Source of the DNA: an uncultured Acidobacteriota bacterium
GTDB lineage: Bacteria > Acidobacteriota > Terriglobia > Versatilivoradales > Versatilivoraceae
Assembly (NCBI GenBank): GCA_963803155.1
Contig: CAWDMN010000059.1
Coordinates: 300,636 to 364,635, forward strand
Length of the DNA: 64,000 nucleotides
Reading direction: 5' to 3'
Shown here: positions 1 to 64,000 of the stretch, one piece after another
Layout: each line of letters starts with the position of its first letter
Numbering within the stretch: the first letter of the stretch is position 1
Notes under the pieces: generated by a model
Database searches by the model: none
Told to the model about the DNA's origin: nothing
Seen by the model: the letters and a program-made list of their open reading frames with translations, nothing else
Position numbers and translations under genes: made by a program

Positions 1-76
1 ACATTAAAGGCATGAAACCTCTCCCCATTCCGCCTTACGATATCTTGTCCTCGAAAAAAAAACCTTAAAAAAGGGC

Positions 77-140
77 TTGACAAAAAAACTTTCTCCGTAT
101 TACTGTATTAGTTGTATAGTACAGTGACACGGAGCGCTCG
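77..140 (+). promoter_or_regulatory. candidate promoter/operator upstream of GntR gene: TTGACA at 77-82; inverted repeat ACTGTA(102-107)-N12-TACAGT(120-125); TATAGT at 115-120
   Basis: Read directly from the sequence. GntR/YtrA regulators typically autoregulate through a palindromic operator that overlaps their promoter. Confidence 0.3.
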
Positions 141-142
141 CC

Positions 143-544
143 ATGTACTTTAAAATCGACCCTGCCAACGGATTGCCAATTTACCTGCAAATCATCCATC
201 AGGTCAAGACGGCAATCGCGATGGGGCGGCTTCAACCGGAGGAGTCGCTTCCTTCAGTGCGCCAGTTGGCCATGGACCTGGCCGTAAATCCCAACACCGT
301 GGCACGGGCTTACCTGGATCTGGAACACGAAGGGGTTATCTACAAGCGGCCGGGCCAGGGGACTTTTGTTTCCCAGCAGGAGGTGGAGATGTCGAAAAAA
401 GAACGCATGAAGATTTTTCACGATCATCTGGAGAAGTCGCTGGTGGAGGGGATCAATCTCGGCCTGGAGGCGGATGAGATGACGCGGGCCTTTGAGCAGC
501 AATTGGAGCGGATCCTCAATTCCCGCCTGGCGGGGAAACCATAA
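143..544 (+). CDS. GntR-family transcriptional regulator (YtrA-like, short C-terminal domain)
   Basis: The N-terminal winged-HTH region LPSVRQLAMDLAVNPNTVARAYLDLEHEGVI is a classic GntR signature. The protein is 133 aa. It is immediately followed by an ABC ATPase/permease pair, as in ytrA-type operons. Confidence 0.85.
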   Translation: MYFKIDPANGLPIYLQIIHQVKTAIAMGRLQPEESLPSVRQLAMDLAVNPNTVARAYLDLEHEGVIYKRPGQGTFVSQQEVEMSKKERMKIFHDHLEKSLVEGINLGLEADEMTRAFEQQLERILNSRLAGKP

Positions 545-621
545 CGCCGAGGCGAGTGGTGTGCGATTTGGCCGCTCTCCTTCCATGCAATACTCAGCTC
601 TTTGTCGAAACGAGGTAGACC

Positions 622-1587
622 ATGAACGATTCTGAAGAATTGGCAACTTCAGACTTTGCCATCGAGGTGGAGAATCTGACCCGGCATTTTGATGACTTGC
701 TCGCGGTCAACGAGGTGAGTCTGCAAATCCCGAAAGGCTCGATATTCGGGTTGCTGGGAGTCAACGGAGCGGGGAAATCCACTTTGATTAAAATGCTGAT
801 GGGACATGTGAAGCCCTCCGCGGGGACGATCAAAATTCTGGGCCGCACCCTGGAACGGGATTTTCTCGAAATACGCAAGAGGGTCGGTTACGTATCGGAA
901 AACCGATACCTTTATGAATGGATGACCGTAGCGGAAAAACTGCGGTTTGCCCGCTCCTTTCACGACGGCTGGGACGAGCGGAAAACCGCCGATCTGCTGG
1001 CCCGCTTCGGCCTCCCTCAAAACAAAAAGATTCGGGAACTCTCCCGAGGCAATCGGGCCCGGGTCTGCCTAGTGACGGCGCTGGCTTTCAATCCGGAGTT
1101 GATCATCCTGGATGAACCGACGTCCGGATTGGATCCCATTGTCCGGCGAGATTTTTTGGAAAACATCATTTGGGAAATCGGGCAGGAAGGCCGCACCGTG
1201 CTCTTTTCGTCCCACATCGTGGAAGAGGTGGAACGAATTGCCGATTATGTCGCCATTATTGACAACGGTCAGATTTTATCGGTATCGACGGTGGAAAAAT
1301 TAAAAGGGGCCTTTCGCCGGGTTCGTTTTTCCACGAACGGGAGCACCCCGGATTTAAAAGGACTCCCCGGCTTGTTGGCCGTGTCCCACGGCCTCCATGA
1401 GCAGATCTTGACCATTCAAAACTTTTCGGAGGACAGCCTGCGATTGCTGGCCGAGAGGGGTGTTAACAATCCCGAGTCAATTCCCATGTCGCTTGAGGAA
1501 ATTTTTGTGGATTCCGTCCGGGCCCGCCGCCGGGTCAACGGGACGGAAGATGCCTGGGAGGTTCGTTATGAATCGAAACATCGTTAA
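622..1587 (+). CDS. ABC transporter ATP-binding protein
   Basis: Walker A GVNGAGKST, ABC signature LSRGNRARV, Walker B LIILDEPTSGLD, H-loop SSHIVEE. Confidence 0.9.
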   Translation: MNDSEELATSDFAIEVENLTRHFDDLLAVNEVSLQIPKGSIFGLLGVNGAGKSTLIKMLMGHVKPSAGTIKILGRTLERDFLEIRKRVGYVSENRYLYEWMTVAEKLRFARSFHDGWDERKTADLLARFGLPQNKKIRELSRGNRARVCLVTALAFNPELIILDEPTSGLDPIVRRDFLENIIWEIGQEGRTVLFSSHIVEEVERIADYVAIIDNGQILSVSTVEKLKGAFRRVRFSTNGSTPDLKGLPGLLAVSHGLHEQILTIQNFSEDSLRLLAERGVNNPESIPMSLEEIFVDSVRARRRVNGTEDAWEVRYESKHR

Positions 1588-2377
1588 AGCCCTGATTTGG
1601 AAAGAATGGCGGGAAACTCGATGGAAGTGGCTGGCTTTCTACGCGGCTTTTCATATCCCGGCCTTGTTGGGGATCCTGGCCTTCACCTTTGACCGCTCTT
1701 TCCGGTTCGACATCATGGTGTTGAGCAATCCCATGACCCGTCAGTACCTGAACATTTTTCTGATCTTCCAATCGGGATTTGCCATCACGGCGGGACTCTT
1801 TTTGGTGGCGTTTTATGCCGCCAGCACGGTGGCGCCGGAAATCGAAGGGCGTCAGATTTTTTTCCTCTTCGAACGCCCAGTCCGGCGCTGGCTGATCCTG
1901 CTGGTTAAATTTGTGATGGGAGCCATCCAAAACCTGCTCTGCATCGGGCTTTCCATCCTTTCGACTCTGCTGCTCGGCTACGCGGGCCTCGTGCTGGTGG
2001 CCCATAATGTCACAATTCGCGGGTCCTGGAGTGAATTTTCCGCGGTATTCAGCAATGGATTGCGCGGCACGCTTTGGACTGCCGTGATTGGGTTGATGGT
2101 CTTTGCGGGAACTTTTATTTTCTCGGTTGTTTTCGAAAAGTGGTGGGTTGGAGTCATTGCCGGCGCCATCTCTTTAATTGGAATGTTTTACTTCATGGGC
2201 CGATCGATGTTCGATTGGATGCTCACCAATGTCGTCAATCAGCCAGGAGGCCCGGAGAAAGCCAAACTCGACCTCTATGCCAAACTGGAGCCTGGTCCCA
2301 TGCTGGCCATGCTGGGGATGAGTGTGGTGTTTTATTTGACGGCACAGTACCTTTTTGAACGCAAGGAGATGCGCTGA
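1568..2377 (+). CDS. ABC-2 type transporter permease (multi-pass membrane protein)
   Basis: The start was moved to the ATG at 1568 (MNRNIVKALIWKEW), which overlaps the upstream ATPase stop by a few nucleotides (translational coupling). There are at least six hydrophobic segments. The longer ORF starting at 1460 would run antisense-overlapping inside the ATPase gene. Confidence 0.6.
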   Translation: MNRNIVKALIWKEWRETRWKWLAFYAAFHIPALLGILAFTFDRSFRFDIMVLSNPMTRQYLNIFLIFQSGFAITAGLFLVAFYAASTVAPEIEGRQIFFLFERPVRRWLILLVKFVMGAIQNLLCIGLSILSTLLLGYAGLVLVAHNVTIRGSWSEFSAVFSNGLRGTLWTAVIGLMVFAGTFIFSVVFEKWWVGVIAGAISLIGMFYFMGRSMFDWMLTNVVNQPGGPEKAKLDLYAKLEPGPMLAMLGMSVVFYLTAQYLFERKEMR

Positions 2378-2407
2378 TTTCAAGAATCAAGCCGACGCCG
2401 TAAGTGG

Positions 2408-2537
2408 GCTTTTGGCCAAGCAACCAGAGGCTCTACAGAAAGCACGAAGCGACAGCGAGTGATCAGGGCGGCGGCAAAAGAATTCCAGGCCCCAGACAGA
2501 TGAAGCTGAGCTGATCGCTCGTTGGCACTTCGCGCTC
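2408..2537. repeat. repeat family R1, copy A: part1 2408-2466 and part2 2506-2537
   Basis: The sequence gcttttggccaagcaaccag...aagcacgaagcgacagcgagtgatcag and gctgagctgatcgctcgttggcacttcgcgct reappears reverse-complemented at 4463-4559. Confidence 0.7.
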
Positions 2538-2651
2538 CCTGCCGCATAAATTGCGCTCAATGTGGCTACCACACGGAGGGATGTTGAGCAGTTGCCATTT
2601 TTTTTTGAGCGACACTTTAAACGATTTAGCCATAAAGGCAAGAGGTGAATT

Positions 2652-4316
2652 ATGACGATTAAAAAAAAGAAAACCATATTGTTGATCACTGTGTTTGTCT
2701 GTTTCGCATTAGCCATCATTACCTGGCAATTTACCAAACCCACGGCCGCGGGCCCGCCGAGGCTGGAACGCTTCCTGCCGGCCACTACTCTTGGCTTCAT
2801 CCAGGCCTATGACCTGCGTTCACAGACCCTGCACATAACGGAATCCGAAGCCTGGAGGGCCTTGCTCGATGAAAATCCAACGGCGGGACCCCTCTTGTTG
2901 ATGAGCGCCAATCACGCCGGTCTTTTGGATGCCAGTTATGCGGTGGCACTTTGTGGCTTGGAAATTCAAAATGAAAAACCAGCTCCGGCGGGGGCTCTGC
3001 TGGCACATTTTAATTCTCATTATTCCCTGGGAATGTTTGAGCGGCGGCTCTTGGAAAAAAGAAAGAGCTCCGCAAATGGTGAGAAGCTCTACGAGGGGGT
3101 AAAGATCTCGATTTGGGAGGAAAAAGATCATCCTCCGCTCTATTATGCCAAGAAAGATACGCTGGCGGTGTTGGCGAACTCTTTTGCCACAATCACCGGG
3201 ATCCTCGATGTTGCCTCCGATAAAGCTCCCTCTCTAGCAGGAAACTCGCGGCTGATTGAGGCAAGAGGCAAGGCCACGAATAACGATGAGCTCTTTGGTT
3301 TTTTTGATAGCACGCAACTGCGTCAATCCTTGAAAAGCATTTCGGATGAGCAAAAACAAAAGAGGTTGAAGGAACTCCTACAAGAGACCGGCTTGGACTG
3401 GGTGGAGTATGGGGCCATGAACAGCAGCTTTGTGGAAGGGCGCGTCCTGGAGAGTTTTGAGCTGCACATCCCCCAACAGGGGGCTGGAATCCTGCGCGAA
3501 GTGCTGAACACTCCTCCCACTTCCGGCGCTTTGCTCTCCTTCGTGCCGGAAGGGGCATCGCAAGTCCTGGATGCATCGATTGCCAACGCATCGGATGCCT
3601 TAAACCAATTCCTGGCACTCATCGACCGGCTGCATTCCAGTCAAAATAAGCCGGGAGCAGAGGACTTTTTAAAACATATCACGGAAAAAACCGGACTCGA
3701 CTTTCAGGAAGATTTCCTTAAATCGCTGGGAGCGGAAATCTGTCTGGCCCAATTCTCCGCTGATCCCTCTGAGGGGCTGCTGCTCTTGAATCTTCTGGAT
3801 GAAAATCGTATGGAGCAAACATTGAAAAAAGTGGCGGATAAAATTCGCCAGCCGATTACAACCGCAACCTATCAGGGATTCCCCGTGCGGCAGATTGCGT
3901 TGCCTGGGAAAATGGCATTATCCTACACCTTCATCAACGGCAACCTGATCGTGAGCTCAACCCGAGGGAGCGTGGAAAAATCCATAGCAGCCTACCGCGA
4001 GGGCAAATCACTTTCCGCGAGCCCCTCGTACCTGGAAGCTCGTCAAGAAATGCTGCATCCATCCTCTTTCATCTATTACAGCTCTAATAAGGATTATTTG
4101 AAACAACTGGAGGTTGTGCTAAAGGACTCCGACAAAGATTTCAAACCCGGCGGAAAAGACTCAAACCTGAGGCCCAGTTTCGCTTTTGGTTACACAGAGC
4201 CGAATGGATACTTGATCAAGAGTCTCTCACCGCTTGGGATCTTCCCCCGCACCTTGATGATGGTCACTTCCCGCATTTCCGCGGAAATCGAAAAGGATGG
4301 ATCGCCACACACCTAA
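2652..4316 (+). CDS. hypothetical protein with N-terminal signal-anchor (possibly DUF3352-like)
   Basis: 554-aa ORF. The N-terminus is MTIKKKKTILLITVFVCFALAIITW (one TM helix). The rest is soluble with mixed composition. It lies between inverted copies of repeat R1. Confidence 0.55.
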   Translation: MTIKKKKTILLITVFVCFALAIITWQFTKPTAAGPPRLERFLPATTLGFIQAYDLRSQTLHITESEAWRALLDENPTAGPLLLMSANHAGLLDASYAVALCGLEIQNEKPAPAGALLAHFNSHYSLGMFERRLLEKRKSSANGEKLYEGVKISIWEEKDHPPLYYAKKDTLAVLANSFATITGILDVASDKAPSLAGNSRLIEARGKATNNDELFGFFDSTQLRQSLKSISDEQKQKRLKELLQETGLDWVEYGAMNSSFVEGRVLESFELHIPQQGAGILREVLNTPPTSGALLSFVPEGASQVLDASIANASDALNQFLALIDRLHSSQNKPGAEDFLKHITEKTGLDFQEDFLKSLGAEICLAQFSADPSEGLLLLNLLDENRMEQTLKKVADKIRQPITTATYQGFPVRQIALPGKMALSYTFINGNLIVSSTRGSVEKSIAAYREGKSLSASPSYLEARQEMLHPSSFIYYSSNKDYLKQLEVVLKDSDKDFKPGGKDSNLRPSFAFGYTEPNGYLIKSLSPLGIFPRTLMMVTSRISAEIEKDGSPHT

Positions 4317-4462
4317 AGACTCAGGAGGGAATTTCCGGTTCGCAACTCTCCTCCTTGATCGGGATGCCATTAAGAGCGAAAGAAAAAAGGGAACTACTCA
4401 GTCCCAAGTTCTTTCTCTATGGGTTTGAAGGGAATTCAATGGCAGGGTCTTGTAGGGCCACG

Positions 4463-4559
4463 CTGATCACTCGCTAACGCTTCGTGCTTTTTCGCTTTGC
4501 CTGGTTGCTTGGTTTCGCTAGGCCAAAAGCGCGAAGTGTGAACGGGCGATCAACTCAGC
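4463..4559. repeat. repeat family R1, copy B (inverted relative to copy A; part2 and part1 fused)
   Basis: The reverse complement reads gctgagttgatcgcccgttcacacttcgcgcttttggcctagcgaaaccaagcaaccaggcaaagcgaaaaagcacgaagcgttagcgagtgatcag. It matches both halves of copy A. Confidence 0.7.
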
Positions 4560-4721
4560 ATGACGTGCCTTGGTCTGCAATTCATAAGCTGCCACGCTCA
4601 GTGCTCTCTTTTGGTTTGGATTCAAAGGGAGATTCAAAGGGGGTTTAAAGGGTCAGATCTGGTTATTATGTAATATTAAGTTTCGATTCTTGATTAAAGG
4701 GAGCCAGCATCATGGGAGGCA

Positions 4722-6002
4722 TTAGTAGACGAATTCTCGAATATCATAGAGGGCCACTTGAGGGGAGTGCGAATCCTTCCGTTGGATTCCCATCCGAATT
4801 TCCGTTAATTGATTTTGAATTTTTTCACCGGATAAACTATTGATCCCCTGCTCCGTCATTTTGCGGCTGTAGAGATCGTCTTCAGTCGTTTTCAAAGGTG
4901 AGAGATAAATCAAATCTCCATGGCCCAGAGAAAGCGAATTCACCAATTTAAGAGTTTGACTCACATGGGTCTGCTCGTAACGATCGCCACCTACTCCAAC
5001 CAAGAGGATGATCCCAACCTGAATTCCGGCGCTTTTTAGATTCGCGACAACATCCAGGACTTGCTCGGGATGAGCGGATTTATTCATCCACTGTAGTAAT
5101 TCATCACAGCCGGTTTCCACGCCAAGATACACTCGCCGCAAATGGAGCCGCTGAAGATCTTTGAAATCAGCCACGCTCTTTCTCTCTCCGGTAAAGCTGT
5201 CCAAAAAAGAGTAGATCCCTTGAAAGACCGCGGAGCCATGTTCCAAAGGAACGGCTGTTCTGTCTTCTCCACGCCAGGTGAATTCCTCCTTCATTATGGC
5301 AAAAAACTCCACTAACTGAGGTTGAGGGATAACTAGCGCATTGGCGTCGGCCAGGAAGATGCTGCGTCTCAGTCGGATGGAGTCACCGAAGAATAGCTTT
5401 GCCTGTTGGATGTGATTTTGAAATTCTTCCAGGCTCTTGATATGGAAATGTGTTTGATCGTAAAAATGGCAAAACGTGCAACGATTCCAGTGACAACCTT
5501 CCGTGGCCTGAAGAACCAGCGCCTGGTACTGGTCTGGGGGGAGAATGGTGATCGGTTTGTAAACACGATTGAATTGTTCGCGCTGATTTTCCAATCGTTC
5601 AAGATTCCATCCCACAATCTTCTTGAGGCGGGCAAGAATCGTTCCCCTTTGCGAGAGGCTCGGCTGTGACGACTCTTGGGAACTCAAACGCCTCGTCGAG
5701 AGGTCAGCCGCCAAGCGGGAAATCAGTGCATAAGCGCTCTCCAAAACATGGAGTTTTTCAGAACCGCGGCACTCTTCGATTAATTTCCAGGGAGATTGGC
5801 CGAGGGGATCCCGTGATTTTTTGATGAGCCGGTTATCCAAAGTACGGAGATAGGTTCGATCCCCTTGCCAGGCCGTGAGAAATCGCCCTTCCAAATCGAA
5901 GGCATATACTTCCGAGTCATCCAAGCTGATTGCCGTGGATTCGACTTTTAAATTTAAAATGACCTTTCGGCCATCCCGGGAAAATGGAAAATCAAACAGC
6001 AT
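4722..6002 (-). CDS. putative radical SAM-like enzyme with non-canonical Cx4Cx2C cluster motif
   Basis: The motif LQATEGCHWNRCTFCHFY sits where radical SAM proteins carry CxxxCxxC-aromatic. A Gly-rich VGVGGD segment follows. The assignment is by motif only. Confidence 0.4.
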   Translation of the reverse strand: MLFDFPFSRDGRKVILNLKVESTAISLDDSEVYAFDLEGRFLTAWQGDRTYLRTLDNRLIKKSRDPLGQSPWKLIEECRGSEKLHVLESAYALISRLAADLSTRRLSSQESSQPSLSQRGTILARLKKIVGWNLERLENQREQFNRVYKPITILPPDQYQALVLQATEGCHWNRCTFCHFYDQTHFHIKSLEEFQNHIQQAKLFFGDSIRLRRSIFLADANALVIPQPQLVEFFAIMKEEFTWRGEDRTAVPLEHGSAVFQGIYSFLDSFTGERKSVADFKDLQRLHLRRVYLGVETGCDELLQWMNKSAHPEQVLDVVANLKSAGIQVGIILLVGVGGDRYEQTHVSQTLKLVNSLSLGHGDLIYLSPLKTTEDDLYSRKMTEQGINSLSGEKIQNQLTEIRMGIQRKDSHSPQVALYDIREFVY

Positions 6003-6341
6003 TTTTAACGCTCATTTTAAGAAGCCATTTAATCACTCGGTTCAAACCAAGGGCGTCCATTAAAATATCATCGTCAAAACTTGATAAGTCACAGGGGTCG
6101 CCTACAATCACAATTGAGAGACAAAAGTGGGATTGGTGTCCGCCAAATATAGGAATAATCTGGCAGGCTGCTTATGTGCGCTCGGTTGCCGCCGAAAGCA
6201 CCAACCGAGCTGAACAGTGAGGGACGAGCCCTCCATGCAGCCTGCGGGCGCTGACAGAAGGCCTGATTCTTCCCTGCATGGCGATTCCGAAGTCAAAAAC
6301 GGCACCCAGCGTGATACCTATTCCGCCCCGTGATTTTCCGG

Positions 6342-6530
6342 CTACTTTTTCAGGTTCTCGCGCCACAAAAGAATCGCCAATCCACCCGTAAATAGACACG
6401 CCACTGCACTCATCCACATTGGCACCATCATACTCCCCACGGTCACCTCCACTCGGGATAGAATCCGCAGGAGGTGCGCCAGAGCGATCACTGCCAAAAA
6501 AATCGTTGCCACCAAAGATGCCGGTTTCAT
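6342..6530 (-). CDS. small two-helix membrane protein (hypothetical)
   Basis: 62 aa with two hydrophobic helices (LVATIFLAVIALAHLL; AVACLFTGGLAILLW). No similarity recognised. Confidence 0.25.
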   Translation of the reverse strand: MKPASLVATIFLAVIALAHLLRILSRVEVTVGSMMVPMWMSAVACLFTGGLAILLWRENLKK

Positions 6531-6701
6531 AATTTTCCCCCTTCATCCATTCGATTATACTTCGCTGTCCAAAGAAGAGACTGATTTAGTGTCTCCCCTT
6601 TTCATTTTATCGTTCCCCGTCCCAAGGCGAAATTTTCACGCCATGGGGAAACAGCGGATTCCATGCCAAGCTCGCTGAGCCGGCAGCTGGACAGGTAAAG
6701 C

Positions 6702-7655
6702 TTACAATTTGCGCGCATACCTTGACGTTTTTAAAAGAACAATCACGCTGACAACAAGAATGGGACCCACTCCCAAAACAAGAGGGTAAAAGGCATCGTG
6801 AGGATTTTCGAGAGGAAAGAACAAACAGAAAACACCCGCTAGAACCATGAGCCATGACCATGCGATGAACTGTTTGGCCCCATACGCATTGATGTTGTAC
6901 CAATTTTCGGCTGACTCAAATGCCTTGGGAATTCGAACGCCGTACCAGTGGTTCATTTTGATTTTCTTTTGCCAAAGGGGAAGGCTGAAACTAATAATGA
7001 GGATGGCGCCTGCAAGGTTCACAATGCCAAATAGGATCTGTGGCCGGTTTAGGCCCGATTTCGAGTCTCCAGCCGGATGTGGATGGAGTTTGGATGCCTC
7101 TTTCTTGAAATATTCCGCAATCCCCTCAATTTGTACACTGGTCATTTGCGGCGCAGTCCTTTTGAATAATCCCTCCAGCGACTGAATCTCCTGAGGGCTT
7201 CCCGGATAGCCAATGTTAGCGCCATTTGCCATTGCTCTTGAGTCGGCGATTTTTGCTCCAGTCTTATCGAGAAAGACATAAAAGGGAAGACCCGCATTTT
7301 CCCCACCCAGATCGACCAGCAGCTTTTCCGCCCCGGGATTTTCCAGGATTTTCTTCGCTCCACTCTCCTTGACTGTGAGTTTGACCAAAATATAATGATC
7401 TGCCAGCAGTCTGCTTATTTCAGATGAGTATAAAGCAGCATCCAGCCGCTTGCACCAACCTCACCAGGAAGCCCCAAAATGGAGCAGGATGCTTTTATTT
7501 TCCGTCTGAGCCGCCTGAGTAGCATGGCTAAGAAGAAATTGTGCGGATGGGATTGTCGTGCTGGTTTTTTGAGACAGGATGTGTTTTGCGGCAAACAAAC
7601 CCAAAGTCATAATTAAGGCGGCTGTGAACGCAAAGTGTGTCCTAAAATGCTTCAT
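6702..7655 (-). CDS. candidate selenoprotein: secreted thioredoxin-fold protein with in-frame UGA (7461-7463) inside a W-U-G-W-C redox motif, fused to a C-terminal multi-pass membrane domain
   Basis: Two six-frame ORFs (7461..7721 and 6702..7388) lie in the same frame, separated only by TGA. Read through, the sequence is ..SILLHFGASW-[TGA]-GWCKRLDAALYSSE.., which is a thioredoxin-type UxxC motif. A 7-bp hairpin with a UGGAU loop starts 9 nt after UGA (7433-7451), which fits a bacterial SECIS element. The probable start is ATG 7655 (MKHFRTHFAF, signal peptide) with SD GAGAGG 6 nt upstream. Confidence 0.5.
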
Positions 7656-7733
7656 CTGGTCCTCTCTTCTACCGCTTCGACATTTGTGAAGGCTCATACT
7701 CTCCTCCTCCCATTCCAACAAACGGATTGAGGG

Positions 7734-8846
7734 CTATAATTTCACAAAAGTCTTTGTCCGGTACATCCAATACAAGATCAGCCAGAAGGCGGCAAAAGCG
7801 GCAGTGGCCTCAAGTAGAGCACTTGAGGGTCCCGCTCTCGGCAGCAGATGCCCGACAAAAACATTGCCCACCTGTCGGAAGTTAAAAAGCATCATCGCCA
7901 TATAAGCAGCGATAGAATTCATTCCAATCACGGTGAAGCCGAAGGCCCATTTTTTGAATCCCCACACATCGACAACCAGATAAAAAATGCCCAGGAGAAT
8001 AAAACTGAGGCCACCAGCAACGAGGACATATGAGCTTGTCCACAGCAGCTTGATAATGGGAAACCTTACGCTCCAGATCAAACCCAGACCGAGCGCTGTA
8101 ATGCCTGCGATCCAAAGGCTCGCGACTTTGGCACGCGGAGGCCTTCGAGATAAGAGGATCTCCCCAGCTAATACTCCCAACAGTACGGAGGAGGCAAATC
8201 CGAGATAGCTTAAAAACCAGGTATTCGTCCCATAGTGAAAACTTCCGAGTATCAGCCGGTCAAGATACGCCGCCGCATTCCCTTCGGGTGTCAGGACTCC
8301 CCCGCCGAAGTTGGGGACCGGGATCAGCATCAACAGCGCCCAATACGCCAGCAAAAATCCGGAGACTGTGATGAGCTGTCCTTTTGGAGAAAGATTCATC
8401 ATGACGATGGTGGCAATCAGGTATCCGGCCGCGATGCCATGAAGAACGCTGTAACACGGGTGCAACTGGCTCAAGTCGAACATCAAAAGATTGCCTTGCG
8501 CCACCATGCCAAGGATGAAGAGGATCAGCGCCCGTTTCACCGCATGCAGGTAAAGGGCTCGATTGCCGATTCCCATGGACCTTCGTTTTTCCAAAGACAA
8601 GCGCATGGCCACACCCACCATGAACATGAACAGAGGCCAAATAACATCGTAGAAATGCAATCCCTGCCAGGGCACATGTTCAAGTTGATTGGAGATGGTC
8701 TCTGTAATCTTGCCTGGGAACAGCGGAGCCAAGGCACGAAAAATTGCATCGCCGCCAATAATCCAAAACATGTCGAAGCCGCGCAAAGCGTCTAGTGATT
8801 TCAACCGTCCGGATGAAGCAGGGGGTTGCCCCAGGGAGTCCGCCAT
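7734..8846 (-). CDS. acyltransferase-3 / DUF5009-like multi-pass membrane protein (heparan-alpha-glucosaminide N-acetyltransferase-like)
   Basis: The N-terminal motif SLDALRGFDMFWIIGGD, followed by about 9-10 TM helices, is characteristic of the DUF1624/DUF5009 acyltransferase family. Confidence 0.55.
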   Translation of the reverse strand: MADSLGQPPASSGRLKSLDALRGFDMFWIIGGDAIFRALAPLFPGKITETISNQLEHVPWQGLHFYDVIWPLFMFMVGVAMRLSLEKRRSMGIGNRALYLHAVKRALILFILGMVAQGNLLMFDLSQLHPCYSVLHGIAAGYLIATIVMMNLSPKGQLITVSGFLLAYWALLMLIPVPNFGGGVLTPEGNAAAYLDRLILGSFHYGTNTWFLSYLGFASSVLLGVLAGEILLSRRPPRAKVASLWIAGITALGLGLIWSVRFPIIKLLWTSSYVLVAGGLSFILLGIFYLVVDVWGFKKWAFGFTVIGMNSIAAYMAMMLFNFRQVGNVFVGHLLPRAGPSSALLEATAAFAAFWLILYWMYRTKTFVKL

Positions 8847-9557
8847 GATTCCATCTCCTTAAACGAAGCCGAGGATCGAATGCTGATCATTACACTAATG
8901 GGTTGGATCCAGCTGAGCGGAAGAGTTCATAGTTCAATCAACAGTAAAGTAGCACAGATGAAAACTGGCAAGCAATGCCGGATATCCAGGCGAGTGCAAA
9001 TAAAAGGCGACTGTTTAGGCGGGAGGAACTGAACCCGAAGGGTTCACAGCCATTAGCCGTGGGTAAGGCCGTTGGGCCGCCACCCCCGGATATAGGCAAT
9101 AATGGGATCGCCCCCGATAGGGGTCGCAGCTTACGAAGGTGCTACGCCCCTTCAGGGTCGGATTGGTTCGCTCTTTTGACCGGTGGTTGAGCGTGTGACT
9201 ACCGGCACCCGCGCGGAGACAACGAGATCGCCGGACCGCAGTCCGACTCTCACTTTATGCCATCCACGGCATTACTTCCCTCTCACTTTTAATTGCGCCA
9301 TGTCCAAGCATTATTGACGAATGCTTGCGGAATTGGGTGAAGGGATCAATAAAAAGCGATCCCGGCGCCTCAATCGAAGTCAATGATCTTGGATGACGAT
9401 TATATGTTGTTGCCTTTATTGGCTGGGGTTTTGTGGCATTCGCACTTGGCATTTTCCACTTTTCAGTGGACAATGACGTTTGATTATCCTGCGGCAACAG
9501 CTGTATTTGGAAGAGCGGACTGGTCATACCGCGGAAGATGGAAGAGGTGCATAAAAG

Positions 9558-10490
9558 GTGAGCAAGGATAAACCCAAGTCAGTCCTTCTGGTCGTCAGTC
9601 TTCTCATCACCTGCATCACCTGGCCCTTGGCGTACGATCTTTGGTTTTCCCATGTGGAAACGGCTTTTGCCGTGTCGGTCTTTTTCCTCGGTTTGTCACT
9701 CGGACCGTGTCTGGCCGCTTATGCGCTGGTTCCCAAAAGCCGGAAAGGGGAGCTCCGCCGATGGGTGCTGTTTTGTAGCGGACTCAGCATCATAAGCCTT
9801 TCTATATTGGGCTCGATGAACCTGGACCTGGAAGGTTTCTTCATGCTCCTTATGGCGGGCACAATGGGAGCCGCCATCGGTCACACCATGATTACCGTCA
9901 TTGCGGGACCCATGCTTTTTGGCCGCTTTTTGTGCGGGTGGGGCTGTTGGCGCGCCATGATCCTTGAGTTACTGCCCATTGGCCGAAGTCCGGGCCGTCG
10001 TCAAGGTGCCTGGTGCTTTCTGCCAATAGCCGGATTGGGCGCCAGCATCGGGGGTGCGGCACTTTCATTTTATGTGCTGAAGCACCACCCGGGTGGCACT
10101 CCTCAGACAATGCATGGTGGAACTACCCTTCCCATAGCCGTGGGATTCGCGATCTACTATGCGGCTTCAATTAGCCTGGCTTTTCTGGTTAAGGATCAGC
10201 GGGCCTTCTGCAAATATCTTTGTCCAAGCTCTGTAATCTTGCGACAATCCAGCCGGCTTGCGCTCGTCAAAATGTCCGCCAGACCCGGACTCTGCAACGA
10301 TTGTGGGGCCTGTTCCCGAGTTTGTCCCATGGATATTAATGTGGCTCAATTCGTTCAAAGCGGACGCCGTGTGGCATCGGGAGAGTGTATCCTCTGCCAG
10401 CAATGCGCGCACGCCTGCCCAAAAGATGCGCTGCATCTCACCCTTGGATTCGACCTCGCCAGAAAGACTCCGTTTAATGGTTCGACTTGA
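9558..10490 (+). CDS. membrane-bound 4Fe-4S ferredoxin-type protein (NapH/MauN-like)
   Basis: Several TM helices are followed by two cluster motifs, CNDCGACSRVCP and CILCQQCAHACP. Confidence 0.7.
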   Translation: MSKDKPKSVLLVVSLLITCITWPLAYDLWFSHVETAFAVSVFFLGLSLGPCLAAYALVPKSRKGELRRWVLFCSGLSIISLSILGSMNLDLEGFFMLLMAGTMGAAIGHTMITVIAGPMLFGRFLCGWGCWRAMILELLPIGRSPGRRQGAWCFLPIAGLGASIGGAALSFYVLKHHPGGTPQTMHGGTTLPIAVGFAIYYAASISLAFLVKDQRAFCKYLCPSSVILRQSSRLALVKMSARPGLCNDCGACSRVCPMDINVAQFVQSGRRVASGECILCQQCAHACPKDALHLTLGFDLARKTPFNGST

Positions 10491-11334
10491 TTCCCGCGGC
10501 AATCCCAGCCGGGCGATACATGTCCCGCGATTTTAATCCGCACTCTTTGTACATTCGAATGGCGTAATCGAGGTTTCCCGGCTCATTGTCATGCCGGTTG
10601 CTTCCCATGCTGAACCGGCACCCCGCTTTCTGGGCACTCAGGATGAACTCTTTGCTGGGAATGTTGTATTTGGAGTTGAGCTCGATGGCAATGTGATTTT
10701 GGGCCGCCGCCTGGATGACTCTCTGCATCCGCTCTTTGGTCCAAAGCTGTGTGTATTGTGTTTGTAGTGAAATGGGCAAATAAGTGGGATTGCTCCATAT
10801 ATTGATGGGCTGATTCAAAATTTTTACATTGTATTCCACATACCTATCCATGAAATCCTGAGGATCAGGAAAAGTTACCTTTTCTCCCCAAAGCGCGATG
10901 GTGCGGCCATTTCGATCGGGAAACGTCAGGGCATCCGCGGCTACATAGTCCAATTTCGCCAAGACTTGAGGGGAATAACGTTTCTCCCAACCTAGCCCAT
11001 AGACTTGCAATCCCTTGTAAACCGGCTTGCCTTGCAGTTTATTGAGGAATTCCTGCAAGGATTTGTCGTCCTTTAAGCCCCATTTTTCGCCCCCTTCACC
11101 AGTCACTCCCAATTTTATTCCCGCTTTTCCGCTGACTCGAATCGTTTCATCGAGGTTCGATTTATCTTCCCAGTGGTAATGCAAATCCATCCAAGTTATT
11201 CCGATTTCGGACTTTTTGGACGAGGAGCCAGGGGATGCAATATTCAAGTTTGAAAGAAAGGAAACCGTTAGGAATAAGGCCATCAAAGCCAACACTGAAA
11301 ATAGAACTGGCCCCGCCATTCTTTTTTTCTTCAT
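10474..11334 (-). CDS. secreted protein, weak PHP-family metal-dependent phosphoesterase-like
   Basis: It has a signal peptide (MKKKRMAGPVLFSVLALMALFL). The N-terminal DLHYHWED and C-terminal MGSNRHD resemble the PHP DLHxH and GSDxH motifs. The call is tentative. Confidence 0.4.
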   Translation of the reverse strand: MKKKRMAGPVLFSVLALMALFLTVSFLSNLNIASPGSSSKKSEIGITWMDLHYHWEDKSNLDETIRVSGKAGIKLGVTGEGGEKWGLKDDKSLQEFLNKLQGKPVYKGLQVYGLGWEKRYSPQVLAKLDYVAADALTFPDRNGRTIALWGEKVTFPDPQDFMDRYVEYNVKILNQPINIWSNPTYLPISLQTQYTQLWTKERMQRVIQAAAQNHIAIELNSKYNIPSKEFILSAQKAGCRFSMGSNRHDNEPGNLDYAIRMYKECGLKSRDMYRPAGIAAGIKSNH

Positions 11335-11347
11335 ATTACCTCCTAAA

Positions 11348-11425
11348 AAAATCCCCCTTAATAAAGGGGGAATAAATTTTCATCATCTTGTTGTGACAGT
11401 CACGCTGGCATGCGTAGCTCCTCAG
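11348..11425 (-). promoter_or_regulatory. conserved ~78-nt leader element, copy 1 (terminator-like hairpin TCCCCCTT-ATTA-AAGGGGGA plus U-run, immediately 5' of SD AGGAGG and start codon)
   Basis: About 90% identical to 24754-24829, which sits in the same position relative to another minus-strand start codon. It lies between the GH38-like gene stop (11443) and the PHP-like gene start (11334). Confidence 0.5.
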
Positions 11426-11442
11426 AAGCCACGCCGCGAGAT

Positions 11443-13983
11443 CTAATCCAGCTCAAGCGCAAAAGTTCGAAATTGCCAGGGCTTAAAATCGACTGGCGAA
11501 GTGATTTTGCCCTGTGGTTCGCCGGCCAGATTTACTTCCGTAAAAGCTGCTTTGTCTCTATGAACTTGAAACGCCAGCTTCCCTCCCATCCCGTGATGTT
11601 CCCAAAAGCGGACATTAATCTGGCCTTTTTTGACATGGCAAGCCGTCAACAGGATTTGGGACGACTCGCTCGCGAAGATACCCGCCGTGGTTCCCGCCTC
11701 GCCATTACCCGGAGATCCTGCATGCACTGGGCAGGGGAAATTATAATCCAGCGCTAATCGATGAAGACCAGCTTCCCGCCAGGATCCTGAAAAGGGGCAC
11801 AACGCAAACTCATAGCTTAAACTACCATAAAGCATACGGGTCCCCCAGATATAATTCATGGCAAAAGCGAGCGGAAGCGAAAAACCGCCATCCGCCTCCC
11901 GGACCGACCCCATGGCGCCACGATTGAAATACGCCAGACCTGCCGTGCCATCGCCCACGGCTGTCCAATAATTCCCTTCCACATACCGGGCATCCGTTTC
12001 GACAATCGTGAAGGGAAGATCCCTGATCCCAATGGCGGAAGGTGGCAGCAAGGGAAAAGTCTTAAAGCGTAATTTTTCCTCATGAACAAAAGCGGATTTG
12101 TCATCCCGGAGATTCTCGCTTAACTGGCCGATTTTCTCGTTGTTGAACTCAAGGGTGACGCGATAATCCAGACGGGGAGTGTCACCGCACACAGTCAAAT
12201 CCACAACGTAAGGAATCCCCCCGATTTCTCCCTGTTCGCGCGCCACCACCCAGGCGGAGCCCTGAGGAGCAGGCATCAAAGTCCAGTTCCCCGTGGATTC
12301 ACAGACTCTTCCATCTATTCTGCCGGTCAGGATGCCGCTCCGTTTGCCCGATGCAAAGACCTCCTGGCCGGTTTGCCGATTTTTCAGAGAGGCAATCCCC
12401 CCTTGTGGATTCAACCGGAGGAGCCAATGAGGCGATGTAATCTGGAGCTGATGGGGATCGCATTGACAGGATGGAAATCCTGAAGGCTGGCGCTCATCTG
12501 AGGCAAGGACGGAAAAAGTGGCAAAAGAGAAGGGAGGCAGATCCGCCCAGAAGGCCATCCGAGCATCCCCCATCTTTTCCTGGGAAGACCGTTCGGCGGA
12601 AAGAATCAGAGAGGGAATCGTCTCCCCTTCCCTTTGGACCTGCAAGGATTTGGCAGTTCCCCGGGGCAAGGGCAAAGGGGTTTTCAACCATTGCCGACGC
12701 GGCCAGCAGTTCGGGTTCAAGACGGTGATCTGAGCCACTCCATCGGCCTTCAACCGGGAAGCCATGTACTCCATCGACCTTCGTTGAACCTCATGGGACC
12801 GTTCCATCGAGGCCGCCAAAAACTGCCGGGCCTCCCGGAGCAGCCCACAAATCTGGATATCGTGATGTTGAGCCACCAGCAAGTTTTTCCAGGCCTGATC
12901 CAGCGGAGCCTCGCGGCTCTCGCAGCCATGCCAGCACGCTAGCGCATCCATCCGTTCGGCCGTCAAAACAGCTACTTCGGCTTCGCGGCTCCGGTTCCAG
13001 ATTTCGTTCCCACAATACCCCCAGGGCATCCGCACTTTAAAATCGTCGGGAGCCGTCTTCATTTCTTCGGCCGGCTGAGGGAAACGCGATCGCAATTCCT
13101 CCAGCAAAATCCACCGATATCCGGGTTTCCCTTCGATTTCCCGCACCAACTCCTCCCGCCGCAAGCCGGAGTCGTCCGCTCGGCTGGCCAGCAGGGGCTG
13201 GATACGCGCGAATTTCCGCTTGAAATCAGCGGGAGATTCCTGGCACTCCTGGCTGGGATAACGCGTCAAGATCCAATTGTCGATGGGGGTCTTGCCAAAT
13301 TCCGCCCCTTCGCCTTTGTAGGTGGGGACTGTGGCAATTTTCGATCCATCGGCGCCCACCCACCACCCGATGGGCAGATCGAAGGCCGGATTATACCCAT
13401 ACATCATGTAATGGGTCCGCATGATCGCCCCCTGGAATTTGAATCCATTCAGAATCTGGGGGATCTGACTATGCATGGCATGCTCACTCATCAAATAGAT
13501 CGGCGGAGCAGTGGAAAAATAACGGCGGTCTGCCTCCAGGGCATAAGCGATCTGGCGGATATTGGACTCTTCATTGATGAACTGGGCCAACGGCTGTCCA
13601 TAAGTGCAGGTTCCAATCCCGAAACGACCAGGAAATTGTTTAAGATAACCTCGGAGTTGCTCCAATATTTCGGGGGCGACGCGAGCTAACTCATCATAAG
13701 TCCAAGCTTCATTATCCAGTCCGATTTTGAAACTGGGATACCGCTTCAACCATTCGATGGCACTGTTCAGATACTGGAGAAAATGCTCTCTTCCCCAAAG
13801 CACCAGCCCGCCGTGATCATAGGTGAGGAGGTAGAGAGCTCTTTCATTGGAGGAAGGAGAAGGATTTTGCGGAACGTTATCTTCAGCCCGCAGCTTCGAA
13901 TTTAGATGGCTGGAGGGATTTGCCATCCCCTCCCATGAAGTTGCCGTTATCCCCATCCAAGCTAAAAACCTGCGCCGATCCAT
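11443..13983 (-). CDS. TAT-secreted glycoside hydrolase, GH38 (alpha-mannosidase)-like
   Basis: Twin-arginine signal MDRRRFLAWMGITA. The N-terminal 300 aa have the layout and conserved acidic/His positions of the GH38 N-domain. The family assignment is by recollection, not by search. Confidence 0.5.
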   Translation of the reverse strand: MDRRRFLAWMGITATSWEGMANPSSHLNSKLRAEDNVPQNPSPSSNERALYLLTYDHGGLVLWGREHFLQYLNSAIEWLKRYPSFKIGLDNEAWTYDELARVAPEILEQLRGYLKQFPGRFGIGTCTYGQPLAQFINEESNIRQIAYALEADRRYFSTAPPIYLMSEHAMHSQIPQILNGFKFQGAIMRTHYMMYGYNPAFDLPIGWWVGADGSKIATVPTYKGEGAEFGKTPIDNWILTRYPSQECQESPADFKRKFARIQPLLASRADDSGLRREELVREIEGKPGYRWILLEELRSRFPQPAEEMKTAPDDFKVRMPWGYCGNEIWNRSREAEVAVLTAERMDALACWHGCESREAPLDQAWKNLLVAQHHDIQICGLLREARQFLAASMERSHEVQRRSMEYMASRLKADGVAQITVLNPNCWPRRQWLKTPLPLPRGTAKSLQVQREGETIPSLILSAERSSQEKMGDARMAFWADLPPFSFATFSVLASDERQPSGFPSCQCDPHQLQITSPHWLLRLNPQGGIASLKNRQTGQEVFASGKRSGILTGRIDGRVCESTGNWTLMPAPQGSAWVVAREQGEIGGIPYVVDLTVCGDTPRLDYRVTLEFNNEKIGQLSENLRDDKSAFVHEEKLRFKTFPLLPPSAIGIRDLPFTIVETDARYVEGNYWTAVGDGTAGLAYFNRGAMGSVREADGGFSLPLAFAMNYIWGTRMLYGSLSYEFALCPFSGSWREAGLHRLALDYNFPCPVHAGSPGNGEAGTTAGIFASESSQILLTACHVKKGQINVRFWEHHGMGGKLAFQVHRDKAAFTEVNLAGEPQGKITSPVDFKPWQFRTFALELD

Positions 13984-14282
13984 AATTCCTCCTACTAATA
14001 TAGCGTTGATGGAGACGGGGCGCCTCCACCTCGTCTGGGTTTGGCCAAACGTACTTTAACGGCCTGAGGGCAGGTTGTCTCCATCCGCTATTCTCATCCC
14101 CTTGTTGTGCAGCGCCGCCGCGGATGCAGTCCCCCAGAAAATCTCCATCGTCTGGTGATTACTGGCAGGATGCTTTCGGCGAACCCTTCCTACCGCGGGC
14201 ACTTGTGATCGCCGTTGCACTCGCACATTCCCCCTTTGCTCTATTCATCATCTGGATCTGGGCAGCGCGGCACTCCAACCGG

Positions 14283-16010
14283 CTATTGCGTCCGAATTCG
14301 GCGAGTCGCATTATCTCTTTTATACTTCTGCCGATCCGGCGAGACCGGCTCTATAAATCCCGCCAAAGCATAAATCAATGCGGCATTCCAGTTAATGGCA
14401 ATTTCATTGGTTTGATAACTGTCCTGAATGTCAATCCAGCTGACCGCTCCTCGTCCCGCCGTATCTGACCAACCCCCACCCACCAGATATCCGGGCCAGG
14501 GATCGACAACTGAGTCGCCCCCGGAACGCCGGTCATGAGGATGCATGGGAGGATCCAGTCCCAATCCGGTAACAAAAGAGCGATTGTAATAATTTCTTCC
14601 GAACAGGTGCCCCAGCGCATCCAGCGCGGTGTTCGAGTAATCGGGATTCGGCACCAGCCGGTTGGCGAGTTGCAGAACCACGGTTTGGCGAGCTACACCG
14701 CCATTGCATCCCCAATAATAAGAAGTGCCCAAAGGCCGTCCGTAACCGTGGGCATTTCGCTGTGCCACAATGGAATTGGCGGCTGAAAGAAGGGCCTCCT
14801 GCACACTCTGCCGCAGAGCTGGATTTTTGCCGCTCCGGCTGGAAAGCAGATAGGTGAACATCCCCAAGTTCTTGACGTTCCACCAATCCCAATCAATATC
14901 GATTTTGGGAGACTGAACATTAGCACGAGCTTCGAAATCACTCAAAAAAGCAGACTCGCCCGTGGTTTCCCACATTTCCGCAGCCGCCCACAGACGGTCA
15001 TCAGGATCGGTGGTTTCATAACCCCCGGTAGAAAAACCCGTCTGATCGGCATTGTGATTGGACTGGATGGCGGCTAAAAATTCATAGCTTTTCCGAGCCG
15101 CTTCCAGACAACGGTTGGCATAGGCAGAGTCGTAAGGTTGATAAATGCGGGCAGCCATGGCTGCCATGGCCACAAAGTCCGCGGTCGCCGCGCTGCTCCA
15201 GGGAACAAAGAAGCGGTCAGCCGTTTCCTTCTCAGGCAGGACAAAACCGCCAAAATTCAAGGTGCTGACCTTATGATAGACCGAGCCATCAGTAGCCTGC
15301 ATCGTGAGGAGCCAGTCCACCTCCCACTTCATTTCATTCAGGAAATCCGGCAAGCCATTCCCGGATTCCGGCAAATCCAGTGATATCTGCCGAAGCTTCG
15401 CCTGATATTGCTCCCAAGCCATGAACATCACCCCAACGGTCACCCCCGCATTTACTACATATTTGTTGTAATCTCCGGCATCATGCCAACCTTGTGTGCC
15501 GGTCTGTTTAATGTGGCTGTGCTCCACATAATCCAAATAAGCATCATTCATGTGGCAAGCTTCATGGGCATAAGTGTTGCCGTTATGCGTACCGGAGACT
15601 GCCGTCCCGCAACGCCAGAGGTACATTCCGCGCATGACGGTGTAATAAGGAAGATTATAAAGAGTCCGGCTGATTTGAAATGAAGTGGACCGGCCGACTC
15701 CGGGGACTTCCAAAAAAAACTGTCCTGAGTCCCGCGCCTCCGAGAAATCAGCCAGATAAATAGATTCAGCGGTATCGGCGTTTTGTACAGGTCCAGTGAC
15801 TGTCCCGCTGAAGACCGTGGAATTGTCAGAAACTCGAACAAGATTAAATTGTGCGCAGGAAGCTGCAATTGAGGCTCGCTTGACCTGCCAGGGAAGAAAG
15901 CCTAACGAGTTCAAACGGATTTGAGCATCCGAGGCATGCAGGACCGTCACGCCCCAAATTCCTAGCAACATAAAGAAAATCCCATGACGGTTTGTTCCTT
16001 TTGAAATCAT
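14283..16010 (-). CDS. glycoside hydrolase family 9 endoglucanase with N-terminal Ig-like (CelD_N) domain
   Basis: The GH9 signature GWHDAGDYNKYVVNAG is present, together with the catalytic region near the C-terminus. It has a signal peptide. Confidence 0.85.
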   Translation of the reverse strand: MISKGTNRHGIFFMLLGIWGVTVLHASDAQIRLNSLGFLPWQVKRASIAASCAQFNLVRVSDNSTVFSGTVTGPVQNADTAESIYLADFSEARDSGQFFLEVPGVGRSTSFQISRTLYNLPYYTVMRGMYLWRCGTAVSGTHNGNTYAHEACHMNDAYLDYVEHSHIKQTGTQGWHDAGDYNKYVVNAGVTVGVMFMAWEQYQAKLRQISLDLPESGNGLPDFLNEMKWEVDWLLTMQATDGSVYHKVSTLNFGGFVLPEKETADRFFVPWSSAATADFVAMAAMAARIYQPYDSAYANRCLEAARKSYEFLAAIQSNHNADQTGFSTGGYETTDPDDRLWAAAEMWETTGESAFLSDFEARANVQSPKIDIDWDWWNVKNLGMFTYLLSSRSGKNPALRQSVQEALLSAANSIVAQRNAHGYGRPLGTSYYWGCNGGVARQTVVLQLANRLVPNPDYSNTALDALGHLFGRNYYNRSFVTGLGLDPPMHPHDRRSGGDSVVDPWPGYLVGGGWSDTAGRGAVSWIDIQDSYQTNEIAINWNAALIYALAGFIEPVSPDRQKYKRDNATRRIRTQ

Positions 16011-16320
16011 GGTTCCCCCTTCTTCCCAAAACCACTAATCCAGCAAGCTCCCATCAAAGACATGGTACTTCCGGATTAGCTGCTCAATTGGAGCCATCTT
16101 AGCATAAGGGTGTTGCGGCTCCAATCCCCGGCAAATTCCAGCACGACTACGTCGCGGACCATGGGATTTTATGCAGGTGCATTCCGAAACTCAACTGAGA
16201 ATCGCCGGTTCTTTTAGTTCCTCCTCCTCGATCCGAATCTCCTTCCCCCAAAAAAAGTTGTATCTTTTAGACGAAAACCAGGACAAGAATCGTTTCTAAG
16301 GGTGACAATCGATTGTTGTT

Positions 16321-16866
16321 TTGGTCAATGGAGAGGGTCGAATGCTCGAAGACTGGCGACTGATTCAGCGCTTCAACCGCGGCGATCGCGAGGCTTTTCG
16401 CTCAATTTATGAGAAATATCGCGCTGACCTGCTGCGGGTAGCCCGCGTGTTGCTTTGCGATCCGGCCGGGATGGAAGATGCGGTACACGACGTTATGTTG
16501 AATTTCGCATCGCAAGCCGGTCGATTTCGGCTAATTGGCAGTCTGAAGGGTTATCTGGCAATTTGCGTGGCCAATCGGTCGCGAGATATGAACCGGATGA
16601 GGGAGCGCCAACAGGCTCGTCAGGTAGAGTTCCAGGAAGAAACAGTCCCGCATTCCAGGGATGGGATAGATGATCCTGAAGCGACCGGCCGGATTGCGGC
16701 AGCCTTGAACCAGCTTCCGCTAGAGCAGAGCGAAATCATTGTCTTGCACTTGCAGCAGTCTCTTCGATTCAGGGACATCGCCCGGCAAAAGCAGACTTCA
16801 ATCAATACTATTATGAGCCGCTATCGGTACGGACTGGAAAAACTCCGAGTCCTGCTTGGAGATTAA
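16321..16866 (+). CDS. ECF-type RNA polymerase sigma-70 factor
   Basis: Region 2 (RVARVLLCDPAGMEDAVHDVMLNF) and a region 4 HTH (LRFRDIARQKQTSINTIMSRYRYGLEKLR). About 175 aa. The start may be the ATG at 16342. Confidence 0.85.
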   Translation: MVNGEGRMLEDWRLIQRFNRGDREAFRSIYEKYRADLLRVARVLLCDPAGMEDAVHDVMLNFASQAGRFRLIGSLKGYLAICVANRSRDMNRMRERQQARQVEFQEETVPHSRDGIDDPEATGRIAAALNQLPLEQSEIIVLHLQQSLRFRDIARQKQTSINTIMSRYRYGLEKLRVLLGD

Positions 16867-16868
16867 AC

Positions 16869-18134
16869 ATGATCAATTTGAATAATCGAAAATTAGAACG
16901 GACAATTTCCGCTTATCTCATGAATATTCCGATCAAGGACACCCCAGAAGCCAGAGATCACCTGCTCACACAGGGTTGGAACGCCATGGAAGAATCCCTT
17001 CATTCGCTTCACCGACCCTTGCAGGGTCGCAGGGAGAAATCCTTGAATTGGCATATGGGCAAGATGGCAGCCATCGGGGCGCTTCTGGCTATCATCATCA
17101 TTGTCACCCTGCCCCACTGGCTGTCCAAACCCACTTGGGCCGTTGAACAGTCCATTCAGGCAATCCAGGATTTTCATGGACTGTATATCGAAGGGGCGTT
17201 TTTGAATGAAAGGGGAGAGTTGCAGGACTGTGAAATGTGGATCCGGGCCAGCCGGACCGGCCGCCAATCAAAGAATTTGCTGATGAAAACGAGTTCCGGC
17301 ACTATCTGTTGGACTGCCAAAGCTAAGACTTATTATTACATTCCCACTCAGGAGACAGTGTTTTATGAACAAGCTGTAACCGCGGGCATGACTCCATGGC
17401 CCGGACCGTATCTGCTGGAAACGCTGAGCAAAGCGGACAACGCCCAGATCAGCCACACTGTCGATCCCACCACGGGACGCAAAAGCGTCAATCTTTCGGG
17501 CAACATTATAGACGTCAAAGGCCCCCAGGCTTGGATTTTCAACTTCGATCTGGAAACCAAAAAACCAACCAGCTTTAAAACCTGGAATAATTTTGCCCGC
17601 TCCGGCCCCCCCTCTTTTTGGGCCAGGCAGATTACCTATTCACGAGAATTGTCCGATACCCAGATGACTCCCACCTTGCCGGAAGGAGTCAAATACGTGG
17701 AAAAAGAGCCCATTATTCAGAACCAAAACATGGCGCTATTGGCCAGCCCTCGATTCGGCATTCAGATGGAAGGGAGGACTACCCAGGAAGCCGCAGCCGA
17801 AATCCTGCATCGAGTCTACACGGCAATTATGCGCGGAGACATTGCCCAAGTGAGACAGCTCTGCCCTCTGACGGAATTATGGAACGATGAGTTCCTGCGA
17901 GCAGCTTTGATGAGACGCAGTCCAAATGACCACATTCAGGAAGTAACCAGCATCGGCCCTATACAACAAGAAGGCCATTCCGAAATTGGCCTTTTCGTAA
18001 TAATTCCCGTCACAATGAAGCGGCAGGATCAATCACGCTGGAAAGACCTGATGATCGTGCAATTCCGGGGAGACCCGCTGCCTCAATCCTGCGTCGTTTA
18101 TGGCCCTTATGGATTGCCCATGGAACTAGAGTAA
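16869..18134 (+). CDS. anti-sigma factor-like single-pass membrane protein
   Basis: It starts 3 nt after the sigma factor stop. There is one TM helix (MAAIGALLAIIIIVTL) about 70 aa from the N-terminus and a large extracytoplasmic domain. Confidence 0.5.
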   Translation: MINLNNRKLERTISAYLMNIPIKDTPEARDHLLTQGWNAMEESLHSLHRPLQGRREKSLNWHMGKMAAIGALLAIIIIVTLPHWLSKPTWAVEQSIQAIQDFHGLYIEGAFLNERGELQDCEMWIRASRTGRQSKNLLMKTSSGTICWTAKAKTYYYIPTQETVFYEQAVTAGMTPWPGPYLLETLSKADNAQISHTVDPTTGRKSVNLSGNIIDVKGPQAWIFNFDLETKKPTSFKTWNNFARSGPPSFWARQITYSRELSDTQMTPTLPEGVKYVEKEPIIQNQNMALLASPRFGIQMEGRTTQEAAAEILHRVYTAIMRGDIAQVRQLCPLTELWNDEFLRAALMRRSPNDHIQEVTSIGPIQQEGHSEIGLFVIIPVTMKRQDQSRWKDLMIVQFRGDPLPQSCVVYGPYGLPMELE

Positions 18135-18478
18135 TATATGCGGCAGTTTTATTGCCGAGAAAATAACCGTGAAAAGATAGAAAATCGAGCGTATAGGATT
18201 TTCTTTCTACCAGCTCATCGTGCCGCGCAGTTCACTCCTGCTGCTCAGAACTCATTCCATATTAGGATGGCCACCCAAACCGGTAGGAGCATCCGCATCC
18301 AGCTCGAATTCGTATTTCCAGCTGGCGGAAGGTAGTCCATCTCCTTTCACTCTGTCGCTGAGGTAGACTGCAGCGGAATCATAGAATCTCACGAACCGTC
18401 AAATCATGCCCAATCTCAATTTCTGGGTGTAATTCAACGTGAAACAGGGTTGAAGGTGTGTCAAGGGATGGAATGCAC

Positions 18479-18574
18479 GGGAGGGCGAGCCTCCCGCTTA
18501 GGCGGACTCCGCCTGGCGAGCTGCTCCAGGTCCACGGATTAGCTCTGACGGCTCGGTGGGAGCCTCGCCCTCCC
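18479..18574. repeat. REP-like GC-rich palindromic repeat doublet (family R4): gggagggcgagcctccc at 18479-18495 and gggagcctcgccctccc at 18558-18574, in inverted orientation
   Basis: The same 17-mer recurs at 34554-34570 and, slightly degenerate, at 35562-35617. Confidence 0.6.
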
Positions 18575-19180
18575 CGTCACCCCTTGGTTATTGAGCTAAT
18601 CCTGTACCTATCTCACCTGTCGCACTTTGAATTGCACCCTCAAGTTCCAATTGAAAGTCAGAGATTAATCCTGGTCCTGCAATTCCATAAACTTTCCCAG
18701 TGGCGTCCGAAAGTGACAAAAAACTTTTGACCCCAAAAATTGCGAGTTCAAATTTGCACGTTAGAATCATATTTAAATAATCCTGGTTTTTTTGTTTGGA
18801 GCCCAATCGCGAAAGAATGACAAGAGATTTCCGATGAGATGTTTTGTTCTGCACAGGATAGGCCATCGATCAAATTCAATTGCATTCGAGACAACTTGCG
18901 GAGGATTCGAAGTTGGTCGTGGTTTGTGATTCACCTAATTTAAATATTTGGGCGGCATTTTCCAAGTTCTCCTTCACCTTGGAGTGTCTTGCGTGTGAAA
19001 CTCAAGGAACTATGAATAAGGAGGCTTTACTCATCTCTGCGAGCAGGACCGGCATTATATTTTATTTCTCCTCATGACTATTCTTCCTGGATTCCGCGCG
19101 GTCTCATGACCTGTCTCTCACATTGGTAAAATTTTACGGCAAAAACCTTTGAGTATTGATTCCACAAAGGAGAAAAGAAG

Positions 19181-22100
19181 ATGAAGAGCAAATCACAGAA
19201 AACACGGGCAGGTTTTACCGTTCCACTTCGATGGTTCATATTGGCTGCAACAATCACAATTTGTCTCAATAGCGCAATTCCCCAGGCAGAGGCTGCCAAT
19301 GATTGGAGCCCCCGGAACGGTCCGGAGGGGGGATATGTTGGCGAAGTGGCAGTGGATTATACTGACTCTAACCTTGCATATTTGTCGAATTTTGGCGGGA
19401 TCTTTAAGACCACTAATGGCGGCGTGACCTGGACCAATTTAAATGCCTATTGGGGAGCATCATCAAAAATACTCCTCGACCCCACTAACCATACTACTGT
19501 TTATCTGGTAAGCGGCCGCATCATAAAAAGCACCGATGCTGGTGCCAACTGGACCATACTTGACACTAAGATCCCCTGCAACGATTTCGTGGTTGCCATG
19601 GTGATGGATCCCAAGACCCCCAGTACGCTCTATGCCATCATAGCGACCAGTGCGACGACCGGCTTTGACTATTACGTAATCAAGAGCACCGACGGCGGTG
19701 GCACATGGAACAAGCTAGCCTGGAAAGCTTATGCTTTGGCAATTGATCCGACCAACAGCAACATCCTGTATGCCAGCACGACCAGCGGCCTTCAGACCAG
19801 CACAAACGGCGGCAGTTCCTGGAGTCCTGCCGGAACCGGATTGCCCGCCACGGACACTTTGGGCACAGTCGTGGTGGATCCCAAGACACCCACCACGCTA
19901 TATCTGACCTCGGGCGGAAAAGCAGTGTATAAAAGCATCAATAGCGGCGGGCAATGGCAACTTTCCAATACCGGAGTTACGGGGGTCAATCTCAAAGATC
20001 CAGTGATCGATCCCATCAATTCCGCCAATTTATATCTCGTCGCCACGGACTCCACGACTACCTTCGGAGGCGTTTACAAAACTACTAATGGCGCGGGCCA
20101 ATGGAGTTCCCTTAATCTGGGCATATCGACGGCAAGTGTTCAAATTGTTGGATTGGCCCCCTCCAATCCCGCGAATGTCTATGCGGGAACCTTTCAGCAC
20201 GGTGTATTGAAAAGCAGCGATAGTGGAACCACCTGGGCAGCCCAAAATGCGGGATTGAAAGCTTCCATCGAATACATGGCCCTGGACCCTACCGATAAAA
20301 ATACCATTTATGCAGGAGTCCCTGGATTGGGCGTCTTTCAGAGCACCGATGGAGGCAATAATTGGATTTCTCGCAATGCGGGATTGGGAAGCCAGTTTGT
20401 TGTGGCCATTGCCATAAGTCCAACTACGAGCAAGACGCTCTGGGTTTCCATCAATAACGCCAGCGAAATAGATTTGGGAGGCGGAGTGAAGTTTTTGGTG
20501 CCGGGGATCTATAAATCCACGGATGGCGGGGCAAACTGGACGCTTACGACGACTCCAGCTGACGACTTCAGTTTTTATGCTCCAACCAAACTGATTGCGG
20601 ATCCAGTCAATGCCAATGGCGTCTATGCGCTGGGAGTTGCCAGCATATATCACAGCACTGATGGCGGGAGCACCTGGACATCCTCTAAAGCCGGATTGCC
20701 GGCCACTGCCGTTTTGAATTGTCTTGCCATCGATCCCAGCAGCCCGGCAACCCTCTATCTGGGTCTGTATGTCTCAGCTGCGGGTACGCCCTTAATCTAT
20801 AAGAGCGTCGATGGGGGCACGACCTGGAGTCCGTCTGGTTCGGGATTGCCCAACACACAAGGGATTTTTGATTTGGCCATTGACCCGAAAACGCCATCGA
20901 CATTATATGCTTCAGTCTTGACTTCGATCACGGTCAACGGCGGGGTATTTAAGAGTACCAATAGCGGCGGGAGCTGGCAGGATACCACATCAGGAATTCA
21001 ACAACTGATAACCAACTATACCGGCACTCTGTATGGAAATCTTCACTATCCGAGCGGTTTTCAATTTTGCTCGACCCAATTCCTGATCACGGGCATGAAT
21101 CTAGCCATAGACTCAACCACCCCGTTTACCCTCTTTGCCGTTGTCAATGGAATTGTCTTGCGCACCACGGACGCAGCTGTCACATGGAATATTGCTTCCT
21201 CCGGCTTGCCGTTCGTTCCATATCAAATTGGAGTGAGTCGTGCCGATCACACGGCCGTTTACGCGGCCATCCAGGGAATCTGGGTGTATGTCGGCAGCGG
21301 TGGAGGCGGAGGAGGAGGTGGCACCTCGTCGCTGTCCGTGAGTTCACCCAATGGCGGGGAAAGCTGGTTGATTGGATCCGCCCAAAACATCACATGGTCT
21401 ACAACGGGAACAGTGGGAAACGTGAAAATTGAATTCTCCACAAACGGAGGAACTAGTTATACCACCATTATCGCCAGCACTCCCAATTCGGGAAGCTATA
21501 GCTGGACCGTTCCCAATACTCCTTCTACCACCGTAAAAGTACGCATCAGTGACGTCGCTGGAACTGTCTCAGCCACCAGCAATGGCAACCTCACCATCAC
21601 TGCCAGCTGTTCTTATGCGCTTAATCTCACGAGCATCAATTTTGATTCTCCCGGAGGTATTGGCAATTTAAATGTGACTACCAGCGGCGGTTGTGCCTGG
21701 ACTGCCGCGAGCAATGTCAGCTGGATCACAATCACGTTGGGCTCCAGCGGCAACGGCAATGGAACAGTGAATTACTCCGTGGCAGCCAACAGCGGAGCTT
21801 CGGCACGAACTGGAACTCTCACTATTGGAGGGCAGACTTTCTCTGTCATTCAAGCGGGCACGGAAGGGAACACTTCCGCCACCCTGTTTGTTCCGATATT
21901 GCTTTCCCTTTCCGGCGCGGGCGGGTCATTCTATACCTCGGAGTTGACTCTTACCAACCGTGGAACCACTACCGCCCAGGTGGAATTCACCTACACTGCC
22001 GCATTCAGCACCGGCAGCGGAACAGCCACCACTACCTTGCCTCCCGGCCAAGTGATTCAAACGGATTCCATATCCTATTTGAGGGGCTTGGGCATTCCAA

Positions 22101-23335
22101 TCCCTGACTCAGGGAACCGTGGGGGAACATTGCGTGTCCGCTTCTCCAATCTCAGCTCCTCCTCCGCGGCTAGCATTACAGTTCGGACGGCGACACTCGT
22201 CAAGGATAGCGGGGGAAATTTGGTGGGGCGCGCCGGATTGGCCTATCCCGCCATTTCGATTGGCGAGGCGCTTACAGGGACTGCTTTTATCTGCGGATTG
22301 CGCCAAAACTCTTCTGACCGTTCCAATGCTGCTTTCCAGAATCTGGGAGCAAGCAGCGACGGCAGCATCACTTTGCAGGTGACTGTATTTGATGGGAACA
22401 GCGCCTTCTCCCAGATTTTACCCCCCGTTACTCTGGGGCCGGGCCAATTCTTTCAAATTGGGAATGTGCTGACATCGAATGGCCTTTCCCTGACCAACGG
22501 CTACCTGAAAGTGGATCGAACCAGCGGCACGGCTCCATATTTTGCTTATGGGGTTATTAATGACCAAGTCAATTCTGATGGTTCATTTGTGGCTCCGCAA
22601 TCTGTCCCAACGGCGCCTGTGGCGGGGTTGTCATTGCCTGTCATCGTGCAAACCAGCACATTATTGAGCGAACTGGTTCTGACGAATTGGTCCAGCCAAG
22701 CCCGCACCATTAATTTTGCCTTCGCGGATACGGCCTCTCATTTCACCATATCCTTATCGCCCGGCCAACAGCAGATTATCCCTGATATTTTCGCCTACAT
22801 GCGCGATCACTCCGTTCCCGGGATTGGACCCGCGGGAACCACTATTGTGGGAGCCTTGTTTGCAACCGCCACTGGCGGAGATATCGGCGGAGTTGTCGTA
22901 GGGGCCCGAACTTCCTTCTCCGGCGGCGCTGCTGGAGGCCGTTTTGGGCTATTCTATGCAGCCATCCCAATTGGCCATGCCGCCACCAATAGCGCCTGGC
23001 TTTTCGGCCTGCAGCAAAATTCTGAAAATCGGACGAATCTTGCCATTGTGAATACCGGCGAAACGGATGGCAGCAGTGACACCTTTGTCATCGATCTTTA
23101 TGATGGGGCGACTGGAACAATCGCGGCAACCACGGAACCTATTGTGCTCAACGCTCACCAATGGATGCAGAAGGGGGCCATCCTGACTTCGTATGCTCCG
23201 GCAGTCTCGCAAGGGTATGCGCAGGTCCGACGCACTTCAGGAAACAATCCGTTTATCGCTTATGCTGTGATCAACGATGGTGCGGGCGCCGGTCTGCTAA
23301 CTGGGGACGGCGCTTATATTGGAAGCAGCGATTGA
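19181..23335 (+). CDS. large secreted BNR/Asp-box repeat protein (sortilin/GH74-like beta-propeller) with poly-Gly linker, BACON-like domain and C-terminal beta-rich modules
   Basis: Signal peptide. There are more than 15 S-x-D-x-G-x-T-W repeats (STDGGGTW, TTNGGVTW, STDAGANW and others). A GSGGGGGGGTSS linker lies at about 21295-21324. A BACON-like block follows (CSYALNLTSINF...GGCAWTAASNVSWITI...TGTLTIGGQTFSVIQAG). Confidence 0.8.
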   Translation: MKSKSQKTRAGFTVPLRWFILAATITICLNSAIPQAEAANDWSPRNGPEGGYVGEVAVDYTDSNLAYLSNFGGIFKTTNGGVTWTNLNAYWGASSKILLDPTNHTTVYLVSGRIIKSTDAGANWTILDTKIPCNDFVVAMVMDPKTPSTLYAIIATSATTGFDYYVIKSTDGGGTWNKLAWKAYALAIDPTNSNILYASTTSGLQTSTNGGSSWSPAGTGLPATDTLGTVVVDPKTPTTLYLTSGGKAVYKSINSGGQWQLSNTGVTGVNLKDPVIDPINSANLYLVATDSTTTFGGVYKTTNGAGQWSSLNLGISTASVQIVGLAPSNPANVYAGTFQHGVLKSSDSGTTWAAQNAGLKASIEYMALDPTDKNTIYAGVPGLGVFQSTDGGNNWISRNAGLGSQFVVAIAISPTTSKTLWVSINNASEIDLGGGVKFLVPGIYKSTDGGANWTLTTTPADDFSFYAPTKLIADPVNANGVYALGVASIYHSTDGGSTWTSSKAGLPATAVLNCLAIDPSSPATLYLGLYVSAAGTPLIYKSVDGGTTWSPSGSGLPNTQGIFDLAIDPKTPSTLYASVLTSITVNGGVFKSTNSGGSWQDTTSGIQQLITNYTGTLYGNLHYPSGFQFCSTQFLITGMNLAIDSTTPFTLFAVVNGIVLRTTDAAVTWNIASSGLPFVPYQIGVSRADHTAVYAAIQGIWVYVGSGGGGGGGGTSSLSVSSPNGGESWLIGSAQNITWSTTGTVGNVKIEFSTNGGTSYTTIIASTPNSGSYSWTVPNTPSTTVKVRISDVAGTVSATSNGNLTITASCSYALNLTSINFDSPGGIGNLNVTTSGGCAWTAASNVSWITITLGSSGNGNGTVNYSVAANSGASARTGTLTIGGQTFSVIQAGTEGNTSATLFVPILLSLSGAGGSFYTSELTLTNRGTTTAQVEFTYTAAFSTGSGTATTTLPPGQVIQTDSISYLRGLGIPIPDSGNRGGTLRVRFSNLSSSSAASITVRTATLVKDSGGNLVGRAGLAYPAISIGEALTGTAFICGLRQNSSDRSNAAFQNLGASSDGSITLQVTVFDGNSAFSQILPPVTLGPGQFFQIGNVLTSNGLSLTNGYLKVDRTSGTAPYFAYGVINDQVNSDGSFVAPQSVPTAPVAGLSLPVIVQTSTLLSELVLTNWSSQARTINFAFADTASHFTISLSPGQQQIIPDIFAYMRDHSVPGIGPAGTTIVGALFATATGGDIGGVVVGARTSFSGGAAGGRFGLFYAAIPIGHAATNSAWLFGLQQNSENRTNLAIVNTGETDGSSDTFVIDLYDGATGTIAATTEPIVLNAHQWMQKGAILTSYAPAVSQGYAQVRRTSGNNPFIAYAVINDGAGAGLLTGDGAYIGSSD

Positions 23336-23634
23336 AATCAGGGGGCGAAGTCTCCCCTCAATCTTGAAACCGCAGGGAGAGCACGGAAGAGCTCCGGAGC
23401 TTTGGAGCTCTTCCAGGGTTATTCTCTTGGATTGCCGTTTTTTTTGATGTGGCCGATTCATCGCTGCTTCTAGAATTGGAATATTATTGATATCCAGGAA
23501 TTCAACACAAAACTACGATATGCTGGTTGGGTTGATAATTTCTTAAAAGTTGTCATCGCCCCCAAATAACGACTGAATAACGCTCTGCATCAAATGATAA
23601 TTCGAGAACATTAGGAACGGAATAGAGTATCCCC

Positions 23635-24741
23635 CTAGTGGGCTCCCCATTTGGCTACCAGGGAATGCATTTCCTCCTCCTGTTCCTCCATGGAAGCCAC
23701 CAGTTTGAACTGGGTGCGGCAACGATCCAGGTTGTGCCCTTCCCGATGGATCTTGAAATACTGATCTCCGGCCAGATAGTCGGTCAAGAAGCGCGTGCCA
23801 ATGATCAGCGTAATCAGCTTTCCAGCCAGAACCAAATGATCACGCTCGATGGGAGTGATAGATTCACCGATCGATTCGAGAAAACCTTTCACGATGGCCT
23901 CGAAGCGCGGCAAAAGCATGGTTACTTTGGATAAGTCCTGCTCATCTTCCTTGGCTGGGCTGGTGCTGGTACGGACTATATCTCCAAAATCAAAATGAAT
24001 CAGACCCGGCATGAGAGTGTCGAGATCGATCACGCAAATTCCTTCGCCCGTTTCATCGTCCAACATCACATTGTTCAATTTTGTATCGTTGTGTGTGACC
24101 CGCAGAGGGATTTCCCCCTTCTGGTAAAGGGCGGGAAGAACATTGAAGATGGCGGCATGACTGCGCAGAAACTCGATTTCTGGCTTGGCTGTAGCAGCCC
24201 GTTGGCAGACGTCCTCTTCCAACGCTTTCAAAAATACCTTGTACCGCATGGGACCATTATGAAAGTTGGGAATAGTATCATGCAATGCCGGACCAGATAA
24301 ATCGGCTAGCTGCCTTTGGAATTTCCCGAAAGCCTTGGCTGCTTCATAGGCCTGCGCAGAGGTTTCGAGCACATCGTAGGTCCGGGCCTTTTCTATGAAA
24401 ATGTAGGCACGCCAGTAATTGCCCTCGTCGTCCTGAAAAAAGCTTCCTCCCTTCCGCGTGGGGATCACGGTGAGCACCCGGCGGGAAACGTCTTTAGAGC
24501 CCTGCTGAATCAACTTCTCGCGAATATGGCTGGTCACCCGCATCACGTTTTCCATCAAGGCGGGAGGGTTCTTGAACACATTATGATTGATGCGCTGTAG
24601 AATATATGGCGCAATGGTCCCACCTTGATTAAAAACTACCCTATAGGTGTCGTTGATATGACCGGTGCCATAAGGGGCAGCTTCGACAAACTCGCCCAAG
24701 ATCTGGAATTGGCCGGCCACGGCCTTAACGTTATGACGCAT
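23635..24741 (-). CDS. APH-family phosphotransferase, anomeric sugar kinase-like (AmgK/NahK-like)
   Basis: Nucleotide-binding N-lobe (GHINDTYRV). The catalytic block HNDTKLNNVMLD...CVIDLD matches the APH HxDxxxxN...D motif. It neighbours a sugar-1-P nucleotidyltransferase. Confidence 0.7.
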   Translation of the reverse strand: MRHNVKAVAGQFQILGEFVEAAPYGTGHINDTYRVVFNQGGTIAPYILQRINHNVFKNPPALMENVMRVTSHIREKLIQQGSKDVSRRVLTVIPTRKGGSFFQDDEGNYWRAYIFIEKARTYDVLETSAQAYEAAKAFGKFQRQLADLSGPALHDTIPNFHNGPMRYKVFLKALEEDVCQRAATAKPEIEFLRSHAAIFNVLPALYQKGEIPLRVTHNDTKLNNVMLDDETGEGICVIDLDTLMPGLIHFDFGDIVRTSTSPAKEDEQDLSKVTMLLPRFEAIVKGFLESIGESITPIERDHLVLAGKLITLIIGTRFLTDYLAGDQYFKIHREGHNLDRCRTQFKLVASMEEQEEEMHSLVAKWGAH

Positions 24742-24753
24742 TTTGTCTCCCTA

Positions 24754-24829
24754 GAAAATCCCCCTTCAAAGGGGGAATAAATTTTCATCCTCTTGTTGTG
24801 CCGTCAAACTGGCATGTGCAGCTCCTCAG
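24754..24829 (-). promoter_or_regulatory. conserved ~76-nt leader element, copy 2 (hairpin TCCCCCTT-CA-AAGGGGGA plus UUUUCU, then SD GGGAG and start codon of the kinase gene)
   Basis: Aligns with 11348-11425, with only about 8 mismatches. Confidence 0.5.
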
Positions 24830-24841
24830 AACATAGCTTGA

Positions 24842-24913
24842 ATGGAGGCGGGGTGCCCCGCCTGAGTTTGCCACGCTTTCTCAGACGGCCTGAAGGCAGG
24901 CCGCCTCCATCAT
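24842..24913. repeat. structured ~72-bp repeat (family R3), copy 1; the arms atggaggcgg...ccgcctccat close a long imperfect hairpin
   Basis: Its reverse complement is near-identical to 34352-34422. Confidence 0.65.
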
Positions 24914-24984
24914 CCCATTTTCATCTTCATTGTTGTGCCAGCCGAGATGAATGGGCAATGCCAATCAGGCGGATCGGCGCCCCG

Positions 24985-25890
24985 CTAAAGTTTTTCAGGA
25001 TAAATGCCTGCCTGAATCAGTTTCTGGATTCCGGCAATTGCTATCTCTTTATCTTCGCGATAGGTGACCCCAAACCAGGAATCGGGAGTAGGCAACACTT
25101 TGACGCGGGCCTGCCGATTCGAAAGCAAGGTTCCCACCTCATCGGAAATGAAAAATTCCGCTTTGGGATCCTGCCCTCGCCGACCAAGGAAATCTTTGAA
25201 TTGGCTTTGCAGGCGATCAAAGATTGAGGGGTAGAAACCCCAGAGGTTCATGGAAACAATCTCATCACCCGTAAGGGGAAACGCCTGCCCTTCTTTCTCG
25301 ATGAATCGGGCGCCTTGTCCATTTTTTTCAATTTTAGTGCGCTCGACGATTTTGTTTAAAAACATCTGAGCATCGTGGGAGCAAACCCCCCGCGCCACAT
25401 ACCCATGTTCAGAGAGAGTGTTCCGCAGGGTATAGCCTACCATCGAGTAATCATCGCTATTTCGGAGAGAACCGTTGGAAGAAAAAAAGTCCGCAATGAT
25501 TTGGAATGAGTTTGCGCCATAATAATCGTCCGCGTTGATGACCGTAAAAGGCCCATCCATCGTCTCTCGAGCCACCAGAACGGCATGACCCGTCCCCCAA
25601 GGTTTCTCCCGATTCTCCGGAACTGCAAGATCTTCCATGCAACAATCGAGCTCTTGATTCACATAAGCTACCGGCAACTTCTCTTCGAATTTACTTCCGA
25701 CTTTCTCTCGAAACACTTCTGAAAAATGATCCCGGACGATGAAGACGACTTTCCCAAAACCGGCCCGGACCGCATCATAAATGGAATACTCGAGAATCGT
25801 CTCCCCATGAGGTCCAACCGGATCAATCTGTTTTAGACCACCATAACGACTCCCCATTCCGGCAGCCATAATAAGTAAAGCTGGTTTCAT
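24985..25890 (-). CDS. sugar-1-phosphate nucleotidyltransferase family protein
   Basis: The N-terminal LIMAAGMGSRYG is a variant of the GxGxR nucleotidyltransferase loop. 301 aa. Confidence 0.7.
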   Translation of the reverse strand: MKPALLIMAAGMGSRYGGLKQIDPVGPHGETILEYSIYDAVRAGFGKVVFIVRDHFSEVFREKVGSKFEEKLPVAYVNQELDCCMEDLAVPENREKPWGTGHAVLVARETMDGPFTVINADDYYGANSFQIIADFFSSNGSLRNSDDYSMVGYTLRNTLSEHGYVARGVCSHDAQMFLNKIVERTKIEKNGQGARFIEKEGQAFPLTGDEIVSMNLWGFYPSIFDRLQSQFKDFLGRRGQDPKAEFFISDEVGTLLSNRQARVKVLPTPDSWFGVTYREDKEIAIAGIQKLIQAGIYPEKL

Positions 25891-26634
25891 TTTAATCTCT
25901 CAAAATAAGTTCTTAAATTTGAATCCATATAAAATAACAGAAAGGATAATAAAATACGCTCCCCCTGCACCGGAGCAAACGGTATTGTGGCAAAACAACT
26001 GTCCGCCAGCAAGAATAAGATGATAATCCACATGATTTTTTTTCAGGGATACAACAACTGAGTGGATATTGGCGGAGCCGTCGATTGATGGCATCTACTC
26101 AGCTCTTCGCTGTCAACCGATCAAATCAAGAAGCACAAAACCTAAGAGAGTATTTAATTTCTTAATCGTTCACTTCCAAGGCTTAGGCTCAGGAATAAAC
26201 CACGGGAATCATGGGTAATCAATCACGCAATTCCCCACCCCGATCACTCGCTAGTGTTTCCCGTTTCTGTGTTTAATCGCTTTTCGGAGGTTTGCCAAAC
26301 AGTTGTTTTTTCTCTTTGCATTTTTTTTCAAGTGAAGGACAATTTCTCCGTTAGCTGGTTAGGATTAACATTTGGGATTGAGATCCTCATGCTGCATCAA
26401 TCCCGTCATCCCGTCAAAGCGGGAGCAGAAGTTTTTGAGGGTTTGGTATGCGCCACCCGAGCCTGGAGGGACCGGCCCGTCCAGGAAAAGCAGTGGAGGT
26501 TCTATAGCTTCAAAATTGCCCGTCAATCCGCACGGATCTTTGAGCGCGGATTATTGAATTATTGAAGAGTTTTTCATTGTGTTGAGTAAGGCTTGCCAAG
26601 CGCGGTGGTTTTGCGCGGAACGGATATCACGGCC

Positions 26635-27981
26635 ATGAAATCATTAAAAATAGGAATTTCCGGAGTGCGCGGAATCGTCGGAGAGACTTTTACTCCTGAG
26701 CTCGCATGCGGGTTTGCCGAGGCTTTTGGCACTTATATGGATGGCGGACGAATATTGGTCTGCCGGGACCCGCGCCCTTCGGGACCGATGGTAGTTGCCG
26801 CTGTTTCCGCCGGCCTTTTGGCTTCCGGCTGTGAAATCGTGGACTTGGAGATCTGTCCCACACCCTCTTTGCAAATAGCGGTTCGTCAGATGAAAGCCCA
26901 AGGAGGCATCTCCATTACGGCAGGCCACAATCCCATGCACTGGAATGCCTTAAAATTCGTGCGGGGCGATGGTCTTTATTTGAATTCCTCACAAGCGGAA
27001 GAATTGCTCGATGTTTTTCATCAGGGAGAATTCAACAAGGCCAGCTGGAGGGAAATGCAGACCTCCATCCCCAAAGGGGATGCGCTGGAACTGCATCTCG
27101 CGGCTCTGCGTCCGGCCTTCGATATAGAGAAGATTAGCTCTCGCAAGCTTCGTGTGGCCGTGGACTGCTGCAACGGTTCCTGCTCCGTTCTCAGCCCGCG
27201 ATGGCTGGAGGTGCTGGGTTGCCAGGTTCTGGCCGTCAATGATGACCCCTCGCTTCCTTTCCCCCGCAATCCCGAGCCTAGGCGGGAAACCATGGCCCAG
27301 CTTCGCGCGGTGGTCAAAGCCGGCCAGGCCGATATCGGATTTGCCCATGATGCCGATGGAGAACGGCTGGGAATCGTTACTGAGTCTGGTGAGCCCCTGG
27401 TGGAAGAAAAGACTTTGGCCATGGCAGTCCAAATTAAGCTTGCCCAAAAGACCGGGCCCGTGGTTACGAATATTTCCACCAGCCGGGCCATTGAATTAAT
27501 CGCGCAGCGATTTGGAGCTTCGGTCATCCGCACTCCCGTCGGCCAGGCTTATATTTCCGAGGCTATGCTGGAACATCAGGGAGTCATTGGCGGCGAAGGG
27601 AGCGGCGGAGTCATTATCCCAGAAGTGCAGATGACTCACGACAGCACTGCGGCCTTGGCTTTAGTGCTGGAATGGATGGCTGTCACCGGCAGCCGGATTT
27701 CAGAGTTGGCTGAAAGCATCCCTCAATTGGCTATCGTGAAACATAATATCTCCGTCCCGCCGAATCGTATTTATACACTTTTGCAGGGATTTTTAGAGCG
27801 GGTTGAGAGAGAAGAACCCGCGGAAATTAATTTGACGGATGGCATTAAGATCAATTGGCCAAATGGATGGGTGCATTTGAGGGCCTCGAACACAGAGTCA
27901 ATGATCCGGATCATCGCCGAAGCCGCTACAGCCGCTGAAGCACAACAATTTCTTGACTGGGCACGCGACCGGCTTTCCTGA
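26635..27981 (+). CDS. alpha-D-phosphohexomutase paralog 1 (phosphoglucosamine/phosphomannomutase-like) with catalytic Ser replaced by Gly
   Basis: Start taken at MKSLKIGISGVRG. The active-site loop reads ITAGHNP (codon GGC), where the family has TASHNP. The metal loop is DADGER instead of DxDxDR. The sugar-binding and phosphate-binding regions are otherwise conserved. Confidence 0.8.
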   Translation: MKSLKIGISGVRGIVGETFTPELACGFAEAFGTYMDGGRILVCRDPRPSGPMVVAAVSAGLLASGCEIVDLEICPTPSLQIAVRQMKAQGGISITAGHNPMHWNALKFVRGDGLYLNSSQAEELLDVFHQGEFNKASWREMQTSIPKGDALELHLAALRPAFDIEKISSRKLRVAVDCCNGSCSVLSPRWLEVLGCQVLAVNDDPSLPFPRNPEPRRETMAQLRAVVKAGQADIGFAHDADGERLGIVTESGEPLVEEKTLAMAVQIKLAQKTGPVVTNISTSRAIELIAQRFGASVIRTPVGQAYISEAMLEHQGVIGGEGSGGVIIPEVQMTHDSTAALALVLEWMAVTGSRISELAESIPQLAIVKHNISVPPNRIYTLLQGFLERVEREEPAEINLTDGIKINWPNGWVHLRASNTESMIRIIAEAATAAEAQQFLDWARDRLS

Positions 27982-28099
27982 CAAGTTGAAATTCGGCTTT
28001 GGGATTTTGACTTAGAAGCCCACTTCCCGCCGGAATACGCTCATCGCGCCTTCTCGACTTGTTGGCGAATGGAATTGTGCATTACCCTTTATTTTATCT

Positions 28100-28131
28100 G
28101 GATCTTGCCGCGATTGGTCGCGGCAAGATCC
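28100..28131 (+). promoter_or_regulatory. perfect 14-bp stem / 4-nt loop hairpin (ggatcttgccgcga-ttgg-tcgcggcaagatcc) between the two mutase paralogs
   Basis: Read directly from the sequence. There is no U-run after it. Confidence 0.6.
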
Positions 28132-28144
28132 AAACAGGTGGATT

Positions 28145-29507
28145 TATGCGTGCAATCCCCACATTAAAAATCAGCATTTCCGGTGTTCGCGGAGTTGTGG
28201 GAGACTCCCTGACACCGACGCTACTGACCCGTTTTGCCCAGGCCTTTGGCACTTATACGAATTCCGGCACCATTGTGATCGGACGCGACACCCGCACTTC
28301 GGGCGAAATGGTCCGACAGGCCGTGATAGCCGGATTACTCTCCAGCGGGTGCCGTGTCCTCGACTTGGATATCTGTCCCGTTCCTACCATCCAATGGATG
28401 GTCCGGCATTTGGGCACTCCTGGCGGCATCGCTATCACAGCCAGCCACAATCCCGCTGAGTGGAACGCCCTGAAATTCGTCGGCGCCAATGGACTATTTC
28501 TGGATTCCGGCCAAGCCCGCGATTTGCTGAACATTTATCACCAGGGGGAATATACTCTGGTGCGTGGTGTCGAGATGCGCTCGGTGGAACATGTCAAGGG
28601 CGCGTGTGACCTGCACATTGCCGCCATTCTCAAGGAATTGGGCCCCCTGGCGGGAAAAGAAAAAAAAATCCGTGTCGTGCTTGACTCCTGCAATGGGGCC
28701 GGCTCGCTGGCAGGCCCTCGGCTGCTCGAAGCCTTGGGCGCGGAAGTCATCCCGGTTTTTAACACTCCCGATGGATCCTTTCCCCGTCCGGCTGAACCGC
28801 TCCCACAAAATTTGGGGGTCTTGTGTGAATCCGTAAAGAAACATCAGGCCGATGTCGGTTTTGCCCAGGATATGGATGCAGACCGGCTGGCCGTGGTTTC
28901 TGAACAAGGAATTCCCATTGGCGAGGATTTTACTCTGGTTTTGGCCACTTATTATGTTCTCAGTCATACTCAGGGCGCGGTTGTCTCCAATCTCTCAACC
29001 AGCCATGCGCTGGATTGGGTCGCGCGCAAATTCCACTGCCCGATTGTAAAAAGCAAGATAGGAGAAGCCAATGTCACCGAGACCATGCGGCGGGAAAATG
29101 CCATCATTGGCGGTGAGGGGAATGGTGGAGTGATTTTTCCCCGCTTGAATTTCGCGCGGGACAGCTTGGTGGGAATGGCCCTCATCCTGCATCTGCTCGA
29201 AAAGTCCGGAAAATCCATTTCCACGCTGATCGGAGAGATGCCCGCCTTCCAGATGGTCAAGGAGAAACTGCCCTGCCCCTCCGACAAAATCCAGCCGGTT
29301 TTAAAAATGCTTCGTCAAAAATACGCAACTTACCCACAGGACTTGCGGGATGGGATAAAAATTGAAGTGCCGGGTGGCTGGTTTCATGTGCGCGGATCCA
29401 ACACGGAACCCATCATCCGCCTGGTTGCTGAGGGAGAATCCGCGAAAATTCTGGAAGACCTCCGTTCTTCAGTCTTCGGGCGGGTGAAGGATTTCTTGGG
29501 CTGCTGA
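28145..29507 (+). CDS. alpha-D-phosphohexomutase paralog 2 (intact active site TASHNP; metal loop DMDADR)
   Basis: Start taken at MRAIPTLKISISGVRG. All four phosphohexomutase domains are recognisable. Confidence 0.85.
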
Positions 29508-29582
29508 AATATGCCCTGCCCATGAAAAGACAAGCTCAGTTCTCGCTAAAGGCCTTAACGACTCCATCTTCACGGGGATCAT

Positions 29583-31397
29583 ATGACTCCAGCAAAAATC
29601 AAGAAGATTGGCGGTGTGCCTGTGAATGCTGCCACAGGCGAGCGCGTCCCATCGCGAAGGAACTTCTCAATTCGCTCTTGGTTCAAGAGCCGTGAATTCT
29701 CTTGCCTCACACGCATCATAATTTTTCTTTCCATTGGATTCTTTGCCATGATTCTATCCTGGGCTGACACTCCCAAAGCAGATCTGATTTTTTTCAAAGC
29801 CAAAATCTGGACCGGAATTCCCTCCGCACCCTTCGCGGAAGCCATTGCCATCAAGGGCAACAAAATATTGGCGGTGGGATCGAATGAAGAAATATTGGCC
29901 CTGAAGGGAGACCAAACCAAGGTCCAACCATTGCGGGACGAGTTGGTGATGCCCGGATTCATCGACAACCACACCCACTTTCTCGAAGGCGGTTTTCGCC
30001 TTATGAGCGTCGACTTGCGGGATGCGGCGAGTGAAGCCGAGTTTGCCCGGCGGATTGCCCGAAAAGCGCATGAGCTTGCTCAGGGACTATGGATTACCGG
30101 AGGCAGTTGGGATCACGAGTCCTGGCCAGGCGCTCCTCTCCCCACAAAAGAATTGATCGATCCCGTTACTCCTCGGCATCCCGTATTTGTCCAACGGTTG
30201 GATGGCCACATGGGTCTTGCCAACAGCCTGGCATTAAAGCTGGCTGGCATCACTGCCTCTACACCAGTCCCCGCGGGTGGCGAAATCGTCAAGGATCCCA
30301 AAACAGGCCAGCCCTCAGGCATTCTTAAAGACTCGGCCATGGGTCTGGTGGAAGAGCTAATCCCCGCCCCCTCCCGTGAAGAAGAAGACAAGGCCTTGTC
30401 TCTTGCCATGCGGGAAGCAGCCAGGCTGGGGGTCACTTCCATACAGGATGTGACTCCTTGGGAAAGCTGGGAAGTCTTTCAGCGCGCCCGCCAGACCAAC
30501 CAGCTCACCGTCCGCATTTACTCTCGCACTCCCCTTGCCCAATGGCAAAAGCAAGTGGACTGGGTTCAAGAACATGGAATTGGCAATGACTGGCTGAAAC
30601 TAGGAGGTTTGAAAGCTTTCATGGATGGCTCGCTGGGGTCGACCACGGCCTACTTCTTTAAACCTTATTCGGATGCCCCCAACACCTCTGGGCTGCTCGC
30701 CGACGATCTGGTTTCACCGACAATTTTTCAGGAGCGGCTGAGACTATCCGATCAGGCTGGTCTGCAACTCTCGATCCATGCGATTGGCGACAGGGCGAAC
30801 CACATGCTTCTCGATTTTTATGAAGCTATGGAAAAGCAAAATGGCCCGAGGGATCGGCGTCCGCGGATCGAACATGCGCAGCACTTGGCCGCGGAAGATG
30901 TCCCCCGATTTTCCCGTCTAGGAGTGATTGCCTCCATGCAACCCGCCCACGCGGCTGACGATGGGCGCTGGGCTGAAAAAAGACTCGGACCCGAACGGGC
31001 AAAGGGTTCCTATGTATTTCATTCTCTCCTGAAGAATCATGCCATGCTTTGTTTCGGCACGAACTGGCCGGTTGCTCCGCTTACTCCGATGTTGGGAGTT
31101 TACTCTGCCGTGACTCGCCGCACCCTGGATGGCAAACACCCTTCCGGATGGATTCCGGAAGAAAAAATCACGTTGGATGAGGCGCTTCGTTGTTACACAC
31201 TCAACAGCGCATATGCCGCCTTTGAAGAAAAAATCAAAGGAACACTGGAACCGGGCAAGCTGGCTGATCTGGTGGTATTGGATCGGGATCTTTTCCAAAC
31301 GCCTCCGGAAAAAATCCGGGAAGCCTCTGTCCTTTTTACTGTTGTCGATGGAAAGATTGTCTACCGCGCCCCTGCTAAACAAACAGGGACGAAATGA
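29583..31397 (+). CDS. amidohydrolase-family protein (Amidohydro_3-like), secreted/membrane-anchored
   Basis: The metal-binding motif is VMPGFIDNHTHFLEGG. There is an N-terminal hydrophobic anchor. The C-terminal region has the HAIGD and DxxP patterns of the family. Confidence 0.8.
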   Translation: MTPAKIKKIGGVPVNAATGERVPSRRNFSIRSWFKSREFSCLTRIIIFLSIGFFAMILSWADTPKADLIFFKAKIWTGIPSAPFAEAIAIKGNKILAVGSNEEILALKGDQTKVQPLRDELVMPGFIDNHTHFLEGGFRLMSVDLRDAASEAEFARRIARKAHELAQGLWITGGSWDHESWPGAPLPTKELIDPVTPRHPVFVQRLDGHMGLANSLALKLAGITASTPVPAGGEIVKDPKTGQPSGILKDSAMGLVEELIPAPSREEEDKALSLAMREAARLGVTSIQDVTPWESWEVFQRARQTNQLTVRIYSRTPLAQWQKQVDWVQEHGIGNDWLKLGGLKAFMDGSLGSTTAYFFKPYSDAPNTSGLLADDLVSPTIFQERLRLSDQAGLQLSIHAIGDRANHMLLDFYEAMEKQNGPRDRRPRIEHAQHLAAEDVPRFSRLGVIASMQPAHAADDGRWAEKRLGPERAKGSYVFHSLLKNHAMLCFGTNWPVAPLTPMLGVYSAVTRRTLDGKHPSGWIPEEKITLDEALRCYTLNSAYAAFEEKIKGTLEPGKLADLVVLDRDLFQTPPEKIREASVLFTVVDGKIVYRAPAKQTGTK

Positions 31398-31410
31398 CGA
31401 TAAGTTCATC

Positions 31411-31466
31411 TTAGGTGTCAGGTGTCAGGTGTCGGGTGTTGAGTAGTAGATGCCTGACGCCAAGGG
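31411..31466. repeat. heptamer array (AGGTGTC)x3 plus CCTGACGCC box; left arm of an imperfect inverted repeat
   Basis: It pairs with 31648-31712, whose reverse complement is ccaggcgtcaggtgctaggtgtcaggggctaggtgcccggtgccggaggttgggtgtcgggtg. Confidence 0.55.
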
Positions 31467-31647
31467 ACGGATTTGTTTGGAGGAAAAATATAATTCTAAT
31501 TGGGGAATTGGCAGAGCATTCTTTCGCATTTCGGAGTGACGCGGGAAGATGGCGAGCACTATGGGAGCGATTTTTCTCGCTTTGTTAAATCCCTCCCTCA
31601 GTCTGACAATCCCTCTCACCTTTGGCTGGAGTCCTTTTGTCGCCAAA

Positions 31648-31712
31648 CACCCGACACCCAACCTCCGGCACCGGGCACCTAGCCCCTGACACCTAGCACC
31701 TGACGCCTGGAA
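31648..31712. repeat. right arm of the GGTGTCA-type heptamer inverted repeat, ending 11 nt before the FliK-like start codon
   Basis: Read directly from the sequence. Confidence 0.55.
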
Positions 31713-31722
31713 ATTATTTATC

Positions 31723-33669
31723 ATGTCATCCATGCCATTATTGCCAATTCAGCCTACTTCCTCACGAACCGTCGTGGTCAGCACGACCGCGATCGAAGGA
31801 CTGCAATTGGCCATCGGCCAGGAAGTCTCCGCCCGGATTTTGGCCATCAATGCGCAGGGAGAATTGCTCCTCGATATGAAAAACCGGCGGCTCTGGGCAC
31901 AATCCGATCTGCCCCTAGAGCCCGGCCGCGCCATCAATTTGAAGGTCCTCGAAACCACCCCCTCCATCCAGCTTCAATTAATCTCTGCGCCTGAGGTTCC
32001 GGAAAGTCCTCAAGAGTTGACCGCCATGGCCAACTTGATTTTGGCCCAAAAAGCCGAATCGGGGGTAAAAACTGAATTTAATGCGCAGCTTCTCCTGGAG
32101 ACCTTGAAGAATCTGCTCCAAACATCTGATGTGGGAAAACCCAATATCCCACTGGAACAGTTGAAGCAGATTTTGGCTCCTTTGACCGCGGGAGAAGATC
32201 CTCGTCAATTCCTGCAGAACCTCAAAGCTCAACTGGAAAATTCCGGACTTTTTTTCGAGGCCCGATTGCGGACTCTCTTGGAGACTTTTCGCGCGACGCC
32301 GGAAAGCGTCCTGGGAAAAATGTCTTCGGATTTGAAGGTCCTGCTGGGTCAGGTGAATCAGGAATTCGAAAAAATCAATCCACCGCTGCCTCCGCCCCTG
32401 CAGGTTCTTATTGCCCGATTGGAGGAATTGATCGCGCAAATACAGCCGGAGGCAATGGCTGGCCTGGCGCTCCCCCAAACACAGCCGTCAGCTGCTGCAT
32501 CTTCCCCAATCTTGGAGAATGTGAATCTCCCAAACTCCGCGGCAATGGAGGCCGAATCGGATCCTGTTCAACAAATGACACGGGCTTTCATGGGGGAATT
32601 GCAGGATATTAAGCAGGAGGCCACCTCGCAAGCAGCTACAACGGCCGGCAATTTTCAAAGAGTTTTGGATCAGTCGGAAAGTGAGCTTCAACACGTTTAT
32701 ATCAATCTTGCCGGCGCTCCCTTGGCGGAAGCGGACTCCTCTCAAGCAGCAGCTCAAAGTGAAATTAAAGCGTTCGCCAATTTGCTCCAACAGATTAGCA
32801 AGGATGTTGAGATCCTCAAAGCCTCGCCAGAATTGGCTCTTCAACACCTGGCGGGGCAGTTGAAATCGCTCACACCGGCCTTGGAATCCATTTTCGGCAA
32901 GTTGCCTGAGACTTTCCGCTCCATGTTGCAGCCACAGCTGGAAACGTTGCATAAAATCATTCAACAAGTTGACCAGACCCTGCGGCAGGCGGTCATGGAG
33001 TCACGCTCCGCCGTCCAGCATTTCGGCGATCAATTGCGAACCATTCTCGCGAAGACTGAAGAAGATCCGTTTTTCTCCCAGGCAAAATTCAAGATGAACC
33101 CCGCCCAGGTCCAGGAAGCGTTGCGGAATGTACACTCGGAATTGCAGGGACGCCTAATCGAATTAGATCAGCCGTCAGACCTGACGGCCATTTGGAAAAT
33201 GGCTGGCGAGTTGAAAGCCGCTCTTGCCGATCAACTATTGGCGAAGCAGGCGGACACGGCCCTCCATTGGTTGCGGGATGGCAGCTTTGAAGCAGTGATT
33301 CCAATTCAATACCAGCTTTTTCAAAGCCCGGCCCGGATCCGTTTTCAAATTGATCCGGAAGGCCGAAAATCTGGCGGAAAGGACCGGCCCACCACCGTGG
33401 ATATCCGCTTGGAACTTCCCGGCTGGGGGAAGGTCGAAGCTTGGGCCCGCTGGTTCGAAAAGCAGATCGACGTCAAATTGTATTTGGAAGAGGCTGGCAT
33501 TGCCTCGGTCCTTGAAAAACATGCGAGTGAATTGTCTGCTGAGCTGCGGGAGTCCGGGTTCCGGCAGGTGACTGTTGAAGTTCGGGCAGACCCCGTGCGG
33601 CTTTATAAAAAAGAATTGACTCCGGAAAGAGTTGTACTCGAAGGAAAACTGTTGAGTGTTCATGTCTAA
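31723..33669 (+). CDS. FliK-like protein (flagellar hook-length control protein family, C-terminal Flg_hook-like domain)
   Basis: The protein is Q/L/A/P-rich and low-complexity, with a C-terminal block WARWFEKQIDVKLYLEEAGIASVLEKHASELSAELRESGF that is typical of the FliK C-terminal domain. It is followed by a FlhB C-terminal-domain gene. Confidence 0.5.
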   Translation: MSSMPLLPIQPTSSRTVVVSTTAIEGLQLAIGQEVSARILAINAQGELLLDMKNRRLWAQSDLPLEPGRAINLKVLETTPSIQLQLISAPEVPESPQELTAMANLILAQKAESGVKTEFNAQLLLETLKNLLQTSDVGKPNIPLEQLKQILAPLTAGEDPRQFLQNLKAQLENSGLFFEARLRTLLETFRATPESVLGKMSSDLKVLLGQVNQEFEKINPPLPPPLQVLIARLEELIAQIQPEAMAGLALPQTQPSAAASSPILENVNLPNSAAMEAESDPVQQMTRAFMGELQDIKQEATSQAATTAGNFQRVLDQSESELQHVYINLAGAPLAEADSSQAAAQSEIKAFANLLQQISKDVEILKASPELALQHLAGQLKSLTPALESIFGKLPETFRSMLQPQLETLHKIIQQVDQTLRQAVMESRSAVQHFGDQLRTILAKTEEDPFFSQAKFKMNPAQVQEALRNVHSELQGRLIELDQPSDLTAIWKMAGELKAALADQLLAKQADTALHWLRDGSFEAVIPIQYQLFQSPARIRFQIDPEGRKSGGKDRPTTVDIRLELPGWGKVEAWARWFEKQIDVKLYLEEAGIASVLEKHASELSAELRESGFRQVTVEVRADPVRLYKKELTPERVVLEGKLLSVHV

Positions 33670-33942
33670 GAACGGCGACATATGGATAGAGTCATTCGGC
33701 GCGGCAAGCAGATAAGAATCTGTAATTATATTTACGGCGGTTCTGATGATTGTTGCGAAACGGGAACAAACACTTGAATCAAGAATACGAAAGCCCCGGC
33801 CTTCGCCACGCGAATCAGAGAGATGGCTTTTTCCCACGCTCAGCTCTCGCAGCCAATCCCTTTCGCTCATCTCGTACCGTTTTTTATTTGCGAGCCCAAG
33901 AAACAAACGATGAGAGCAATTTACGTCTATTTTGGATGAACT

Positions 33943-34290
33943 ATGAATATGTCTGAAGAAAAAGAAAAACCGGTCAAAGCAGCCGCTTTAAAATATGAAC
34001 ATGGCAAGGATGCCTCTCCACAACTGGTCGCGAAGGGGCAAGGAATGGTGGCGGAAAAAATCCTGGAGCTGGCGAGGGCCAACAACATTCCCGTGCACGA
34101 GGATCCGGCCCTGGTGGAAATTCTTTCAAAAATGGAGATCCTGGACCAGATTCCTTCGGAATGTTATCGAGTCGTCGCGGAGATTCTCGCATTTATTTAC
34201 AAAACCCATGGCGCGGCTACGCTGAAGTTGCAGAACCGCGTGCCGCCCAAACCTATGCTCCCCGAACATAGCGCAAGTCCGGAACATTAA
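33943..34290 (+). CDS. FlhB C-terminal domain (EscU/YscU-like cytoplasmic domain) stand-alone protein, YlqH-like
   Basis: VKAAALKYEHGKDASPQLVAKGQGMVAEKILELARANNIPVHEDPALVEIL matches the conserved AVALxY...AP.VVAKG.G..A..I...A....IP motif of FlhB_C. Confidence 0.75.
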   Translation: MNMSEEKEKPVKAAALKYEHGKDASPQLVAKGQGMVAEKILELARANNIPVHEDPALVEILSKMEILDQIPSECYRVVAEILAFIYKTHGAATLKLQNRVPPKPMLPEHSASPEH

Positions 34291-34351
34291 AAAGCTCCTC
34301 AGAGGAGCCCCGCATGCCAGCATGGCTGGCAAAGCAAGAGGATGAATAGGG

Positions 34352-34422
34352 GATGATGGAGGCGGCCTGTCCAGGCCGTCTGAGCAGGCTTGGCAAACTC
34401 AGGCGGGGCACCCCGCCTCCAT
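34352..34422. repeat. structured repeat family R3, copy 2
   Basis: gatgatggaggcggcctgtccaggccgtctgagcaggcttggcaaactcaggcggggcaccccgcctccat is about 90% identical to the reverse complement of 24842-24913. Confidence 0.65.
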
Positions 34423-34553
34423 CCACGCCATTTTATAGGGAGTCGACGGAATCGAAAAACACTGGGCAGGAGAGATCCACGCCGAACTCAATCCGGCGAA
34501 CACCATGCAAAAAGAGGATAATTGGCAGGGCATTGCAAAAAAGGGCTCGCTGG

Positions 34554-34570
34554 GAGGCTCGCCCTCCCTT
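34554..34570. repeat. REP-like 17-mer gggaggctcgccctccc (family R4)
   Basis: An exact reverse-complement match to 18479-18495. Confidence 0.55.
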
Positions 34571-34620
34571 TTGGCTTTTCCTTCACGAGTTCACTCATCT
34601 GGGTGACAACCATTTTGTCT

Positions 34621-35337
34621 CTATTTTTTTGCTTTTCCGAAGAAGGCTACCCCTAAGATTCCACCTACAGTGGTGAAGATTGCGCAAATTACCAGCTTTG
34701 AGGCCAAGCCAAAGAAAATGACTAACGGGTGGAGCGGCTGATTAATAAACTGCATTATCCATTCTAAAATTCTCGCCGATTCCGGCGGAAGATTATCGAC
34801 GCTTTTGAAGATATCTTGAAATTGTTCGACCCCCCGCGAGCGGAAAATCAAGGTCAGAGGAATCGACATAACTTCCCATGCCACGGCGCCAATTGCCCCG
34901 GTCAAAAGACCCAATTTGGCTCCAGTTCCCGCTTCAATATTGCTCTTCGTCTCTTGGCGCAGGAAATAAACGGCCAAAATCCCTCCGGCAATGACCCACA
35001 GCCAGCAACAACAACTGACAATGGGCAGAGAGGAAGCCACCCCCATGATGACTCCGGCCAAAAGGGCCGGCCGGCTTAAATTGAGCGCAGGAGGCGGAGA
35101 AGTGGGTGCAGGTGGATAGTAAGAAGCAGCTGGGGGGGGCAATAAAGGTTCCGGCTGAGGCGGAGGCGCCGGCTCTTGCGCCTGATTTTCCGGAATCAAA
35201 GGGGGAGGAAGCTGTTCCTGGGAAATTTCGATGGGGCTGTTGAGCGGTTTTACCTCACTCACTGAACTCCCGCAGATGGGACAAAAGCGGGCACTTTCAT
35301 CTAGCAGTTGCTGACAGTTCGGACATTGTTTATGCAT
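34621..35337 (-). CDS. zinc-ribbon domain membrane protein (proline-rich linker, 3-4 TM helices)
   Basis: N-terminal CPNCQQLLDESARFCPICG (C4 zinc ribbon). A Pro-rich spacer follows, then hydrophobic helices. Confidence 0.6.
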   Translation of the reverse strand: MHKQCPNCQQLLDESARFCPICGSSVSEVKPLNSPIEISQEQLPPPLIPENQAQEPAPPPQPEPLLPPPAASYYPPAPTSPPPALNLSRPALLAGVIMGVASSLPIVSCCCWLWVIAGGILAVYFLRQETKSNIEAGTGAKLGLLTGAIGAVAWEVMSIPLTLIFRSRGVEQFQDIFKSVDNLPPESARILEWIMQFINQPLHPLVIFFGLASKLVICAIFTTVGGILGVAFFGKAKK

Positions 35338-35561
35338 AAGTTCCTCAGCAATCCAATTATCAAAAATCTATTATCTATCCCGCGGATTTTGTTTTCTCAT
35401 ATAAGATTGCTTACAATACAACAGACTAGGAAAGGATTCAACAGTATCCGTGCATTAGGGCCTGCGGATTTGAAGATCAAATCCGAACTTTTCAGGAAAT
35501 TGAGAATATTTCAAAATCGCAAGATTATGTGAAGAATCGCTTAATTCGTGAGGCCGAGCCT

Positions 35562-35617
35562 CCCGGCGAGCCGTTTCGGGTTCTGGTCTCGGCGGGAGCC
35601 TCGCCCTCACCTGTTCT
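35562..35617. repeat. degenerate R4-type palindromic pair (gccgagcctcccggcgagcc ... cggcgggagcctcgccctc) 70-125 nt upstream of the fumarate hydratase gene
   Basis: Read directly from the sequence. Confidence 0.45.
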
Positions 35618-35686
35618 TGCGGACTGGCCTCGCTGCTGTTTCCCTGGCTTATGACGGTTTGACACAACCTTGATTGGGATCACAAT

Positions 35687-37237
35687 ATGCAAGACAAAAA
35701 AGTGGAGACTCTTATGCAAAAATTTCGCGACAGCATTCTTGACTTAATCAGTCAAACTTCGACCAATTTGCCCACGGATGTGCGTCAGGCAATGGAGCCC
35801 GCCATTGGTCGAGAGAGGCCCAACACCCAGTCTTCACAGGCATTGGCGGTGATAGCAACTAATATTGATATGGCTGTCCATGCGACAGGGCCAATCTGCC
35901 AGGACACCGGGATGCCCACGTTTAAAATCAAAGTTCCGGTCGGAATCAATCAAATTCAGATGAAAGGGGAGATCCGGGAGGCGATAGCGAAAGCTACGCG
36001 GCTGGGCTGGTTGCGCCCCAATTCCGTGGATTCCTTGACCGGGAAAAACAGCGGGAACAACCTTGGCCCGGGTACACCCATTTTTTATTTTGACCAATGG
36101 GAAAGCCCTGACGAGATCGAAGTCAAGTTGCTGCTTAAAGGGGGAGGGTGCGAGAATAAAAATATACAATATTCCCTTCCCTGCGAATTGTCGCATCTCG
36201 GCCGTGCCGACCGCACTTTGGAGGGTGTCCGCAAATGCATCCTGCACGCAGTGTGGCAAGCCCAGGGACAAGGTTGCAGTGCGGGAGCTCTCGGCGTTGC
36301 CATTGGAGGCGACCGGACTTCAGGATATGCATTTGCTAAAGAACAACTTTTCCGTTCCCTGGACGACATCAATCCGACCCCTGAACTGGCCAAGCTCGAA
36401 GACTATATTATGAAAGCCGCCAATACCCTGGGCATAGGGACGATGGGATTTGGCGGCGATGTCACGCTGATTGGCTGCAAAGTGGGCGCCTTCAACCGGC
36501 TCCCCGCCAGTTTTTTTGTCTCCGTAGCATACGACTGCTGGGCGTTTCGTCGCTTGGGCGTGGTTCTGAACGCATCCAGCGGCGAAATCAAACGCTGGCT
36601 CTATCGCGACGCCGCTAAAGATAAAGCATTGTCGACCGGTGAAGGCTTCCCACGCACGGGCCGGGAAATTCGCCTGAGAGCGCCACTAAGCGAACAGGAA
36701 GTTCGAAATTTAAAAGTCGGAGATGTGGTCTTGATTGATGGCGAAATGTATACGGGCAGAGACGCTGTCCACGCCTATCTCACCAAGAACTCCGCTCCCG
36801 TTGACCTTCGAGGGCAGATCATTTACCACTGTGGACCTGTAGTGTTGGGGAAGGAAGGGGATTACCGCATGACTGCCGCTGGACCGACCACCAGCATCCG
36901 GGAAGAACCTTATCAAGGGGGCATTATCCGCAAATTTGGCCTTCGAGCGGTCATCGGGAAAGGGGGCATGGGATCCAAAACTCTGGCTGCCCTGCAAGAG
37001 TCCGGCGCTGTCTATCTCAACGCCATCGGGGGAGCCGCCCAATATTATTCACGCTGCATCGAAAAAGTGCTGGGAGTAAATTTTCTCGAATTCGGCATTC
37101 CTGAAGCCCTTTGGCATATCCAGGTCAAGGAATTCCCCGCCATCGTCACCATGGATGCTCACGGAAATTCCCTTCATGCCGACGTCGAAAAGGCCTCCGC
37201 TGCATTGCTCGGGCGCTTGGCGGAGCCGGTGTTTTGA
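35687..37237 (+). CDS. class I (Fe-S dependent) fumarate hydratase / L(+)-tartrate dehydratase-type hydro-lyase, fused alpha+beta
   Basis: The alpha domain has the cluster-ligand Cys context ICQDTGMPTF. The C-terminal beta-domain is also present. 516 aa, as in single-chain FumA-like enzymes. Confidence 0.85.
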   Translation: MQDKKVETLMQKFRDSILDLISQTSTNLPTDVRQAMEPAIGRERPNTQSSQALAVIATNIDMAVHATGPICQDTGMPTFKIKVPVGINQIQMKGEIREAIAKATRLGWLRPNSVDSLTGKNSGNNLGPGTPIFYFDQWESPDEIEVKLLLKGGGCENKNIQYSLPCELSHLGRADRTLEGVRKCILHAVWQAQGQGCSAGALGVAIGGDRTSGYAFAKEQLFRSLDDINPTPELAKLEDYIMKAANTLGIGTMGFGGDVTLIGCKVGAFNRLPASFFVSVAYDCWAFRRLGVVLNASSGEIKRWLYRDAAKDKALSTGEGFPRTGREIRLRAPLSEQEVRNLKVGDVVLIDGEMYTGRDAVHAYLTKNSAPVDLRGQIIYHCGPVVLGKEGDYRMTAAGPTTSIREEPYQGGIIRKFGLRAVIGKGGMGSKTLAALQESGAVYLNAIGGAAQYYSRCIEKVLGVNFLEFGIPEALWHIQVKEFPAIVTMDAHGNSLHADVEKASAALLGRLAEPVF

Positions 37238-37266
37238 CATAAGGTTTGACTCGTCCAAACTCTGAT

Positions 37267-37491
37267 TTATTCAACTTCAAAAATGGAACGGGGAAGGTTT
37301 GATTGGCGGATAATGGACTGCAGAGTCCCGATCTTTATTTCAGAATGGTTCGGAACCGGAATGGTGATGGTGGTATTTCCAACGCATTTTTGCATGACTA
37401 CATGGCTTCCTCGTTGACGAACTTGTTGGAAACCGTATTGTTCCATTAAGCGGCAAAGAGCCGATCCAGAAAAAACGCGCAGCTTACCCAA
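37267..37491 (-). CDS. hicA: HicA-family mRNA interferase toxin
   Basis: LMEQYGFQQVRQRGSHVVMQK is the YcfA/HicA dsRBD-like motif with the catalytic His. 74 aa. It overlaps hicB by 8 nt. Confidence 0.85.
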   Translation of the reverse strand: MGKLRVFSGSALCRLMEQYGFQQVRQRGSHVVMQKCVGNTTITIPVPNHSEIKIGTLQSIIRQSNLPRSIFEVE

Positions 37492-37711
37492 CGGACACCT
37501 CTAGTCTGGTCACAAACACTTCGTCATGCAAACGAGTCTGAATCTCAGAGATATCGGCAGTTTCAAAAAAAAGCTCAAGCGCTTCGATCAGATTTTGGCG
37601 AGCCTGCTCAATGCTGTCACCCTGGCTGGCAATGTCCAATTCCGGACATAATGCAATATAACCATCTCCCTCCCGTTCAATAATCCCAGTTAGTTGTCTA
37701 TATTGTTTCAT
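37484..37711 (-). CDS. hicB: HicB-family antitoxin
   Basis: 75-aa UPF0150/HicB N-domain-like protein (YIALCPELDIASQGDSIEQARQNLIEAL), directly upstream of hicA. Confidence 0.8.
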   Translation of the reverse strand: MKQYRQLTGIIEREGDGYIALCPELDIASQGDSIEQARQNLIEALELFFETADISEIQTRLHDEVFVTRLEVSVG

Positions 37712-38148
37712 ATCTTAATTCCTTTCTGACAAACCGTCTCATACCCACACCGACCTTCTCCAAGAGGAGTACCTTTGATATTGAGCAATCACGGCAAAAA
37801 GAATAAACACACACTCCTTTTCGGGGAAAACCATGAATAAGGCATCTGATAACTGTAGTATTGTAATGTCTTTTCCAATTCGGATGCAGCACCTTTTTTG
37901 GGGTGTCCTTAAAATAAGTCTGAAAACATCTCAGTCGCGAAAGAAGCGATTGGGGAATGGGGAAGATCCTTCGGAATGTCGCAAAGAAGCGTTGGTGCCC
38001 TTCAAATTAGCTCAATCAAGGCACCAAGCCAATACCCATAATGAATATGTTCGACTCCTTTCGGCTCGGCACAGGAACGACAAGAAAGCCCCGGGAAATA
38101 TTTCATCTTCACCGGGGGCTTCTCTGTTGAATGAGACAAATCTCAGGA

Positions 38149-39555
38149 TCAGTAAATGTCTCCCGTCCTGGTGAAGGAGAAACTTCCCATATCGCCCATA
38201 TTATTCTCGTCAAAATAAATAAATGCCGACTGGTTGTTCATGGTCACCGACCCGGCCGGGATAGAAGCAGCCCACATTCGCAGCGAGAACATTATCAGGT
38301 TATTGTCGAAGGGATCCTGAACTTGAAGAAGATAAGTGTCATTATTGACCTCTCCGGAAACCAGAAAATAATCGTTGGGAGAAGCTGGAGGAACCGCGGG
38401 GAATTTCCCGGAATCGATATGGAGGGTTCCGTACAACTGATCTCTCTCCTGGAACAACTCCAAAGTCACATTGCAGCTCACATTTCCACTGGTTCCAGCG
38501 AGGGAGCCTGACCAAATCCCAGCCATCGATCTGGTCACTTTGGTGGGATCGGTTATAGGAGACAAGGCAAAAGCTTCGAAGAAGCTGGCATCGCCAGTGG
38601 TCGCATTTCTCACGATAGAGTTGGCTACGATCCGGGGGGTCCCGCTGCCAGAAGGATTCGCGTTGGCTATTTCCAAAACCATCATGCCATAGCTAGGAAC
38701 ATTATTGCGAATGTCCGGGTTGAAGTACACACCGCTGGCCTTGATGGTAGCGGTGACGCGAGTACCCACTTCAGCGCCGTTGGAATCATAAAACTTAACC
38801 GTCAGATTGCCGTCGCCGGTTCCCACATTGGCCACGGATAAATTGGAAACCCAGGTACCACTTTTTATCGTAGAAAGAATGGCCAGCCGGGTTCCCGTTT
38901 TTTCCACGAAAGGCGCCGGCTTGTAAATCTGGTCGGCCACGGCCAATTCTACGGAAGGATCATCCACCGTCAAAGCAAGAGGAGTCCCCGAGAAAATGCT
39001 ATGAATGATGGAAGCCCAGGCGGTGACGGGTTGATCGGAATAGATCAACAGCCAGCCATAAAACGGAGAGGCGGTTCCGATATTAAAAGCCGAAGCCGGA
39101 TTGGCATTGGGATCCAATGAAACGATATTGCTGATCTGAACCATCTGGTTGGCTCTCACCGTCCGTGTGATGTAATTGGTCCCTCCCGAGGTGGCGGGCA
39201 TTTTATTTCCATTTTTGTCGAAAAGGTACATTTCCACATAAGCATCTGTAGAGGGCGCATAAACGCTTCCCTGAGAGAAATTGTTTATCCCGACATTCGT
39301 ACGATCTAATGTTTTCCCCGGATCCAACGAACAATAAACCAACGGAATAATATTTACGTAGGACACACCCGAACCCAAGTTGGCGCGTTGGCTCATCAAA
39401 TGTTCTACCCAGGCCCTCTGCGATTGCAGATGCGTGGAGTATTGATTGCCGGTTATGTTACGGGTGATATCACGGGCCAAAAGGAAGGATGCACTGCAGG
39501 AAAGAATCAGAGCCAATACCAGCATCTGGGAATAAACTTTCATCTTTTTCATCAT
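38149..39555 (-). CDS. secreted hypothetical protein (beta-rich)
   Basis: Clear signal peptide MMKKMKVYSQMLVLALILSCSASFLLA. No family recognised. Confidence 0.6.
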   Translation of the reverse strand: MMKKMKVYSQMLVLALILSCSASFLLARDITRNITGNQYSTHLQSQRAWVEHLMSQRANLGSGVSYVNIIPLVYCSLDPGKTLDRTNVGINNFSQGSVYAPSTDAYVEMYLFDKNGNKMPATSGGTNYITRTVRANQMVQISNIVSLDPNANPASAFNIGTASPFYGWLLIYSDQPVTAWASIIHSIFSGTPLALTVDDPSVELAVADQIYKPAPFVEKTGTRLAILSTIKSGTWVSNLSVANVGTGDGNLTVKFYDSNGAEVGTRVTATIKASGVYFNPDIRNNVPSYGMMVLEIANANPSGSGTPRIVANSIVRNATTGDASFFEAFALSPITDPTKVTRSMAGIWSGSLAGTSGNVSCNVTLELFQERDQLYGTLHIDSGKFPAVPPASPNDYFLVSGEVNNDTYLLQVQDPFDNNLIMFSLRMWAASIPAGSVTMNNQSAFIYFDENNMGDMGSFSFTRTGDIY

Positions 39556-39831
39556 TGCACCTCGCTGAAGTGTTTTCTTGTTTGGATGCCTGAAAGGAGA
39601 TTGCGGTTAGCTTGAAAGAGGCAAGCCTCTTTTACTCCTTTTCCAGAAAAACAGTCTTTATATCAAGCGAAATATTGAGAAGTGACGATCATCAGTGCAG
39701 ATTAGGCCAACTTCCAACGCAAAAAAAATGGATGCGCGATACCCAGGGGACCAACGCATCCATATTCAAAAAATATATCTAAAAGAAATTATGAATCCTG
39801 GTTCCATCAACCATCTTCAATTTCCCGGCGT

Positions 39832-41754
39832 TTACAACCGCCGGGAAACATCGTCAAAAGCCTTCTGGTTGACTTTCAATTTCCCAGCTTTGATCATCCC
39901 GTTCTTAACTTCATCCAGATAAGCCTGGAAAACTTGATCCTTCCGCTGCCCGGCTAAGGTCTCCCGCAGGTTTTCTTTTTCTTTGGCAAAATCTTCGGGC
40001 TTAATCGGAAATTTTTCCTTCAATTGAAAAACCGCCTGCTTTTGGCCCATCGCCACAACTGAACTTATTTCTCCCACGTTGGCGCTGAAGGCGAAACCAT
40101 CAATGGCGGAGGTGGATCCTAAATCCTGAATATTGCCATTCCGGGTAATCGGATCGCTGGTCTTGACAGTGCCTCCCATCGCTTTGACGGCAGCTTCAAA
40201 CGCGGCGCCAGATTTAACTTTGGCCACCAATTCCTGTGCCTTGATCCGGGCCACTTCCACCGACTTATTCGATTTGTAGTCTTGCTCCACTTTGGCGCGG
40301 ACTTCATTCAATTCCGGTACATAAGGCGCCTTGGCGCCGGTGAGTTTGGGAATGACATATCCACCCGGAATCCTTACGGGTGAGCCTATTTCGTTGGCCT
40401 TCATGGCAAAAAGCTTGCTGGAAAAATCGGGGGTGTTGCCAATGACCGGCACATCGCTTCCTTGGGCAAATAGAGGAGTGTCCATGACTTCGATCTTCAA
40501 CTCGCGGGCAATTCCTTCAAAAGAGGCATTGGTCCGGGTACGGCTGAATGCCTTGTCCGCCAGATCCTGCGCCATTTGGTCGGCTTTCCTCTGTTGAATG
40601 GTCGGCCGGATCAAATTGGCCACTTCCGCCAGCGGTTGAGTTCGGGCCGGCTGTTTTTCCATGACTTTGATGATATGAAATCCAAATTTCGTGGTCACCA
40701 AGTCACTGACCGCCCCTATCCCCAAAGTGAAAGCGGCTTGCTCAAAGGGGGGGACCATTTGTCCCCGTCCGAAGAGTCCGAGATCGCCGCCATTAGAGGC
40801 GCTGGTATCCTCGGAATATTTCTTGGCCAATGCGGCAAAATCAGCGCCACTCTTAACTTGCTTAAGCACATCCATCGCTTTGGACTTGATTTTCGCCACC
40901 TCTTCAGGCGGTTTTCCTTCCGTCTTGAACAGGATGTGAGAAGCGCGCACCCGCTCCGGCAATTGATAGGTCTGCAAATTCTGCTGGTAGTAATTGTTCA
41001 ATTCGGCATCCGTCACCTGCACTGAACCCGCAAGCCTCGCCGAATTCACATAAAGGCATTGGGCCTTGCGTTGTTCGGGGAGCCGGTAATTTTCGCGGTT
41101 GGAGTTGAAGTATTTTTTCAATTCATTCTCATCCACCGTGACGCCGCTGGTTAAATTCACCGGGTCAAACACCACATAGCTTACTTTTATTTTTTCGTTC
41201 CGATTCTGGTATTCTTTCTCGACTTCGGCGTCGCTGACCATCACCCCATCGGTTATGAGATCGTGGAGCCGCGTCCGCACAATTTCCTGACGGATTTCGT
41301 TTTCGAAATCCGTCGGGCTCATGCCTTGATTACGCAAGATGGCCTCGTAGCGGGCCATAACAAAGGCGCCATTATCCTGAAAGAATGGAAAACTGAGTAT
41401 CTTCTGCTGAATGTCACTCGCCGTGGCATTCAAGCCGAGGCGCTGTCCTTCCGAGATAATGACTTCCTGGGAAATCAATTGATTGAGAATCTGCTGATCA
41501 AACCGAAGGGCTTTCAGATATTGCCGGTCAAAAGGGATTCGGTTATTTCGCAGAAAGCGGCTGTAGGCGGTGGTGAATTCCGCGTTCGAAATTTCTTTTT
41601 TCCCAACTTTGGCCAACACCGATTGGCTTAATCCGCCACCCCAACTCCCGCCTGAAAAACCAGGAATCAGGTAAGCTACCAAACCGAAAATCAAAGGAAT
41701 GAGGAATAGGCCGAGAACCTTTTTTTTCTCCCGGCGCATAAAATCAAGCACCAT
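39832..41754 (-). CDS. periplasmic chaperone / peptidyl-prolyl isomerase PpiD-like (SurA-N domain + parvulin domain, N-terminal TM anchor)
   Basis: N-terminal anchor KKVLGLFLIPLIFGLVAYL. Parvulin block GGDLGLFGRGQMVPPFEQAAF...GFHIIKV. Confidence 0.8.
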   Translation of the reverse strand: MVLDFMRREKKKVLGLFLIPLIFGLVAYLIPGFSGGSWGGGLSQSVLAKVGKKEISNAEFTTAYSRFLRNNRIPFDRQYLKALRFDQQILNQLISQEVIISEGQRLGLNATASDIQQKILSFPFFQDNGAFVMARYEAILRNQGMSPTDFENEIRQEIVRTRLHDLITDGVMVSDAEVEKEYQNRNEKIKVSYVVFDPVNLTSGVTVDENELKKYFNSNRENYRLPEQRKAQCLYVNSARLAGSVQVTDAELNNYYQQNLQTYQLPERVRASHILFKTEGKPPEEVAKIKSKAMDVLKQVKSGADFAALAKKYSEDTSASNGGDLGLFGRGQMVPPFEQAAFTLGIGAVSDLVTTKFGFHIIKVMEKQPARTQPLAEVANLIRPTIQQRKADQMAQDLADKAFSRTRTNASFEGIARELKIEVMDTPLFAQGSDVPVIGNTPDFSSKLFAMKANEIGSPVRIPGGYVIPKLTGAKAPYVPELNEVRAKVEQDYKSNKSVEVARIKAQELVAKVKSGAAFEAAVKAMGGTVKTSDPITRNGNIQDLGSTSAIDGFAFSANVGEISSVVAMGQKQAVFQLKEKFPIKPEDFAKEKENLRETLAGQRKDQVFQAYLDEVKNGMIKAGKLKVNQKAFDDVSRRL

Positions 41755-42356
41755 GTCAGTTCATCATCTCCCTATGAAAATTTAATTACCAACAAGCAAA
41801 CAATGCCACTCTTTCCCAAAATTGACCCTTTTTGTGGCAGTCTTAAGCCACCAGAACACGGGGAAAACCATGTCGCACGCCGTCGAAAATCCGCCCCAAA
41901 AAACCTCCACAAACTTAACGGACCGATGCCGGGTGTCCCACTCCGAAACATCACCAAGGCTCAATTCCGACCCGAGGGAAATTGAACTTATGAAAAGTCC
42001 AAACATGTTTCAATAACGAATAGAAGAGGGAGATTGGATTTCCGGGGACCTTCCCTTTTGATCAGCCATGGAACAGATCCGATCGCTCTCCCCCATGAAG
42101 CGAATACGGTTCTCCCCACAGAGGGAAAAGAGTAAACTATAACATTATCCTTGGCAATCAAATTTATTCTATCGGGATGACGGCAAAGTGCCGAATAGAG
42201 AAACGATTGCAGGCTGAGCAGGCAATTTTAAGCTTGGATTGCGATACATTGAGGGTTTGACATTGATTATTTAGCCGAGTTGCGGCAAGGCAAAATCATC
42301 TCGGATTCCCGAGTTAACTATAAAATCTTGTTTTCTCATTTTGGCTGATTGAAACC

Positions 42357-43631
42357 GTGGCAAAACAGAAAAAACTGGAAATATATTGGTACACGATCAC
42401 CTATCGGACGGTTCTGCTGTGGACTCTGCTTTTAGCGGTTCTGGTTGCGTGTGCTTCTTTTCCATTTATTAAACAGCCAATCACGCGGTTTTTGGCCACT
42501 CAAGCCAAAAAAATTCTGGATCCGGAATCTAATCCCACCTCCCCAGGATTGGGAAAAAGCGGGGGCTTTGCCATTATCAAGGGGACGGTCAAAGTAAAAA
42601 AGGCCAGCTCTAACCAATGGATCAGCGCGGATTACCAGACCAAACTGGAAACCGGCGATTATATCCAAACCTCTTCCGATGGAAACTCCCGGATTCAATT
42701 TCCCGATGGAACCACCTACGACATGAAGCCCGACTCATTGTTGGTGGTTCAGGAAAATTCCGAAAATCCCCGGGATAACGCCAAGAAGGTCTCGGTGCGG
42801 GTGACTTCGGGGGCCGTGGATCTCTCCACCACCAAACGGGAGGTGAGCAATTCCCGCTCCGAAGTATCGGCGGCATCGGCTGTAGCGGTGCTGAATCAAG
42901 ACACGCGAATGGCCGTGGAAATGAATCCCGTTTCGCGCACATCTCAGTTCATGGTCAGTCGTGGGCAGGCCGTGGTGCGGCATCAGAATGGGGCTGAAGC
43001 GGAAATCAACCCTTATGAAAGCGTGACGGTGACTGAAAAACAAATGGTGAAAGAAAAAATGTTCGCGCCTCCCGAATTGCTTTCCCCGGAAAGCTTCCGT
43101 CCCCTGGTAGTCAAGCCGGGAGCGCCCGCCAAAGTCTTATTCTCCTGGAGGCCCGTCGCTAAAGCCACTTCCTATCACATACGCATCTCCAACTCGCAGA
43201 TTTTCTCAAAAATCTTCCGGGAAGAAACCGTCCGGGGGAAAACCGAATATGCGGCTGCCGGATTTAATGAAGGCACCTACTATTGGGCTGTCAATTCGAT
43301 TGACGAAATCAACAGACAGACCAGCAAAGAAAACGATCCCCCCGGAAAGTTCACCGTCATCTTCCAAACCGGAAGCGAAAAGGAGGCTTCCAACGTTTTT
43401 CTCACCATCGACCGGGTCTATCGCATGGGCAGTTTTTATCAGATCATCGGACGGACCACTCCCGGAAACACAATCCTGGTCAATGATGAGGCGGTTCTGA
43501 CGGAAATCGACGGCACCTTTAAACAGATTACTTCCCCAGTCCCGCACAAGGGGAAATTCCTCATTAGCATCACTGCGCAGGAACGGAGCGGGAACAGCAA
43601 AACGATCCCGTATTTCGTCGATATCGATTAG
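42357..43631 (+). CDS. FecR-domain membrane-anchored protein
   Basis: One N-terminal TM helix. A FecR-like beta segment follows (GDYIQTSSDGNSRIQFPDGTTYDMKPDSLLVV). Confidence 0.5.
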   Translation: MAKQKKLEIYWYTITYRTVLLWTLLLAVLVACASFPFIKQPITRFLATQAKKILDPESNPTSPGLGKSGGFAIIKGTVKVKKASSNQWISADYQTKLETGDYIQTSSDGNSRIQFPDGTTYDMKPDSLLVVQENSENPRDNAKKVSVRVTSGAVDLSTTKREVSNSRSEVSAASAVAVLNQDTRMAVEMNPVSRTSQFMVSRGQAVVRHQNGAEAEINPYESVTVTEKQMVKEKMFAPPELLSPESFRPLVVKPGAPAKVLFSWRPVAKATSYHIRISNSQIFSKIFREETVRGKTEYAAAGFNEGTYYWAVNSIDEINRQTSKENDPPGKFTVIFQTGSEKEASNVFLTIDRVYRMGSFYQIIGRTTPGNTILVNDEAVLTEIDGTFKQITSPVPHKGKFLISITAQERSGNSKTIPYFVDID

Positions 43632-43806
43632 CTCTGGCCCCTCTATTTTAAATTCCACTCTCCATGTCTGGGCTTCCAGCGCTCGCATAAAGATTACGCC
43701 AGAAACCTTGCCGCGGATCTTCGTTTGCTTGGGCAACCTTTGCATCTCCTCTGCCTTTACGGACAGTTGCCTCTCTAAGACAGGAATTGATATTCTTTGC
43801 CACGGC

Positions 43807-43865
43807 GATTATTCCGACTCCGATTATTCCGACTGAGATTATTCCGACTAGGGAATTTTCGACAT
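43807..43865 (+). repeat. three perfect tandem copies of GATTATTCCGACT at 15-bp period plus a degenerate fourth (ATTTTCGACA), about 50 bp upstream of mreB
   Basis: Read directly: 43807-43819, 43822-43834, 43837-43849. Confidence 0.8.
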
Positions 43866-43912
43866 TTAGAATATAATCCTCCCTGTCATTTGAACGGAGG
43901 AATCTATTCCCA

Positions 43913-44944
43913 ATGAATTTGAGATCTTTATTTCACCTGTTTTCGAGTGATTTAGCCATTGATTTAGGCACTGCCAATTCCCTGGTTTATGCCAAAGGGA
44001 AAGGAATAATAGTAAATGAGCCCTCGATTGTTGCCATTCATAAACAGACGGGCGAAATTGAGGCTGTGGGGAAGGAAGCCAAGGAGATGCTGGGGCGGAC
44101 TCCGGGAAATATCGTGGCCATCCGCCCTCTGAAAGATGGAGTGATTGCCGATTTTAAAGTCACGGAAAAAATGCTCAATCACTTCATCCAAAAAGCTCAT
44201 GGCCGCAAGATGTTGGTGCATCCCCGGATTGTGATTGGAGTGCCTTCGGAGATCACGCAAGTGGAAAAACGGGCCGTGATCGATTCGGCGTTTCGGGCCA
44301 AAGCCAGCGAGGTTTACCTGGTTGAGCAAGCCATGATGGCGGCCATTGGCGCCGGCTTGCCGATCACCGAACCCTCTGGCAATATGGTGGTGGACATTGG
44401 GGGGGGCACTACGGATATTGCGGTCATCTCGCTCTCCGGCATCGTCTATAGCCGCTCCGTCCGATTGGCTGGCAATGAAATGGATGAAGCCATCACCCAA
44501 TATATTAAGCGGAAATACAACCTCTTGATCGGCGAACGAACCGCCGAACATATCAAAATCGATATCGGATCCGCCTATCCTCTTGACGCCCCGATTTCCA
44601 TGGAAATCAAGGGGAGGAACCTCATCGAGGGCATCCCCAAGACTTTGGTGATCACAGACGACGAAATCCGGGAAGCATTGTCGGAATGCGTGAGCACCAT
44701 CGTGAATGCCGTGCGGGTGGCGCTGGAAAGAACTCCTCCGGAACTCTCCGCGGACATCGTGGACAAAGGGATTGTATTGACCGGCGGCGGCGCCATGCTC
44801 CGGAATCTGGATAAACGGATCCGTGAAGAAACCGGCCTGCCCGTCATGTTGGCCGACGATCCGCTCTCTTCCGTGGTGCTGGGCACGGGAAGACTGCTCA
44901 CCGACTTCAACCTCCTGAAACGGATTTCGATTGACTCCTTTTGA
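43913..44944 (+). CDS. mreB: rod shape-determining protein MreB
   Basis: Actin-fold phosphate 1 (DLGTANSLVY), phosphate 2 (VVDIGGGTTDIAV), adenosine motif, and C-terminal LTGGGAMLRNLD. Confidence 0.95.
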   Translation: MNLRSLFHLFSSDLAIDLGTANSLVYAKGKGIIVNEPSIVAIHKQTGEIEAVGKEAKEMLGRTPGNIVAIRPLKDGVIADFKVTEKMLNHFIQKAHGRKMLVHPRIVIGVPSEITQVEKRAVIDSAFRAKASEVYLVEQAMMAAIGAGLPITEPSGNMVVDIGGGTTDIAVISLSGIVYSRSVRLAGNEMDEAITQYIKRKYNLLIGERTAEHIKIDIGSAYPLDAPISMEIKGRNLIEGIPKTLVITDDEIREALSECVSTIVNAVRVALERTPPELSADIVDKGIVLTGGGAMLRNLDKRIREETGLPVMLADDPLSSVVLGTGRLLTDFNLLKRISIDSF

Positions 44945-45052
44945 AACAGTGGTCGATGGCCAGCGGCGGGTGGCCGGCATGCATCTTTGGCGCAAGTTGA
45001 ATCCACCCAACGAGCCCTGTCCGTTGGCCATTCATCGCGGACAACCGTTCCC

Positions 45053-45874
45053 ATGAAGCAAATTTTCCGATCCCGCGGCAATATGATCGTGCTCGGCCTG
45101 GCTTTTTTTCTGCACCTGCTGCTGCTTTCACTGCAGGCCGTCAAAACCACCCAAACGCCCTTGCTGCGCGGCTTGTTGATGGACTTCTCTTCAGTTTTTT
45201 TGCGCGCCTCCGATGGCGCGGTTCAGCGGATGAAAAATATCTGGGACGGCTATATCGATCTGCGCCAAGCGCGCGAGGAGAATCAATCGCTGAAAGCCAG
45301 CATCGCTGCGTTTGAAAAACAGCTAACCTTGAGCCGCGAAAAACTCAAGGAATCCGGCCGCTTCACTCTGCTGGAAGAATTGGACAAAACGCTGAATCTT
45401 CCCAGCGTCAAGGCCAGGATTATCGGAGCAGATACCAGCCAATGGTACGGCTCACGGCTCCTGAACCGGGGGAAGAACGCGGGAGTGTCTTTGGATTGCG
45501 CCGTACTGGCTCCGGAAGGAGTATTGGGCCGAATTGTTCATGTTTCGAGCACCACGAGTATCATGCAATTAGTGACCGACATCGAGAGTGGGGCTGGCGT
45601 GATTTTGGAAGGGAGCCGAGCCCAAGGGGCTTTAAAAGGAGAAGGAGACACTTCAGCCTCCATTGATTATATCCGCAGCAGTGAGACGGTGACGGTGGGC
45701 GAGCGGGTGTTGACTTCCGGATTGGATCAGATTTATCCGAAAGGATTGCTGGTGGGCACGGTGAGTCGGGTTATTCCCACGCGGCAAATCTATCAATCGA
45801 TCCGTGTCAGCATAGCGGCCCGGCCCGAACATACGGAGGAGGTCCTGATTCTTTTGAAAGGCCGCGAGAATTGA
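45053..45874 (+). CDS. mreC: rod shape-determining protein MreC
   Basis: Start moved to ATG 45053 (MKQIFRSRGNMIVLGLAFFL), just before the TM helix. Coiled-coil region, then a beta domain. Conserved position after mreB. Confidence 0.8.
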   Translation: MKQIFRSRGNMIVLGLAFFLHLLLLSLQAVKTTQTPLLRGLLMDFSSVFLRASDGAVQRMKNIWDGYIDLRQAREENQSLKASIAAFEKQLTLSREKLKESGRFTLLEELDKTLNLPSVKARIIGADTSQWYGSRLLNRGKNAGVSLDCAVLAPEGVLGRIVHVSSTTSIMQLVTDIESGAGVILEGSRAQGALKGEGDTSASIDYIRSSETVTVGERVLTSGLDQIYPKGLLVGTVSRVIPTRQIYQSIRVSIAARPEHTEEVLILLKGREN

Positions 45875-45875
45875 A

Positions 45876-46364
45876 ATGATGGAACTGCTCCGCCCAGCTC
45901 TGATCGGGTTTTTGCTCATCCTGACGGTGATCCTGCAATCTTTTATGGCGCACCAACTGCCCTGGCTGGCCGTATTGGATTTTCCGTTGATACTAATTCT
46001 ATATATTGCTCTGACCCGCGACCGTCTCCTGTTGGTAATTTTGCTCGGCATCGCTGTTGGGATTTGGCAGGACAGCTTATCTCTTTGTCCGCTGGGCATG
46101 AATGGTTTGGTCAAACTCTCCATTGGGACCGTGGCATTTTTCGCCAGCGCTTACATTGCCGTCGACCGCATCAACACCCGCTGGGGAGTGCTCTTTTCCT
46201 GCGCTTCCCTCTCTGCCCTTCTATTTTGGAGTCTGCGAATCCTCTTTCTCAATCGGAGCGAGTTCTTCCCGGGGCAAACTATTCTGCTGGGAGGTTTGAT
46301 GAATGCAACGGTGGGGTTGTTGTTTTTTTACCTTTTCGACAAAATATTAAAGAAACCGGAGTAA
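45876..46364 (+). CDS. mreD: rod shape-determining protein MreD
   Basis: 162-aa polytopic membrane protein immediately after mreC. Confidence 0.7.
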   Translation: MMELLRPALIGFLLILTVILQSFMAHQLPWLAVLDFPLILILYIALTRDRLLLVILLGIAVGIWQDSLSLCPLGMNGLVKLSIGTVAFFASAYIAVDRINTRWGVLFSCASLSALLFWSLRILFLNRSEFFPGQTILLGGLMNATVGLLFFYLFDKILKKPE

Positions 46365-46431
46365 TCGGGGTCTGGTCCATTTTTAAAGGATCGCTCCGCC
46401 TGAATCTCGATAGGCTGCTGGTGTTTTTTCG

Positions 46432-48288
46432 ATGACTCTAAAAGATTTTTATGAGGATAAGAAATTCCTGTTGGGGCGGGTTCCGTTGCTGCAAATCGTG
46501 GTGGTTGGTATCTTTATTTTTCTTCTCCTGGGCCTCTGGTACCTGCAATTGCTTCAACACCGATATTACGTGGAACTCTCCGACCGGAATCGTTTGCGTT
46601 CCATCCCCTTGACTGCGCCTCGTGGCCGAATCCTTGACCGGTATGGCCGGATTGTCGTCGAAAACCGGCCCTCCTACACCCTCTCAGCCATGCGGGACAA
46701 TCTGGCGCAAGTGCAAAACAATCTGGATTTGCTGGCAAAAGGGCTGGGCCTGGAAAAAGACTCCCTGCTGGCGCGAATCGAGAAGTACAAAGTCCAGCCC
46801 AGTTACTACCCCATCATAATCAAGGAAGATTTAACCATCGAAGATTTGACATTTGTTGCCGCGCACCGTTTGGAATTTCCTGGATTGGACATTACCCCCC
46901 AACCCCGCCGGCTCTATCTCGAAGGAGCATTGGCGGCTCACCTGTTGGGATACGTGGGTGAGATTTCTGAAAAGGAGCTGGCCCGCCCGGAATTTCAGGG
47001 GCTTCCGATGGGCAGCATTATCGGGAAGTCTGGACTGGAACGACAATATAACCGGATCCTGATGGGAGTGGATGGCCAAAAGAAAGTCATTGTGGACAGC
47101 CGCGGGAAAGAAGTCGCAATCCTCGAGACTGTGGAATCACAAGCGGGCAATGACTTGCGGATTACCATCGATCTGGACCTCCAACGAGCGGCCGAAAAAG
47201 CACTGGGCGAACAGACCGGCGCGGCCGTGGCCCTGGATCCCCGCTCGGGTGAAATTCTGGCACTGGTGAGCCATCCGGCCTTCGATCCCAACGCTTTCAC
47301 TTCCCGCATCAGCCGTCAGGAATGGGACGATCTAATCAACGATCCCAGAAAGCCCATGCATGACCGTGTCATTCAGAGCCGTTTCGCTCCGGGCAGCGTC
47401 TTCAAAGTAATCATGACCGTTGCGGGACTCGGTGAAAAAATTTTGGGGCCCGAGTCGGAAGATTTTTGCAACGGTGCAACCATCCTGTATGGCCGGCCTT
47501 TCCATTGTGACCGGGCGCGAGGCCATGGCCGTGTAGACCTTCATCGGGCCATCGTGGAATCCTGCAATATCTTTTTTTATCACCTGGGCCAAAAGCTTGG
47601 CATTGACAAAATTGCCGCTTATGGACAGAAATTCGGCCTGGGACAAAAGACCGGAATCGATCTCCCCGGCGAAGACAGCGGCATCCTCCCTTCCCCAGCC
47701 TGGAAAAGGAAAGTTTTTAAGACCGACTGGTATGCCGGGGAAACCATTTCGGTGGCGATTGGACAGGGGTATGTGGCGCTCACTCCGATCCAAGTGGCCC
47801 GCGCTTTTGGGGCCCTTGGCATGGGCGGGATACTGAAAACTCCCCATCTGATCTCGCCAGAAGAATCCAACCGTTTACACCTCACACCCGTGGTGGCGGA
47901 GAATCGGTTTTCCGTCGATCCCATCACGCTTCAAATTGTGACCAGCGGTCTATGGGGCGTGGTGAACGAGCCGGGAGGGACTGGATCACGAGCCGCCGTC
48001 GCGGGATTCGACGTCTGCGGGAAAACCGGGACGGCCCAGGTGGTTGGACGGGAAGCTCAAAAAGAAAAAGCCGAGGGCGGGGAGTTTGGCGATAACGCCT
48101 GGTTTGTCGCCTTTGCTCCCAAGGACTCTCCGGAGATCGCAGCCGCTGTCTTCGTGGAACATGGCGGGCATGGCGGCGCGGTGGCCGCCCCCATCGTCCG
48201 CGACATGTTTGAAACTTATTATCGGAAGACTCGCCCCCAGGCCGTTCACACGGAAATTGCATCAAATCCCGTGCCGCCAAGCCGATAG
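46432..48288 (+). CDS. mrdA: penicillin-binding protein 2 (elongasome transpeptidase)
   Basis: N-terminal TM helix. Transpeptidase motifs SVFK (the SxxK is in APGSVFKVIM) and KTGTA. Position between mreD and rodA. Confidence 0.9.
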   Translation: MTLKDFYEDKKFLLGRVPLLQIVVVGIFIFLLLGLWYLQLLQHRYYVELSDRNRLRSIPLTAPRGRILDRYGRIVVENRPSYTLSAMRDNLAQVQNNLDLLAKGLGLEKDSLLARIEKYKVQPSYYPIIIKEDLTIEDLTFVAAHRLEFPGLDITPQPRRLYLEGALAAHLLGYVGEISEKELARPEFQGLPMGSIIGKSGLERQYNRILMGVDGQKKVIVDSRGKEVAILETVESQAGNDLRITIDLDLQRAAEKALGEQTGAAVALDPRSGEILALVSHPAFDPNAFTSRISRQEWDDLINDPRKPMHDRVIQSRFAPGSVFKVIMTVAGLGEKILGPESEDFCNGATILYGRPFHCDRARGHGRVDLHRAIVESCNIFFYHLGQKLGIDKIAAYGQKFGLGQKTGIDLPGEDSGILPSPAWKRKVFKTDWYAGETISVAIGQGYVALTPIQVARAFGALGMGGILKTPHLISPEESNRLHLTPVVAENRFSVDPITLQIVTSGLWGVVNEPGGTGSRAAVAGFDVCGKTGTAQVVGREAQKEKAEGGEFGDNAWFVAFAPKDSPEIAAAVFVEHGGHGGAVAAPIVRDMFETYYRKTRPQAVHTEIASNPVPPSR

Positions 48289-48422
48289 GGTATATTCACA
48301 AGTTTTTCCAGATTTGATTTTGATGGGCCGAATGGGAAAATTGCCAAAGATGATTTGGGGGGATAAGGAAGCGGACTCCAAAATCACGGAACAATGAGGC
48401 CTGGACCAGCAAGGATTTTTTT

Positions 48423-49520
48423 GTGAATGACCGAATCAAACATTACTTAAAAGATTTTGACTGGCTCACTTTCCTGCTGGTTCTCATGGTAGCCGCGGTA
48501 GGAATCATGGAGATACGCAGTGCCACTCATCGCAGCCACACGGATGTTTTTTTTCTGAAACAATTGTACTGGGTTTTGTTTGGAATCATCTGCATGGTGA
48601 TCGTGGCCAGCGTGGATTATCATTCGATTGCTGAAAATGTTCCCTATATCTACTTGACGACCATTGTCTCTCTGGTCGTGGTGCTGGTATTGGGCCATAC
48701 CGTCTCCGGCACCAAAGGCTGGCTTTCCGTTGGTGGACATAATATTGGCCAGCCATCGGAGTTCGTGAAAATTGCGGTCATTCTGGCCCTTTCCCGCTTT
48801 CTGGCTGAGATTCGCACCGAATTTCTGCCCATCCGGGACATTTTCAAAGCGGGAGCAATTGCCGGCGCCCCCTTCCTTCTGATCCTATTGCAGCCGGATT
48901 TAGGATCTGCTTTGACTATCCTCCCGATCTTGGCGGTAGGTTTATATTTGGGAGGACTAAAGAGGAAATGGATCCTGACCGGTATATTGATCGGGACGAC
49001 GGTCATTGGGATGAGCTGGTTTTTGTTGAAGCCCTATCAGAAAGAACGAATTTATACTTTCATGGATCCTCAGCGGGATCCACTCGGGCGAGGGTATCAT
49101 GCCATCCAGTCGAAAATTGCCGTCGGGTCCGGCGGATTTTGGGGAAAAGGCTTGGGAAAAGGAAGCCAAACAGAATTGGGATTCCTCCCGGAAAGACACA
49201 CGGATTTCATCTTTTCGGTGATTGGCGAAGAAATGGGATTTATCGGAACCACATCCCTGCTCGTCCTCTACTTTTTAATTTTGATCCGGTTTATCCATGT
49301 CGCTCAGACCGCACGGGACAAACTTGGCATGCACATCGCCCTGGGAGCTTGCAGCCTGATACTTTTCCACATCATGATCAATGTCGGCATGGTTGTGGGC
49401 GTTATGCCCATTACGGGAATCCCCCTTCCGTTGCTTAGTTACGGAGGCTCTTCCATCCTGGCTACTTTTATCTTATTGGGATTGGTCATCAATGTCAGGA
49501 TGAGACGGTTTATCTATTGA
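48423..49520 (+). CDS. rodA: SEDS glycosyltransferase RodA
   Basis: FtsW/RodA/SpoVE family: 10 TM helices and the conserved block PDLGSALTI...SGGFWGKGLG. Confidence 0.9.
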   Translation: MNDRIKHYLKDFDWLTFLLVLMVAAVGIMEIRSATHRSHTDVFFLKQLYWVLFGIICMVIVASVDYHSIAENVPYIYLTTIVSLVVVLVLGHTVSGTKGWLSVGGHNIGQPSEFVKIAVILALSRFLAEIRTEFLPIRDIFKAGAIAGAPFLLILLQPDLGSALTILPILAVGLYLGGLKRKWILTGILIGTTVIGMSWFLLKPYQKERIYTFMDPQRDPLGRGYHAIQSKIAVGSGGFWGKGLGKGSQTELGFLPERHTDFIFSVIGEEMGFIGTTSLLVLYFLILIRFIHVAQTARDKLGMHIALGACSLILFHIMINVGMVVGVMPITGIPLPLLSYGGSSILATFILLGLVINVRMRRFIY

Positions 49521-50212
49521 GCCGAGTCTATCCGAAGTCCTGGTTACGAGTTTTGAGCCTGCCTAGGACTTAGGCTAAAAGTGGCACATTCCCTAAAAAG
49601 AAACGAGATATTTCTACAGGAAAGAGGATCCATTACCGAATAAATGAATACGGGCCTTCAAATGTGGGAATCAGCTCCGGGATTATTCCCATGATAAATG
49701 GTGAAAACAGGGTTTATTTGCCATTCGAAAAACTGTATAATCAGACCGGAAAAATATATTAGAGGTTTCTTTCCTGATGAAGCAGGTTGGCCTGACAGTG
49801 CAATCCTTGGAAGTCGAGAAGCGATCTTTAATTAAATTATTTATATATCAAGGCTTAACATTTAGCGGATTTTCGATCTAGGCAGGCATTGGAGTTTTTA
49901 ACACAGAATTTTTGGTTCACGGTCTTGCCGCACAATAAAGGTGCGTGCCTTGGATTTTCATTTTCAGATCTGTGAAACACCACAAAGAGCTCGCAGGATT
50001 GTTGGGAATCCAGAAATTCCCAACGCAAAAGCGTTGTCAATACAACGGAAACACACGGGTTTAGTAAAACGATCTAAAAGAGTGAGTGTTGGAGAACCTT
50101 TTGAATAGCTGCAATTCAAATCTAGGGGAAATTGCATCCATCACCCTTACGGGATCATCCCCGTCTTGCCATCCGCCGAGCTCCTCCGTGATTTCACGAC
50201 GAGGAGTTTTTC
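49521..50212 (+). promoter_or_regulatory. ~690-bp non-coding region upstream of the RNase E/G gene (long structured 5' leader is typical of rne autoregulation); includes an imperfect hairpin at 49536-49580
   Basis: No convincing ORF. Contains stem-loops (aagtcctgg...cctaggactt). Confidence 0.3.
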
Positions 50213-52855
50213 ATGCCCAAAGAGTTAATCATTTCCGTCTCTGGCAAAGAGACCAAAGCAGCCATTCTCGACAATGATCAGGTAGTTGAGATTTACATTG
50301 AGCGCGAAAAAGAACAAAGCATCGTAGGCAGCATCTGCAAAGGACGGGTGACCAAAGTGCTCCCCGGCATGCAATCCGCCTTTGTAGACATCGGTTTGGA
50401 ACGGGATGCCTTCCTCTATGTTTCCGACTTTTTCGAAGACACGGAAGAGTACGACAAAATTGTCACCTCCGCCGAGGAGCAGGTTGCCAAACTGGAACAA
50501 GGAGTCATCAAGGAAACTCCGGTAGCCGAAACAGAAGTGCCCACTCCGGCGGAATCGCCAGCCGGAACTCCCCCCCCCAAGTATGTTGATCGCAGAGGCC
50601 GAACCCGCCGTGCCCGGCGCAGCCGGTTGCGTGGAAAGCGCTTTGAAGAGACGGCTGTTGAATCCCCCGCCAAACCGGCGGCTGAGGAGCCCGCGGAATT
50701 GGAATTTCCTTCCATATTGCCGGGAGAATCCCTTGCCAAATACCAGCATACGGCTTCGGGAGAACCGGAATCGGCAATTGAAGAGCCGGATGAATCCGGC
50801 AGCCTGATTAGCGACATTGAGATGGAGATTCCCCCCGAAGAGGAGACCGAACCTTCTTTTGCGGAGGAGCCCGAGTCTTCGCTTCCAGAAGGAGCCGAAA
50901 CTTTTTTATCCTCGAGACGAGACACTATTCTGGAAGATATCGGGAAACGTCACGAAACTGTCGTTCTTTCTTCAGACGCTTCTGCTTCCAGTGAAATCCC
51001 GACGGCGGCTCAACAGGTTGAAGCCCCTCGGATCCTCCCATTCGCGGTTTCCTCAGAACCGGAAGACCAGCCCGAAGAGCCCGCTAAGGAGGCAAAACCA
51101 TCGGGAAAGATGAAAGCATTCTCTGAGCCTTCTCTTGAGGGAGGAGCGGAGAGAATTACTGCTGCCGGGGATGCCAAATCATCTGACGAGACTGCGGAGA
51201 AATCTCGCCGGGGGACACGGCCGGAGGAACCTCCGATGGACTTGCCCTCACCTGTGCGGAAAGAAGAGAATCCCATCGCAGCTATTGAAGAAAAAGAATC
51301 CGTGATTTCAGCCTTCCCCGCTGCTGTGGAGAAAGTCCCGGCTGAGCCAGACAAATCGCTTCCGGCTTTGGCGGTTAAATCTTCCATCGCCAAGAACGCA
51401 TCGGAAAAAGCAGATCAAAACTCCGAACTTCCCGCTCAAGAGGAAGCGGAATCGACCTCCGCTCTCAATGGTCCCGAAAAGACGTCACAAGTCCCAGCCA
51501 GTCAGCCTCCGGCCCAATCTCGCACCCCCATTCCCAATAAGGCTGACCTCCGCAATCCCTCAACCACCTCGCGGTTTTACCGGCATGGGCCCGAAAACCG
51601 CCGAAGGCCCCACAACTACCGCGATCGCAAAGAGAATGGAGCCGGTGGCGATATGCCCCTCATTGCCGATTTGCTAAAGGAAGGGCAGGAAATTTTGGTT
51701 CAGGTAGCCAAAGAGCCGCTGGGAACCAAGGGAGCCCGGATCACTTCTCACATCGCCCTTCCCGGACGTTTTTTGGTTTATATGCCGACCGTGGAACACA
51801 TTGGCGTTTCCCGAAAAATTGATTCTGATGAAGAAAGACAAAGGCTCAAACGGATTATCCAGGAGCAAAGGGGGCACTTGTCCGGAGGATTTATTGTGCG
51901 CACGGCTGGCCAGGGGCGCGGAGAAGAAGAATTCAAGAGCGACATCCAGTACCTGTCGGCTCTATGGGCTGACATACGGGCGAAGGCGGAAAAAAGGCCT
52001 GCCCCAACGGTAATTCATCGGGATCTCAACCTCGTACAACGATTGCTGCGGGACCACCTCTCCCCTGATTTTGTAGCTATCCGCGCGGACAACGAAGTGG
52101 AATATGCCGGTATCGTTGAGTTTGTGCATCGCTTTATGCCCTCCATGGTGTCCCGTGTCAAACTCTACTTGAAAGAGACTCCCATTTTCGAAGAATTCGG
52201 AGTCCAGGCCGAAATCGACAAGGCTCTTCGCTCCAAGGTCTGGCTGAAATCCGGCGGCTACATTGTGATTGACCAGGCGGAAGCCCTGGTCGCCATTGAT
52301 GTCAACACCGGAAAATATGTGGGCAAATCCAACAAGCTGGAAGATACCATCGTCAAGACCAATCTGGAAGCGGCCAAGGAAATTGCCCGCCAGATTCGCA
52401 TGAGAGATCTGGGTGGAATCATTGTCTGCGATTTCATTGACATGGAAGACCGGAAAAACCGCCAGAAAGTCACCCAGGCCTTGGAAGAGGCTCTGCGGGG
52501 AGACAAATCCCCTTCCAAAATTCTGCAATTCAATGATTTTGGATTAGTCGCCATCACTCGGAAGAGGGTAAAACAATCCCTGCTCAAAACTCTCTGCGAG
52601 CCTTGTTCCGCCTGCAGCGGATCGGGAATGGTCAAATCCCCTCAGACCATCTGTTATGAAATTCAGTCAGAAGTGAAGAAGATGGCAAAAACATTGGAGG
52701 ATCGTGAAATCACGCTGCGGGTCAATCCAGCCGTGGCCAAGGCACTCAAAACCGATGAAGCTGCCGTGGTGGCCGAAATTGAGACCACTTACAAAAAAGA
52801 AGTGATCATCAAGAGTGATCCCCTTTTACAGCAGGAACACTTTGACATATTTTAA
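50213..52855 (+). CDS. rne: ribonuclease E/G family endoribonuclease with a ~400-aa low-complexity insertion inside the S1 domain
   Basis: The first S1 half (ICKGRVTKVLPGMQSAFVDIGLERDAFL) and the second half (DLLKEGQEILVQVAKEPLGTKGARITSHIALPGRFLVYMP) are separated by an E/P/S/A-rich segment. The catalytic DNase-I-like domain is downstream, with AIDVNTGKY, DLGGIIVCDFIDM and the Zn-link CEPCSACSGSG. Confidence 0.85.
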   Translation: MPKELIISVSGKETKAAILDNDQVVEIYIEREKEQSIVGSICKGRVTKVLPGMQSAFVDIGLERDAFLYVSDFFEDTEEYDKIVTSAEEQVAKLEQGVIKETPVAETEVPTPAESPAGTPPPKYVDRRGRTRRARRSRLRGKRFEETAVESPAKPAAEEPAELEFPSILPGESLAKYQHTASGEPESAIEEPDESGSLISDIEMEIPPEEETEPSFAEEPESSLPEGAETFLSSRRDTILEDIGKRHETVVLSSDASASSEIPTAAQQVEAPRILPFAVSSEPEDQPEEPAKEAKPSGKMKAFSEPSLEGGAERITAAGDAKSSDETAEKSRRGTRPEEPPMDLPSPVRKEENPIAAIEEKESVISAFPAAVEKVPAEPDKSLPALAVKSSIAKNASEKADQNSELPAQEEAESTSALNGPEKTSQVPASQPPAQSRTPIPNKADLRNPSTTSRFYRHGPENRRRPHNYRDRKENGAGGDMPLIADLLKEGQEILVQVAKEPLGTKGARITSHIALPGRFLVYMPTVEHIGVSRKIDSDEERQRLKRIIQEQRGHLSGGFIVRTAGQGRGEEEFKSDIQYLSALWADIRAKAEKRPAPTVIHRDLNLVQRLLRDHLSPDFVAIRADNEVEYAGIVEFVHRFMPSMVSRVKLYLKETPIFEEFGVQAEIDKALRSKVWLKSGGYIVIDQAEALVAIDVNTGKYVGKSNKLEDTIVKTNLEAAKEIARQIRMRDLGGIIVCDFIDMEDRKNRQKVTQALEEALRGDKSPSKILQFNDFGLVAITRKRVKQSLLKTLCEPCSACSGSGMVKSPQTICYEIQSEVKKMAKTLEDREITLRVNPAVAKALKTDEAAVVAEIETTYKKEVIIKSDPLLQQEHFDIF

Positions 52856-52884
52856 ACGGAATCCACTCTTTTGATGATTCATCC

Positions 52885-52917
52885 AAGCCGCGGAGATTCA
52901 ATCCGCGGCTTTTTTTG
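52885..52917 (+). terminator. intrinsic terminator of rne (aagccgcgga-gattcaa-tccgcggctt followed by TTTTTTT)
   Basis: 10-bp GC-rich stem plus a 7-nt U-run, 30 nt after the stop codon. Confidence 0.8.
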
Positions 52918-53412
52918 TCAGATATTCTGAGGATCTCCTCATGCCAGCGAGGCTGTCACAACAAGAAAATGAAAACAAGGTGGGACCCGCGAGTGGGACG
53001 ACCCGTCGAGCATATGTGAATACACAGGATGGCGCGTGATTTGGGGTCAATGCATGATTTGGAGCCAAACCTGAACGGCGCTGCCTTAAGAGAGGTTTGC
53101 AGTTCCCCTTCTGAGAATCATTGCCGAGAGGAGCAACTTATTCATTTTTCCGTTTCAGGCTCAATTCACGCATCTCCCGGATCGTGTTTTCAAAAAAAAT
53201 ACATTGATATCCACAAGCACAAAGATGCGAGGATGGAAAAATCAATTCCGGCATTTTCTAAAATCCCTTCCCGAACTTGCCCACATACCGCTCACCGGCG
53301 CGCTGTTGGCGCGTCCGGTGAGTAGAATAGAATGGTTATATCATTGCTCCGAACCCCCTACCAAGCATGTCAAAAAGTGTTGGGGTTCATACCTTACCCT
53401 GGCTTACCGCTG

Positions 53413-53913
53413 TTAGCCGGTAATCTCGATGCGATTTCCCACTATTTTCGCGCCAAAGATACCATCACCTTTTGGAAATGCTTGAACTCTTGCCAATTGA
53501 TTTAATTGGCCGATTAAATTGAGGAATCCATGGTTTTGTTCCGCTCCTGCCTGTTTAGGATCGTTCCATACGGTGATGTGGCCGATGAGACAGATCTCAT
53601 CGGGCACTCTCGGCAACTGTCTTATGACTTGAGCGGCGGCTTGGCGATTGAATGGAAAACTATCCGTTGAATTTGAAAATTTATCGACTCCCCATAACAC
53701 CAAATGTACACCAGTCAAAGTGCCGCCGCTTTTCGCTATCACTCCAATACAAGATGTGAACTTCGAAAAAATTAGTTCGTCATTTGAATTAACAGTGTCA
53801 AATTCCTGTTCCTGAATACAGAGCGGGCCAAGCAAAGATTTTCTAAAATTGTACGGCATGAAGATTCCCCTTTCGATGTTAGTTAGTGTTGTCTGCGAAA
53901 AGCATCCTACCAA
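53413..53913 (-). CDS. hypothetical protein
   Basis: The ORF has coding-like composition. No family recognised. The start may be the internal Met (MPYNFRKSL). Confidence 0.3.
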   Translation of the reverse strand: MVGCFSQTTLTNIERGIFMPYNFRKSLLGPLCIQEQEFDTVNSNDELIFSKFTSCIGVIAKSGGTLTGVHLVLWGVDKFSNSTDSFPFNRQAAAQVIRQLPRVPDEICLIGHITVWNDPKQAGAEQNHGFLNLIGQLNQLARVQAFPKGDGIFGAKIVGNRIEITG

Positions 53914-54103
53914 ATACTAAATCCCCTCTTGCCTCTTGAAAACAAAGCCTAACGGGCCGGATGAGCGCGGCGCAACCTGATAATAAGGCCCGGTTGCACC
54001 GGTTATCAAGCAAGTACGCAGCTCGATCCATTGGTTGCGAGGCGCACAGCGCCGAATAGCCATCGAATCGGGCGAACCGCCTCCGGCCAGTTGTGCAAAT
54101 CAT

Positions 54104-54296
54104 CTATTTGCCTTGTGATCCTTTGACCGCTGCTGTGATCACAAATCCTGCGTTGATCCCAGCTGTGAGATTGATGGCTTCTTTGATTGCTGTTTCGTCA
54201 AGTTGTGACTCATTCGCTTTGGCCAGACGAGCCGCCGTGCATTCCGGGCAACCCTTTGTTACGGCCACGGTGATTCCAATCAGATGACGTTCTGGG
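54104..54296 (-). pseudogene. 5'-truncated remnant of a carboxymuconolactone-decarboxylase/AhpD-like gene (no start codon), abutting the Y1-transposase element
   Basis: The translation ITPERHLIGITVAVTKGCPECTAARLAKANESQLDETAIKEAINLTAGINAGFV has the GC-x-x-C core typical of the CMD family. The reading frame opens right at the IS boundary (54305) with no ATG. Confidence 0.3.
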
Positions 54297-54304
54297 GTAA
54301 TTTA

Positions 54305-55416
54305 GGGTCAGACCTTAATTGTTGTTAATTGAGTTTCATTGTAATTGTCCGGATCTGATTAACTTGCATGTTTTTTCGAGAAGCCGCCCTCGCGCAGGGT
54401 CGGTCTTGACTTCATTGGCCAGTATCTTCAAATGCCGGCTTACTGCCGCGCTACTGGCCAGCCCTAGCTGCCGGGCCACCTCCCGCTCGCTCAGCCCGCC
54501 CATTTCCACCAGCAGTTTCATAGCCAGCCGCCGTCCCGGATGTCGCGAATGCAAGCGCCTGAGTTCTTCGACCTCCATCCCACAGACCTGGCTGACGGCC
54601 TTCAGGATCACCGACGAATCGATTCCCACCTCCGTTCGCCTCATTCGAATCTCTTCGGGTGCCTGGAATTGACCAAGTCTCTGTTCTTGTTCCTCCTCTG
54701 CCCATTGGCAAAAGGTCCGATCGCCGATTGCCTTCGTCGAGTGCCCCATCACTTCCGCCAGCTCTTCATCCTTCCTGGCAATTCCGCTCTCGACAAACTC
54801 CCGATAAGCCCGGGCGCGGTCCTTTTTCCCTTCTCCCAGCCAGGCTGTCAGTGGCCCGTAATCCACAAAGGCTTCCTTCTGCTTTACCCCTGCATAGCCG
54901 CCGTAACTGCTCCAGCGATATTGCCGCAGCAGGCCAATCTTTTGTTTAATCGGCCATCCCCGCATGCGCTTAATCTTGACGGGATTCAAATGGACGTATC
55001 GGGTCAATTGCAGCAAGTAGCGGCTCTCCTCCACCAGTCGGGATTTATACCTTCCCTCCAATAAATGTCCATGCCGCTGGTGGCGCCGATTAAAGTAGAC
55101 CGTATAGGCGGTGCTGAAGTGCTGCATAAACCGGCTCAAGTTGGCCCGCGGGGTCTCCACCAGCAGATGCAGATGATTGCTCATGAACACGTAGGCATAG
55201 AGACGCACCTGGTAGCGCTCCAAGCTGGCCGCGAGCTTCTGCTGCATCACCTCCCGGTCGGAGTCATCGTGGAAGAGTTCCTTGCGCTCCTGACCCCGCG
55301 TAGTGACATGATAGATCGCCCCCGGATAAAGAATTCTAATCGATCGCGCCATATGCCAATATTACCCTGAGTTTGCTTTATGATTCAACATAATAGCAAC
55401 TATTAAGGTCTGACCC
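54305..55416 (-). mobile_element. compact IS carrying a Y1 HUH (IS200-like) transposase, bounded by 20-bp inverted repeats GGGTCAGACCTTAATWGTTG
   Basis: Left end 54305-54324 (gggtcagaccttaattgttg). Right end 55397-55416 (the reverse complement is gggtcagaccttaatagttg). 19/20 match. Confidence 0.6.
54336..55352 (-). CDS. IS200-like Y1 (HUH) transposase with C-terminal DnaA-C-like HTH extension (COG1943 long form)
   Basis: HUH motif SNHLHLLVE. The catalytic Tyr region is EGRYKS. The C-terminal 150 aa carry a helix-turn-helix (RQLGLASSAAVSRHLK). Confidence 0.75.
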   Translation of the reverse strand: MARSIRILYPGAIYHVTTRGQERKELFHDDSDREVMQQKLAASLERYQVRLYAYVFMSNHLHLLVETPRANLSRFMQHFSTAYTVYFNRRHQRHGHLLEGRYKSRLVEESRYLLQLTRYVHLNPVKIKRMRGWPIKQKIGLLRQYRWSSYGGYAGVKQKEAFVDYGPLTAWLGEGKKDRARAYREFVESGIARKDEELAEVMGHSTKAIGDRTFCQWAEEEQEQRLGQFQAPEEIRMRRTEVGIDSSVILKAVSQVCGMEVEELRRLHSRHPGRRLAMKLLVEMGGLSEREVARQLGLASSAAVSRHLKILANEVKTDPARGRLLEKTCKLIRSGQLQ

Positions 55417-55515
55417 CATTGGGACAGCAAAATGTAAACTGGAAAATTTAGAATTGCATTTGCAAAAGAATAAAGGCTGTGAATTTCAACATGCTGCTTT
55501 AAGAGACACATAGGA

Positions 55516-56391
55516 CTATCGTAAATCAAAGTTTACTTCGACAGTCATGCGAACAGCAGCCGGTTGACTGTTACGAATGGCTGGAGAGAATTTCCATTGG
55601 CTCAGTGCTTCAGCAGCTGATTCGTCCAAACCTAAACCGAGTGGGCGAACGATTTCCAAAATCTGCAGTTGTCCTTCTTTGTCAATAGATGCAAGGAATA
55701 TCACCGTGCCTTTTAATCCGGTATTCTTGGCAATCTCTGTGTAATGAGGTTCCACTCGCACAAGGATTCGGGGATATGTCATGTTTCCCTTCGGGTCGGA
55801 CCTTGGCGGGTAGTCTGGATTATCAATGTCTTTTCTTGGATCGTCACAATTTGGATGATTTTCCCGTACGCATGTGAGAAATGGCTTCCAATAGGCAGGC
55901 AAGTCTTCTGGATAGAGCTCGTCTGATCGGAGAAATGACTTTATTAGAAATTGTCTGAGGTTTACCGGGCGACCATCTGAAGAAGTTGTCGGGAGTTCCA
56001 TCTTGATTTTTTGCGGGGAACGGTATCGTGCTAGTTGTTTCCTTCCGGGTTCATAGATTAAATGAATGCGGTTGCCTTCGAGCACATAATTCTTGCCCTT
56101 CAGGCTAACCTTTCGTATCTCCAGCAATCCATCTAGCGTCCACCGACCAGGTTTCCCCCCCTTTACCAGCTTAAATTGGTCATCAAAAACCAAAGAGTCA
56201 CCGGAGGAAATATGGCGAAAAGTAACAACCTTCCCTTTTAGTTGTATTTCCGCTTGCTTAGTCTCTTGCATTTCTTGGGACTCGCCAGATGCGGGAGCGA
56301 TGAAGATCAATAGAATTGCCAAACTTAACAAGAAGCGTGAAATCATAAAGCAAGTTCCTTTGGCTGCGACATAATCTGAAGTGGTGCTCAA
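55516..56391 (-). CDS. TonB-like energy transducer (N-terminal TM anchor, C-terminal TonB_C domain)
   Basis: The C-terminus GTVIFLASIDKEGQLQILEIVRPLGLGLDESAAEALSQWKFSPA is TonB_C-like. The anchor is ISRFLLSLAILLIFIA. Confidence 0.65.
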   Translation of the reverse strand: MSTTSDYVAAKGTCFMISRFLLSLAILLIFIAPASGESQEMQETKQAEIQLKGKVVTFRHISSGDSLVFDDQFKLVKGGKPGRWTLDGLLEIRKVSLKGKNYVLEGNRIHLIYEPGRKQLARYRSPQKIKMELPTTSSDGRPVNLRQFLIKSFLRSDELYPEDLPAYWKPFLTCVRENHPNCDDPRKDIDNPDYPPRSDPKGNMTYPRILVRVEPHYTEIAKNTGLKGTVIFLASIDKEGQLQILEIVRPLGLGLDESAAEALSQWKFSPAIRNSQPAAVRMTVEVNFDLR

Positions 56392-56545
56392 CCTGCAATG
56401 CTGTAAAGTCGATCCGAGACCGAAACTAATCTCAAACCAATCATAAAAGGGAAAGTCCTAAACTTAGTTGAAAAAGGAGCATGACCTCACTTAAAACAGA
56501 GGTGTTTTACCGGCAAGTAAGACACTGAGATTAAGGAGATCATGC

Positions 56546-57299
56546 ATGGGACAGAGAGTAATTGGAGCCGGAAAAAGAAGCAAGGGCAAAGAGAGAAGAA
56601 AAAAGAGACAACAAATCCAAGAAGAAGTTAGGACTTTGGACAGTCGGTTTGAACTGATCCAGATGTTGATCCCTCTAGGCTTGAAAGCAGTGGAAGAAGA
56701 ATTACAGAAAGAGGTGGAACAGCTGGTTGGCCGCGGAGCCAGCCGGAGTCCGGAGAATCGACGCTGGGGAAGAAATCCAGGATCAGTCTACCTGGGAGAT
56801 CAGAAAGTCAGAGTCGAAGTGCCGCGAGTACGAAATGTAGCGGTGCGCCAAGAAGTGCCTCTGGAGAGTTATCAAGCTTTTCGAAAGACGAAGGTGTTGG
56901 ACCATCAGGTCCTGAATCGACTGATCTGTGGGATCAGCCAGAGGCAATATGAACAGGCGGCTCTCTGTGTGCCCGAGACGTTTGGGATCAAAAAGAGCAG
57001 TGTGTCGCGACACTTCATTCGAACCACGGCTCGGAAGTTGGAAACTTTTTTGAATCGGGATTTGAGCCAGCACGATCTTGTGGCGATCTTTATCGATGGG
57101 AAGCGGTTAGCAGAAACCGATATGATCGTGGCTTTGGGGATTACGCTCGAGGGTAAAAAGATCCTATTGGGATTTGTAGAAGCCAGCACAGAAAATCAAC
57201 GAGTGGCTCAGGATTTTATCCAGCGACTGCTGGATCGAGGGTTAAGAACCGAACAGGAGATTCTCTTCATTATCGACGGAGTCAAAGGGCTGTATAAAG
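56546..57299 (+). pseudogene. IS256-family (mutator-type) transposase, N-terminal fragment, interrupted by IS66
   Basis: ...HDLVAIFIDGKRL...ILFIIDGVKGLYKG is typical IS256 DDE region 1. The frame continues at 59823 (IKASLAEKALIQRCQWHKRENV, IS256 region 2). Confidence 0.75.
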
Positions 57300-57345
57300 G
57301 TAAGCGTCCATTTATCCCCACCTTGTGATTACGGGGGGACAGGGA

Positions 57346-58965
57346 TTATGATGACTGGTTTTGTGAAGAACGGCGGACCGGTTTGAGATCAACATTCCAG
57401 GGCAACAGTGGATCCAGATTTTGATTATCTCTGAGCGGCAGGTTGGGCAATTTCTCAAATAAAAGGAATAGATAAGCATAAGGATCCAGGTTGTTTTCTT
57501 TGGCGGTTTCGATAAGGCTGTAGATGATGGCACTTGATTTCGCCCCCTTGGGGGTGTTACTGAACAGCCAGTTTTTCCTTCCAATGACGAAGGGTTTGAT
57601 GGATCGTTCCGCCCGGTTGTTGGACAGTTCCAACCGGCCATCCTCCAGGAAACGGATCAGCTTCGGCCATTGCTGACGACAATAATTCACGGCCACGCCC
57701 AAAAGGCTTTTAGGTAAAACGACCAGAGCTTGTTCATCCAACCACCGGCGAAACTGATCCAACACCGGCCGGCTTTTCTCTTGCCGTGATTTCAAACGCT
57801 CTTCCGGAGTGCTCTCTTTCAGTCCCCGCTCCATGTCAAAGAGCCGATTAATCTGATCCAAGCCCGCCTGGGCCTGGCTGCCGTTCTTGCGATACTTGGC
57901 CGGCAATCCTTTCAGAGCTTCATCGAATTTTCTTCGAGCATGCGCCCAACACCCCACCAAAGTGACCTGGGGCAGGTCATGATATCCCGCATAGCCATCC
58001 ACCTGCAGATATCCCTGGAATCCTTTTAAGAATTCTTTGGGATGATCTCCAGCACGGCTTTGCTGATAATCATAGAGGACCATAGCGGGTCCTTCTCTTC
58101 CGGTCCGATACAACCACATGTACGATTGGCTCTCCGCCTCTCGTCCCGGTTCCTTCAGCACTTGGACCGTTGTCTCATCCGCATGGAGAATATCCCGCTC
58201 GAGCAACTTTTGCCTCAAACGAAGATAGAGCAACTCCAGCCATTCACTTCCCTTGATCATCCAGTTTGAAAGAACCGATCGGGACAGTTCGATGCCCATC
58301 CGCTGATAATGTTGTTCTTGCCGGTACAAGGGCACCCCTTCCACAAACTTCATCGTCATCACATAAGCCACCGACGAAGCCGAAGCCAGACCTTTTTCAA
58401 TCACCGGTTTGGGTGCCACCGCCGTTTTAATGGGTACTTCGATCCCATTCTTCTCGCAGTTCCGGCAGCTGTAGACAAAACGGACGTGCTGTAAGATTTT
58501 TACCTGCGCCGGAATCAGCTGCACTTCATGACGGGTCTCTTCACTCATTTCGTGCATCCGGCCGCCACAACAGGAACAGACCTGCTCCTCTTCCGCCAGC
58601 CGGTACTCGATGCGCTCCATCGGAAGGTCTTGCGGAATGGGCCGCCGCCCGGGCTTTCTTTTCCGTTCATAGCTGATGGTAATCTTGTCTTCGGCGAGAG
58701 CCGGAGCGGCTTCATCGACTGCTTCCGCCTCATTGAACAGGCTGGGTTGTTCCGGCACGCTGCGTTCACTCGATGGGCCATACTGTTTGGCTCGCGCCAA
58801 GTGAAACTGCTCCTCAAACCAGCGCAGCTTTTCCTCCAGCTGTTCGATTTTTGTGGCCTGTTGATTCAACTGAGCAACCAGTTCTTCGCGAGTTTCCAGG
58901 GGCTTTGGCAAGACCGTTGACATGCCTGCTATTATACGGATTTGCCCTTCTTTTTTCAAGTACAA
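57346..58965 (-). CDS. tnpC: IS66-family transposase TnpC (DDE, zinc-finger)
   Basis: N-terminal leucine zipper. Zinc-finger CSCCGGRMH...CRNC. The DDE core region matches IS66 Orf3. Confidence 0.9.
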   Translation of the reverse strand: MYLKKEGQIRIIAGMSTVLPKPLETREELVAQLNQQATKIEQLEEKLRWFEEQFHLARAKQYGPSSERSVPEQPSLFNEAEAVDEAAPALAEDKITISYERKRKPGRRPIPQDLPMERIEYRLAEEEQVCSCCGGRMHEMSEETRHEVQLIPAQVKILQHVRFVYSCRNCEKNGIEVPIKTAVAPKPVIEKGLASASSVAYVMTMKFVEGVPLYRQEQHYQRMGIELSRSVLSNWMIKGSEWLELLYLRLRQKLLERDILHADETTVQVLKEPGREAESQSYMWLYRTGREGPAMVLYDYQQSRAGDHPKEFLKGFQGYLQVDGYAGYHDLPQVTLVGCWAHARRKFDEALKGLPAKYRKNGSQAQAGLDQINRLFDMERGLKESTPEERLKSRQEKSRPVLDQFRRWLDEQALVVLPKSLLGVAVNYCRQQWPKLIRFLEDGRLELSNNRAERSIKPFVIGRKNWLFSNTPKGAKSSAIIYSLIETAKENNLDPYAYLFLLFEKLPNLPLRDNQNLDPLLPWNVDLKPVRRSSQNQSS

Positions 58966-59058
58966 AATTCCCTGAAACCCTCATATTTACTGGTATCTTA
59001 ACCGTTTTTGCCGTAACTTTTTCAGCCGGCCAAACTGGCTGTCCAATCTTTGCACAAC

Positions 59059-59412
59059 TCAGATCACCACCCGAGCCGCCACCGCCCGATGAGCTTGCCG
59101 CTGCTCCACACTCAATCCATCCAACAACCACTGCAATTGCCGCCGCCTGATGGCCAAGGGCTCCTCACCTCCCGACGGCCACTGGAATCGCCCCCGTTCT
59201 AATCGCCGGTAATAAAGCCAGAACCCATTATGTTCCCAACGAAGAATCTTCAACTTGTCCCGCTGCCGGTTGCAGAAAACAAACCACTGCTCCGAAAAAG
59301 GGTCCAATTGAAATACTCCACTGACCAGAGCCGCCAATCCATCGATCGATTTGCGAAGGTCAGTCGCCCCGGGTGCCAGATGAATCGGACTTACTGGCAC
59401 CTGGCTCAACAT
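59059..59412 (-). CDS. tnpB: IS66 Orf2 (TnpB)
   Basis: The 117-aa protein PIHLAPGATDLRKSIDGLAALV...RDKLKILRWEHNGFWLYYRRLERGRFQWP matches the IS66 Orf2 family. Confidence 0.85.
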   Translation of the reverse strand: MLSQVPVSPIHLAPGATDLRKSIDGLAALVSGVFQLDPFSEQWFVFCNRQRDKLKILRWEHNGFWLYYRRLERGRFQWPSGGEEPLAIRRRQLQWLLDGLSVEQRQAHRAVAARVVI

Positions 59413-59735
59413 GCCGCACCCACCACCTCCAGCACCTCGGCCAGCAGTTGCCGGTCAAATCCCCTCTCTACCTCCACAATCACTCGCCCAATCCTCAGGC
59501 GAATTCCAGTGTCCCGATTTGACGGATCTTCCTCGCACAATTGCAAGGGTATCCAGCCCATTCGTTTTTTCTCGAGGGATCGAATCGCCTGCTTTTTTAA
59601 TTTCCGTTGCCAATAACCCAACCGATGAATGGGGATCTGATGCTGCTGACAATATTCCCTTCGGCTTACTCCACTTTCTTGATATCCTCGGACTTGCTGC
59701 TGCCAATACTCTATGATCTCTGCTGTCGCCTTCAT
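59406..59735 (-). CDS. tnpA: IS66 Orf1 (TnpA, HTH)
   Basis: 109 aa, SGVSRREYCQQHQIPIHRLGYWQRKL. It overlaps tnpB by 7 nt, the typical IS66 arrangement. Confidence 0.8.
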   Translation of the reverse strand: MKATAEIIEYWQQQVRGYQESGVSRREYCQQHQIPIHRLGYWQRKLKKQAIRSLEKKRMGWIPLQLCEEDPSNRDTGIRLRIGRVIVEVERGFDRQLLAEVLEVVGAAC

Positions 59736-59822
59736 GATGGACTTTGCCTCCCTATTGTATTTTCGGAAGCATTATCCTCGGCAATGGTTTTTATTGGAAG
59801 GTGGGGATAAATGGACGCTTAC

Positions 59823-60339
59823 GTATAAAGGGATCAAGGCGAGCCTGGCGGAGAAAGCCTTGATTCAAAGATGCCAATGGCACAAGCGGGAAAATGTAGT
59901 CAGTTATTTGAGCCGGGAACAAGCAAAACGATTCCGGCAGAAAATGCAGACGGCTTATCAGCAACCCAGTTATGAAAAGGCGAAAGAAGCCCTGGAGCGA
60001 ATTGCTAAAGAGCTGCGATTGATCAATGGTTCTGCGGTGGAGAGCCTGAAAGAAGGGTTAGAAGAGACTCTGACTCTGCATCGTTTGGGATTGTTTGAAG
60101 AATTAGGCACCAGTTTTAAAACCACCAATTGCATTGAGAATGTGAATCGGCAATTGGAGCGGTTGACGCATCGAGTCAGTTACTGGAAGAACAGCGATCA
60201 GCGCCAGCGTTGGATAGCCACGTCGCTCCTGCAAATTGAGCCCGGGCTAAGAAAGGTGAAAGGCTTTCGTCATCTAAAAGCCCTTCGCAAAGCCATGAAA
60301 AAGGAAAGTCATCCAAAATCGGATCAAGCAGCCGCTTGA
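59823..60339 (+). pseudogene. IS256-family transposase, C-terminal fragment
   Basis: Contains the conserved IQRCQWHKRENV motif. It is in frame with 56546-57299 once the IS66 and one duplication copy are removed. Confidence 0.75.
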
Positions 60340-60498
60340 GGCTTATGCTCATTTTCAACTAAAAAAGGGCTTGACCCTCATAAAATCCTGCTGGGACTAG
60401 ACGGAGATATCGTGAGTTTGTACCTTTGCAAATCTGGCACCATCCTCCTGCGGCCAGCACGCTGGTGAATGTGTTCAATATGCACATGGTTCTATGAA

Positions 60499-60541
60499 GT
60501 CCAACACGGCGGCACACTGGCCAGCGTGCTTTTCGCGCTGG
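60499..60541. repeat. hairpin-containing ~43-bp motif (family R5), copy 1, about 105 nt 3' of the helicase gene
   Basis: gtccaacacggcggcacactggccagcgtgcttttcgcgctgg is similar to 62114-62164. Confidence 0.55.
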
Positions 60542-60646
60542 GGAATTTCCTGATCAGGTGAAGTAAGCTTGCTGGGAGTCATTTTTCAGAATACCTAAAT
60601 TCTAAGGGCCAGCACTGTTCCGCCTTTGCAGCGATCAAATCAACTG

Positions 60647-62107
60647 TCATGGTTGGACTTTGTTTTCGTTGTGCAAAGGCCTCAAACGTCCGTAGAAATC
60701 CAGAATTGTGCCGTCGGCCTTTACGTCGATCATGGAAATTGGACGGTCAAGGCTGATCCCTTCCATTGTTCTGCAGCGCGATAAAGCAACGTAGGTTTGC
60801 CCCGAGCAGAACGCACCTTGCCCTAAGTCGATTCTTACTGAGTCGAGCGTCATGCCTTGCGACTTATGAATTGTTATGGCCCATCCAAGTGTAATTGGAA
60901 ATTGCGTAAATGAGCCGACGACATTACTGATGATCCGCTTCTCGATGCGGTCATACTCATACTTAATCTTCTCCCACGTCACCCGTTCTACACTTACAGT
61001 GTTCCCTGTATTCTGGATTTCTATTCGTAGTTTATCGTTCTCGATGTTAATGACCCTTCCAAGGGTTCCATTAAGCCAATACGGTTTATTGTTCTTTACG
61101 AATAAGATCTGCGCTCCTTCTTTAAGTTCTAATCGATGCGGAGCCTGGAATCGATCTCTCTGCACGTCAAACTCTCCTTCAATGATCGCGTCAAACTTCC
61201 AGAGTGGGGCCTCCAGGGCGTTCAAATTCTGAGTATTGATCGATTTGGCGGCGGCATTGGTTGGAACGAGGAACAATGAGGGATTGGCGCTCGGTTTGCG
61301 GTCTCGGAAGCAATCGCGGTTGATCCGCGCCACGGCCTCACGGTGGTCATTGTTAAGTCTGATGCGATCAAGCAGGTCAACGAACTCTTGATTTGTCTGG
61401 CGAAACACTTTGGTCAGTTCAATAGAGATCACTTTCGCTTGGCCGAAAATATCGGCAGAGAAAAAGTGGGAAGACCGATACCTATCCGTGTAATATTGTG
61501 CGACTTCTGGATCTCTGACCACAGGCGGCAACTGGAGAAGATCCCCCACGAATATCACCGGAACCCCACCAAATGGGCGCGGATCCCTTCGAACTTTCTT
61601 GAGCGTGTTGCTCATACAATCGACTAAGTCGGGAGGGACCATCGATATTTCATCGACTACGAGTGCGCCGAGACATTCGATGACGGGAACGATCTGTCGC
61701 CTTGGCTCGAACGCCTCATCGGGATTCAGTGTTCGTGGAGGGATGTTAAAAAACGAGTGGATTGTTGATCCGTGAACATTGATCGCTGCAAGTGCAGTCG
61801 GTGCCACAACGGCACAATTTGCGATCTTTTCGGAAAGGAACCGGATAAGTGTGGACTTTCCGGTCCCCGCGCGTCCCGTTACAAAAATAGCGGGACATCC
61901 GCCCTCAATCGCTTCTAAGACAAATTGGTATTCTGGCAGAACTACAATCGTATCCGTGTCCTGCTTTGTAGCGGACGAAATACGCTTCGGATTCGTTCGC
62001 TGGGTCGGTGCAAGTTCGCGGTCGATCTTCGACAGATCAACCGGCGTTTGTGCATCCACGCCGAGCAAGCGTTTTGCCAGATTGCTTATACCAGACCAGA
62101 CACTCAT
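60647..62107 (-). CDS. SF1B Pif1/RecD-like DNA helicase (compact, 486 aa)
   Basis: Walker A VTGRAGTGKST. Motif II LVVDEISMV (DExx without the UvrD-type DEFQD). Motif III VIFVGDLLQLPPV (Pif1-type GDxxQLPPV). Motif V ITIHKSQGMTLD. Motif VI TYVALSRCRT. Confidence 0.75.
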   Translation of the reverse strand: MSVWSGISNLAKRLLGVDAQTPVDLSKIDRELAPTQRTNPKRISSATKQDTDTIVVLPEYQFVLEAIEGGCPAIFVTGRAGTGKSTLIRFLSEKIANCAVVAPTALAAINVHGSTIHSFFNIPPRTLNPDEAFEPRRQIVPVIECLGALVVDEISMVPPDLVDCMSNTLKKVRRDPRPFGGVPVIFVGDLLQLPPVVRDPEVAQYYTDRYRSSHFFSADIFGQAKVISIELTKVFRQTNQEFVDLLDRIRLNNDHREAVARINRDCFRDRKPSANPSLFLVPTNAAAKSINTQNLNALEAPLWKFDAIIEGEFDVQRDRFQAPHRLELKEGAQILFVKNNKPYWLNGTLGRVINIENDKLRIEIQNTGNTVSVERVTWEKIKYEYDRIEKRIISNVVGSFTQFPITLGWAITIHKSQGMTLDSVRIDLGQGAFCSGQTYVALSRCRTMEGISLDRPISMIDVKADGTILDFYGRLRPLHNENKVQP

Positions 62108-62113
62108 TTATTA

Positions 62114-62164
62114 GTCCAACACTGCTGCTCCCCTGACCAGCGCACTTTCCGCGCTGGTCAGGGG
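62114..62164. repeat. R5 copy 2: perfect 11-bp stem / 7-nt loop (ctgaccagcgc-actttcc-gcgctggtcag) between the OLD-family gene stop and the helicase start
   Basis: Read directly. It shares gtccaacac-gc-gc...ccagcg..cttt.cgcgctgg with 60499-60541. Confidence 0.6.
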
Positions 62165-62190
62165 AAGCAAGCTTGTTCGCATTTCATTCG

Positions 62191-64000
62191 TTACGAGTCA
62201 TAAAGCCTTCGGATTTCCTGCAACCATCCTCGGACATCACCTTGTGGATCCACAGCTGTAAGCAGTGTAGGAGTCATTGCAGACGCTGCCTCCGAATTAA
62301 GGCGTCTTTTTGTGCGACTGACCTTCTTTCGCTTCTTCTCTTCTTCAAGGTTATTCCAAGGATCGCACCCACCCCCAATATCGTGGATGTTTTGAGCGAC
62401 GATATCAGGAACATCATCGAAGTCGGTATAAGTGACATTGACTCCAATAGCTGAGTTGATAGCGTCAGGGTGAAGGTAGTTCTCCATTTCGCGTTTGCCT
62501 GTAAGTAATGCTCGGCCTCCTCGAGCGTTGATGGAATCAACAGCGCTCTGGTGTGAAGAGACTTTAGGAGGCAGATCGTCGCGATCGTAGAGATGAAATT
62601 CAGGTCGATTGAGACCGGCGAGCCTGTGAGTCCAAAGCGTGAGGTTTGAACCTCCTACGGGAATGAACACGAGTCGCCCCTGGCTTTCTAGTCCGCGCAA
62701 GTCAAGAACATCTTCCCCTGCTGCTCGTAGTACATCTGAAATATTGCAGAGGAAATCAATGTCGTTGACACCCTCAACGCCGATGAAAAGCCGAACATCG
62801 TGGTCGGCAATAACACCAAGAGAGGAAGCGATGTTACGATATGTGTCGGCTGCATTCTGATGAACGACCCGCCCGCCTGTTCCTTCTGTCGTAACATGCT
62901 TAAGGGCGCTAAGCGGAAGGTCTCGCACCAACAATGGGGTGTGTGTAGTGAAAATTACCTGACATCCGGGTTGCTCACTGAGATCGCGCAATGCTGTCAG
63001 AAGTAACCGCTGGTTCCTTGGGTGCTGGCTGGTTTCTGGCTCCTCGATTGCGTATATGACTCCGGGTGCTTCAGCAGTGGCTAAACGCTTCTCTGCTCTG
63101 GCTCTAAAGAAGTTCAGAAGTATTAGTCGTCGAACACCGCTACCTCGTTTGTTTATTGGTATCTGGAAGTCGTCCGTCAAGCTGATACCAAATACCTTCG
63201 CCCAGTTCGGCTTCGAGAAACGTGGATTCAGTTCTTGCGCAAGTGTCGGATCCATCTCACGAAGCTTCTCGACTGTTGCCCGTGCAATTCCGAGGACTTG
63301 ATCGCGAACAAATGTGGTCAGAGTCTCGAGTGCAACTTCCTGAATCTGCAGTGCTTCGTCAACAGCTGTCTTAAGAGGATCTTGGGCTTCTTCGTCTTGG
63401 TCGGTGCTCTTACGATCAGAGTGAAAAATAGCGAAAAGTGGGAGTTGCTTGGAAAGCGCCCCCCATATCTTCTTCGCGTCCTCCTTCTCGATGTCAATCT
63501 CCTGCTCGCGAGGATGAAGGGCTGGTGCTGAGCACCATATTGCTTGGCGGAGTTCTGAATTGACTCGTTGATCCACCTGACTGATGTCGACACCGAGTTG
63601 CTCTGCGCGATTCTTTAGGTCTCTGTTCTTCAAATATAGTAGGTCAGAGTATTTCTCCGCAGTAGGATGACTGGCGAAAATGAATGTGCGTGTGAGTTTT
63701 GGTTTCTGAAGTTCTCCATTGAAAACGCGGTGAATCTCCAAATTCCCTTGTCCATTGAGCAGCCATTCATCTGCAGGAGATACCTTGTGGTCAGTGTCGA
63801 TCAGGATGCTTTTGGGGAGATCGGAGAATTCACACATTATGGTCATATCGGCTTTGTTGCCAGTAATACTTCCATCGTCAGAATCTGGCATATACTCGCC
63901 GAAGAACATTGCGAGCGCATCCAATATTGCGGATTTGCCTGAATCATTACGCCCGATAAGCGCTGTAAGCGCTTCAAGGTTAATAGCTGTTTCCGCTTGA
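62191..64000 (-). CDS. OLD-family ATP-dependent endonuclease (N-terminal ABC-type ATPase + C-terminal TOPRIM), 5' end beyond window edge
   Basis: The frame stays open to position 64000 and reads ..QAETAINLEALTALIGRNDSGKSAILDALAMFF (Walker A of OLD/AAA_15-21 ATPases). The TOPRIM block is RLFIGVEGVNDIDFL...HLYDRDD. It has the same orientation as the helicase and sits 83 bp upstream of it. Confidence 0.7.
   Translation of the reverse strand, partial: QAETAINLEALTALIGRNDSGKSAILDALAMFFGEYMPDSDDGSITGNKADMTIMCEFSDLPKSILIDTDHKVSPADEWLLNGQGNLEIHRVFNGELQKPKLTRTFIFASHPTAEKYSDLLYLKNRDLKNRAEQLGVDISQVDQRVNSELRQAIWCSAPALHPREQEIDIEKEDAKKIWGALSKQLPLFAIFHSDRKSTDQDEEAQDPLKTAVDEALQIQEVALETLTTFVRDQVLGIARATVEKLREMDPTLAQELNPRFSKPNWAKVFGISLTDDFQIPINKRGSGVRRLILLNFFRARAEKRLATAEAPGVIYAIEEPETSQHPRNQRLLLTALRDLSEQPGCQVIFTTHTPLLVRDLPLSALKHVTTEGTGGRVVHQNAADTYRNIASSLGVIADHDVRLFIGVEGVNDIDFLCNISDVLRAAGEDVLDLRGLESQGRLVFIPVGGSNLTLWTHRLAGLNRPEFHLYDRDDLPPKVSSHQSAVDSINARGGRALLTGKREMENYLHPDAINSAIGVNVTYTDFDDVPDIVAQNIHDIGGGCDPWNNLEEEKKRKKVSRTKRRLNSEAASAMTPTLLTAVDPQGDVRGWLQEIRRLYDS

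What the first reader, a model, noticed from the sequence alone, without database searches (positions are those of the whole stretch)
2400..4565. Hypothetical membrane-anchored gene sits between inverted ~100-bp repeats whose halves are permuted
Upstream copy: part1 2408-2466 plus a 39-bp spacer plus part2 2506-2537. Downstream copy 4463-4559 is the reverse complement, with part2 and part1 directly fused. The 554-aa gene 2652-4316 therefore lies between inverted terminal-like repeats, as in a passenger cassette or composite element. The permutation suggests a tandem-unit origin. The downstream spacer also holds (g)attcaaaggg tandem units at 4619-4655.
Basis: seen in the sequence. Interest (0 to 1): 0.5.

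Follow-up and report, generated by a model that had tools for sequence, protein, structure and literature searches.

The report
REP-type hairpin repeats flank conserved gene
The two "permuted" inverted repeats are separate copies of a small REP-type hairpin-forming repeat, lodged in the spacers on either side of a conserved operon gene, so the gene is not mobile cargo and the feature is fairly ordinary.

Summary
Window 2408-2537 and 4448-4573 share three blocks (X, A, B) in inverted orientation and in cyclically permuted order. The cassette reading fails.

- **The gene is resident.** Gene 2652-4316 (DUF3352) is the fourth gene of a conserved row: GntR, ABC ATPase, ABC-2 permease, DUF3352. That row is found in relatives from 89% down to 36% identity.
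- **Relatives lack the pairing.** The closest relative has the gene in the same place with no repeat on either side. Another shares the upstream copy, has no copy in the downstream spacer, and carries one at a different site.
- **The blocks are REP units.** A and B are two variants of a 23-nt unit: (foot) G-CAC-GAA-GC-GNNA-GC-GA-GTG-ATC. It forms a small interrupted stem-loop supported by changes on both sides of pairs.
- **The unit matches a published family.** It matches the REP-like sequences described next to "class 3" Y1 (HuH) transposase genes of Planctomycetes and Acidobacteria.
- **The permutation is array phase.** Units alternate in orientation with two linkers, like a BIME or REPIN. 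A metagenome contig reads B-X-A-loop-B and contains both window forms.

Likely role (inferred): passive mobile-repeat remnants that form 3'-UTR or intercistronic hairpins. This is a new member of a known kind, of low to moderate interest.

The parts
2408..2441 (+). X linker (partial) of the upstream R1 copy. Its 3' end, CAGAAA, lies just 5' of the first unit.
   Evidence: Aligns to the X block of the downstream copy and of L073. Colinearity with L002 ends at window 2402.
2442..2464 (+). Type-1 REP-like unit core: GCAC GAA GC GACA GC GA GTG ATC.
   Evidence: nhmmer arm profile, E = 1.9e-7. The small stem-loop is supported by covariation.
2465..2512 (.). Spacer between the two converging units of the upstream dimer (feet outside, a head-to-head dimer). 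It is the loop of the long hairpin.
2513..2535 (-). Type-2 REP-like unit core, read on the minus strand: GCGC GAA GT GCCA AC GA GCG ATC.
   Evidence: nhmmer, E = 1.7e-6. It differs from type 1 by two changes that each affect both sides of a pair.
2652..4316 (+). 554-aa DUF3352 protein with an N-terminal membrane anchor. It is the fourth gene of the conserved row GntR, ABC ATPase, ABC-2 permease, DUF3352. It is resident, not cargo.
   Evidence: Pfam PF11832, E = 5e-17. 59 homologues. Synteny. AlphaFold pLDDT 79.
4448..4464 (.). Remnant of the head-to-head spacer at the outer edge of the downstream copy.
   Evidence: Inverted pair I2 extends to 4448. The stretch aligns to the L073 spacer.
4465..4487 (-). 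Type-1 unit core, read on the minus strand: GCAC GAA GC GTTA GC GA GTG ATC.
   Evidence: nhmmer, E = 2.9e-8.
4488..4528 (.). X linker between the two diverging units of the downstream dimer (feet inside, a tail-to-tail dimer).
   Evidence: The block order B.X.A matches L073:262-362.
4529..4551 (+). Type-2 unit core: GCGC GAA GT GTGA AC GG GCG ATC.
   Evidence: nhmmer, E = 2.8e-5.
4552..4573 (.). 3' extension of the type-2 block. It is the counterpart of 2491-2512.
   Evidence: Inverted pair I1, 46 nt, 78%.
4619..4652 (.). Short tandem repeat: 2.9 copies of GATTCAAAGGGA. It lies in the 3' region of the convergent radical SAM gene and is not part of R1.
   Evidence: Tandem Repeats Finder, score 47. 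The region is not conserved in L002 or L004.
143..2377 (+). The upstream part of the conserved operon-like row: GntR regulator 143-544, ABC ATPase 622-1587, ABC-2 permease about 1568-2377.
   Evidence: Pfam. The same row occurs in L002 and L074-L078.
4722..6002 (-). Convergent radical SAM gene. The downstream R1 copy lies between its 3' end and the 3' end of the DUF3352 gene.
   Evidence: Pfam PF04055. The gene is syntenic in L002 and L004.

Best explanation
R1 is not a pair of terminal repeats. It is two separate copies of a small REP-type mosaic repeat.

**The unit.** The building block is a 23-nt unit: (foot)-G CAC GAA GC GNNA GC GA GTG ATC. As single-stranded DNA it forms a short interrupted stem-loop: a 3-bp stem, a GAA/GA internal loop, a 2-bp stem and a GNNA tetraloop.
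- Two variants exist. Type 1 has CAC..GC/GC..GTG. Type 2 has CGC..GT/AC..GCG.
- Every R1 copy pairs one type-1 unit with one type-2 unit in opposite orientation.
- Units alternate in orientation and are separated alternately by a variable spacer and by a conserved X linker. This is the layout of E. coli BIMEs or REPINs.
- The upstream copy is one phase of that array (X, unit 1 forward, spacer, unit 2 reverse). The downstream copy is another phase (unit 2, X, unit 1) on the other strand. That is why the halves look permuted.

**The family.** The unit belongs to the REP-like sequences published as flanking "class 3" Y1 HuH transposase genes in Planctomycetes and Acidobacteria.

**How the copies got there.** Shown: the copies lie in the only two spacers where this genome and its closest relative lose colinearity. 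Inferred: they were most likely spread by such an enzyme acting on single-stranded DNA. Also inferred: these two variable spacers tolerate, or attract, hairpin elements.

**Likely effect (inferred by analogy with E. coli REPs).** When transcribed, each dimer folds into a roughly 30-bp imperfect hairpin.
- Between the permease and DUF3352 genes it would partly attenuate read-through and protect the upstream mRNA.
- Between the convergent DUF3352 and radical SAM genes it would act as a 3'-end barrier for both.

**The gene.** The DUF3352 gene is a resident operon member.
For: **Anatomy**
- Four units are present, and no others in 64 kb.
- Block order is X.A.spacer.B upstream and B.X.A downstream.
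- Each dimer folds as a long hairpin.
- L073 carries B.X.A.spacer.B next to an unrelated GDSL hydrolase gene. All copies align to it in register.

**Unit structure**
- In 29 units, 97.2% of cells pair and 3 of 5 pairs show changes on both sides (15 cells).
- The covariation score is 0.358 against 0.145 for shuffles, and 0 of 500 shuffles reach it. Slid controls pair in at most 41% of cells.
- The type-1 and type-2 variants are tabulated.

**Family**
- Table S1 of PMC6006769 lists, for class 3, ACGAGCCGGAAGCGTCAGCGACGGGC from Planctopirus limnophila.
- My unit L038 is ACGAGCACGAAGCGTCAGCGAGTGATC. That is 20 of 27 identical positions without gaps, and four of the seven differences form two compensated pairs.
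- The paper places class 3 mainly in Planctomycetes and Acidobacteria, with up to about 600 copies per genome.
- Units with the same core occur as intergenic hairpins in Planctomycetota, Phycisphaerae and one Acidimicrobiia MAG.

**Independence from the gene**
- Synteny holds without R1 in L002, L003 and L074-L078.
- L004 shares only the upstream copy and has another copy at a synteny breakpoint.
- The only two breaks in colinearity between the window and L002 are 2403-2599 and 4354-4708. Both hold R1 in the window and different sequence in L002. The downstream spacer of L004 holds yet another, unalignable fill, while its upstream spacer carries the shared R1 copy.
- Other lineages carry different hairpin elements in the same permease-to-DUF3352 spacer (L002, L074).

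**Functional analogy**
- In E. coli, REPs between tandem genes attenuate the downstream gene and stabilise the upstream transcript. REPs between convergent genes go with higher expression of both (bioRxiv 10.64898/2026.03.23.713779).
Against: - **Copy number looks low.** There are two copies in 64 kb. The metagenome scan found a single exact match to the acidobacterial arm. The viral scan found none. That is unlike classical high-copy REPs.
- **The published CnGA foot is missing.** It is absent from the window's units, which have GAAA, AAAA, GGGA and AAAA.
- **No class-3 enzyme gene was found.** None is in the window or in any DNA I hold. The window's only Y1 gene is subclass 2.1 and has unrelated terminal repeats.
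- **The single-unit stem-loop is thermodynamically marginal.** It folds at -1.6 to -4 kcal/mol with z near 0.
- **The covariation rests on few independent events.** There are essentially three variants: type 1, type 2 and P. limnophila.
- **R1 has no intrinsic-terminator signature.** No T-run follows it. The RNA-level role is pure analogy.
- **Two copies in adjacent spacers is somewhat unlikely by chance.** My own rough estimate is about 4% for random placement among roughly 50 spacers. I explain it by the two spacers being hot spots, but I have not proved that.
Confidence: 0.78

Rival explanations
1. Passenger cassette or composite element. The two R1 copies are the terminal inverted repeats of a mobile unit that carries the DUF3352 gene as cargo.
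For: The two repeats are inverted and are the only copies in 64 kb. Both sit next to the same gene. Both variable spacers bracket that gene.
Against: - The gene is at the same place without repeats in L002 and L003, and in all distant relatives.
- L004 has one copy at this gene and another at a different site.
- There is no transposase, no target-site duplication and no compositional break.
- Nucleotide identity to L002 is continuous across the segment.
- The blocks are permuted array phases, not defined ends.
Confidence: 0.03
2. Invertible or recombining segment. The inverted copies are substrates for inversion of the gene, by a site-specific recombinase or by homologous recombination, giving phase variation.
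For: Inverted repeats 2 kb apart could in principle recombine.
Against: - No recombinase gene is nearby.
- The copies are only about 80% identical, and the longest near-perfect stretch is 28 nt.
- The ribosome-binding and leader region of the gene lies inside the segment, so an inversion would not switch a promoter.
- Every relative and both independent assemblies show the same orientation.
Confidence: 0.03
3. A MITE derived from a DDE-type insertion sequence. The two arms are terminal inverted repeats moved in trans by a conventional transposase.
For: - Each copy is about 100-130 bp with roughly 30-nt inverted arms and lies between genes.
- IS66 and Mutator-family transposases occur in the window at 56-60 kb.
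Against: - No target-site duplication is present.
- The arms occur as trimers and in both converging and diverging arrangements.
- Each arm has its own covarying stem-loop.
- The arm matches published Y1-associated REP-like units.
Confidence: 0.06
4. A dedicated cis-regulatory RNA, such as a riboswitch, attenuator or small RNA, that controls DUF3352 from both sides.
For: As RNA the hairpins are stable, and the upstream copy folds better than shuffles on the coding strand (z = -3.6). It sits in a leader-like position, 114 nt before the start codon.
Against: - There is no Rfam match, even at permissive thresholds.
- The same units occur in both orientations and next to unrelated genes.
- The element is absent from relatives that keep the operon.
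- The conserved part is the small unit, not a ligand-pocket-like fold.
Confidence: 0.05

Closest known systems
REP-like sequences associated with class 3 TnpA_Y1 (HuH-Y1) genes (Quentin et al. 2018, BMC Genomics 19:475, PMC6006769)
   Same: - The unit architecture is the same: foot, short stem, GA-rich internal loop, 2-bp stem and GNNA tetraloop.
- The sequence is close. P. limnophila ACGAGCCGGAAGCGTCAGCGACGGGC against ACGAGCACGAAGCGTCAGCGAGTGATC gives 20 of 27 identical positions, with compensated stem changes.
- The phyla are the same: Planctomycetes and Acidobacteria.
- The location is intergenic and multi-site.
   Different: - The window's units lack the CnGA foot. They have AAAA, GAAA or GGGA instead.
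- Copy number looks low here, against up to about 600 per genome in Solibacter.
- No class-3 gene was seen in the 64 kb.
- The type-1 plus type-2 pairing with a conserved X linker is not mentioned in the parts of that paper I read.
E. coli BIMEs and REPINs (REP doublets forming hairpins, moved by RAYT / TnpA_REP)
   Same: - Units alternate in orientation and come in two variants, like the Y and Z units of E. coli.
- Two kinds of linker alternate.
- Dimers fold into one long hairpin.
- They sit between tandem or convergent genes.
- Presence or absence varies between close relatives (background in PMC3733652).
   Different: - There is no GTAG foot.
- The unit stem-loop is much weaker and is interrupted.
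- Numbers are far lower.
- The presumed enzyme is class 3, not class 2 (RAYT).
TIRYT / TIRtron (subclass 2.1 Y1 genes flanked by GGGGWSAS terminal inverted repeats; Di Nocera et al. 2013, PMC3733652)
   Same: One such gene is present in the same window, at 54336-55352, with 23-nt terminal inverted repeats that begin GGGGTCAG. It shows that this genome hosts Y1-type elements.
   Different: Its terminal repeats are unrelated to the R1 unit and occur only at its own flanks. It is not the partner of R1.
MITEs such as the Correia elements of Neisseria
   Same: They are small, intergenic, have inverted arms, can be co-transcribed and can form hairpins.
   Different: MITEs have defined ends and target-site duplications and derive from DDE insertion sequences. 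R1 has none of these features.

Membership tests
Composite transposon / passenger cassette | A transposase gene or full IS copies at or within the ends | tested here: not met
   Pfam on all neighbouring ORFs finds GntR, ABC, ABC-2, DUF3352, radical SAM and SdpI, and no transposase. The nearest transposases are 50 kb away.
Composite transposon / passenger cassette | Target-site duplication outside the two terminal repeats | tested here: not met
   No direct repeat is reported at the outer edges 2408 and 4573. The flanks read GCCGTAAGTGG and TCTGCAATTCA.
Composite transposon / passenger cassette | The whole segment is present or absent as a block among relatives | tested here: not met
   The gene is present at the same locus in every relative examined, with zero, one or two R1 copies.
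REP / BIME / REPIN | A short unit able to form a stem-loop | tested here: met
   Covariation test on 29 units: 97.2% of cells paired, 3 of 5 pairs with changes on both sides, 0 of 500 shuffles reach the score. Folding energy alone is weak.
REP / BIME / REPIN | A conserved 5' GT[AG]G tetranucleotide at the foot (canonical class 2 REPs) | tested here: not met
   The feet are GAAA, AAAA and GGGA in the window. In Planctomycetota they are CAGA, CCGA, ACGA or ACCA.
REP / BIME / REPIN | Inverted dimers or clusters with spacers, able to fold into one long hairpin | tested here: met
   The upstream copy is a converging dimer and the downstream copy a diverging dimer. L073 is a trimer.
REP / BIME / REPIN | Extragenic location | tested here: met
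   All acidobacterial copies, and the planctomycete hairpins checked, lie in short spacers between genes. A few of those overlap only weak or unannotated ORFs.
REP / BIME / REPIN | Many copies dispersed through the genome | not testable with these tools
   Only 64 kb of the source genome is readable, and it holds two copies. Assembly contigs L001 and L004 break inside R1, which hints at more copies. The strict-pattern metagenome scan found one locus.
Class 3 TnpA_Y1-associated REP-like sequences | Sequence and structure match to the published units | tested here: met
   20 of 27 identical positions to P. limnophila ADG69454.1 unit 1, without gaps. The loop and internal loop are shared and the stem changes are compensated.
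Class 3 TnpA_Y1-associated REP-like sequences | 5' tetranucleotide foot CnGA directly at the hairpin | tested here: not met
   It is met in planctomycete units L016, L035 and L056 (CAGA) and L060 (CCGA). It is not met in the window's four units. The upstream type-1 unit has CAGA two bases further out.
Class 3 TnpA_Y1-associated REP-like sequences | Units flank a class 3 Y1 gene (motifs NHVH and YV[VI]xEQ) in the same genome | not testable with these tools
   No such ORF exists in the window or in any fetched locus. The window's Y1 protein has NHLH and YVHLNP plus a C-terminal HTH, which places it in subclass 2.1. The rest of the genome cannot be read.
MITE | Defined terminal inverted repeats, a target-site duplication and a related autonomous IS | tested here: not met
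   There is no duplication. The boundaries differ between copies because they are array phases. No IS carries these ends in the DNA I hold.
Rfam structured RNA | A match to a curated covariance model | tested here: not met
   No match at gathering thresholds over the window. At a permissive E-value only chance-level hits appear.

The most novel reading that the evidence does not exclude
R1 may represent an undescribed branch of the class-3 Y1 REP systems. Its features would be an A-rich foot (AAAA or GAAA) instead of CnGA, an obligate pairing of two compensated unit variants (like the Y and Z units of E. coli), and a conserved X linker. The 23-nt unit core is nearly identical in Acidobacteriota, in Planctomycetota including Phycisphaerae, and in one Acidimicrobiia MAG. 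That would imply horizontal spread of a REP-enzyme pair between phyla, whereas REPIN-RAYT systems are described as mostly vertically inherited. The two spacers around the DUF3352 gene would then be preferred landing sites where different hairpin elements replace one another.
Probability: 0.25. Interest if true: 0.45.

Novelty: new member of a known kind. Interest (0 to 1): 0.25.

Why it matters
The result mainly serves as a caution. Two inverted copies of a quasi-palindromic mosaic repeat on either side of a gene can look like a transposon with cargo, when the gene is in fact an old resident of its operon.

It also adds a worked example to a barely studied repeat class. This is the REP-like units tied to class 3 HuH-Y1 proteins, so far listed only in one supplementary table. 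The example shows:
- that the units can be organised as BIME-like alternating arrays of two compensated variants;
- that the core is nearly identical across distant phyla;
- that close relatives carry different hairpin elements in the same two spacers.

If the RNA-level effect holds, these insertions would be a simple way for strains to retune expression within the ABC-transporter/DUF3352 operon without changing any protein.

Tried and rejected
1. **Genome-collection scan with a degenerate core** (GCRCGAAGYGNNNRCGAGYGATC). It was too permissive. The source genome was not among the listed loci, so genome-wide copy number stayed unknown. About 13 loci did turn out to be real relatives.
2. **Strict-pattern scans.** The metagenome scan gave one locus. 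The viral scan gave none. The plasmid BLAST gave none.
3. **Rfam**, at gathering and at permissive thresholds, gave nothing relevant.
4. **An early misreading of my own.** I first read the variable NN in the arms as covariation between the two arms of the long hairpin. It is the tetraloop of each unit, and is the same in both units of a homodimer.
5. **GTAG-tagged REP idea.** GTAG or CTAC occurs near some units, but at inconsistent positions and orientations, so I rejected it.
6. **integron attC site idea.** The R'/R'' core sites (GTTRRRY / RYYYAAC) are not conserved among the copies. This was rejected by inspection.
7. **The window's Y1 gene as partner of R1.** Rejected: it is subclass 2.1 and has its own unrelated terminal repeats.
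8. **A Y1 gene beside the planctomycete units.** None was found.
9. **Literature search for the core sequence.** It returned only unrelated primer matches. No paper mentions DUF3352.
10. **Alternative spacer fills in L002 and L004.** They encode small ORFs with no informative Pfam match.
11. **Structure of the DUF3352 protein.** The model is decent (pLDDT 79), but PDB matches are weak. The best is the T. pallidum lipoprotein TP0453, E = 3e-3, TM-score 0.46 on the target. I draw no functional claim from it.
Full report

Yes. Reading 2200-4800 and running the repeat finder gives two long inverted matches. These are 2439-2481 with 4448-4490 (43 nt, 81%) and 2491-2536 with 4528-4573 (46 nt, 78%). 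A third, short match is 2408-2421 with 4517-4530.

A blastn-short search of both copies against the whole 64-kb window returns only the reciprocal matches, at E = 7.6e-6 and E = 0.002, and nothing else.

The upstream copy is X (2408-2441), A, a spacer, then B. The reverse complement of the downstream copy is B, X, A with nothing between them.

ORF 2652-4316 (554 aa) is present and begins with a hydrophobic helix. The 12-nt tandem motif at 4619-4652 is real but weak: 2.9 copies, score 47.

One refinement matters. The cores of A and B are reverse complements of each other, so each copy is itself a long imperfect hairpin. As RNA the upstream copy folds at -61 kcal/mol (z = -3.6) and the downstream copy at -56 kcal/mol (z = -2.3).

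**2. What is the gene, and is it cargo?**

The protein is a DUF3352 family member (Pfam E = 5e-17). Upstream on the same strand lie a GntR regulator, an ABC ATPase and an ABC-2 permease. Downstream on the other strand lie a radical SAM enzyme and an SdpI-family protein.

A homology search found 59 relatives, several of them named as Pyrinomonadaceae (Acidobacteriota) proteins by their sources. I fetched their loci.

- **The 89% relative** (L002 from GCA_936419285.1, and L003) has the same gene order. An arm profile and BLAST find no R1 unit on either side.
- **The 87% relative** (L004) shares the upstream copy, and its contig starts inside it. It has no copy in the downstream spacer and carries another copy 3 kb further on, just where its synteny with the window ends.
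- **Relatives at 36-38% identity** (L074-L078) keep GntR, ABC ATPase, ABC-2 permease and DUF3352 in a row. Their permease-to-DUF3352 spacer is only 50-140 nt, against 274 nt in the window, and they have no R1.

Across 8 kb, the window and L002 are colinear except at 2403-2599 and 4354-4708. These are exactly the two R1-bearing stretches. L002 holds different sequence at both spots. At the downstream spot L004 holds a third, unalignable fill, while its upstream spacer carries the same R1 copy as the window.

Nucleotide identity to L002 is continuous across the region: 88.5% upstream, 86.3% for the gene and 79.8% downstream. GC content does not change. There is no transposase nearby and no target-site duplication.

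That test is met, so the gene is a resident operon member and not a passenger.

**3. What are the repeats?**

My first scan of the genome collection used too loose a pattern and returned mostly chance hits. About 13 of the loci, however, held the same 23-nt core as near-perfect intergenic hairpins. They come from Planctomycetota, Phycisphaerae and one Acidimicrobiia MAG. They lie between ordinary housekeeping genes. Rfam has no family for them.

The literature gave the key.

- Di Nocera et al. 2013 (PMC3733652) describe REP units arranged as head-to-head and tail-to-tail dimers, with conserved or variable spacers.
- Quentin et al. 2018 (PMC6006769) define a rare "class 3" of HuH-Y1 proteins found mainly in Planctomycetes, Acidobacteria and Proteobacteria. 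[quoted passage not shown]
- Their Table S1 lists ACGAGCCGGAAGCGTCAGCGACGGGC for Planctopirus limnophila. My unit from L038 is ACGAGCACGAAGCGTCAGCGAGTGATC.
- The two share the foot, the GAA/GA internal loop, the GC/GC inner stem and the GTCA loop. The outer stem differs by changes on both sides (CCG/CGG against CAC/GTG).

I tabulated every unit I hold. Two variants appear.

- **Type 1:** GCAC GAA GC GNNA GC GA GTG.
- **Type 2:** GCGC GAA GT GNNA AC GA GCG.

They differ by two double changes that preserve pairing. In the outer stem A-T becomes G-C. In the inner stem C-G becomes T-A.

A formal count on 29 units (alignment A4) supports the small stem-loop.

- 97.2% of cells are paired.
- 3 of 5 pairs show changes on both sides.
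- The covariation score is 0.358 against 0.145 for shuffles, and 0 of 500 shuffles reach it.
- When the partner columns are slid, at most 41% of cells pair.

Two caveats apply. A single unit folds weakly as DNA (-1.6 to -4 kcal/mol, z near 0), which fits the word "atypical". The covariation also rests on only about three independent variants.

**4. Why do the halves look permuted?**

Every acidobacterial copy pairs a type-1 unit with a type-2 unit in opposite orientation.

- In the upstream copy the units converge, with feet outside and a variable spacer at 2465-2512. The X linker precedes them.
- In the downstream copy the units diverge, with feet inside, and the X linker (4488-4528) lies between them.

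The one metagenome contig that matches the strict acidobacterial arm is L073. It lies beside an unrelated GDSL hydrolase gene and reads B.X.A.spacer.B. That is one and a half turns of a cycle made of X, unit 1, spacer and unit 2. All other copies align to it in register.

The "permutation" is therefore a difference in array phase. This is the BIME or REPIN type of organisation. It also explains why the long hairpins are imperfect. Pairing a type-1 unit with a type-2 unit turns each compensated change into a mismatch.

**5. How it most likely works**

*Shown:*
- the unit, its two variants and the alternating-array anatomy;
- the intergenic location;
- the independence from the gene, and the turnover of copies between close relatives.

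*Inferred from the published family:* the units are made or moved by a class-3 Y1 enzyme acting on single-stranded DNA. I could not test this.
- No class-3 ORF exists in the DNA I hold.
- The window's only Y1 gene (54336-55352) has NHLH and YVHLNP motifs and a C-terminal HTH. It also has its own 23-nt terminal repeats starting GGGGTCAG, which makes it a subclass 2.1 TIRYT.
- The window's units lack the CnGA foot. Their A-rich feet recur in L004, L073 and L059, so they may be a lineage variant instead of decay.

*Inferred by analogy:* E. coli REPs between tandem genes attenuate the downstream gene and stabilise the upstream transcript. REPs between convergent genes go with higher expression of both. 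The window offers both settings.
- R1-up lies between the permease and DUF3352 genes.
- R1-down lies between the convergent DUF3352 and radical SAM genes.
- No T-run follows either hairpin. A terminator-like hairpin with a T-run lies beyond R1-down on the minus strand, at 4405-4390.

*Adjacency.* By my own rough estimate, two copies in adjacent spacers would happen by chance about 4% of the time among roughly 50 spacers. The likeliest reason is that these two spacers are permissive hot spots. L002 and L074 carry other, unrelated hairpin elements in the same upstream spacer.

**6. Comparison with known families, and verdict**

- **Closest match:** the class-3-associated REP-like sequences. The sequence and structure match is met, the foot is not met, and the enzyme link is untestable here.
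- **Closest in organisation:** E. coli BIMEs and REPINs.
- **Rejected on tested features:** composite transposon, MITE, inverton and Rfam RNA.

This is a new member of a known kind. It is a tidy explanation of a misleading pattern, with a modest extra point of interest in the near-identical unit core across three phyla.

**7. Limits**

Genome-wide copy number and the presence of a class-3 enzyme in the source genome are unknown. All function at the RNA level is analogy.

Noticed in passing
window 54305-55416: A 338-aa RAYT-like Y1 gene lies at 54336-55352 on the minus strand. NCBIfam REP_Tyr_transpos scores 72 bits against a cut-off of 80. Its motifs are NHLH and YVHLNP, with a C-terminal HTH. 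It is flanked by 23-nt terminal inverted repeats (54305-54327 and 55394-55416) whose outer ends fit the published GGGGWSAS motif. It is therefore a subclass 2.1 TIRYT / TIRtron. Its repeat occurs nowhere else in the window.
   Followed up: yes
window 56546-60339: Nested insertion sequences. A Mutator-family (IS256-like) transposase is split into 56546-57328 and 59713-60339. A complete IS66-family transposase gene (57346-58965, minus strand) lies between the two pieces.
   Followed up: partly
window 60647-63924: A possible defence gene pair lies next to the IS cluster. A 577-aa AAA_15 / OLD-type ATPase has PADLOC best hit AriA at 2.5e-43, with weaker GajA and Old hits. It is followed by a 486-aa PIF1/RecD-like helicase. 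I did not assign it to a system.
   Followed up: partly
L016:936-1005, L056:5335-5402, L060:941-1009, L038:2441-2500, L042:4770-4843, L052:6587-6651, L027:6606-7165, L059:2880-2961: The same 23-nt unit core (GCACGAAGCG-NN-AGCGAGTGATC) occurs as intergenic dimers in Phycisphaerae, Gemmatales, Isosphaeraceae, Maioricimonas and one Acidimicrobiia MAG. Several have a CAGA, CCGA or ACGA foot. Near-identity across phyla suggests horizontal spread or very strong constraint.
   Followed up: partly
L002:9708-9750 and L074:5861-6000: The permease-to-DUF3352 spacer hosts different hairpin elements in other lineages. L002 has a GTAG-footed hairpin (GTAG-GATGCGTTAGC...GCGTAACGCATCC). L074 has inverted GTAAACCGTGAACCG repeats. 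Each occurs once in the DNA I hold. The spacer looks like a recurrent landing site.
   Followed up: partly
window 4354-4708, L002:11702-12800, L004:1835-2843: The spacer between the DUF3352 and radical SAM genes is hypervariable. It is 355 nt with R1 in the window. In L002 it is 1.1 kb with two small minus-strand ORFs (132 and 108 aa). In L004 it is 1.0 kb with a 302-aa ORF. None of these ORFs has an informative Pfam match.
   Followed up: partly
window 4323-4355: The roughly 45 nt just after the DUF3352 stop codon are conserved in the window, L002 and L004. They contain a hairpin-capable stretch (AGGAGGG ... CTCCTCC) without a T-run. This may be the gene's native 3' structure.
   Followed up: no
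L001 (window 2516-4486) and the start of L004 (window 2514): Two independent short-read assemblies break their contigs inside R1 units. That is what a repeat shared with other genomic sites, or strain variation at R1, would produce.
   Followed up: no
window 2652-4316: The AlphaFold model of the DUF3352 protein (pLDDT 79, pTM 0.75) shows an N-terminal helix followed by repeated alpha/beta sandwich modules. Its only, weak, PDB similarities are to envelope lipoproteins: TP0453 (E = 3e-3), TiME and LpqN. No paper in the library mentions DUF3352.
   Followed up: partly
window 26593-29507: Two adjacent phosphoglucomutase/phosphomannomutase paralogues (462 and 482 aa) lie in tandem on the plus strand.
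   Followed up: no

Follow-up and report, generated by a model that had tools for sequence, protein, structure and literature searches.

A selenocysteine (Sec) residue placed in the UxxC motif of a thioredoxin fold, with a SECIS element lying downstream within the same open reading frame, is a textbook principle of selenoprotein genes. Two further families matter for the locus described here: DsbH (PDB 2ju5; NCBIfam NF043050), a periplasmic disulfide reductase of Chlamydia, and the SdpI/YfhL family (PF13630), named for B. subtilis SdpI, an immunity and signalling protein. The UxxC thioredoxin-fold selenoproteins listed in PMC13188914 are of the Trx, Grx, Prx-like, DsbA-like and DsbG-like kinds, together with a 'thiol:disulfide interchange protein'. 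This last selenoprotein family corresponds to PF13098, with WP_011366075.1 as its representative, and selenoprotein thioredoxin corresponds to PF00085 (PMC13188914, PMC1794560). The bSECIS model of the former study sets an apical loop of 3-9 nt, an upper stem of 4-16 bp and a G in the first two loop positions, and further limits the UGA-to-loop distance to 16-37 nt and the MFE to <= -7.5 kcal/mol (PMC13188914). Among Acidobacteriota, Sec users have been described with three families and four selenoproteins (PMC1794560 Table 2), and Occallatibacter riparius with three selenoprotein genes (PMC12013277).

The gene studied here lies on the minus strand of a 64-kb stretch of DNA, referred to below as the window. 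Judged from sequence comparison, this gene is highly likely to encode a selenoprotein, with Sec inserted at the UGA of codon 65. An earlier note had read the locus in the same way, and this reading was supported by conservation of the TGA, by Cys counterparts at the same position, by selection acting on the codons after the TGA and by a covarying bSECIS-like hairpin.

Reading frame and conservation of the TGA

The whole gene occupies 6702..7655 of the minus strand and comprises 317 codons including Sec65, running from an ATG at 7655-7653 to a TAA at 6704-6702, and its orthologue in assembly GCA_936419285.1 (L001) has equal length and architecture. A putative Shine-Dalgarno-like sequence, GAGAGG (7661..7666, minus strand), was found 5 nt 5' of this ATG. 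Another in-frame ATG is present upstream at 7697; the one at 7655 is preferred as the probable start because the L001 frame opens just six codons before the equivalent Met. Two same-frame open reading frames parted by a TGA alone had been noticed at this place, and indeed the minus-strand frame from 7655 to 6702 has a single interruption, the TGA at 7463-7461, here taken as the Sec codon (7461..7463, minus strand). The read-through translation around codon 65 is ...KSILLHFGASW-U-GWCKRLDAALYSS..., the residues on either side being ...LLHFGASW-U-GWCKRLDAALY.... The codon falls within an active-site motif of the UxxC type, W64-U65-G66-W67-C68 (7452..7466, minus strand), which reads WC[GTVSP]WC in homologues. 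Both the translation and the alignment with Cys homologues placed the UGA at the first redox position of the W-U-G-W-C motif, confirming what had been claimed from the letters.

The neighbouring genes encode a NagX-like acetyltransferase, a 62-aa membrane protein and a radical SAM protein. No conserved redox partner (for example DsbD/CcdA) was evident beside the Sec genes, whose neighbourhoods vary between clades. A second candidate Sec codon in the window, at 34399-34401 (context CPAUVCQAC), was dropped, its flanking translation not being protein-like.

We found the identical TGA in four assemblies of the same clade, L001 (GCA_936419285.1), L002 (ERR4998642), L003 (JGI 3300069203) and L072 (Logan ERR11596056), with protein identities of 80-93% and a frame that is intact on both sides of the codon. 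The codon context was tgg TGA ggt tgg tgc in L003 and tgg TGA agc tgg tgc in L001 and L002. The closest database proteins, P0001 (93% identity) and P0002 (80%), proved to be C-terminal fragments made by gene finders, and the contigs from which they come carry the full architecture with the in-frame TGA, as in the window. Furthermore, when a DNA pattern for F-G-A-S-W-TGA-x-W-C was run against metagenome contigs, 49 contigs matched. Three of these were chance matches; in the remaining 46, translation across the TGA gave full-length homologues of about 181 aa that keep the LPF[FY]xFLD and NIG.P motifs downstream. Putative Sec forms are thus common in peat and soil metagenomes.

These data bear directly on a sequencing or assembly error, the objection that the earlier note had raised against its own reading. 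TGA and TGC differ by a single base, and the source of the window is a metagenome-assembled genome, which would make it conceivable that TGC or TGT had been misread as TGA. The same codon, however, was present in GCA_936419285.1, ERR4998642, JGI 3300069203 and ERR11596056 as well as in the 46 other contigs. Because the TGA recurs in different samples and assemblies, an error is excluded, and we regard this explanation as effectively refuted.

We next consider the Cys counterparts. About 200 Cys homologues were collected, roughly 190 aa in length and without the membrane module, with the motif F-[GSH]-A-S-W-C-x-W-C. At the position aligned with the TGA, Cys was invariant in the alignment and in about 50 Cys homologues, and FGASWCxWC was found in 48 loci, drawn from genomes of Acidobacteriota, Verrucomicrobiota and others. 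Cys therefore stands at the U position throughout the alignment and the 48 loci, in agreement with the expectation of the earlier note. The scan of genome contigs gave Cys forms only, and as one of its two patterns demanded Cys it is a poor guide to Sec frequency. The comparison with solved structures pointed to the same residue: in PDI, it is the N-terminal Cys of CGHC that aligns with the TGA position.

When a rough tree was built by neighbour joining, Sec forms branched among the Cys forms in at least three places. A scattered distribution of Sec and Cys is the pattern given for bacterial selenoproteins in PMC1794560. In a sister clade from peat, Cys (UGC) versions were 87-91% identical to Sec (UGA) versions.

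Every public gene call that we found splits or truncates the gene, giving fragments of 214-228 aa, and in the databases, too, the Sec forms are present only in truncated form, as '104-aa hypothetical proteins', of which there are dozens from soil and peat metagenomes. Such calls are what would be expected of a pseudogene or split gene, in which the UGA is a true stop that leaves a 64-residue N-terminal peptide, or in which a C-terminal protein is re-initiated downstream. P0001 and P0002 are in fact annotated as re-initiated C-terminal proteins, and TGA is an ordinary stop in the window genome. This explanation is hard to reconcile with the conservation of the TGA and of both flanking frames across clades. 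Moreover, the first possible restart codon (TTG) is 24 codons from the TGA, with no ATG, GTG or TTG between, yet when these 24 codons were compared between the window and L001, 16 were identical, 5 differed synonymously and 3 non-synonymously, and the substitution pattern upstream of the TGA and across the remaining gene was similar. By this pattern, the stretch right after the TGA is evidently under purifying selection at the protein level, despite the fact that no initiation is possible there. According to the alignment, the same codons encode the conserved second Cys and a helix of the thioredoxin fold, and a re-initiated fragment would be left without a signal peptide and without an active site. 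We consider a split gene very unlikely, and recoding of the UGA as Sec remains the preferred reading.

The hairpin downstream of the UGA

The mRNA beyond the UGA contains a bSECIS-like hairpin (7433..7451, minus strand) with a 7-bp stem, AAGCGGC/GCUGCUU, which includes one G-U pair, and the loop UGGAU (AAGCGGC at 7451-7445, UGGAU at 7444-7440 and GCUGCUU at 7439-7433). Its first base lies 9 nt past the UGA. A hairpin of 7 bp with a G-containing loop at this distance had been described from the letters, and the description held exactly. The hairpin alone folded at -9.2 kcal/mol. When the UGA and the next 37 nt (40 nt) were folded, the energy was -13.8 kcal/mol with z = -2.4, and 2 of 200 shuffles folded as well. 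We found the hairpin to be inside all of the bSECIS limits, with a loop of 5 nt, a stem of 7 bp and G at loop positions 2 and 3. The distance from UGA to loop was 16 nt, which agrees with the published model and stands at its lower limit; the spacing had been called compatible with bacterial SECIS elements on the basis of the 9 nt before the hairpin. The MFE fold also contained a weak candidate for an extended SECIS, a UGAG:CUCA pairing under the hairpin (7424..7463, minus strand), whose lower stem is absent in L001. No Rfam match was obtained for the whole window at the gathering threshold, and a search of 7300-7560 at E<=10 returned no SECIS family and one spurious lncRNA match.

A single hairpin of this kind is just modestly improbable by chance, and it is the comparative evidence that raises the observation above chance. 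A hairpin that we call class A was common to 11 related Sec genes at the same codon positions, with 88% of cells paired. Compensatory double changes were seen in three of its seven pairs, with G-C, A-U and G-U at pairs 14-30, 15-29 and 17-27, and the covariation score was reached by none of 500 shuffles. RNAalifold, run unguided, gave the same helix. One partner in the covariation is the synonymous third position of a K/R codon and the other is position 2 of an Ala/Val codon, indicating that the protein sequence is adjusted so as to preserve the stem. In the peat clade the corresponding site carries a differing hairpin, GCCUCGAUA-GGUU-UAUCGAGGC, which was 92% paired with two covarying pairs.

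Furthermore, over the 39 nt that follow the motif, Sec forms folded locally with significantly greater strength than Cys forms (z = -1.9 and +0.15, respectively; Mann-Whitney p = 3.7e-9), despite the lower G+C of the Sec forms, although the sequences used in the hairpin and folding statistics are phylogenetically related, which makes the p-values optimistic. In the Cys forms nearest to the window clade (L004-L008), A-F-L stands in place of the A-A/V-L encoded by class A Sec forms, and because of this they are unable to form the 3' arm.

The UGC versions of the peat clade behave otherwise: they keep a hairpin identical to that of the UGA versions, once with a compensated pair. The simplest reading is a recent Sec-to-Cys conversion by one A-to-C change, with the hairpin left as a fossil SECIS. 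Since UGC forms retain the hairpin, the hairpin alone is no proof of Sec decoding.

This alternation of UGA and UGC in near-identical genes of the peat clade suggests that Cys is functionally acceptable at the site, and it would also suit a read-through without selenium, in which a near-cognate tRNA puts in Cys or Trp or in which UGA is reassigned. The same explanation gains from the finding that no selA, selB or selD gene and no tRNA-Sec was found in the 64-kb window. Pfam scans of 38 window ORFs gave no SelA, SelB or SelD, and ARAGORN, run on the window and on 29 loci, gave no tRNA-Sec; selA, selB and selD were likewise not found in the homologue loci examined. A tblastn search with an approximate E. 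coli SelD query against the 767 kb examined gave no match and is uninformative. MreB was 92-93% identical to proteins of MAGs assigned to Terriglobia/Acidobacteria, and the host is a Terriglobia (Acidobacteriota) MAG. The use of Sec by other Acidobacteriota is circumstantial, being support for the lineage and not evidence for the window genome. A global reassignment is contradicted by the finding that TGA ends 11 of the 27 Pfam-supported genes in the 64-kb window; as TGA is the normal stop of these genes, a reassigned genetic code is excluded. Insertion of Cys or Trp by a near-cognate tRNA would leave unexplained a site-specific hairpin with bSECIS geometry and covariation, and the UGA is located exactly at the redox Cys, a signature of known selenoproteins (PMC1794560). 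Read-through without selenium is therefore regarded as unlikely, and insertion of Sec at codon 65 as the better account of the locus.

Domain architecture and proposed mechanism

The N-terminus of the protein, at about residues 1-25 (7581..7655, minus strand), is predicted to form a signal peptide or signal anchor, with MKHFRTH followed by a hydrophobic core. The hydropathy peak was at residues 9-27, so that the signal peptide claimed earlier was borne out as a hydrophobic signal-like segment, and the Cys homologues have N-terminal signal-like sequences comparable to it. Residues 43-130 (7266..7529, minus strand) form a Thioredoxin_7/DsbH-like thioredoxin-fold domain, as judged from Pfam, PDB sequence matches and AlphaFold2. 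Pfam PF13899 (Thioredoxin_7) scored 40.8 bits against a cut-off of 27 over residues 43-130, and PF03190 (Thioredox_DsbH) 35.3 bits against a gathering cut-off of 27. The PDB sequence matches of this domain were PDI a' domains, 3fk8 and 2ju5 (DsbH), and WUGWC aligned with WCGHC of the PDI a' domains and with thioredoxins, that is, at the canonical position of the redox motif. An AlphaFold2 model of residues 66-317 showed a thioredoxin-type alpha/beta part with pLDDT of about 90 and three long C-terminal helices at moderate confidence. When this model was compared with the PDB using Foldseek, there was no significant match (the best was 3fk8, E = 0.076), and the membrane part was without any match.

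The C-terminal part had been described as an unusual multi-helix membrane domain. Three transmembrane helices were predicted, at residues 207-225 (6981..7037, minus strand; hydropathy 2.38 and a long helix in the model), 264-282 (6810..6866, minus strand) and 290-308 (6732..6788, minus strand), the latter two from hydropathy and the model. The multi-helix character was upheld, and the word unusual had to be refined: residues 231-305 (6741..6965, minus strand) match the SdpI/YfhL module PF13630, at 47.3 bits against a gathering cut-off of 28.2, and this module is also found on its own, in proteins of about 115 aa. Basic stretches are present in the loop after helix 1 (QKKIK...) and in the tail KTSRYARKL that follows helix 3.

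An exhaustive search with the C-terminal 123 residues gave 251 representatives at E<=1e-10. The relatives of the module found in this way were mostly stand-alone proteins of 110-120 aa, and the stand-alone homologues had identities of 40-46%. An SdpI-type module C-terminal to unrelated exported domains was seen in a few cases, for example P0260 and P0301. Among the homologues searched, Thioredoxin_7 and the SdpI module occurred together in the window clade only, so the predicted fusion is confined to this small clade.

These features suggest the following mechanism. SelB with Sec-tRNA(Sec), recruited by the hairpin, would insert Sec at codon 65. The product would then be exported via its N-terminal signal sequence so that the thioredoxin domain faces the periplasm, and the C-terminal three-helix SdpI-like module would hold the protein at the inner membrane, with the basic loop and tail in the cytoplasm. 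This topology is drawn from hydropathy and the positive-inside rule, and the predicted features fit a periplasmic thioredoxin domain with the three-helix module as its anchor. Sec65 would take the place of the N-terminal nucleophilic Cys of CxxC, and C68 would serve as the resolving residue. By homology, the protein may be a periplasmic thiol-disulfide oxidoreductase that acts through a selenenylsulfide, U65-C68; judged from DsbH and DsbD-gamma-type domains, its most likely activity is that of a reductase. For the SdpI-like part, the most likely role is that of a membrane tether and not one in immunity, because the module occurs both alone and C-terminal to unrelated exported domains (P0260, P0301).

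If Sec is inserted in this way, the known selenoproteins of the Acidobacteriota would gain an exported UxxC protein of the Thioredoxin_7 type; this is a dominant and under-studied soil phylum, for which no more than three or four selenoproteins are given in the two studies cited here (PMC1794560, PMC12013277). The near-identical UGA and UGC alleles that share one hairpin offer a natural comparison for the replacement of Sec by Cys and for SECIS decay. The gene follows the standard bacterial rules of Sec decoding and opens no long-standing question.

Relation to known selenoproteins, DsbH and SdpI

The window protein has in common with UxxC selenoproteins the thioredoxin fold and the putative Sec in place of the N-terminal Cys of CxxC, and its gene has in common with theirs abundant Cys homologues and an in-ORF bSECIS directly downstream. 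It resembles the PF13098 selenoprotein family in carrying the UxxC motif in an exported thioredoxin-like protein, and the JGI label on its Cys homologues is 'thiol:disulfide interchange protein'. Against PF13098 itself, however, the window protein scored 15.3 bits with a cut-off of 27, whereas the Cys homologues have precomputed PF13098 matches; against PF00085 it scored 23.3 bits with a cut-off of 23.5. The SdpI-type membrane module of the window protein is absent from the descriptions of the PF13098 and PF00085 selenoprotein families. The table of PMC13188914 contains no UxxC family with PF13899 or PF03190 and none with SdpI, and a full-text search of the literature for the window motif gave no match. 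The protein may be a divergent branch of the PF13098 family, or it possibly belongs to an unlisted one.

Among the NCBIfam models, DsbH (NF043050) was the top match, yet at 34.9 bits it lay far below the equivalog cut-off of 190. Like the window protein, DsbH is exported, with a signal peptide, a Thioredoxin_7/DsbH-like domain and a CxxC-type site; unlike it, DsbH is a single-domain protein with Cys instead of Sec and without a C-terminal membrane domain. The scores for TsoB (NF045694; 32.9 against 805) and Trx7/PDZ (NF041199; 16.4 against 300) were also below their cut-offs, and no curated selenoprotein-family cut-off in NCBIfam was reached by the window protein. The TsoB and Trx7/PDZ selenoproteins share with it a Thioredoxin_7/DsbD-gamma-like domain. 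Their motifs, UxxxxU in TsoB and CxxU in Trx7/PDZ, differ from the UxxC of the window protein, and so do the partner domains.

The likeness to the SdpI/YfhL family lies in the C-terminal 75 residues, with the conserved ...KIxMNxxYG[IV]RIPKAFxSExxWYxIN.YG.... In the window protein the module is joined C-terminally to an exported redox domain, unlike SdpI itself. No SdpC- or SdpR-type families appeared in the Pfam scans of the window, and the genetic linkage to the sdpC toxin and the sdpR regulator that marks SdpI sensu stricto was not seen there.

A wider claim is put forward tentatively, and we hold it to be somewhat doubtful as a whole: that these genes could form an uncatalogued selenoprotein family, exported and Thioredoxin_7/DsbH-like with the motif F-G-A-S-W-U-x-W-C, which would be widespread in peat and soil Acidobacteriota, would have undergone several Sec/Cys switches with UGA and UGC versions up to 91% identical co-occurring with the same hairpin, and would include one small clade fused to an SdpI-type module as a membrane-tethered periplasmic selenoenzyme, the databases holding truncated hypotheticals only. 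Set beside the known systems, the locus is very probably a real gene for a Sec-containing, exported, thioredoxin-like redox enzyme with an unusual membrane anchor, and a fairly ordinary addition to a well-known class.

Sec and Cys alleles carrying the same hairpin

Among the peat and soil metagenome contigs, the same Thioredoxin_7 gene was found both as UGA (Sec) alleles (L074-L122) and as UGC (Cys) alleles (L123-L128), the two sets sharing 87-91% identity. We found that an identical 9-bp hairpin, GCCUCGAUA-GGUU-UAUCGAGGC, was kept in the UGC alleles as in the UGA alleles, and that in one of the former, L124, an A-U pair of the stem was replaced by G-C, a compensated change. Two readings fit: the UGC alleles arose by recent Sec-to-Cys conversion and still carry a fossil SECIS, or the hairpin serves some second function.

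We also found that public metagenome annotations list, as '104-aa hypothetical proteins', dozens of C-terminal halves of this family's Sec forms (P0414-P0506), cut at the UGA; one example lies at 10001-10315 of contig L129. Within the window, another in-frame TGA (34399-34401, minus strand; context CPAUVCQAC) has an open frame on either side, of 63 and 90 codons. As the surrounding translation looks non-coding, this site was dismissed as a candidate for a second selenoprotein.

Insertion sequences and other genes of the window

A Mutator-family transposase was recovered in two parts on the plus strand, the first (56546-57328) covering positions 15-239 and the second (59713-60339) positions 241-367 of the 379-position Pfam profile. 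An IS66-family transposase (57346-58965, minus strand) lies between them; the Mutator-family gene (56546-60339) is therefore split in two by a nested IS insertion. Beside this IS cluster, the minus strand encodes a PIF1-like helicase at 60647-62107 and, at 62191-63924, an AAA_15/AAA_21 ATPase. With a 338-aa protein containing an IS200-like Y1 transposase domain (54336-55352, minus strand), these two possibly make up a mobile or defence island at the window end. Elsewhere, two phosphoglucomutase/phosphomannomutase paralogues, both containing the full set of four PGM_PMM domains, stand in tandem on the plus strand (26593-27981 and 28059-29507).

The selenoprotein's neighbours and its membrane module

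The selenoprotein gene is followed immediately, on its own (minus) strand, by genes for a membrane protein of 62 aa and a radical SAM protein of 426 aa (4722-6530); the radical SAM protein weakly resembles B12-binding and PhpK-type methyltransferases. This gene order was kept at the orthologue locus L001 of GCA_936419285.1 (1876-3713), at an evolutionary distance from the window at which synteny is uninformative.

The SdpI-like module of the selenoprotein (6705-7073, minus strand) has relatives in the database proteins P0242, P0260, P0284 and P0301, and is marked by the motif KIxMNxxYG[IV]RIPKAFxSExxWYxINxYG. Because it is found on its own, in proteins of about 115 aa, and also attached at the C-terminus of unrelated exported or membrane domains, its distribution among these sequences suggests a portable membrane-anchor cassette.

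What the first reader, a model, noticed from the sequence alone, without database searches (positions are those of the whole stretch)
11335..11442. Conserved ~78-nt element with a terminator-like hairpin sitting immediately 5' of the SD/start codon of two unrelated genes: candidate attenuator/riboswitch-type leader, or a small dispersed repeat
In mRNA sense, 11425-11348 reads UUCUGAGGAGCUACGCAUGCCAGCGUGACUGUCACAACAAGAUGAUGAAAAUUUAUUCCCCCUUUAUUAAGGGGGAUUUUUUUAGGAGGUAAU-AUG. The equivalent region at 24829-24754 is about 90% identical and ends ...UUCCCCCUUUGAAGGGGGAUUUUCUAGGGAGACAA-AUG. Both contain an 8-bp G/C-rich stem whose 3' arm AAGGGGGA is SD-like, followed by a U-run, then a genuine SD and the AUG. 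This is the aptamer-plus-terminator-plus-SD layout of transcription-attenuation leaders. The controlled genes are a PHP-like secreted phosphoesterase and an APH-family sugar kinase. Alternatively, the element may simply be the terminator of the upstream gene carried on a small repeat.
Basis: seen in the sequence. Interest (0 to 1): 0.7.

Follow-up and report, generated by a model that had tools for sequence, protein, structure and literature searches.

The report
Dispersed intergenic repeat, not a riboswitch
The two look-alike "leaders" are copies of a small modular repeat that an uncultured bacterium carries behind many unrelated genes; one module is a terminator-like hairpin, and nothing indicates a ligand-sensing switch.

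Summary
Window 11427-11345(-) and 24831-24753(-) share about 80 nt (71 of 83 aligned columns). Each ends in a CCCCC/GGGGG hairpin with a U-run, directly before an SD and ATG.

The conserved 55-nt core (module A) occurs at least six times in the 64 kb. It is joined to interchangeable hairpin modules:
- B: an 80-nt hairpin.
- C: the terminator-like hairpin.
- D: a further, less defined module.

Every copy lies downstream of a co-oriented gene. Four lie between convergent genes, with no gene to control, and none lies between divergent genes. Flanking genes are functionally unrelated.

A syntenic relative (about 90% protein identity) lacks the A/B/C copies found in the window at all four orthologous spacers checked; one spacer keeps only an older A-remnant shared by both genomes. 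In metagenome contigs the modules are reshuffled, with C upstream of A and direct A-X-A-X arrays. Rfam finds nothing. The only conserved structure in A is one 7-bp hairpin.

Best reading: a new family of sense-oriented, modular intergenic repeats, comparable to SPRITE, BOX, BIME and MIRU. Module C most likely acts as a constitutive, probably leaky, terminator or 3'-end stabiliser for the upstream gene.

The parts
11372..11427 (-). Module A, copy 1. It reads TTCTGAGGAGCTACGCATGCCAG..CACAACAAGATGATGAAAAT: an SD-like GAGGAG, an ATG, a degenerate internal hairpin and an A-rich tail. It starts 15 nt after the stop codon of the GH38-like gene 11443-13983(-).
11345..11371 (-). Module C, copy 1. Terminator-like hairpin UCCCCCUU-UAUU-AAGGGGGA (stem 11371-11352, -14.2 kcal/mol) plus U7 (11351-11345). 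It is followed by SD AGGAGG at 11344-11339 and the ATG at 11334 of the 286-aa gene.
24777..24831 (-). Module A, copy 2.
24753..24776 (-). Module C, copy 2. 7-bp hairpin (24776-24759, -12.6 kcal/mol) plus UUUUCU. It is followed by SD AGGGAG and the ATG at 24741 of the APH-family (AmgK-like) gene.
24914..24956 (-). Partial module A (3' half, GGCTGGCACAACAATGAAGATGAAAAT). It lies in the same spacer, about 30 nt after the stop of the NTP-transferase gene 24985-25890(-).
24842..24911 (-). Module B, copy 1. Long branched hairpin closed by GATGGAGGC/GCCTCCATC, lying between the partial A and A copy 2.
34296..34349 (+). Module A, copy 3. It starts directly after the stop of the FlhB-C-like gene 33943-34290(+). 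The next real gene is convergent (Zn-ribbon gene 34621-35337(-)), so there is no gene to lead.
34355..34422 (+). Module B, copy 2. It is followed by an orphan SD-like TTTTATAGGGAG with no start codon.
52925..52979 (+). Module A, copy 4. It lies 8 nt after the RNase E/G gene's own intrinsic terminator (52887-52916, -18.4 kcal/mol). It is followed by module D and about 430 nt without a convincing + strand gene; the next ORF is convergent (53413-53913(-)).
14089..14143 (-). Degenerate module A (no ATG). It lies in the spacer between the GH9 gene 14283-16010(-) and the GH38-like gene.
14009..14085 (-). Module B, copy 3 (diverged; the closing stem is kept by a G-C to A-U change). It is followed by SD AGGAGG and the ATG at 13983 of the GH38-like gene.
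14200..14259 (-). Older A remnant (CCAGATGATGAATAG) plus a D-like module. It is orthologous to L027 7156-7230 in the relative.

Best explanation
The two sites are copies of a lineage-specific, modular, dispersed intergenic repeat.

Anatomy:
- The constant part is module A, about 55 nt. It contains a U-rich stretch, GAGGAG, a 6-nt spacer, ATG, a 7-bp hairpin that includes the TG of the ATG, and then CACAACAAGAnGATGAAAAT.
- A is followed by one of several interchangeable hairpin modules. At the two reported sites this is module C, a G/C-stem hairpin with a U-run.

Shown:
- The family spreads and turns over between close relatives.
- It always sits in the sense orientation downstream of a gene.
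- The modules recombine.

Inferred:
- The element is co-transcribed with the upstream gene.
- Module C acts as a constitutive intrinsic terminator or 3'-end-protecting stem-loop for that gene. It must be leaky at the two reported sites, because the next gene's SD begins 0-1 nt after the U-tract and there is no room for a promoter.
- The net effect is to lower or insulate expression of the downstream cistron, not to sense a signal.
- How the element moves is not established. Homologous exchange between A copies, or a single-strand hairpin-recognising transposase, are the candidates.
For: Copy number and modularity:
- A recurs six times in 64 kb, joined to C, B or D.
- True homologues occur in metagenome contigs L002-L005, L028, L032 and L033.
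- In L004, module C lies upstream of A instead of downstream.
- L003, L005 and L033 carry direct A-X-A-X arrays.

Position:
- Every copy whose context can be read follows a co-oriented gene (10 of 10).
- Six lie between tandem genes, four between convergent genes and none between divergent genes. At least six divergent spacers are available in the window.
- Downstream genes are unrelated: GH38-like, PHP-like, APH kinase, GFO/IDH/MocA, CN-hydrolase and a lipoprotein.

Turnover:
- The syntenic relative GCA_936419285.1 (APH 91% identical) and L026 (90%) have unrelated, non-repeated sequence at the murU-amgK spacer. The relative also has unrelated sequence at the flhB/Zn-ribbon and GH38/286-aa spacers, and lacks the A'-B block at the GH9/GH38 spacer. 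Only the gene-proximal 10-25 nt are orthologous.
- In a more distant genome the two genes of site 2 overlap.

Structure:
- Only a simple hairpin is conserved in A: 91% of cells paired, and 3 of 7 pairs with compensatory changes in 10 copies. L003 copy 2 and L028 keep the stem with a different sequence.

Module C:
- C fits intrinsic-terminator criteria, and the genome uses canonical terminators elsewhere (RNase E/G gene).
Against: - No transcript data exist, so co-transcription, termination and leakiness are inferred.
- Only about 15 independent copies were available, so orientation statistics are modest (about 0.5^10).
- The 55-nt core is about 85-90% identical between genomes that differ in G+C (0.51 against 0.53-0.59). 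That is more conservation than a junk repeat needs and hints at a sequence-specific function, or at recent transfer.
- The variable positions of A fall in the SD-ATG spacer and at third positions of codons 3 and 9 of the ATG-initiated frame. This pattern would also fit a once-coding or still-translated start.
- No terminal inverted repeats, target duplications or cognate transposase were identified, so mobility is inferred only from presence/absence differences.
Confidence: 0.7

Rival explanations
1. Riboswitch or transcription-attenuation leader. A is an aptamer or sensor, C is the expression-platform terminator, and together they control the downstream gene.
For: At two sites the layout is a conserved segment, then a terminator-like hairpin with a U-run, then SD and ATG. 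The hairpin must be read through for the downstream genes to be expressed.
Against: - Four copies have no downstream co-oriented gene.
- A is joined to hairpins that are not terminators (B, D, X).
- C also occurs upstream of A.
- The genes served are unrelated.
- The element is absent at orthologous sites of a relative with about 90% identity.
- Predicted folds keep the terminator, with no competing conserved helix.
- No Rfam family matches, even at E up to 10.
Confidence: 0.04
2. Portable expression cassette. The unit carries a promoter and/or a ready-made 5' UTR (U-rich stretch plus SD) and drives or boosts the gene it lands in front of.
For: - Each unit ends in (G)ATTTTCTnAGGAG.
- In L002, L003 and L004 real genes start from exactly this motif.
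- Six copies sit directly in front of genes.
Against: - No sigma-70-like hexamer pair lies in A or C on the sense strand.
- The TGGCAC in A lacks a -12 GC, and its GG is lost in two window copies, so it is not sigma-54 (read from the sequence).
- At sites 1 and 2 the SD and spacer are orthologous to the relative's own SD, so they were not brought in by the element.
- Within the window the motif occurs only at these two genes.
Confidence: 0.1
3. Translated mini-ORF or translational-coupling element (MIRU-like). Ribosomes initiate at the ATG of A and, by translating through the spacer, couple or modulate expression of the flanking cistrons.
For: - A has a strong SD (GAGGAG), 6-nt spacing and an ATG.
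- Variable positions coincide with the spacer and with codon third positions.
- In L002 the ORF from A runs 71 codons and overlaps the next gene's start.
- Gene callers predict such ORFs in metagenomes (P0132-P0136).
Against: - In the window the frame stops at codon 4 at both reported sites. It stops at codon 12 at 34296, and the ATG is lost at 14143.
- ORF lengths range from 3 to more than 100 codons with no conserved end.
- The TG of the ATG is sequestered in the 7-bp hairpin.
- Four copies have no downstream cistron to couple to.
Confidence: 0.08
4. Purely DNA-level element mobilised by a Y1/HUH single-strand transposase (REP/RAYT or IS200/IS605-PATE type), with the hairpins as recognition structures and no RNA role.
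For: - The hairpins are conserved by compensatory change.
- A RAYT-like Y1 transposase gene is present in the window at 54336-55352 (NF047646, 72 bits; Pfam Y1_Tnp E=8e-14). It is flanked by inverted repeats and lies 1.4 kb from A copy 4.
- Strand-specific insertion would give an orientation bias.
Against: - The repeats flanking that gene (GGGTCAGACCTTAAT...) are unrelated to A, B or C and occur only twice.
- A has no GTAG or CGTC head.
- Clustered copies are direct, not alternating.
- Orientation follows the local gene direction on both strands of the window.
- The NCBIfam score is below that model's cut-off (72 against 80).
Confidence: 0.08

Closest known systems
[quoted passage not shown]
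   Same: A small dispersed repeat whose predicted RNA structure mimics an intrinsic terminator, with a positional bias toward 3' ends of genes (as summarised in PMC3184786). The A-C copies here have exactly that character.
   Different: No sequence relationship was tested or is expected, because the organisms are unrelated. Here the terminator-like hairpin is only one exchangeable module, and the constant part (A) is not a terminator.
BOX elements (S. pneumoniae), modular boxA-boxB-boxC repeats
   Same: Modular composition with a variable number and order of modules. They are intergenic and transcribed, have stable predicted RNA structure, can alter expression of neighbours, and some carry small ORFs (PMC3184786).
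   Different: The modules are different, and no IS partner was identified here. All 10 copies with readable context are in the sense orientation behind a gene.
REP/BIME of Proteobacteria (RAYT-associated)
   Same: - Short palindromes kept by compensatory mutation.
- Mosaic clusters with linker motifs.
- Found in transcribed spacers and 3' ends, not in promoter regions (that placement is from my own knowledge).
- Reported or suggested roles in termination (PMC2817692, PMC3733652) and mRNA stabilisation (PMC3733652).
- A RAYT-like gene exists in the window.
   Different: - No GTAG or CGTC head.
- Clustered copies are direct, not alternating.
- The RAYT-like gene is flanked by a different repeat.
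- The unit contains 40 nt of conserved non-palindromic sequence, including an SD and ATG mimic.
MIRU (mycobacterial interspersed repetitive units)
   Same: 40-100-bp units lying between genes of operons and co-transcribed. They are absent from homologous regions of a related species and contain small ORFs that touch the flanking genes (PMC3184786).
   Different: The ORF is not maintained here (stop at codon 4 at both reported sites). Copies also occur in convergent spacers, and hairpin modules dominate.

Membership tests
Riboswitch / attenuation leader | Conserved multi-helix sensor fold supported by covariation | tested here: not met
   Only one 7-bp hairpin is conserved in A. The folds of both spacers show no shared higher-order structure. 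Rfam gave 0 hits at gathering thresholds and nothing credible at E up to 10.
Riboswitch / attenuation leader | Always 5' of a gene, and of a functionally coherent gene set | tested here: not met
   Four of ten readable contexts are convergent spacers. The downstream genes are unrelated.
Riboswitch / attenuation leader | Conserved upstream of orthologous genes in relatives | tested here: not met
   A, B and C are absent at the orthologous spacers of GCA_936419285.1 and L026, which are about 90-91% identical at the protein level.
Riboswitch / attenuation leader | Mutually exclusive terminator and antiterminator helices | tested here: inconclusive
   The MFE and centroid structures keep hairpin C. 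No conserved competitor for its 5' arm was seen. With only two A-C copies, covariation cannot be judged.
Intrinsic (Rho-independent) terminator (module C only) | G/C-rich stem, short loop and a 3' U-tract, located after a gene | tested here: met
   Stems of 8 and 7 bp, 5 G-C pairs each, 4-nt loops, tails U7 and U4CU, -14.2 and -12.6 kcal/mol, downstream of co-oriented genes.
Intrinsic (Rho-independent) terminator (module C only) | Actually terminates transcription | not testable with these tools
   Needs Term-seq or in vitro transcription.
REP/BIME | Short extragenic imperfect palindrome preserved by compensatory change | tested here: met
   TGCCAGC-NNN-GCTGGCA in A is 91% paired, with 3 of 7 pairs showing double changes. 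All copies are extragenic.
REP/BIME | GTAG or CGTC head next to the palindrome | tested here: not met
   The palindrome is preceded by C(N)CA and followed by CAACAAG in all copies. The definition is taken from PMC2817692 and PMC3733652.
REP/BIME | Alternating orientation of units within clusters | tested here: not met
   Clusters in window site 2, L003, L005 and L033 are all direct.
REP/BIME | Cognate RAYT gene flanked by the same repeat in inverted orientation | tested here: not met
   The RAYT-like gene 54336-55352 is flanked by a different 23-nt inverted repeat present only twice.
MITE | Terminal inverted repeats and target-site duplication | tested here: not met
   No inverted termini were found for A-C or A-B units (alignment of copies). 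Comparison with the relative's spacers shows replacement and not clean insertion, so no duplication could be defined.
MIRU-like intercistronic unit | Small ORF in the unit whose start and stop mesh with the flanking genes | tested here: not met
   The frame from the ATG of A stops at codon 4 at both reported sites. Only L002 shows an ORF overlapping the next start.
SPRITE / BOX-type dispersed RNA-structured repeats | Multi-copy, intergenic, modular, with stable predicted RNA hairpins and variable presence between close relatives | tested here: met
   Sequence homology to SPRITE or BOX themselves was not tested.

The most novel reading that the evidence does not exclude
Module A is not junk. 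It would be a selected, orientation-locked RNA module: a sequestered SD-AUG start decoy followed by an unstructured CAA/GA-rich tail. It would be placed right after stop codons to capture 30S subunits or an RNA-binding protein, and so set the stability, processing and polarity of the transcript. With its exchangeable hairpins it would form a natural mobile terminator-plus-RBS insulator cassette that rewires operons in an uncultured lineage.
Probability: 0.15. Interest if true: 0.6.

Novelty: new member of a known kind. Interest (0 to 1): 0.3.

Why it matters
Annotation:
- The element mimics an attenuator, with a conserved leader, a terminator and an SD. It also mimics a gene start, with a strong SD and an ATG.
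- It can therefore be mis-called as a riboswitch or as small ORFs. ORFs P0132-P0136 in public metagenomes are such calls.

Biology:
- It marks rapid remodelling of spacers in an uncultured bacterium. Four spacers differ between genomes that are about 90% identical at the protein level.
- It places a terminator-like hairpin inside what are operons in relatives. The murU-like and amgK-like genes overlap in L020 but are 243 nt apart here. This should change the polarity of those gene pairs.

If the conserved A core proves functional, it would be a compact natural part for insulating cistrons.

Tried and rejected
- **Collection scans.** The genome-contig scan with a 19-base core pattern gave one chance hit inside a coding region (L001), so the species is not in that collection. 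Two viral-contig scans gave only partial chance matches. The metagenome scan gave four true loci and one chance hit (L006).
- **Rfam.** Nothing usable was found at either the gathering or the E-value thresholds.
- **Promoter readings.** No sigma-70 pair was found. A sigma-54 reading of CTGGCAC was rejected because there is no -12 GC and the GG is lost in copies 1 and 4. A PyrR-loop-like resemblance of UUCAGAGGAGCU (9 of 12, from memory) was rejected because there is no conserved loop context and there are no pyr genes.
- **General TIR idea.** In the window, TTTTCTnAGGAG precedes only the two reported genes, so it is not a general feature of this genome's gene starts.
- **Coding origin of A.** The probe alignment A7 contained two invented C-terminal residues in one row and was never used. 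The 71-aa A-X ORF found only five look-alike ORFs.
- **Link to the neighbouring RAYT-like gene.** Its flanking repeats are unrelated to A, B or C.
- **Source contig.** The 459-kb source contig could not be fetched; only short Logan contigs were returned.
- **Taxonomy.** It remains unresolved. The best named hits are MAGs labelled Sumerlaeota or Planctomycetota (AmgK-like, 63-67%) and Acidobacteriota or Terriglobia (PBP2, 62-64%).

Full report
**1.

On the minus strand, 11427-11345 and 24831-24753 align with 71 identities in 83 columns, while the 60 nt upstream are unrelated. Sub-patterns of 22-23 nt have no chance expectation in shuffles.

Both copies end in a CCCCC/GGGGG hairpin:
- Site 1: 8 bp, -14.2 kcal/mol, followed by U7.
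- Site 2: 7 bp, -12.6 kcal/mol, followed by UUUUCU.

Both hairpins pass a terminator-pattern scan. Each is followed at once by an SD and the ATG of a 286-aa protein (weak PHP-like matches only) or of an APH-family kinase. Each element also begins shortly after the stop codon of a co-oriented upstream gene: a GH38-like gene at site 1 and an NTP-transferase gene at site 2.

**2. The element is not limited to two sites and is modular**

A profile of the 5' 55 nt (module A) finds further copies in the window:
- 52925-52979(+)
- 34296-34349(+)
- a partial copy at 24956-24914(-)
- a degenerate copy at 14143-14089(-)

What follows A differs from copy to copy:
- Module C, the terminator-like hairpin, follows A at the two reported sites.
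- Module B, an 80-nt branched hairpin closed by GATGGAGGC/GCCTCCATC, follows A at 24911-24842, 34355-34422 and 14085-14009. One compensatory G-C to A-U change is seen in the closing stem.
- Module D follows A at 52976 onward.

The spacer at site 2 is therefore partial-A, B, A, C, all on one strand.

**3. Related sequences elsewhere**

A pattern scan of metagenome contigs returned four true homologues, L002-L005. ORFs mistakenly called over the repeat led to three more loci, L028, L032 and L033. These show the following:
- The same A core is joined to yet other hairpins (X, B').
- L003, L005 and L033 carry direct arrays A-X-A-X.
- In L004, hairpin C lies upstream of A, acting as the last hairpin behind a GFO/IDH/MocA gene.
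- Units end in (G)ATTTTCTnAGGAG whether or not a start codon follows. L028 and window 34430 carry such orphan SD-like ends.

Scans of one-genome-per-species and of viral contigs gave only chance hits.

**4. Position relative to genes**

In all ten contexts that can be read, A lies downstream of a co-oriented gene.
- Six lie between tandem genes: window 14143, 11427 and 24831, plus L002, L003 and L032.
- Four lie between convergent genes:
  - Window 34296, between the FlhB-C-like and Zn-ribbon genes, both supported by Pfam and synteny.
  - Window 52925, after the RNase E/G gene and its own terminator.
  - L005, facing a PAPS-reductase gene.
  - L028, facing a VWA gene.
- None lies between divergent genes, although the window offers at least six such spacers.

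This is the distribution of a 3'/intercistronic element, not of a 5' leader. The genes that do follow it share no function.

**5. Comparison with close relatives**

The MAG GCA_936419285.1 (loci L017 and L027) is syntenic with window 10.4-35.3 kb, and its APH protein is 91% identical. I compared four orthologous spacers.
- At three of them (GH38/286-aa, murU/amgK and flhB/Zn-ribbon), the relative has unrelated, non-repeated sequence in place of A-C, A-B-A-C and A-B. Only the 10-25 nt next to the genes are alignable, and these include the SD of both reported genes.
- A second relative, L026 (90% identical), agrees at the murU/amgK spacer.
- At the fourth spacer (GH9/GH38), both genomes share an old A-remnant plus a D-like module. 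Only the window has the extra A'-B block.
- In a more distant genome the murU-like and amgK-like genes overlap.

The family therefore predates the split of the two genomes, but it has expanded or turned over recently in the window's lineage. The SDs of the two reported genes are ancestral and were not supplied by the element.

**6. Structure**

The only conserved structure in A is a 7-bp hairpin with a 3-nt loop that includes the TG of the ATG.
- 91% of cells are paired, and sliding the register drops this to 13-55%.
- Three of seven pairs show double changes among ten copies.
- L003 copy 2 replaces the hairpin with a longer one that keeps the foot, and L028 keeps it with a different sequence (-8.9 kcal/mol, z = -3.4).
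- In the window's own copies the hairpin is partly degraded.

Folding of the full spacers keeps hairpin C and shows no conserved competing helix. Rfam has no match.

**7. The ATG in A**

A looks like a translation start: a U-rich stretch, GAGGAG, 6 nt, ATG. Its variable positions fall in the spacer and at third positions of codons 3 and 9, so it may derive from a gene start.

The frame is not maintained, however:
- It stops at codon 4 at both reported sites.
- It stops at codon 12 at 34296.
- The ATG is lost at 14143.
- Elsewhere the ORF ends at anywhere from 8 to more than 100 codons.

I treat translation as a minor rival.

**8. Mechanism**

Shown:
- This is a dispersed, modular, sense-oriented repeat with presence/absence differences between close relatives.
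- Module C has the anatomy of an intrinsic terminator.

Inferred:
- The unit is transcribed as the tail of the upstream gene.
- C terminates or protects that transcript.
- Termination at C must be incomplete at the two reported sites. The downstream SD starts 0-1 nt after the U-tract, leaving no room for a promoter, and no sigma-70-type site lies in A.
- The downstream gene therefore depends on read-through, so the insertion should lower its expression relative to the upstream gene. REP and BIME units, and SPRITE-like repeats, are reported or suggested to have comparable effects (PMC3184786, PMC2817692; REP operon effects are from my own knowledge).

How the units spread is unknown. I found no terminal inverted repeats or target duplications. 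A RAYT-like Y1 transposase gene lies at 54336-55352, but it is flanked by a different repeat.

**9. Comparison with known kinds, and verdict**

- The element works most like SPRITE (a terminator-like dispersed repeat) and BOX (modular, transcribed).
- It shares palindrome maintenance and mosaic clusters with BIMEs. It fails three REP/BIME defining features: the GTAG head, alternating orientation and flanking of the cognate RAYT gene.
- It resembles MIRUs in its intercistronic sense placement but does not keep the ORF.
- It fails three of the four tested criteria for a riboswitch or attenuator; the fourth, mutually exclusive terminator and antiterminator helices, was inconclusive.

I file it as a new family of a known kind of element. 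Interest is modest. It would rise if the strongly conserved A core, about 85-90% identical across genomes of different G+C, proves to have a sequence-specific RNA function.

Noticed in passing
window 54336-55352(-), with inverted repeats 54305-54327 / 55394-55416: A 338-aa protein with an N-terminal IS200-like Y1 transposase domain. Its best NCBIfam model is 'REP-associated tyrosine transposase' at 72 bits, against a cut-off of 80. It also has a C-terminal HTH. The gene is bracketed by 23-nt inverted repeats (91% complementary) that occur nowhere else in the window. A protein at least 90% identical exists on a JGI contig (P0131).
   Followed up: partly
window 56546-60339: An IS66-family element sits inside an IS256/Mutator-family transposase gene. 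The IS66 element comprises the transposase 57346-58965(-), small ORFs at 59059-59735(-), and 30-nt inverted repeats 57295-57324 / 59798-59827 (93%). The host gene is split into 56546-57328(+) and 59713-60339(+).
   Followed up: partly
window 2439-2536 and 4448-4573: Two adjoining inverted-repeat pairs (43 and 46 nt, 78-81% complementary) bracket the DUF3352 gene 2652-4316(+). This could be the ends of a mobile unit or a large hairpin.
   Followed up: no
window 18479-18504, 18550-18574, 34544-34568, 35586-35610; also L017 about 380-400 and L015 15-30: A second, unrelated GC-rich palindromic repeat (GGCTCGnTGGGAGnCTCGCCCTCCC). Unlike modules A, B and C, it is conserved at the orthologous site of the relative.
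   Followed up: partly
L002 1286-1445, L003 1395-1554, L033 1380-1520, L028 3850-3990: Module X of the metagenome relatives is a 130-160-nt nested hairpin (...CTGTAGGCCGTTTCGGTGAAACGGC...GGCGGTTCACCGAACCGCCCTACAG...). One sub-hairpin can be tandemly multiplied: P0133 reads GGSPNRPTAEV three times.
   Followed up: partly
L017 10001-11233 (P0002): The relative's APH gene is called with a 42-codon N-terminal extension running through its 162-nt spacer. The conserved start (AAGGAGACAAGATG at about 10128) matches the window's start, so the extension is probably an annotation artefact.
   Followed up: partly
window 43797-43849 and 31412-31440 / 31646-31695: A 15-nt tandem repeat in three copies (TTCCGACTnnGATTA...) lies upstream of mreB. 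GGTGTCA-type short repeats with inverted partners lie between the amidohydrolase and fliK-like genes.
   Followed up: no
window 43913-52855: A conserved cell-shape cluster, mreB-mreC-(mreD)-PBP2-rodA, is followed by an 880-aa RNase E/G gene with a canonical intrinsic terminator (52887-52916, -18.4 kcal/mol). This shows that the organism uses ordinary terminators.
   Followed up: partly

What the first reader, a model, noticed from the sequence alone, without database searches (positions are those of the whole stretch)
26635..29507. Tandem phosphohexomutase paralogs: the first copy has catalytic Ser to Gly and a degenerate metal loop (likely pseudoenzyme); the second is intact
Copy 1 reads ITAGHNP (GGC), where the phospho-Ser of all alpha-D-phosphohexomutases lies (TASHNP in copy 2). 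Copy 1 also has DADGER in place of DxDxDR. The rest of the fold is conserved, so this is not a decaying pseudogene but a likely non-catalytic or altered-function paralog that is co-transcribed with the active one.
Basis: seen in the sequence. Interest (0 to 1): 0.5.

Follow-up and report, generated by a model that had tools for sequence, protein, structure and literature searches.

The report
Conserved serine-less phosphohexomutase partner gene
One of two neighbouring sugar-phosphate mutase genes lacks the serine that every characterised enzyme of this family needs, yet it is conserved as tightly as its intact neighbour and stays next to it in many soil bacteria, so it is probably a working non-catalytic partner and not a broken gene.

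Summary
Copy 1 (26635-27981, "G") reads ITAGHNP, with Gly97 (GGC) where copy 2 (28146-29507, "S") has the catalytic Ser100 (AGC). Its metal loop reads DADGER against DMDADR in S.

This is not an error or gene decay. All 120 closest homologues and all 80 genome loci of relatives (Blastocatellia/Pyrinomonadaceae) carry Gly, written with all four Gly codons. dN/dS is 0.07 for G and 0.08 for S. AlphaFold gives pLDDT 94.

G is an old clade found beyond Acidobacteriota (Armatimonadota and unlabelled lineages). In about 93% of informative loci a canonical Ser-type gene lies directly downstream on the same strand, sometimes with a 4-bp overlap, while the flanking genes differ. The sugar-binding and phosphate-binding loops stay invariant. 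The metal loop is only mildly altered in most members and is lost in a few.

Best reading: a non-phosphorylatable subunit or regulator that still binds ligand and works with the active mutase in a two-gene module. The module often sits in sugar-salvage operons (anomeric kinase plus nucleotidyltransferase). A physical complex is inferred, not shown.

The held literature did not describe it. Public annotation calls it "phosphoglucosamine mutase", which is probably wrong.

The parts
26635..27981 (+). G: Ser-less alpha-D-phosphohexomutase paralog (448 aa), archaeal-GlmM-like type
   Evidence: ORF. Four PGM_PMM domains. TIGR03990 score 467 bits. AlphaFold pLDDT 94.4, pTM 0.93. Orthologues start at the same Met.
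26914..26934 (+). Phosphoryl-transfer loop ITAGHNP. Gly97 (GGC, 26923-26925) replaces the catalytic Ser.
   Evidence: Aligned to ITASHNP of 1wqa. Gly in 120/120 homologues. All four Gly codons are used among orthologues.
27349..27366 (+). Metal-binding loop DADGER. The third ligand is Glu243 (GAA) where canonical enzymes have Asp.
   Evidence: D239, G242 and R244 are invariant, D241 is at least 90% conserved, and position 243 is E or D (rarely R, G or S) across the G clade.
27589..27609 (+). Sugar-binding loop GGEGSGG, retained
   Evidence: G320, E321, G322 and G324 are invariant and S323 and G325 at least 90% conserved in 41 diverse G sequences.
27880..27900 (+). Phosphate-binding loop RASNTES, retained
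   Evidence: R416, S418 and T420 are invariant across the G clade.
27982..28145 (+). 164-nt spacer between G and S. It holds a perfect 15-bp inverted repeat (28099-28132), an AGGTGG ribosome-binding site and then the ATG of S.
   Evidence: No terminator-like or + strand promoter-like site in the spacer. The hairpin is absent from relatives.
28146..29507 (+). S: canonical partner phosphohexomutase (453 aa) with ITASHNP (Ser100 AGC, 28443-28445), DMDADR, GGEGNGG and RGSNTEP
   Evidence: The motifs are conserved in 117-120 of 120 homologues.
24985..25890 (-). Context: sugar-1-phosphate nucleotidyltransferase-like gene, divergent from G
   Evidence: Pfam NTP_transferase. PDB 3pnn, E=2.7e-93.
23635..24741 (-). 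Context: N-acetylhexosamine 1-kinase (NahK) homologue
   Evidence: Pfam APH. PDB 4wh1/4ocj N-acetylhexosamine 1-kinase, E=5e-78.

Best explanation
G is a functional protein that cannot be phosphorylated at the catalytic position. It has lost the phosphoserine nucleophile and so cannot run the family's ping-pong mutase reaction. It keeps the rest of the active-site cleft: the sugar loop, the phosphate loop, His98, Arg12, Lys107 and, in most members, three acidic metal ligands.

It works together with the canonical mutase S encoded directly downstream, as a conserved two-gene module. Most likely it is a non-catalytic subunit of a hetero-oligomer, or a ligand-sensing regulator of S. It may bind a phosphosugar or the sugar-1,6-bisphosphate activator/intermediate without being able to accept its phosphate.

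The module sits at the sugar-1-P / sugar-6-P branch point of sugar salvage, between an anomeric kinase and a nucleotidyltransferase.

Shown: loss of Ser, strong selection, retained binding loops, and conserved G-then-S linkage. Inferred: retained ligand binding, physical association with S, and the regulatory role.
For: 1. Gly at the Ser site is fixed. It occurs in 120/120 nearest homologues, in the 80 genome loci, and in distant members with TAGHND, SAGHNA, SGGHNP or TAGHGP. The codons GGT, GGC, GGG and GGA are all used, so the amino acid itself is under selection.

2. Constraint equals that on the active partner. dN/dS is 0.072 against 0.084 over 96 pairs. Mean protein distance is 0.333 against 0.318, r=0.95. 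Similarity to PDB 1wqa is 296 against 290 bits. AlphaFold pLDDT is 94.4.

3. The binding loops are invariant across the clade, while the metal loop varies (DADGER, DADGDR, DANGER, DLDGRR, DTNGGR, DTAGER). This is the pattern expected if binding is kept and phosphoryl transfer is not.

4. Linkage is conserved. S lies directly downstream on the same strand in 67 of 71 informative genome loci and in about 60 of about 64 informative metagenome loci. The same holds in all five distant loci examined, including Armatimonadota, where the flanking genes are unrelated. 4-bp ATGA overlaps (L087, L088 and four metagenome loci) suggest translational coupling.

5. In the neighbour-joining tree the G sequences group together and the S partners group together, with similar branching order in both groups.

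6. The context is sugar salvage. In this window it is NahK plus a nucleotidyltransferase. In relatives it is a GalK-like kinase, often fused to a nucleotidyltransferase, on the same strand upstream in 36 loci, with GH20, GH3, YdjC and ROK genes in the flanks.
Against: There is no direct evidence for a G-S complex, and I ran no multimer prediction. Adjacency could be a leftover of tandem duplication.

A few loci break the linkage. L020 and L037 have no S within 5-6 kb. In L029 and L050 S lies about 6 kb upstream. L091 has an orphan G between recJ and hisD. Some loci carry 1-2 kb or small ORFs between G and S.

The near-complete active site, and the strict invariance of Gly where a dead site would be expected to drift, fit a retained or new chemistry equally well.

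Bootstrap support for a single G clade is only moderate: 65% with neighbour joining.

In this window the 164-nt spacer and hairpin leave co-transcription unproven.
Confidence: 0.5

Rival explanations
1. G is still an enzyme with changed chemistry. Removing the Ser side chain leaves room for a metal-bound water or a second ligand. G could then act as a sugar-phosphate or sugar-bisphosphate phosphatase, or transfer phosphate directly between ligands without a covalent enzyme intermediate.
For: Gly97 and His98 are strictly invariant, and D239, D241, E/D243 and R244 are largely kept, together with both binding loops. That is more active-site conservation than a pure scaffold needs. Some subgroups keep a fully canonical DADGDR loop. 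An acidic residue at the position after HN (TAGHND/TAGHNE) occurs only together with Asp at position 243, which hints at tuning of the active site.
Against: Every characterised member uses the phosphoserine (PMC6443537). Several G lineages have lost acidic metal ligands (DLDGRR, DTNGGR, DTAGER), which is hard to reconcile with metal-dependent catalysis across the whole clade. A bisphosphatase encoded next to a mutase that needs the bisphosphate would work against it.
Confidence: 0.2
2. G is a stand-alone phosphosugar sensor or regulator that acts on some other target. It lies next to S only because the pair arose by tandem duplication.
For: Orphan or separated G genes exist (L091, L020, L037, L029, L050). 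The spacing between G and S ranges from an overlap to about 1.9 kb. From my own knowledge, not tested here: proteins of this fold can regulate other proteins, as GlmM does when it binds the c-di-AMP cyclase CdaA. PDB entries 7ojr and 7ojs (GlmM) appear.
Against: The G-then-S order is kept across phyla while all flanking genes change. 4-bp overlaps occur in several lineages. The divergence of G and S is tightly correlated.
Confidence: 0.2
3. The Gly codon is a sequencing or assembly error, or copy 1 is a decaying pseudogene.
For: Only the closeness of the two codons: AGC (Ser) and GGC (Gly) differ by a single base.
Against: An independent assembly encodes the identical protein. Gly is found in all relatives, with synonymous codon turnover. 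dN/dS is 0.07. The reading frame is intact and the fold is predicted with high confidence.
Confidence: 0.01

Closest known systems
Archaeal-type phosphosugar mutases (P. horikoshii PH0923, PDB 1wqa; T. kodakarensis PGM/PMM, PDB 9du5; NCBIfam TIGR03990 'Arch_GlmM')
   Same: Same four-domain fold and same subfamily. G scores 296 bits and S 290 bits against 1wqa. Both pass the TIGR03990 cut-off. The sugar and phosphate loops are of the same type (GGE-G-x-GG, R-x-S-x-T-E).
   Different: Those enzymes have TASHNP and DGDADR. G has Gly at the nucleophile position and Glu at the third metal ligand. G also comes as a conserved pair with a canonical paralog.
Vertebrate PGM5 (aciculin), the known inactive member of the superfamily (PMC7761743)
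   Same: A conserved paralog of an active phosphohexomutase that lacks mutase activity but keeps substrate binding (abstract read).
   Different: PGM5 keeps a conserved active site, and its inactivity is attributed to active-site loops needed for flipping the intermediate. It is a eukaryotic structural muscle protein and is not encoded in an operon with its active paralog. G has lost the nucleophile itself and is bacterial.
Enzymes built from a catalytic subunit and a paralogous non-catalytic or regulatory subunit (plant ADP-glucose pyrophosphorylase, PMC13041757; ADAT2/ADAT3, PMC12404733; both listed)
   Same: The proposed logic is the same: gene duplication of a homo-oligomeric enzyme, loss of catalysis in one copy, and retention of that copy as a partner or regulator under strong selection.
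   Different: For G-S the complex is only inferred from gene linkage. To my knowledge, and in the literature searches run here, no heteromeric alpha-D-phosphohexomutase has been described.
Glucose-1,6-bisphosphate synthase family of alpha-phosphohexomutases (Slr1334-type; bioRxiv 10.1101/2021.12.02.470922 / PMC9426568)
   Same: A specialised prokaryotic branch of the superfamily whose role is to manage the bisphosphate activator, not bulk mutase flux (abstract).
   Different: From my own knowledge, not tested here: those enzymes still act through the phosphoserine. G cannot. No sequence comparison with that family was made.

Membership tests
alpha-D-phosphohexomutase superfamily (fold level) | Four alpha/beta domains, PGM_PMM I-IV | tested here: met
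   All four Pfam domains hit, E=1e-33 to 2e-8. The AlphaFold model has pLDDT 94.4 and pTM 0.93. PDB 1wqa aligns over residues 6-442.
alpha-D-phosphohexomutase, catalytically competent enzyme (four-loop definition, PMC6443537) | Loop (i): phosphoryl-transfer loop with the catalytic phosphoserine | tested here: not met
   ITAGHNP, with Gly97 (GGC) aligned to the Ser of 1wqa and of copy 2. Gly is conserved throughout the clade.
alpha-D-phosphohexomutase, catalytically competent enzyme | Loop (ii): metal-binding loop with three coordinating aspartates (DxDxDR) | tested here: inconclusive
   The loop reads D239-A-D241-G-E243-R244, so the third ligand is Glu. Whether Glu still binds Mg2+ cannot be decided from sequence. 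Other G lineages have DADGDR (intact) or DLDGRR / DTNGGR (lost).
alpha-D-phosphohexomutase, catalytically competent enzyme | Loop (iii): sugar-binding loop with conserved Glu and Ser | tested here: met
   GGEGSGG at residues 319-325. E321 is invariant and S323 at least 90% conserved.
alpha-D-phosphohexomutase, catalytically competent enzyme | Loop (iv): phosphate-binding loop (R-x-S-x-T-E) | tested here: met
   RASNTES at residues 416-422. R416, S418 and T420 are invariant.
Phosphoglucosamine mutase, archaeal type (NCBIfam TIGR03990 equivalog) | Whole-protein HMM score above the curated cut-off (439 bits) | tested here: met
   467.4 bits. For this reason public records name G-type proteins 'phosphoglucosamine mutase' (names).
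Phosphoglucosamine mutase, archaeal type (NCBIfam TIGR03990 equivalog) | Same enzymatic function (GlcN-6-P to GlcN-1-P through a phospho-Ser enzyme) | tested here: not met
   The nucleophile is absent. Activity itself is not testable here. G should not be filed as GlmM on present evidence.
Pseudoenzyme partner of an active paralog (general class) | Loss of a key catalytic residue combined with strong purifying selection | tested here: met
   Gly97 is fixed. dN/dS is 0.072 against 0.084 for S.
Pseudoenzyme partner of an active paralog (general class) | Conserved genetic linkage with the active paralog | tested here: met
   67/71 informative genome loci, about 60/64 informative metagenome loci and 5/5 distant loci show G followed by S. 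4-bp overlaps occur.
Pseudoenzyme partner of an active paralog (general class) | Physical complex with, or regulation of, the active paralog | not testable with these tools
   No multimer prediction or experiment was possible. A linker-fused model was considered and not submitted.

The most novel reading that the evidence does not exclude
The G-S pair may be the first heteromeric alpha-D-phosphohexomutase. An old, dedicated Ser-less subunit would keep a complete ligand pocket and bind the sugar-1,6-bisphosphate activator/intermediate or a phosphosugar effector. Through this it would control activation or flux of the catalytic subunit at the sugar-1-P / sugar-6-P branch of sugar salvage. Alternatively, G has evolved a Ser-independent chemistry. 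Either way, the rule that the catalytic serine is universal in this superfamily would have a large, conserved bacterial exception.
Probability: 0.35. Interest if true: 0.72.

Novelty: new variant of a known kind. Interest (0 to 1): 0.6.

Why it matters
The phosphoserine is treated as the defining catalytic feature of alpha-D-phosphohexomutases (PGM, PMM, GlmM, AGM1). This is a large, strongly conserved bacterial clade without it, always paired with a canonical enzyme. That points to an unrecognised regulatory or structural layer in phosphosugar metabolism in Acidobacteriota, which are abundant soil bacteria, and in other phyla.

It also has a practical consequence. Automatic annotation names these proteins 'phosphoglucosamine mutase' or 'phosphomannomutase', so metabolic reconstructions count an enzyme that probably is not one.

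The pair is small and soluble and should be easy to test biochemically. It would also be a clean natural example of how a homo-oligomeric enzyme turns into an enzyme-pseudoenzyme pair.

Tried and rejected
- **Error or pseudogene.** Rejected.
- **NahK plus nucleotidyltransferase as fixed partners of the pair.** Rejected. They are absent from the flanks of the 80 genome loci. Relatives carry a different kinase type there (GalK-like, often fused to a nucleotidyltransferase).
- **The 15-bp hairpin before S as a conserved regulatory element.** Rejected. It is absent from 35 other G-S spacers. Its only Rfam match is a chance hit to a plant miRNA hairpin below threshold. Weaker copies elsewhere in the window are not palindromic.
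- **Riboswitch or ribozyme in the 744-nt upstream or 164-nt internal spacer.** None found.
- **Taxonomy of the distant loci L084, L086, L087 and L088.** Cluster look-ups returned no organism names. Only Armatimonadota and Acidobacteriota are named by sources.
- **Genome-collection scan with a diverse G alignment.** It returned only Blastocatellia among the best 80. The metagenome scan was also dominated by TAGHNP/DADGER types. The breadth outside these groups therefore rests on a handful of loci.
- **Literature.** Searches for a Ser-less or heteromeric bacterial phosphohexomutase, or for the motif itself, found nothing relevant. The search for Ser-to-Ala mutant activity gave no usable passage.
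- **Linker-fused G-S AlphaFold model.** Considered but not submitted.
Full report
**1. The observation**

The + strand of 26.6-29.5 kb carries two full-length genes of the alpha-D-phosphohexomutase family.
- Copy 1, called G here, runs from the ATG at 26635 to the stop at 27981 (448 aa).
- Copy 2, called S, runs from the ATG at 28146 to the stop at 29507 (453 aa).
- They are 44% identical (E=4e-130).
- Each has all four PGM_PMM domains.
- Both score above the curated cut-off of NCBIfam TIGR03990, 'archaeal-type phosphoglucosamine mutase': 467 and 486 bits against 439.

G reads ITAGHNP with Gly97 = GGC (26923-26925). S reads ITASHNP with Ser100 = AGC (28443-28445). The G metal loop is D239-A-D241-G-E243-R244, against DMDADR in S. 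Alignment with the closest solved structure (P. horikoshii PH0923, PDB 1wqa) places Gly97 opposite the catalytic Ser and DADGER opposite DGDADR. 'Degenerate metal loop' is the one overstatement, because the change is a conservative Asp-to-Glu substitution.

**2. Not an error and not decay**

- An independent assembly of a public read set encodes the identical protein next to the same neighbours.
- All 120 closest database homologues (66-100% identity, mostly named Acidobacteriota or Pyrinomonadaceae) have Gly at this position, and 119 have DADGER.
- The 120 closest homologues of S have TASHNP (117/120) and DMDADR (120/120).
- Among 80 species-level genomes of Blastocatellia or Pyrinomonadaceae, the Gly is written GGT 34, GGC 25, GGG 19 and GGA 3 times. 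Glu243 is written GAG 52 and GAA 29 times. The residues are therefore kept through synonymous turnover.
- Median dN/dS over 96 moderately diverged genome pairs is 0.072 for G and 0.084 for S.
- Mean pairwise protein distance is 0.333 for G and 0.318 for S, correlated at r=0.95.
- G and S are equally similar to 1wqa, 296 and 290 bits.
- AlphaFold2 models G with pLDDT 94.4 and pTM 0.93.

G is a functional protein under the same constraint as its catalytic neighbour.

**3. What is kept and what is lost**

The family is defined by four active-site loops: the phosphoserine loop, a metal loop with three Asp, a sugar loop with Glu and Ser, and a phosphate loop (PMC6443537). I aligned 41 G-type sequences reaching down to 38% identity.
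- Invariant: G97, H98, D239, G242, R244, G320, E321, G322, G324, R416, S418, T420 and R425.
- At least 90% conserved: R12, K107, D241, S323 and G325.
- Variable: position 243, which is E or D, and in some lineages R, G or S.

The metal loop across the clade reads DADGER, DADGDR, DANGER, DSDGER, DLDGRR, DTNGGR or DTAGER.

The nucleophile is therefore gone everywhere. The metal site is mildly changed in most members, intact in some and destroyed in a few. The two ligand-binding loops are always kept. This fits a protein that still binds a phosphosugar or bisphosphate but cannot form a phospho-enzyme.

**4. An old clade, always paired**

A search of 1.84 billion cluster representatives found 19 of 152 aligned sequences without Ser at the site.
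- In a neighbour-joining tree, all G proteins taken from linked pairs group together, along with several of these representatives. Bootstrap support is 65% for a clade holding all G and no Ser-type sequence.
- The S partners group inside the canonical Ser-type radiation (77%). One partner, L084_S, falls outside this group.
- The branching order within the two groups is similar.

The key finding is linkage.
- In 67 of 71 informative genome loci, an S-type gene lies directly downstream of G on the same strand, with spacing from 1 nt to 1.9 kb.
- In the metagenome set the figure is about 60 of 64 informative loci, four of them with a 4-bp overlap.
- All five distant G members I could place have the same G-then-S arrangement amid unrelated flanking genes. 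They are P0242 from an Armatimonadota MAG (SAGHNA/DADGER), P0246 (TAGHGP/DADGDR), P0397 (TAGHND/DADGDR), P0404 (SGGHNP/DADGER) and P0413 (SAGHNP).
- Two of those five have ATGA overlaps.
- Exceptions exist. L020 and L037 have no S within 5-6 kb. In L029 and L050, S lies about 6 kb upstream. L091 is an orphan G between recJ and hisD.

**5. Genomic context**

In this window, G is divergently flanked by a nucleotidyltransferase (PDB 3pnn homologue, E=3e-93) and an N-acetylhexosamine 1-kinase homologue (NahK; PDB 4wh1, E=5e-78). These exact genes are not conserved neighbours, but a functional analogue is.
- In 36 loci, a GalK-like GHMP kinase lies upstream on the same strand: immediately upstream in 14, and with one gene of about 440 aa between in 22. 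That gene is an MFS transporter in L097.
- In L002, L073 and L097 the kinase is fused to a MobA-like nucleotidyltransferase, giving a protein of about 860 aa.
- GH20 hexosaminidase, GH3, YdjC and ROK (NagC-like) genes are frequent in Blastocatellia flanks.

The module therefore sits where sugar-1-phosphates are made by anomeric kinases and are either activated to NDP-sugars or, through a mutase, passed to sugar-6-phosphate catabolism.

**6. Mechanism**

Shown:
- G lacks the nucleophile.
- G is under strong selection.
- G keeps its binding loops.
- G is genetically coupled to a canonical paralog across phyla.

Inferred:
- G cannot catalyse the ping-pong mutase reaction.
- G still binds ligand.
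- G acts with S, most simply as the non-catalytic subunit of a hetero-oligomer that arose by duplication of a homo-oligomeric enzyme.
- G may act as a sensor or reservoir for the sugar-1,6-bisphosphate that canonical enzymes need for activation. A Ser-less pocket resembles a permanently dephosphorylated enzyme, which is the form that binds the bisphosphate.

I give this model 0.5. Two rivals get 0.2 each. The first is a Ser-independent chemistry, such as hydrolysis by metal-bound water. The strict invariance of Gly and His and the near-complete site favour it, while the lineages with broken metal loops argue against it. The second is an independent sensor or regulator that sits next to S only by descent. 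Error or pseudogene is excluded.

**7. Comparison with what is known**

At fold level G is a member of the alpha-D-phosphohexomutase superfamily. It fails the defining catalytic feature, so it should not be filed as GlmM, PMM or PGM even though it passes the TIGR03990 threshold.

The closest known non-catalytic relative is vertebrate PGM5, which is inactive with substrate binding intact. PGM5 keeps a conserved active site and is a eukaryotic structural protein (PMC7761743).

The proposed arrangement resembles enzyme/pseudo-enzyme paralog pairs such as the plant ADP-glucose pyrophosphorylase subunits or ADAT2/ADAT3. Searches of the held literature found no description of a Ser-less or heteromeric bacterial phosphohexomutase, or of the motif. 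That is absence from this library, not proof of novelty.

**8. Verdict**

It is a new variant of a known kind: a conserved, multi-phylum, Ser-less branch of a classic enzyme superfamily, kept as a two-gene module with an active paralog and systematically mis-annotated. Interest is 0.6. It would be higher if a G-S complex or a new activity is demonstrated.

Noticed in passing
window 28099-28132 (+), inside the G-S spacer: A perfect 15-bp inverted repeat with a 4-nt loop (TGGATCTTGCCGCGA / TCGCGGCAAGATCCA) ends 13 nt before the ATG of S, just upstream of an AGGTGG ribosome-binding site. No T-run follows it. The spacer folds unusually stably (-63 kcal/mol, z=-3.5). The repeat is absent from the G-S spacers of relatives, so it is specific to this lineage. 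It may be an mRNA stability, processing or translation-control element, or an operator.
   Followed up: partly
window 23635-25890 (-): An N-acetylhexosamine 1-kinase homologue (NahK; PDB 4wh1, E=5e-78) is followed by a 301-aa nucleotidyltransferase (PDB 3pnn homologue, E=3e-93). This looks like a two-step HexNAc to HexNAc-1-P to NDP-HexNAc salvage pair, divergent from the mutase pair across a 744-nt non-coding gap (25891-26634).
   Followed up: partly
L002 1986-4571, L073 3359-6001, L097 112-2658 (relatives): Proteins of about 860 aa fuse a GalK-like GHMP sugar kinase to a MobA-like nucleotidyltransferase. They lie on the same strand upstream of the G-S pair, often with an MFS transporter between. 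This is a candidate bifunctional sugar-1-kinase / pyrophosphorylase whose sugar is unknown.
   Followed up: partly
representative proteins P0289, P0365, P0371, P0341 (with P0259, P0268, P0387); also P0311, P0327, P0389: A second, more degenerate group of PGM-like proteins carries Gly, Pro or Thr at the Ser site and has metal loops such as NSDGSR, NSDVSR and CSDMVR. Its nearest Ser-bearing relatives have N-x-D-x-D-R. Their genomic context could not be retrieved. These may be independent losses of catalysis in the same subfamily.
   Followed up: no
G-family sequences: Possible covariation in G. An acidic residue after His-Asn (TAGHND/TAGHNE) occurs only together with Asp at the third metal position (DADGDR/DSDGDR). 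Pro at that site goes with Glu (DADGER). These cases may all belong to one subclade, so their independence is untested.
   Followed up: no
L091 2161-3519: An orphan G-type gene (TAGHNE/DADGDR) overlaps the end of a recJ-like gene by 4 bp and is followed by hisD. No S-type gene lies within 4 kb downstream. This is an exception to the pairing rule.
   Followed up: partly
window 14283-16010 (-), 19181-23335 (+), 31723-33669 (+): Other genes in the neighbourhood: a GH9 cellulase with a CelD_N domain, a 1384-aa Sortilin/BNR plus BACON protein, and a 648-aa protein with a FliK-like (Flg_hook) C-terminal domain. The first two fit a polysaccharide-degrading Acidobacteriota genome.
   Followed up: no
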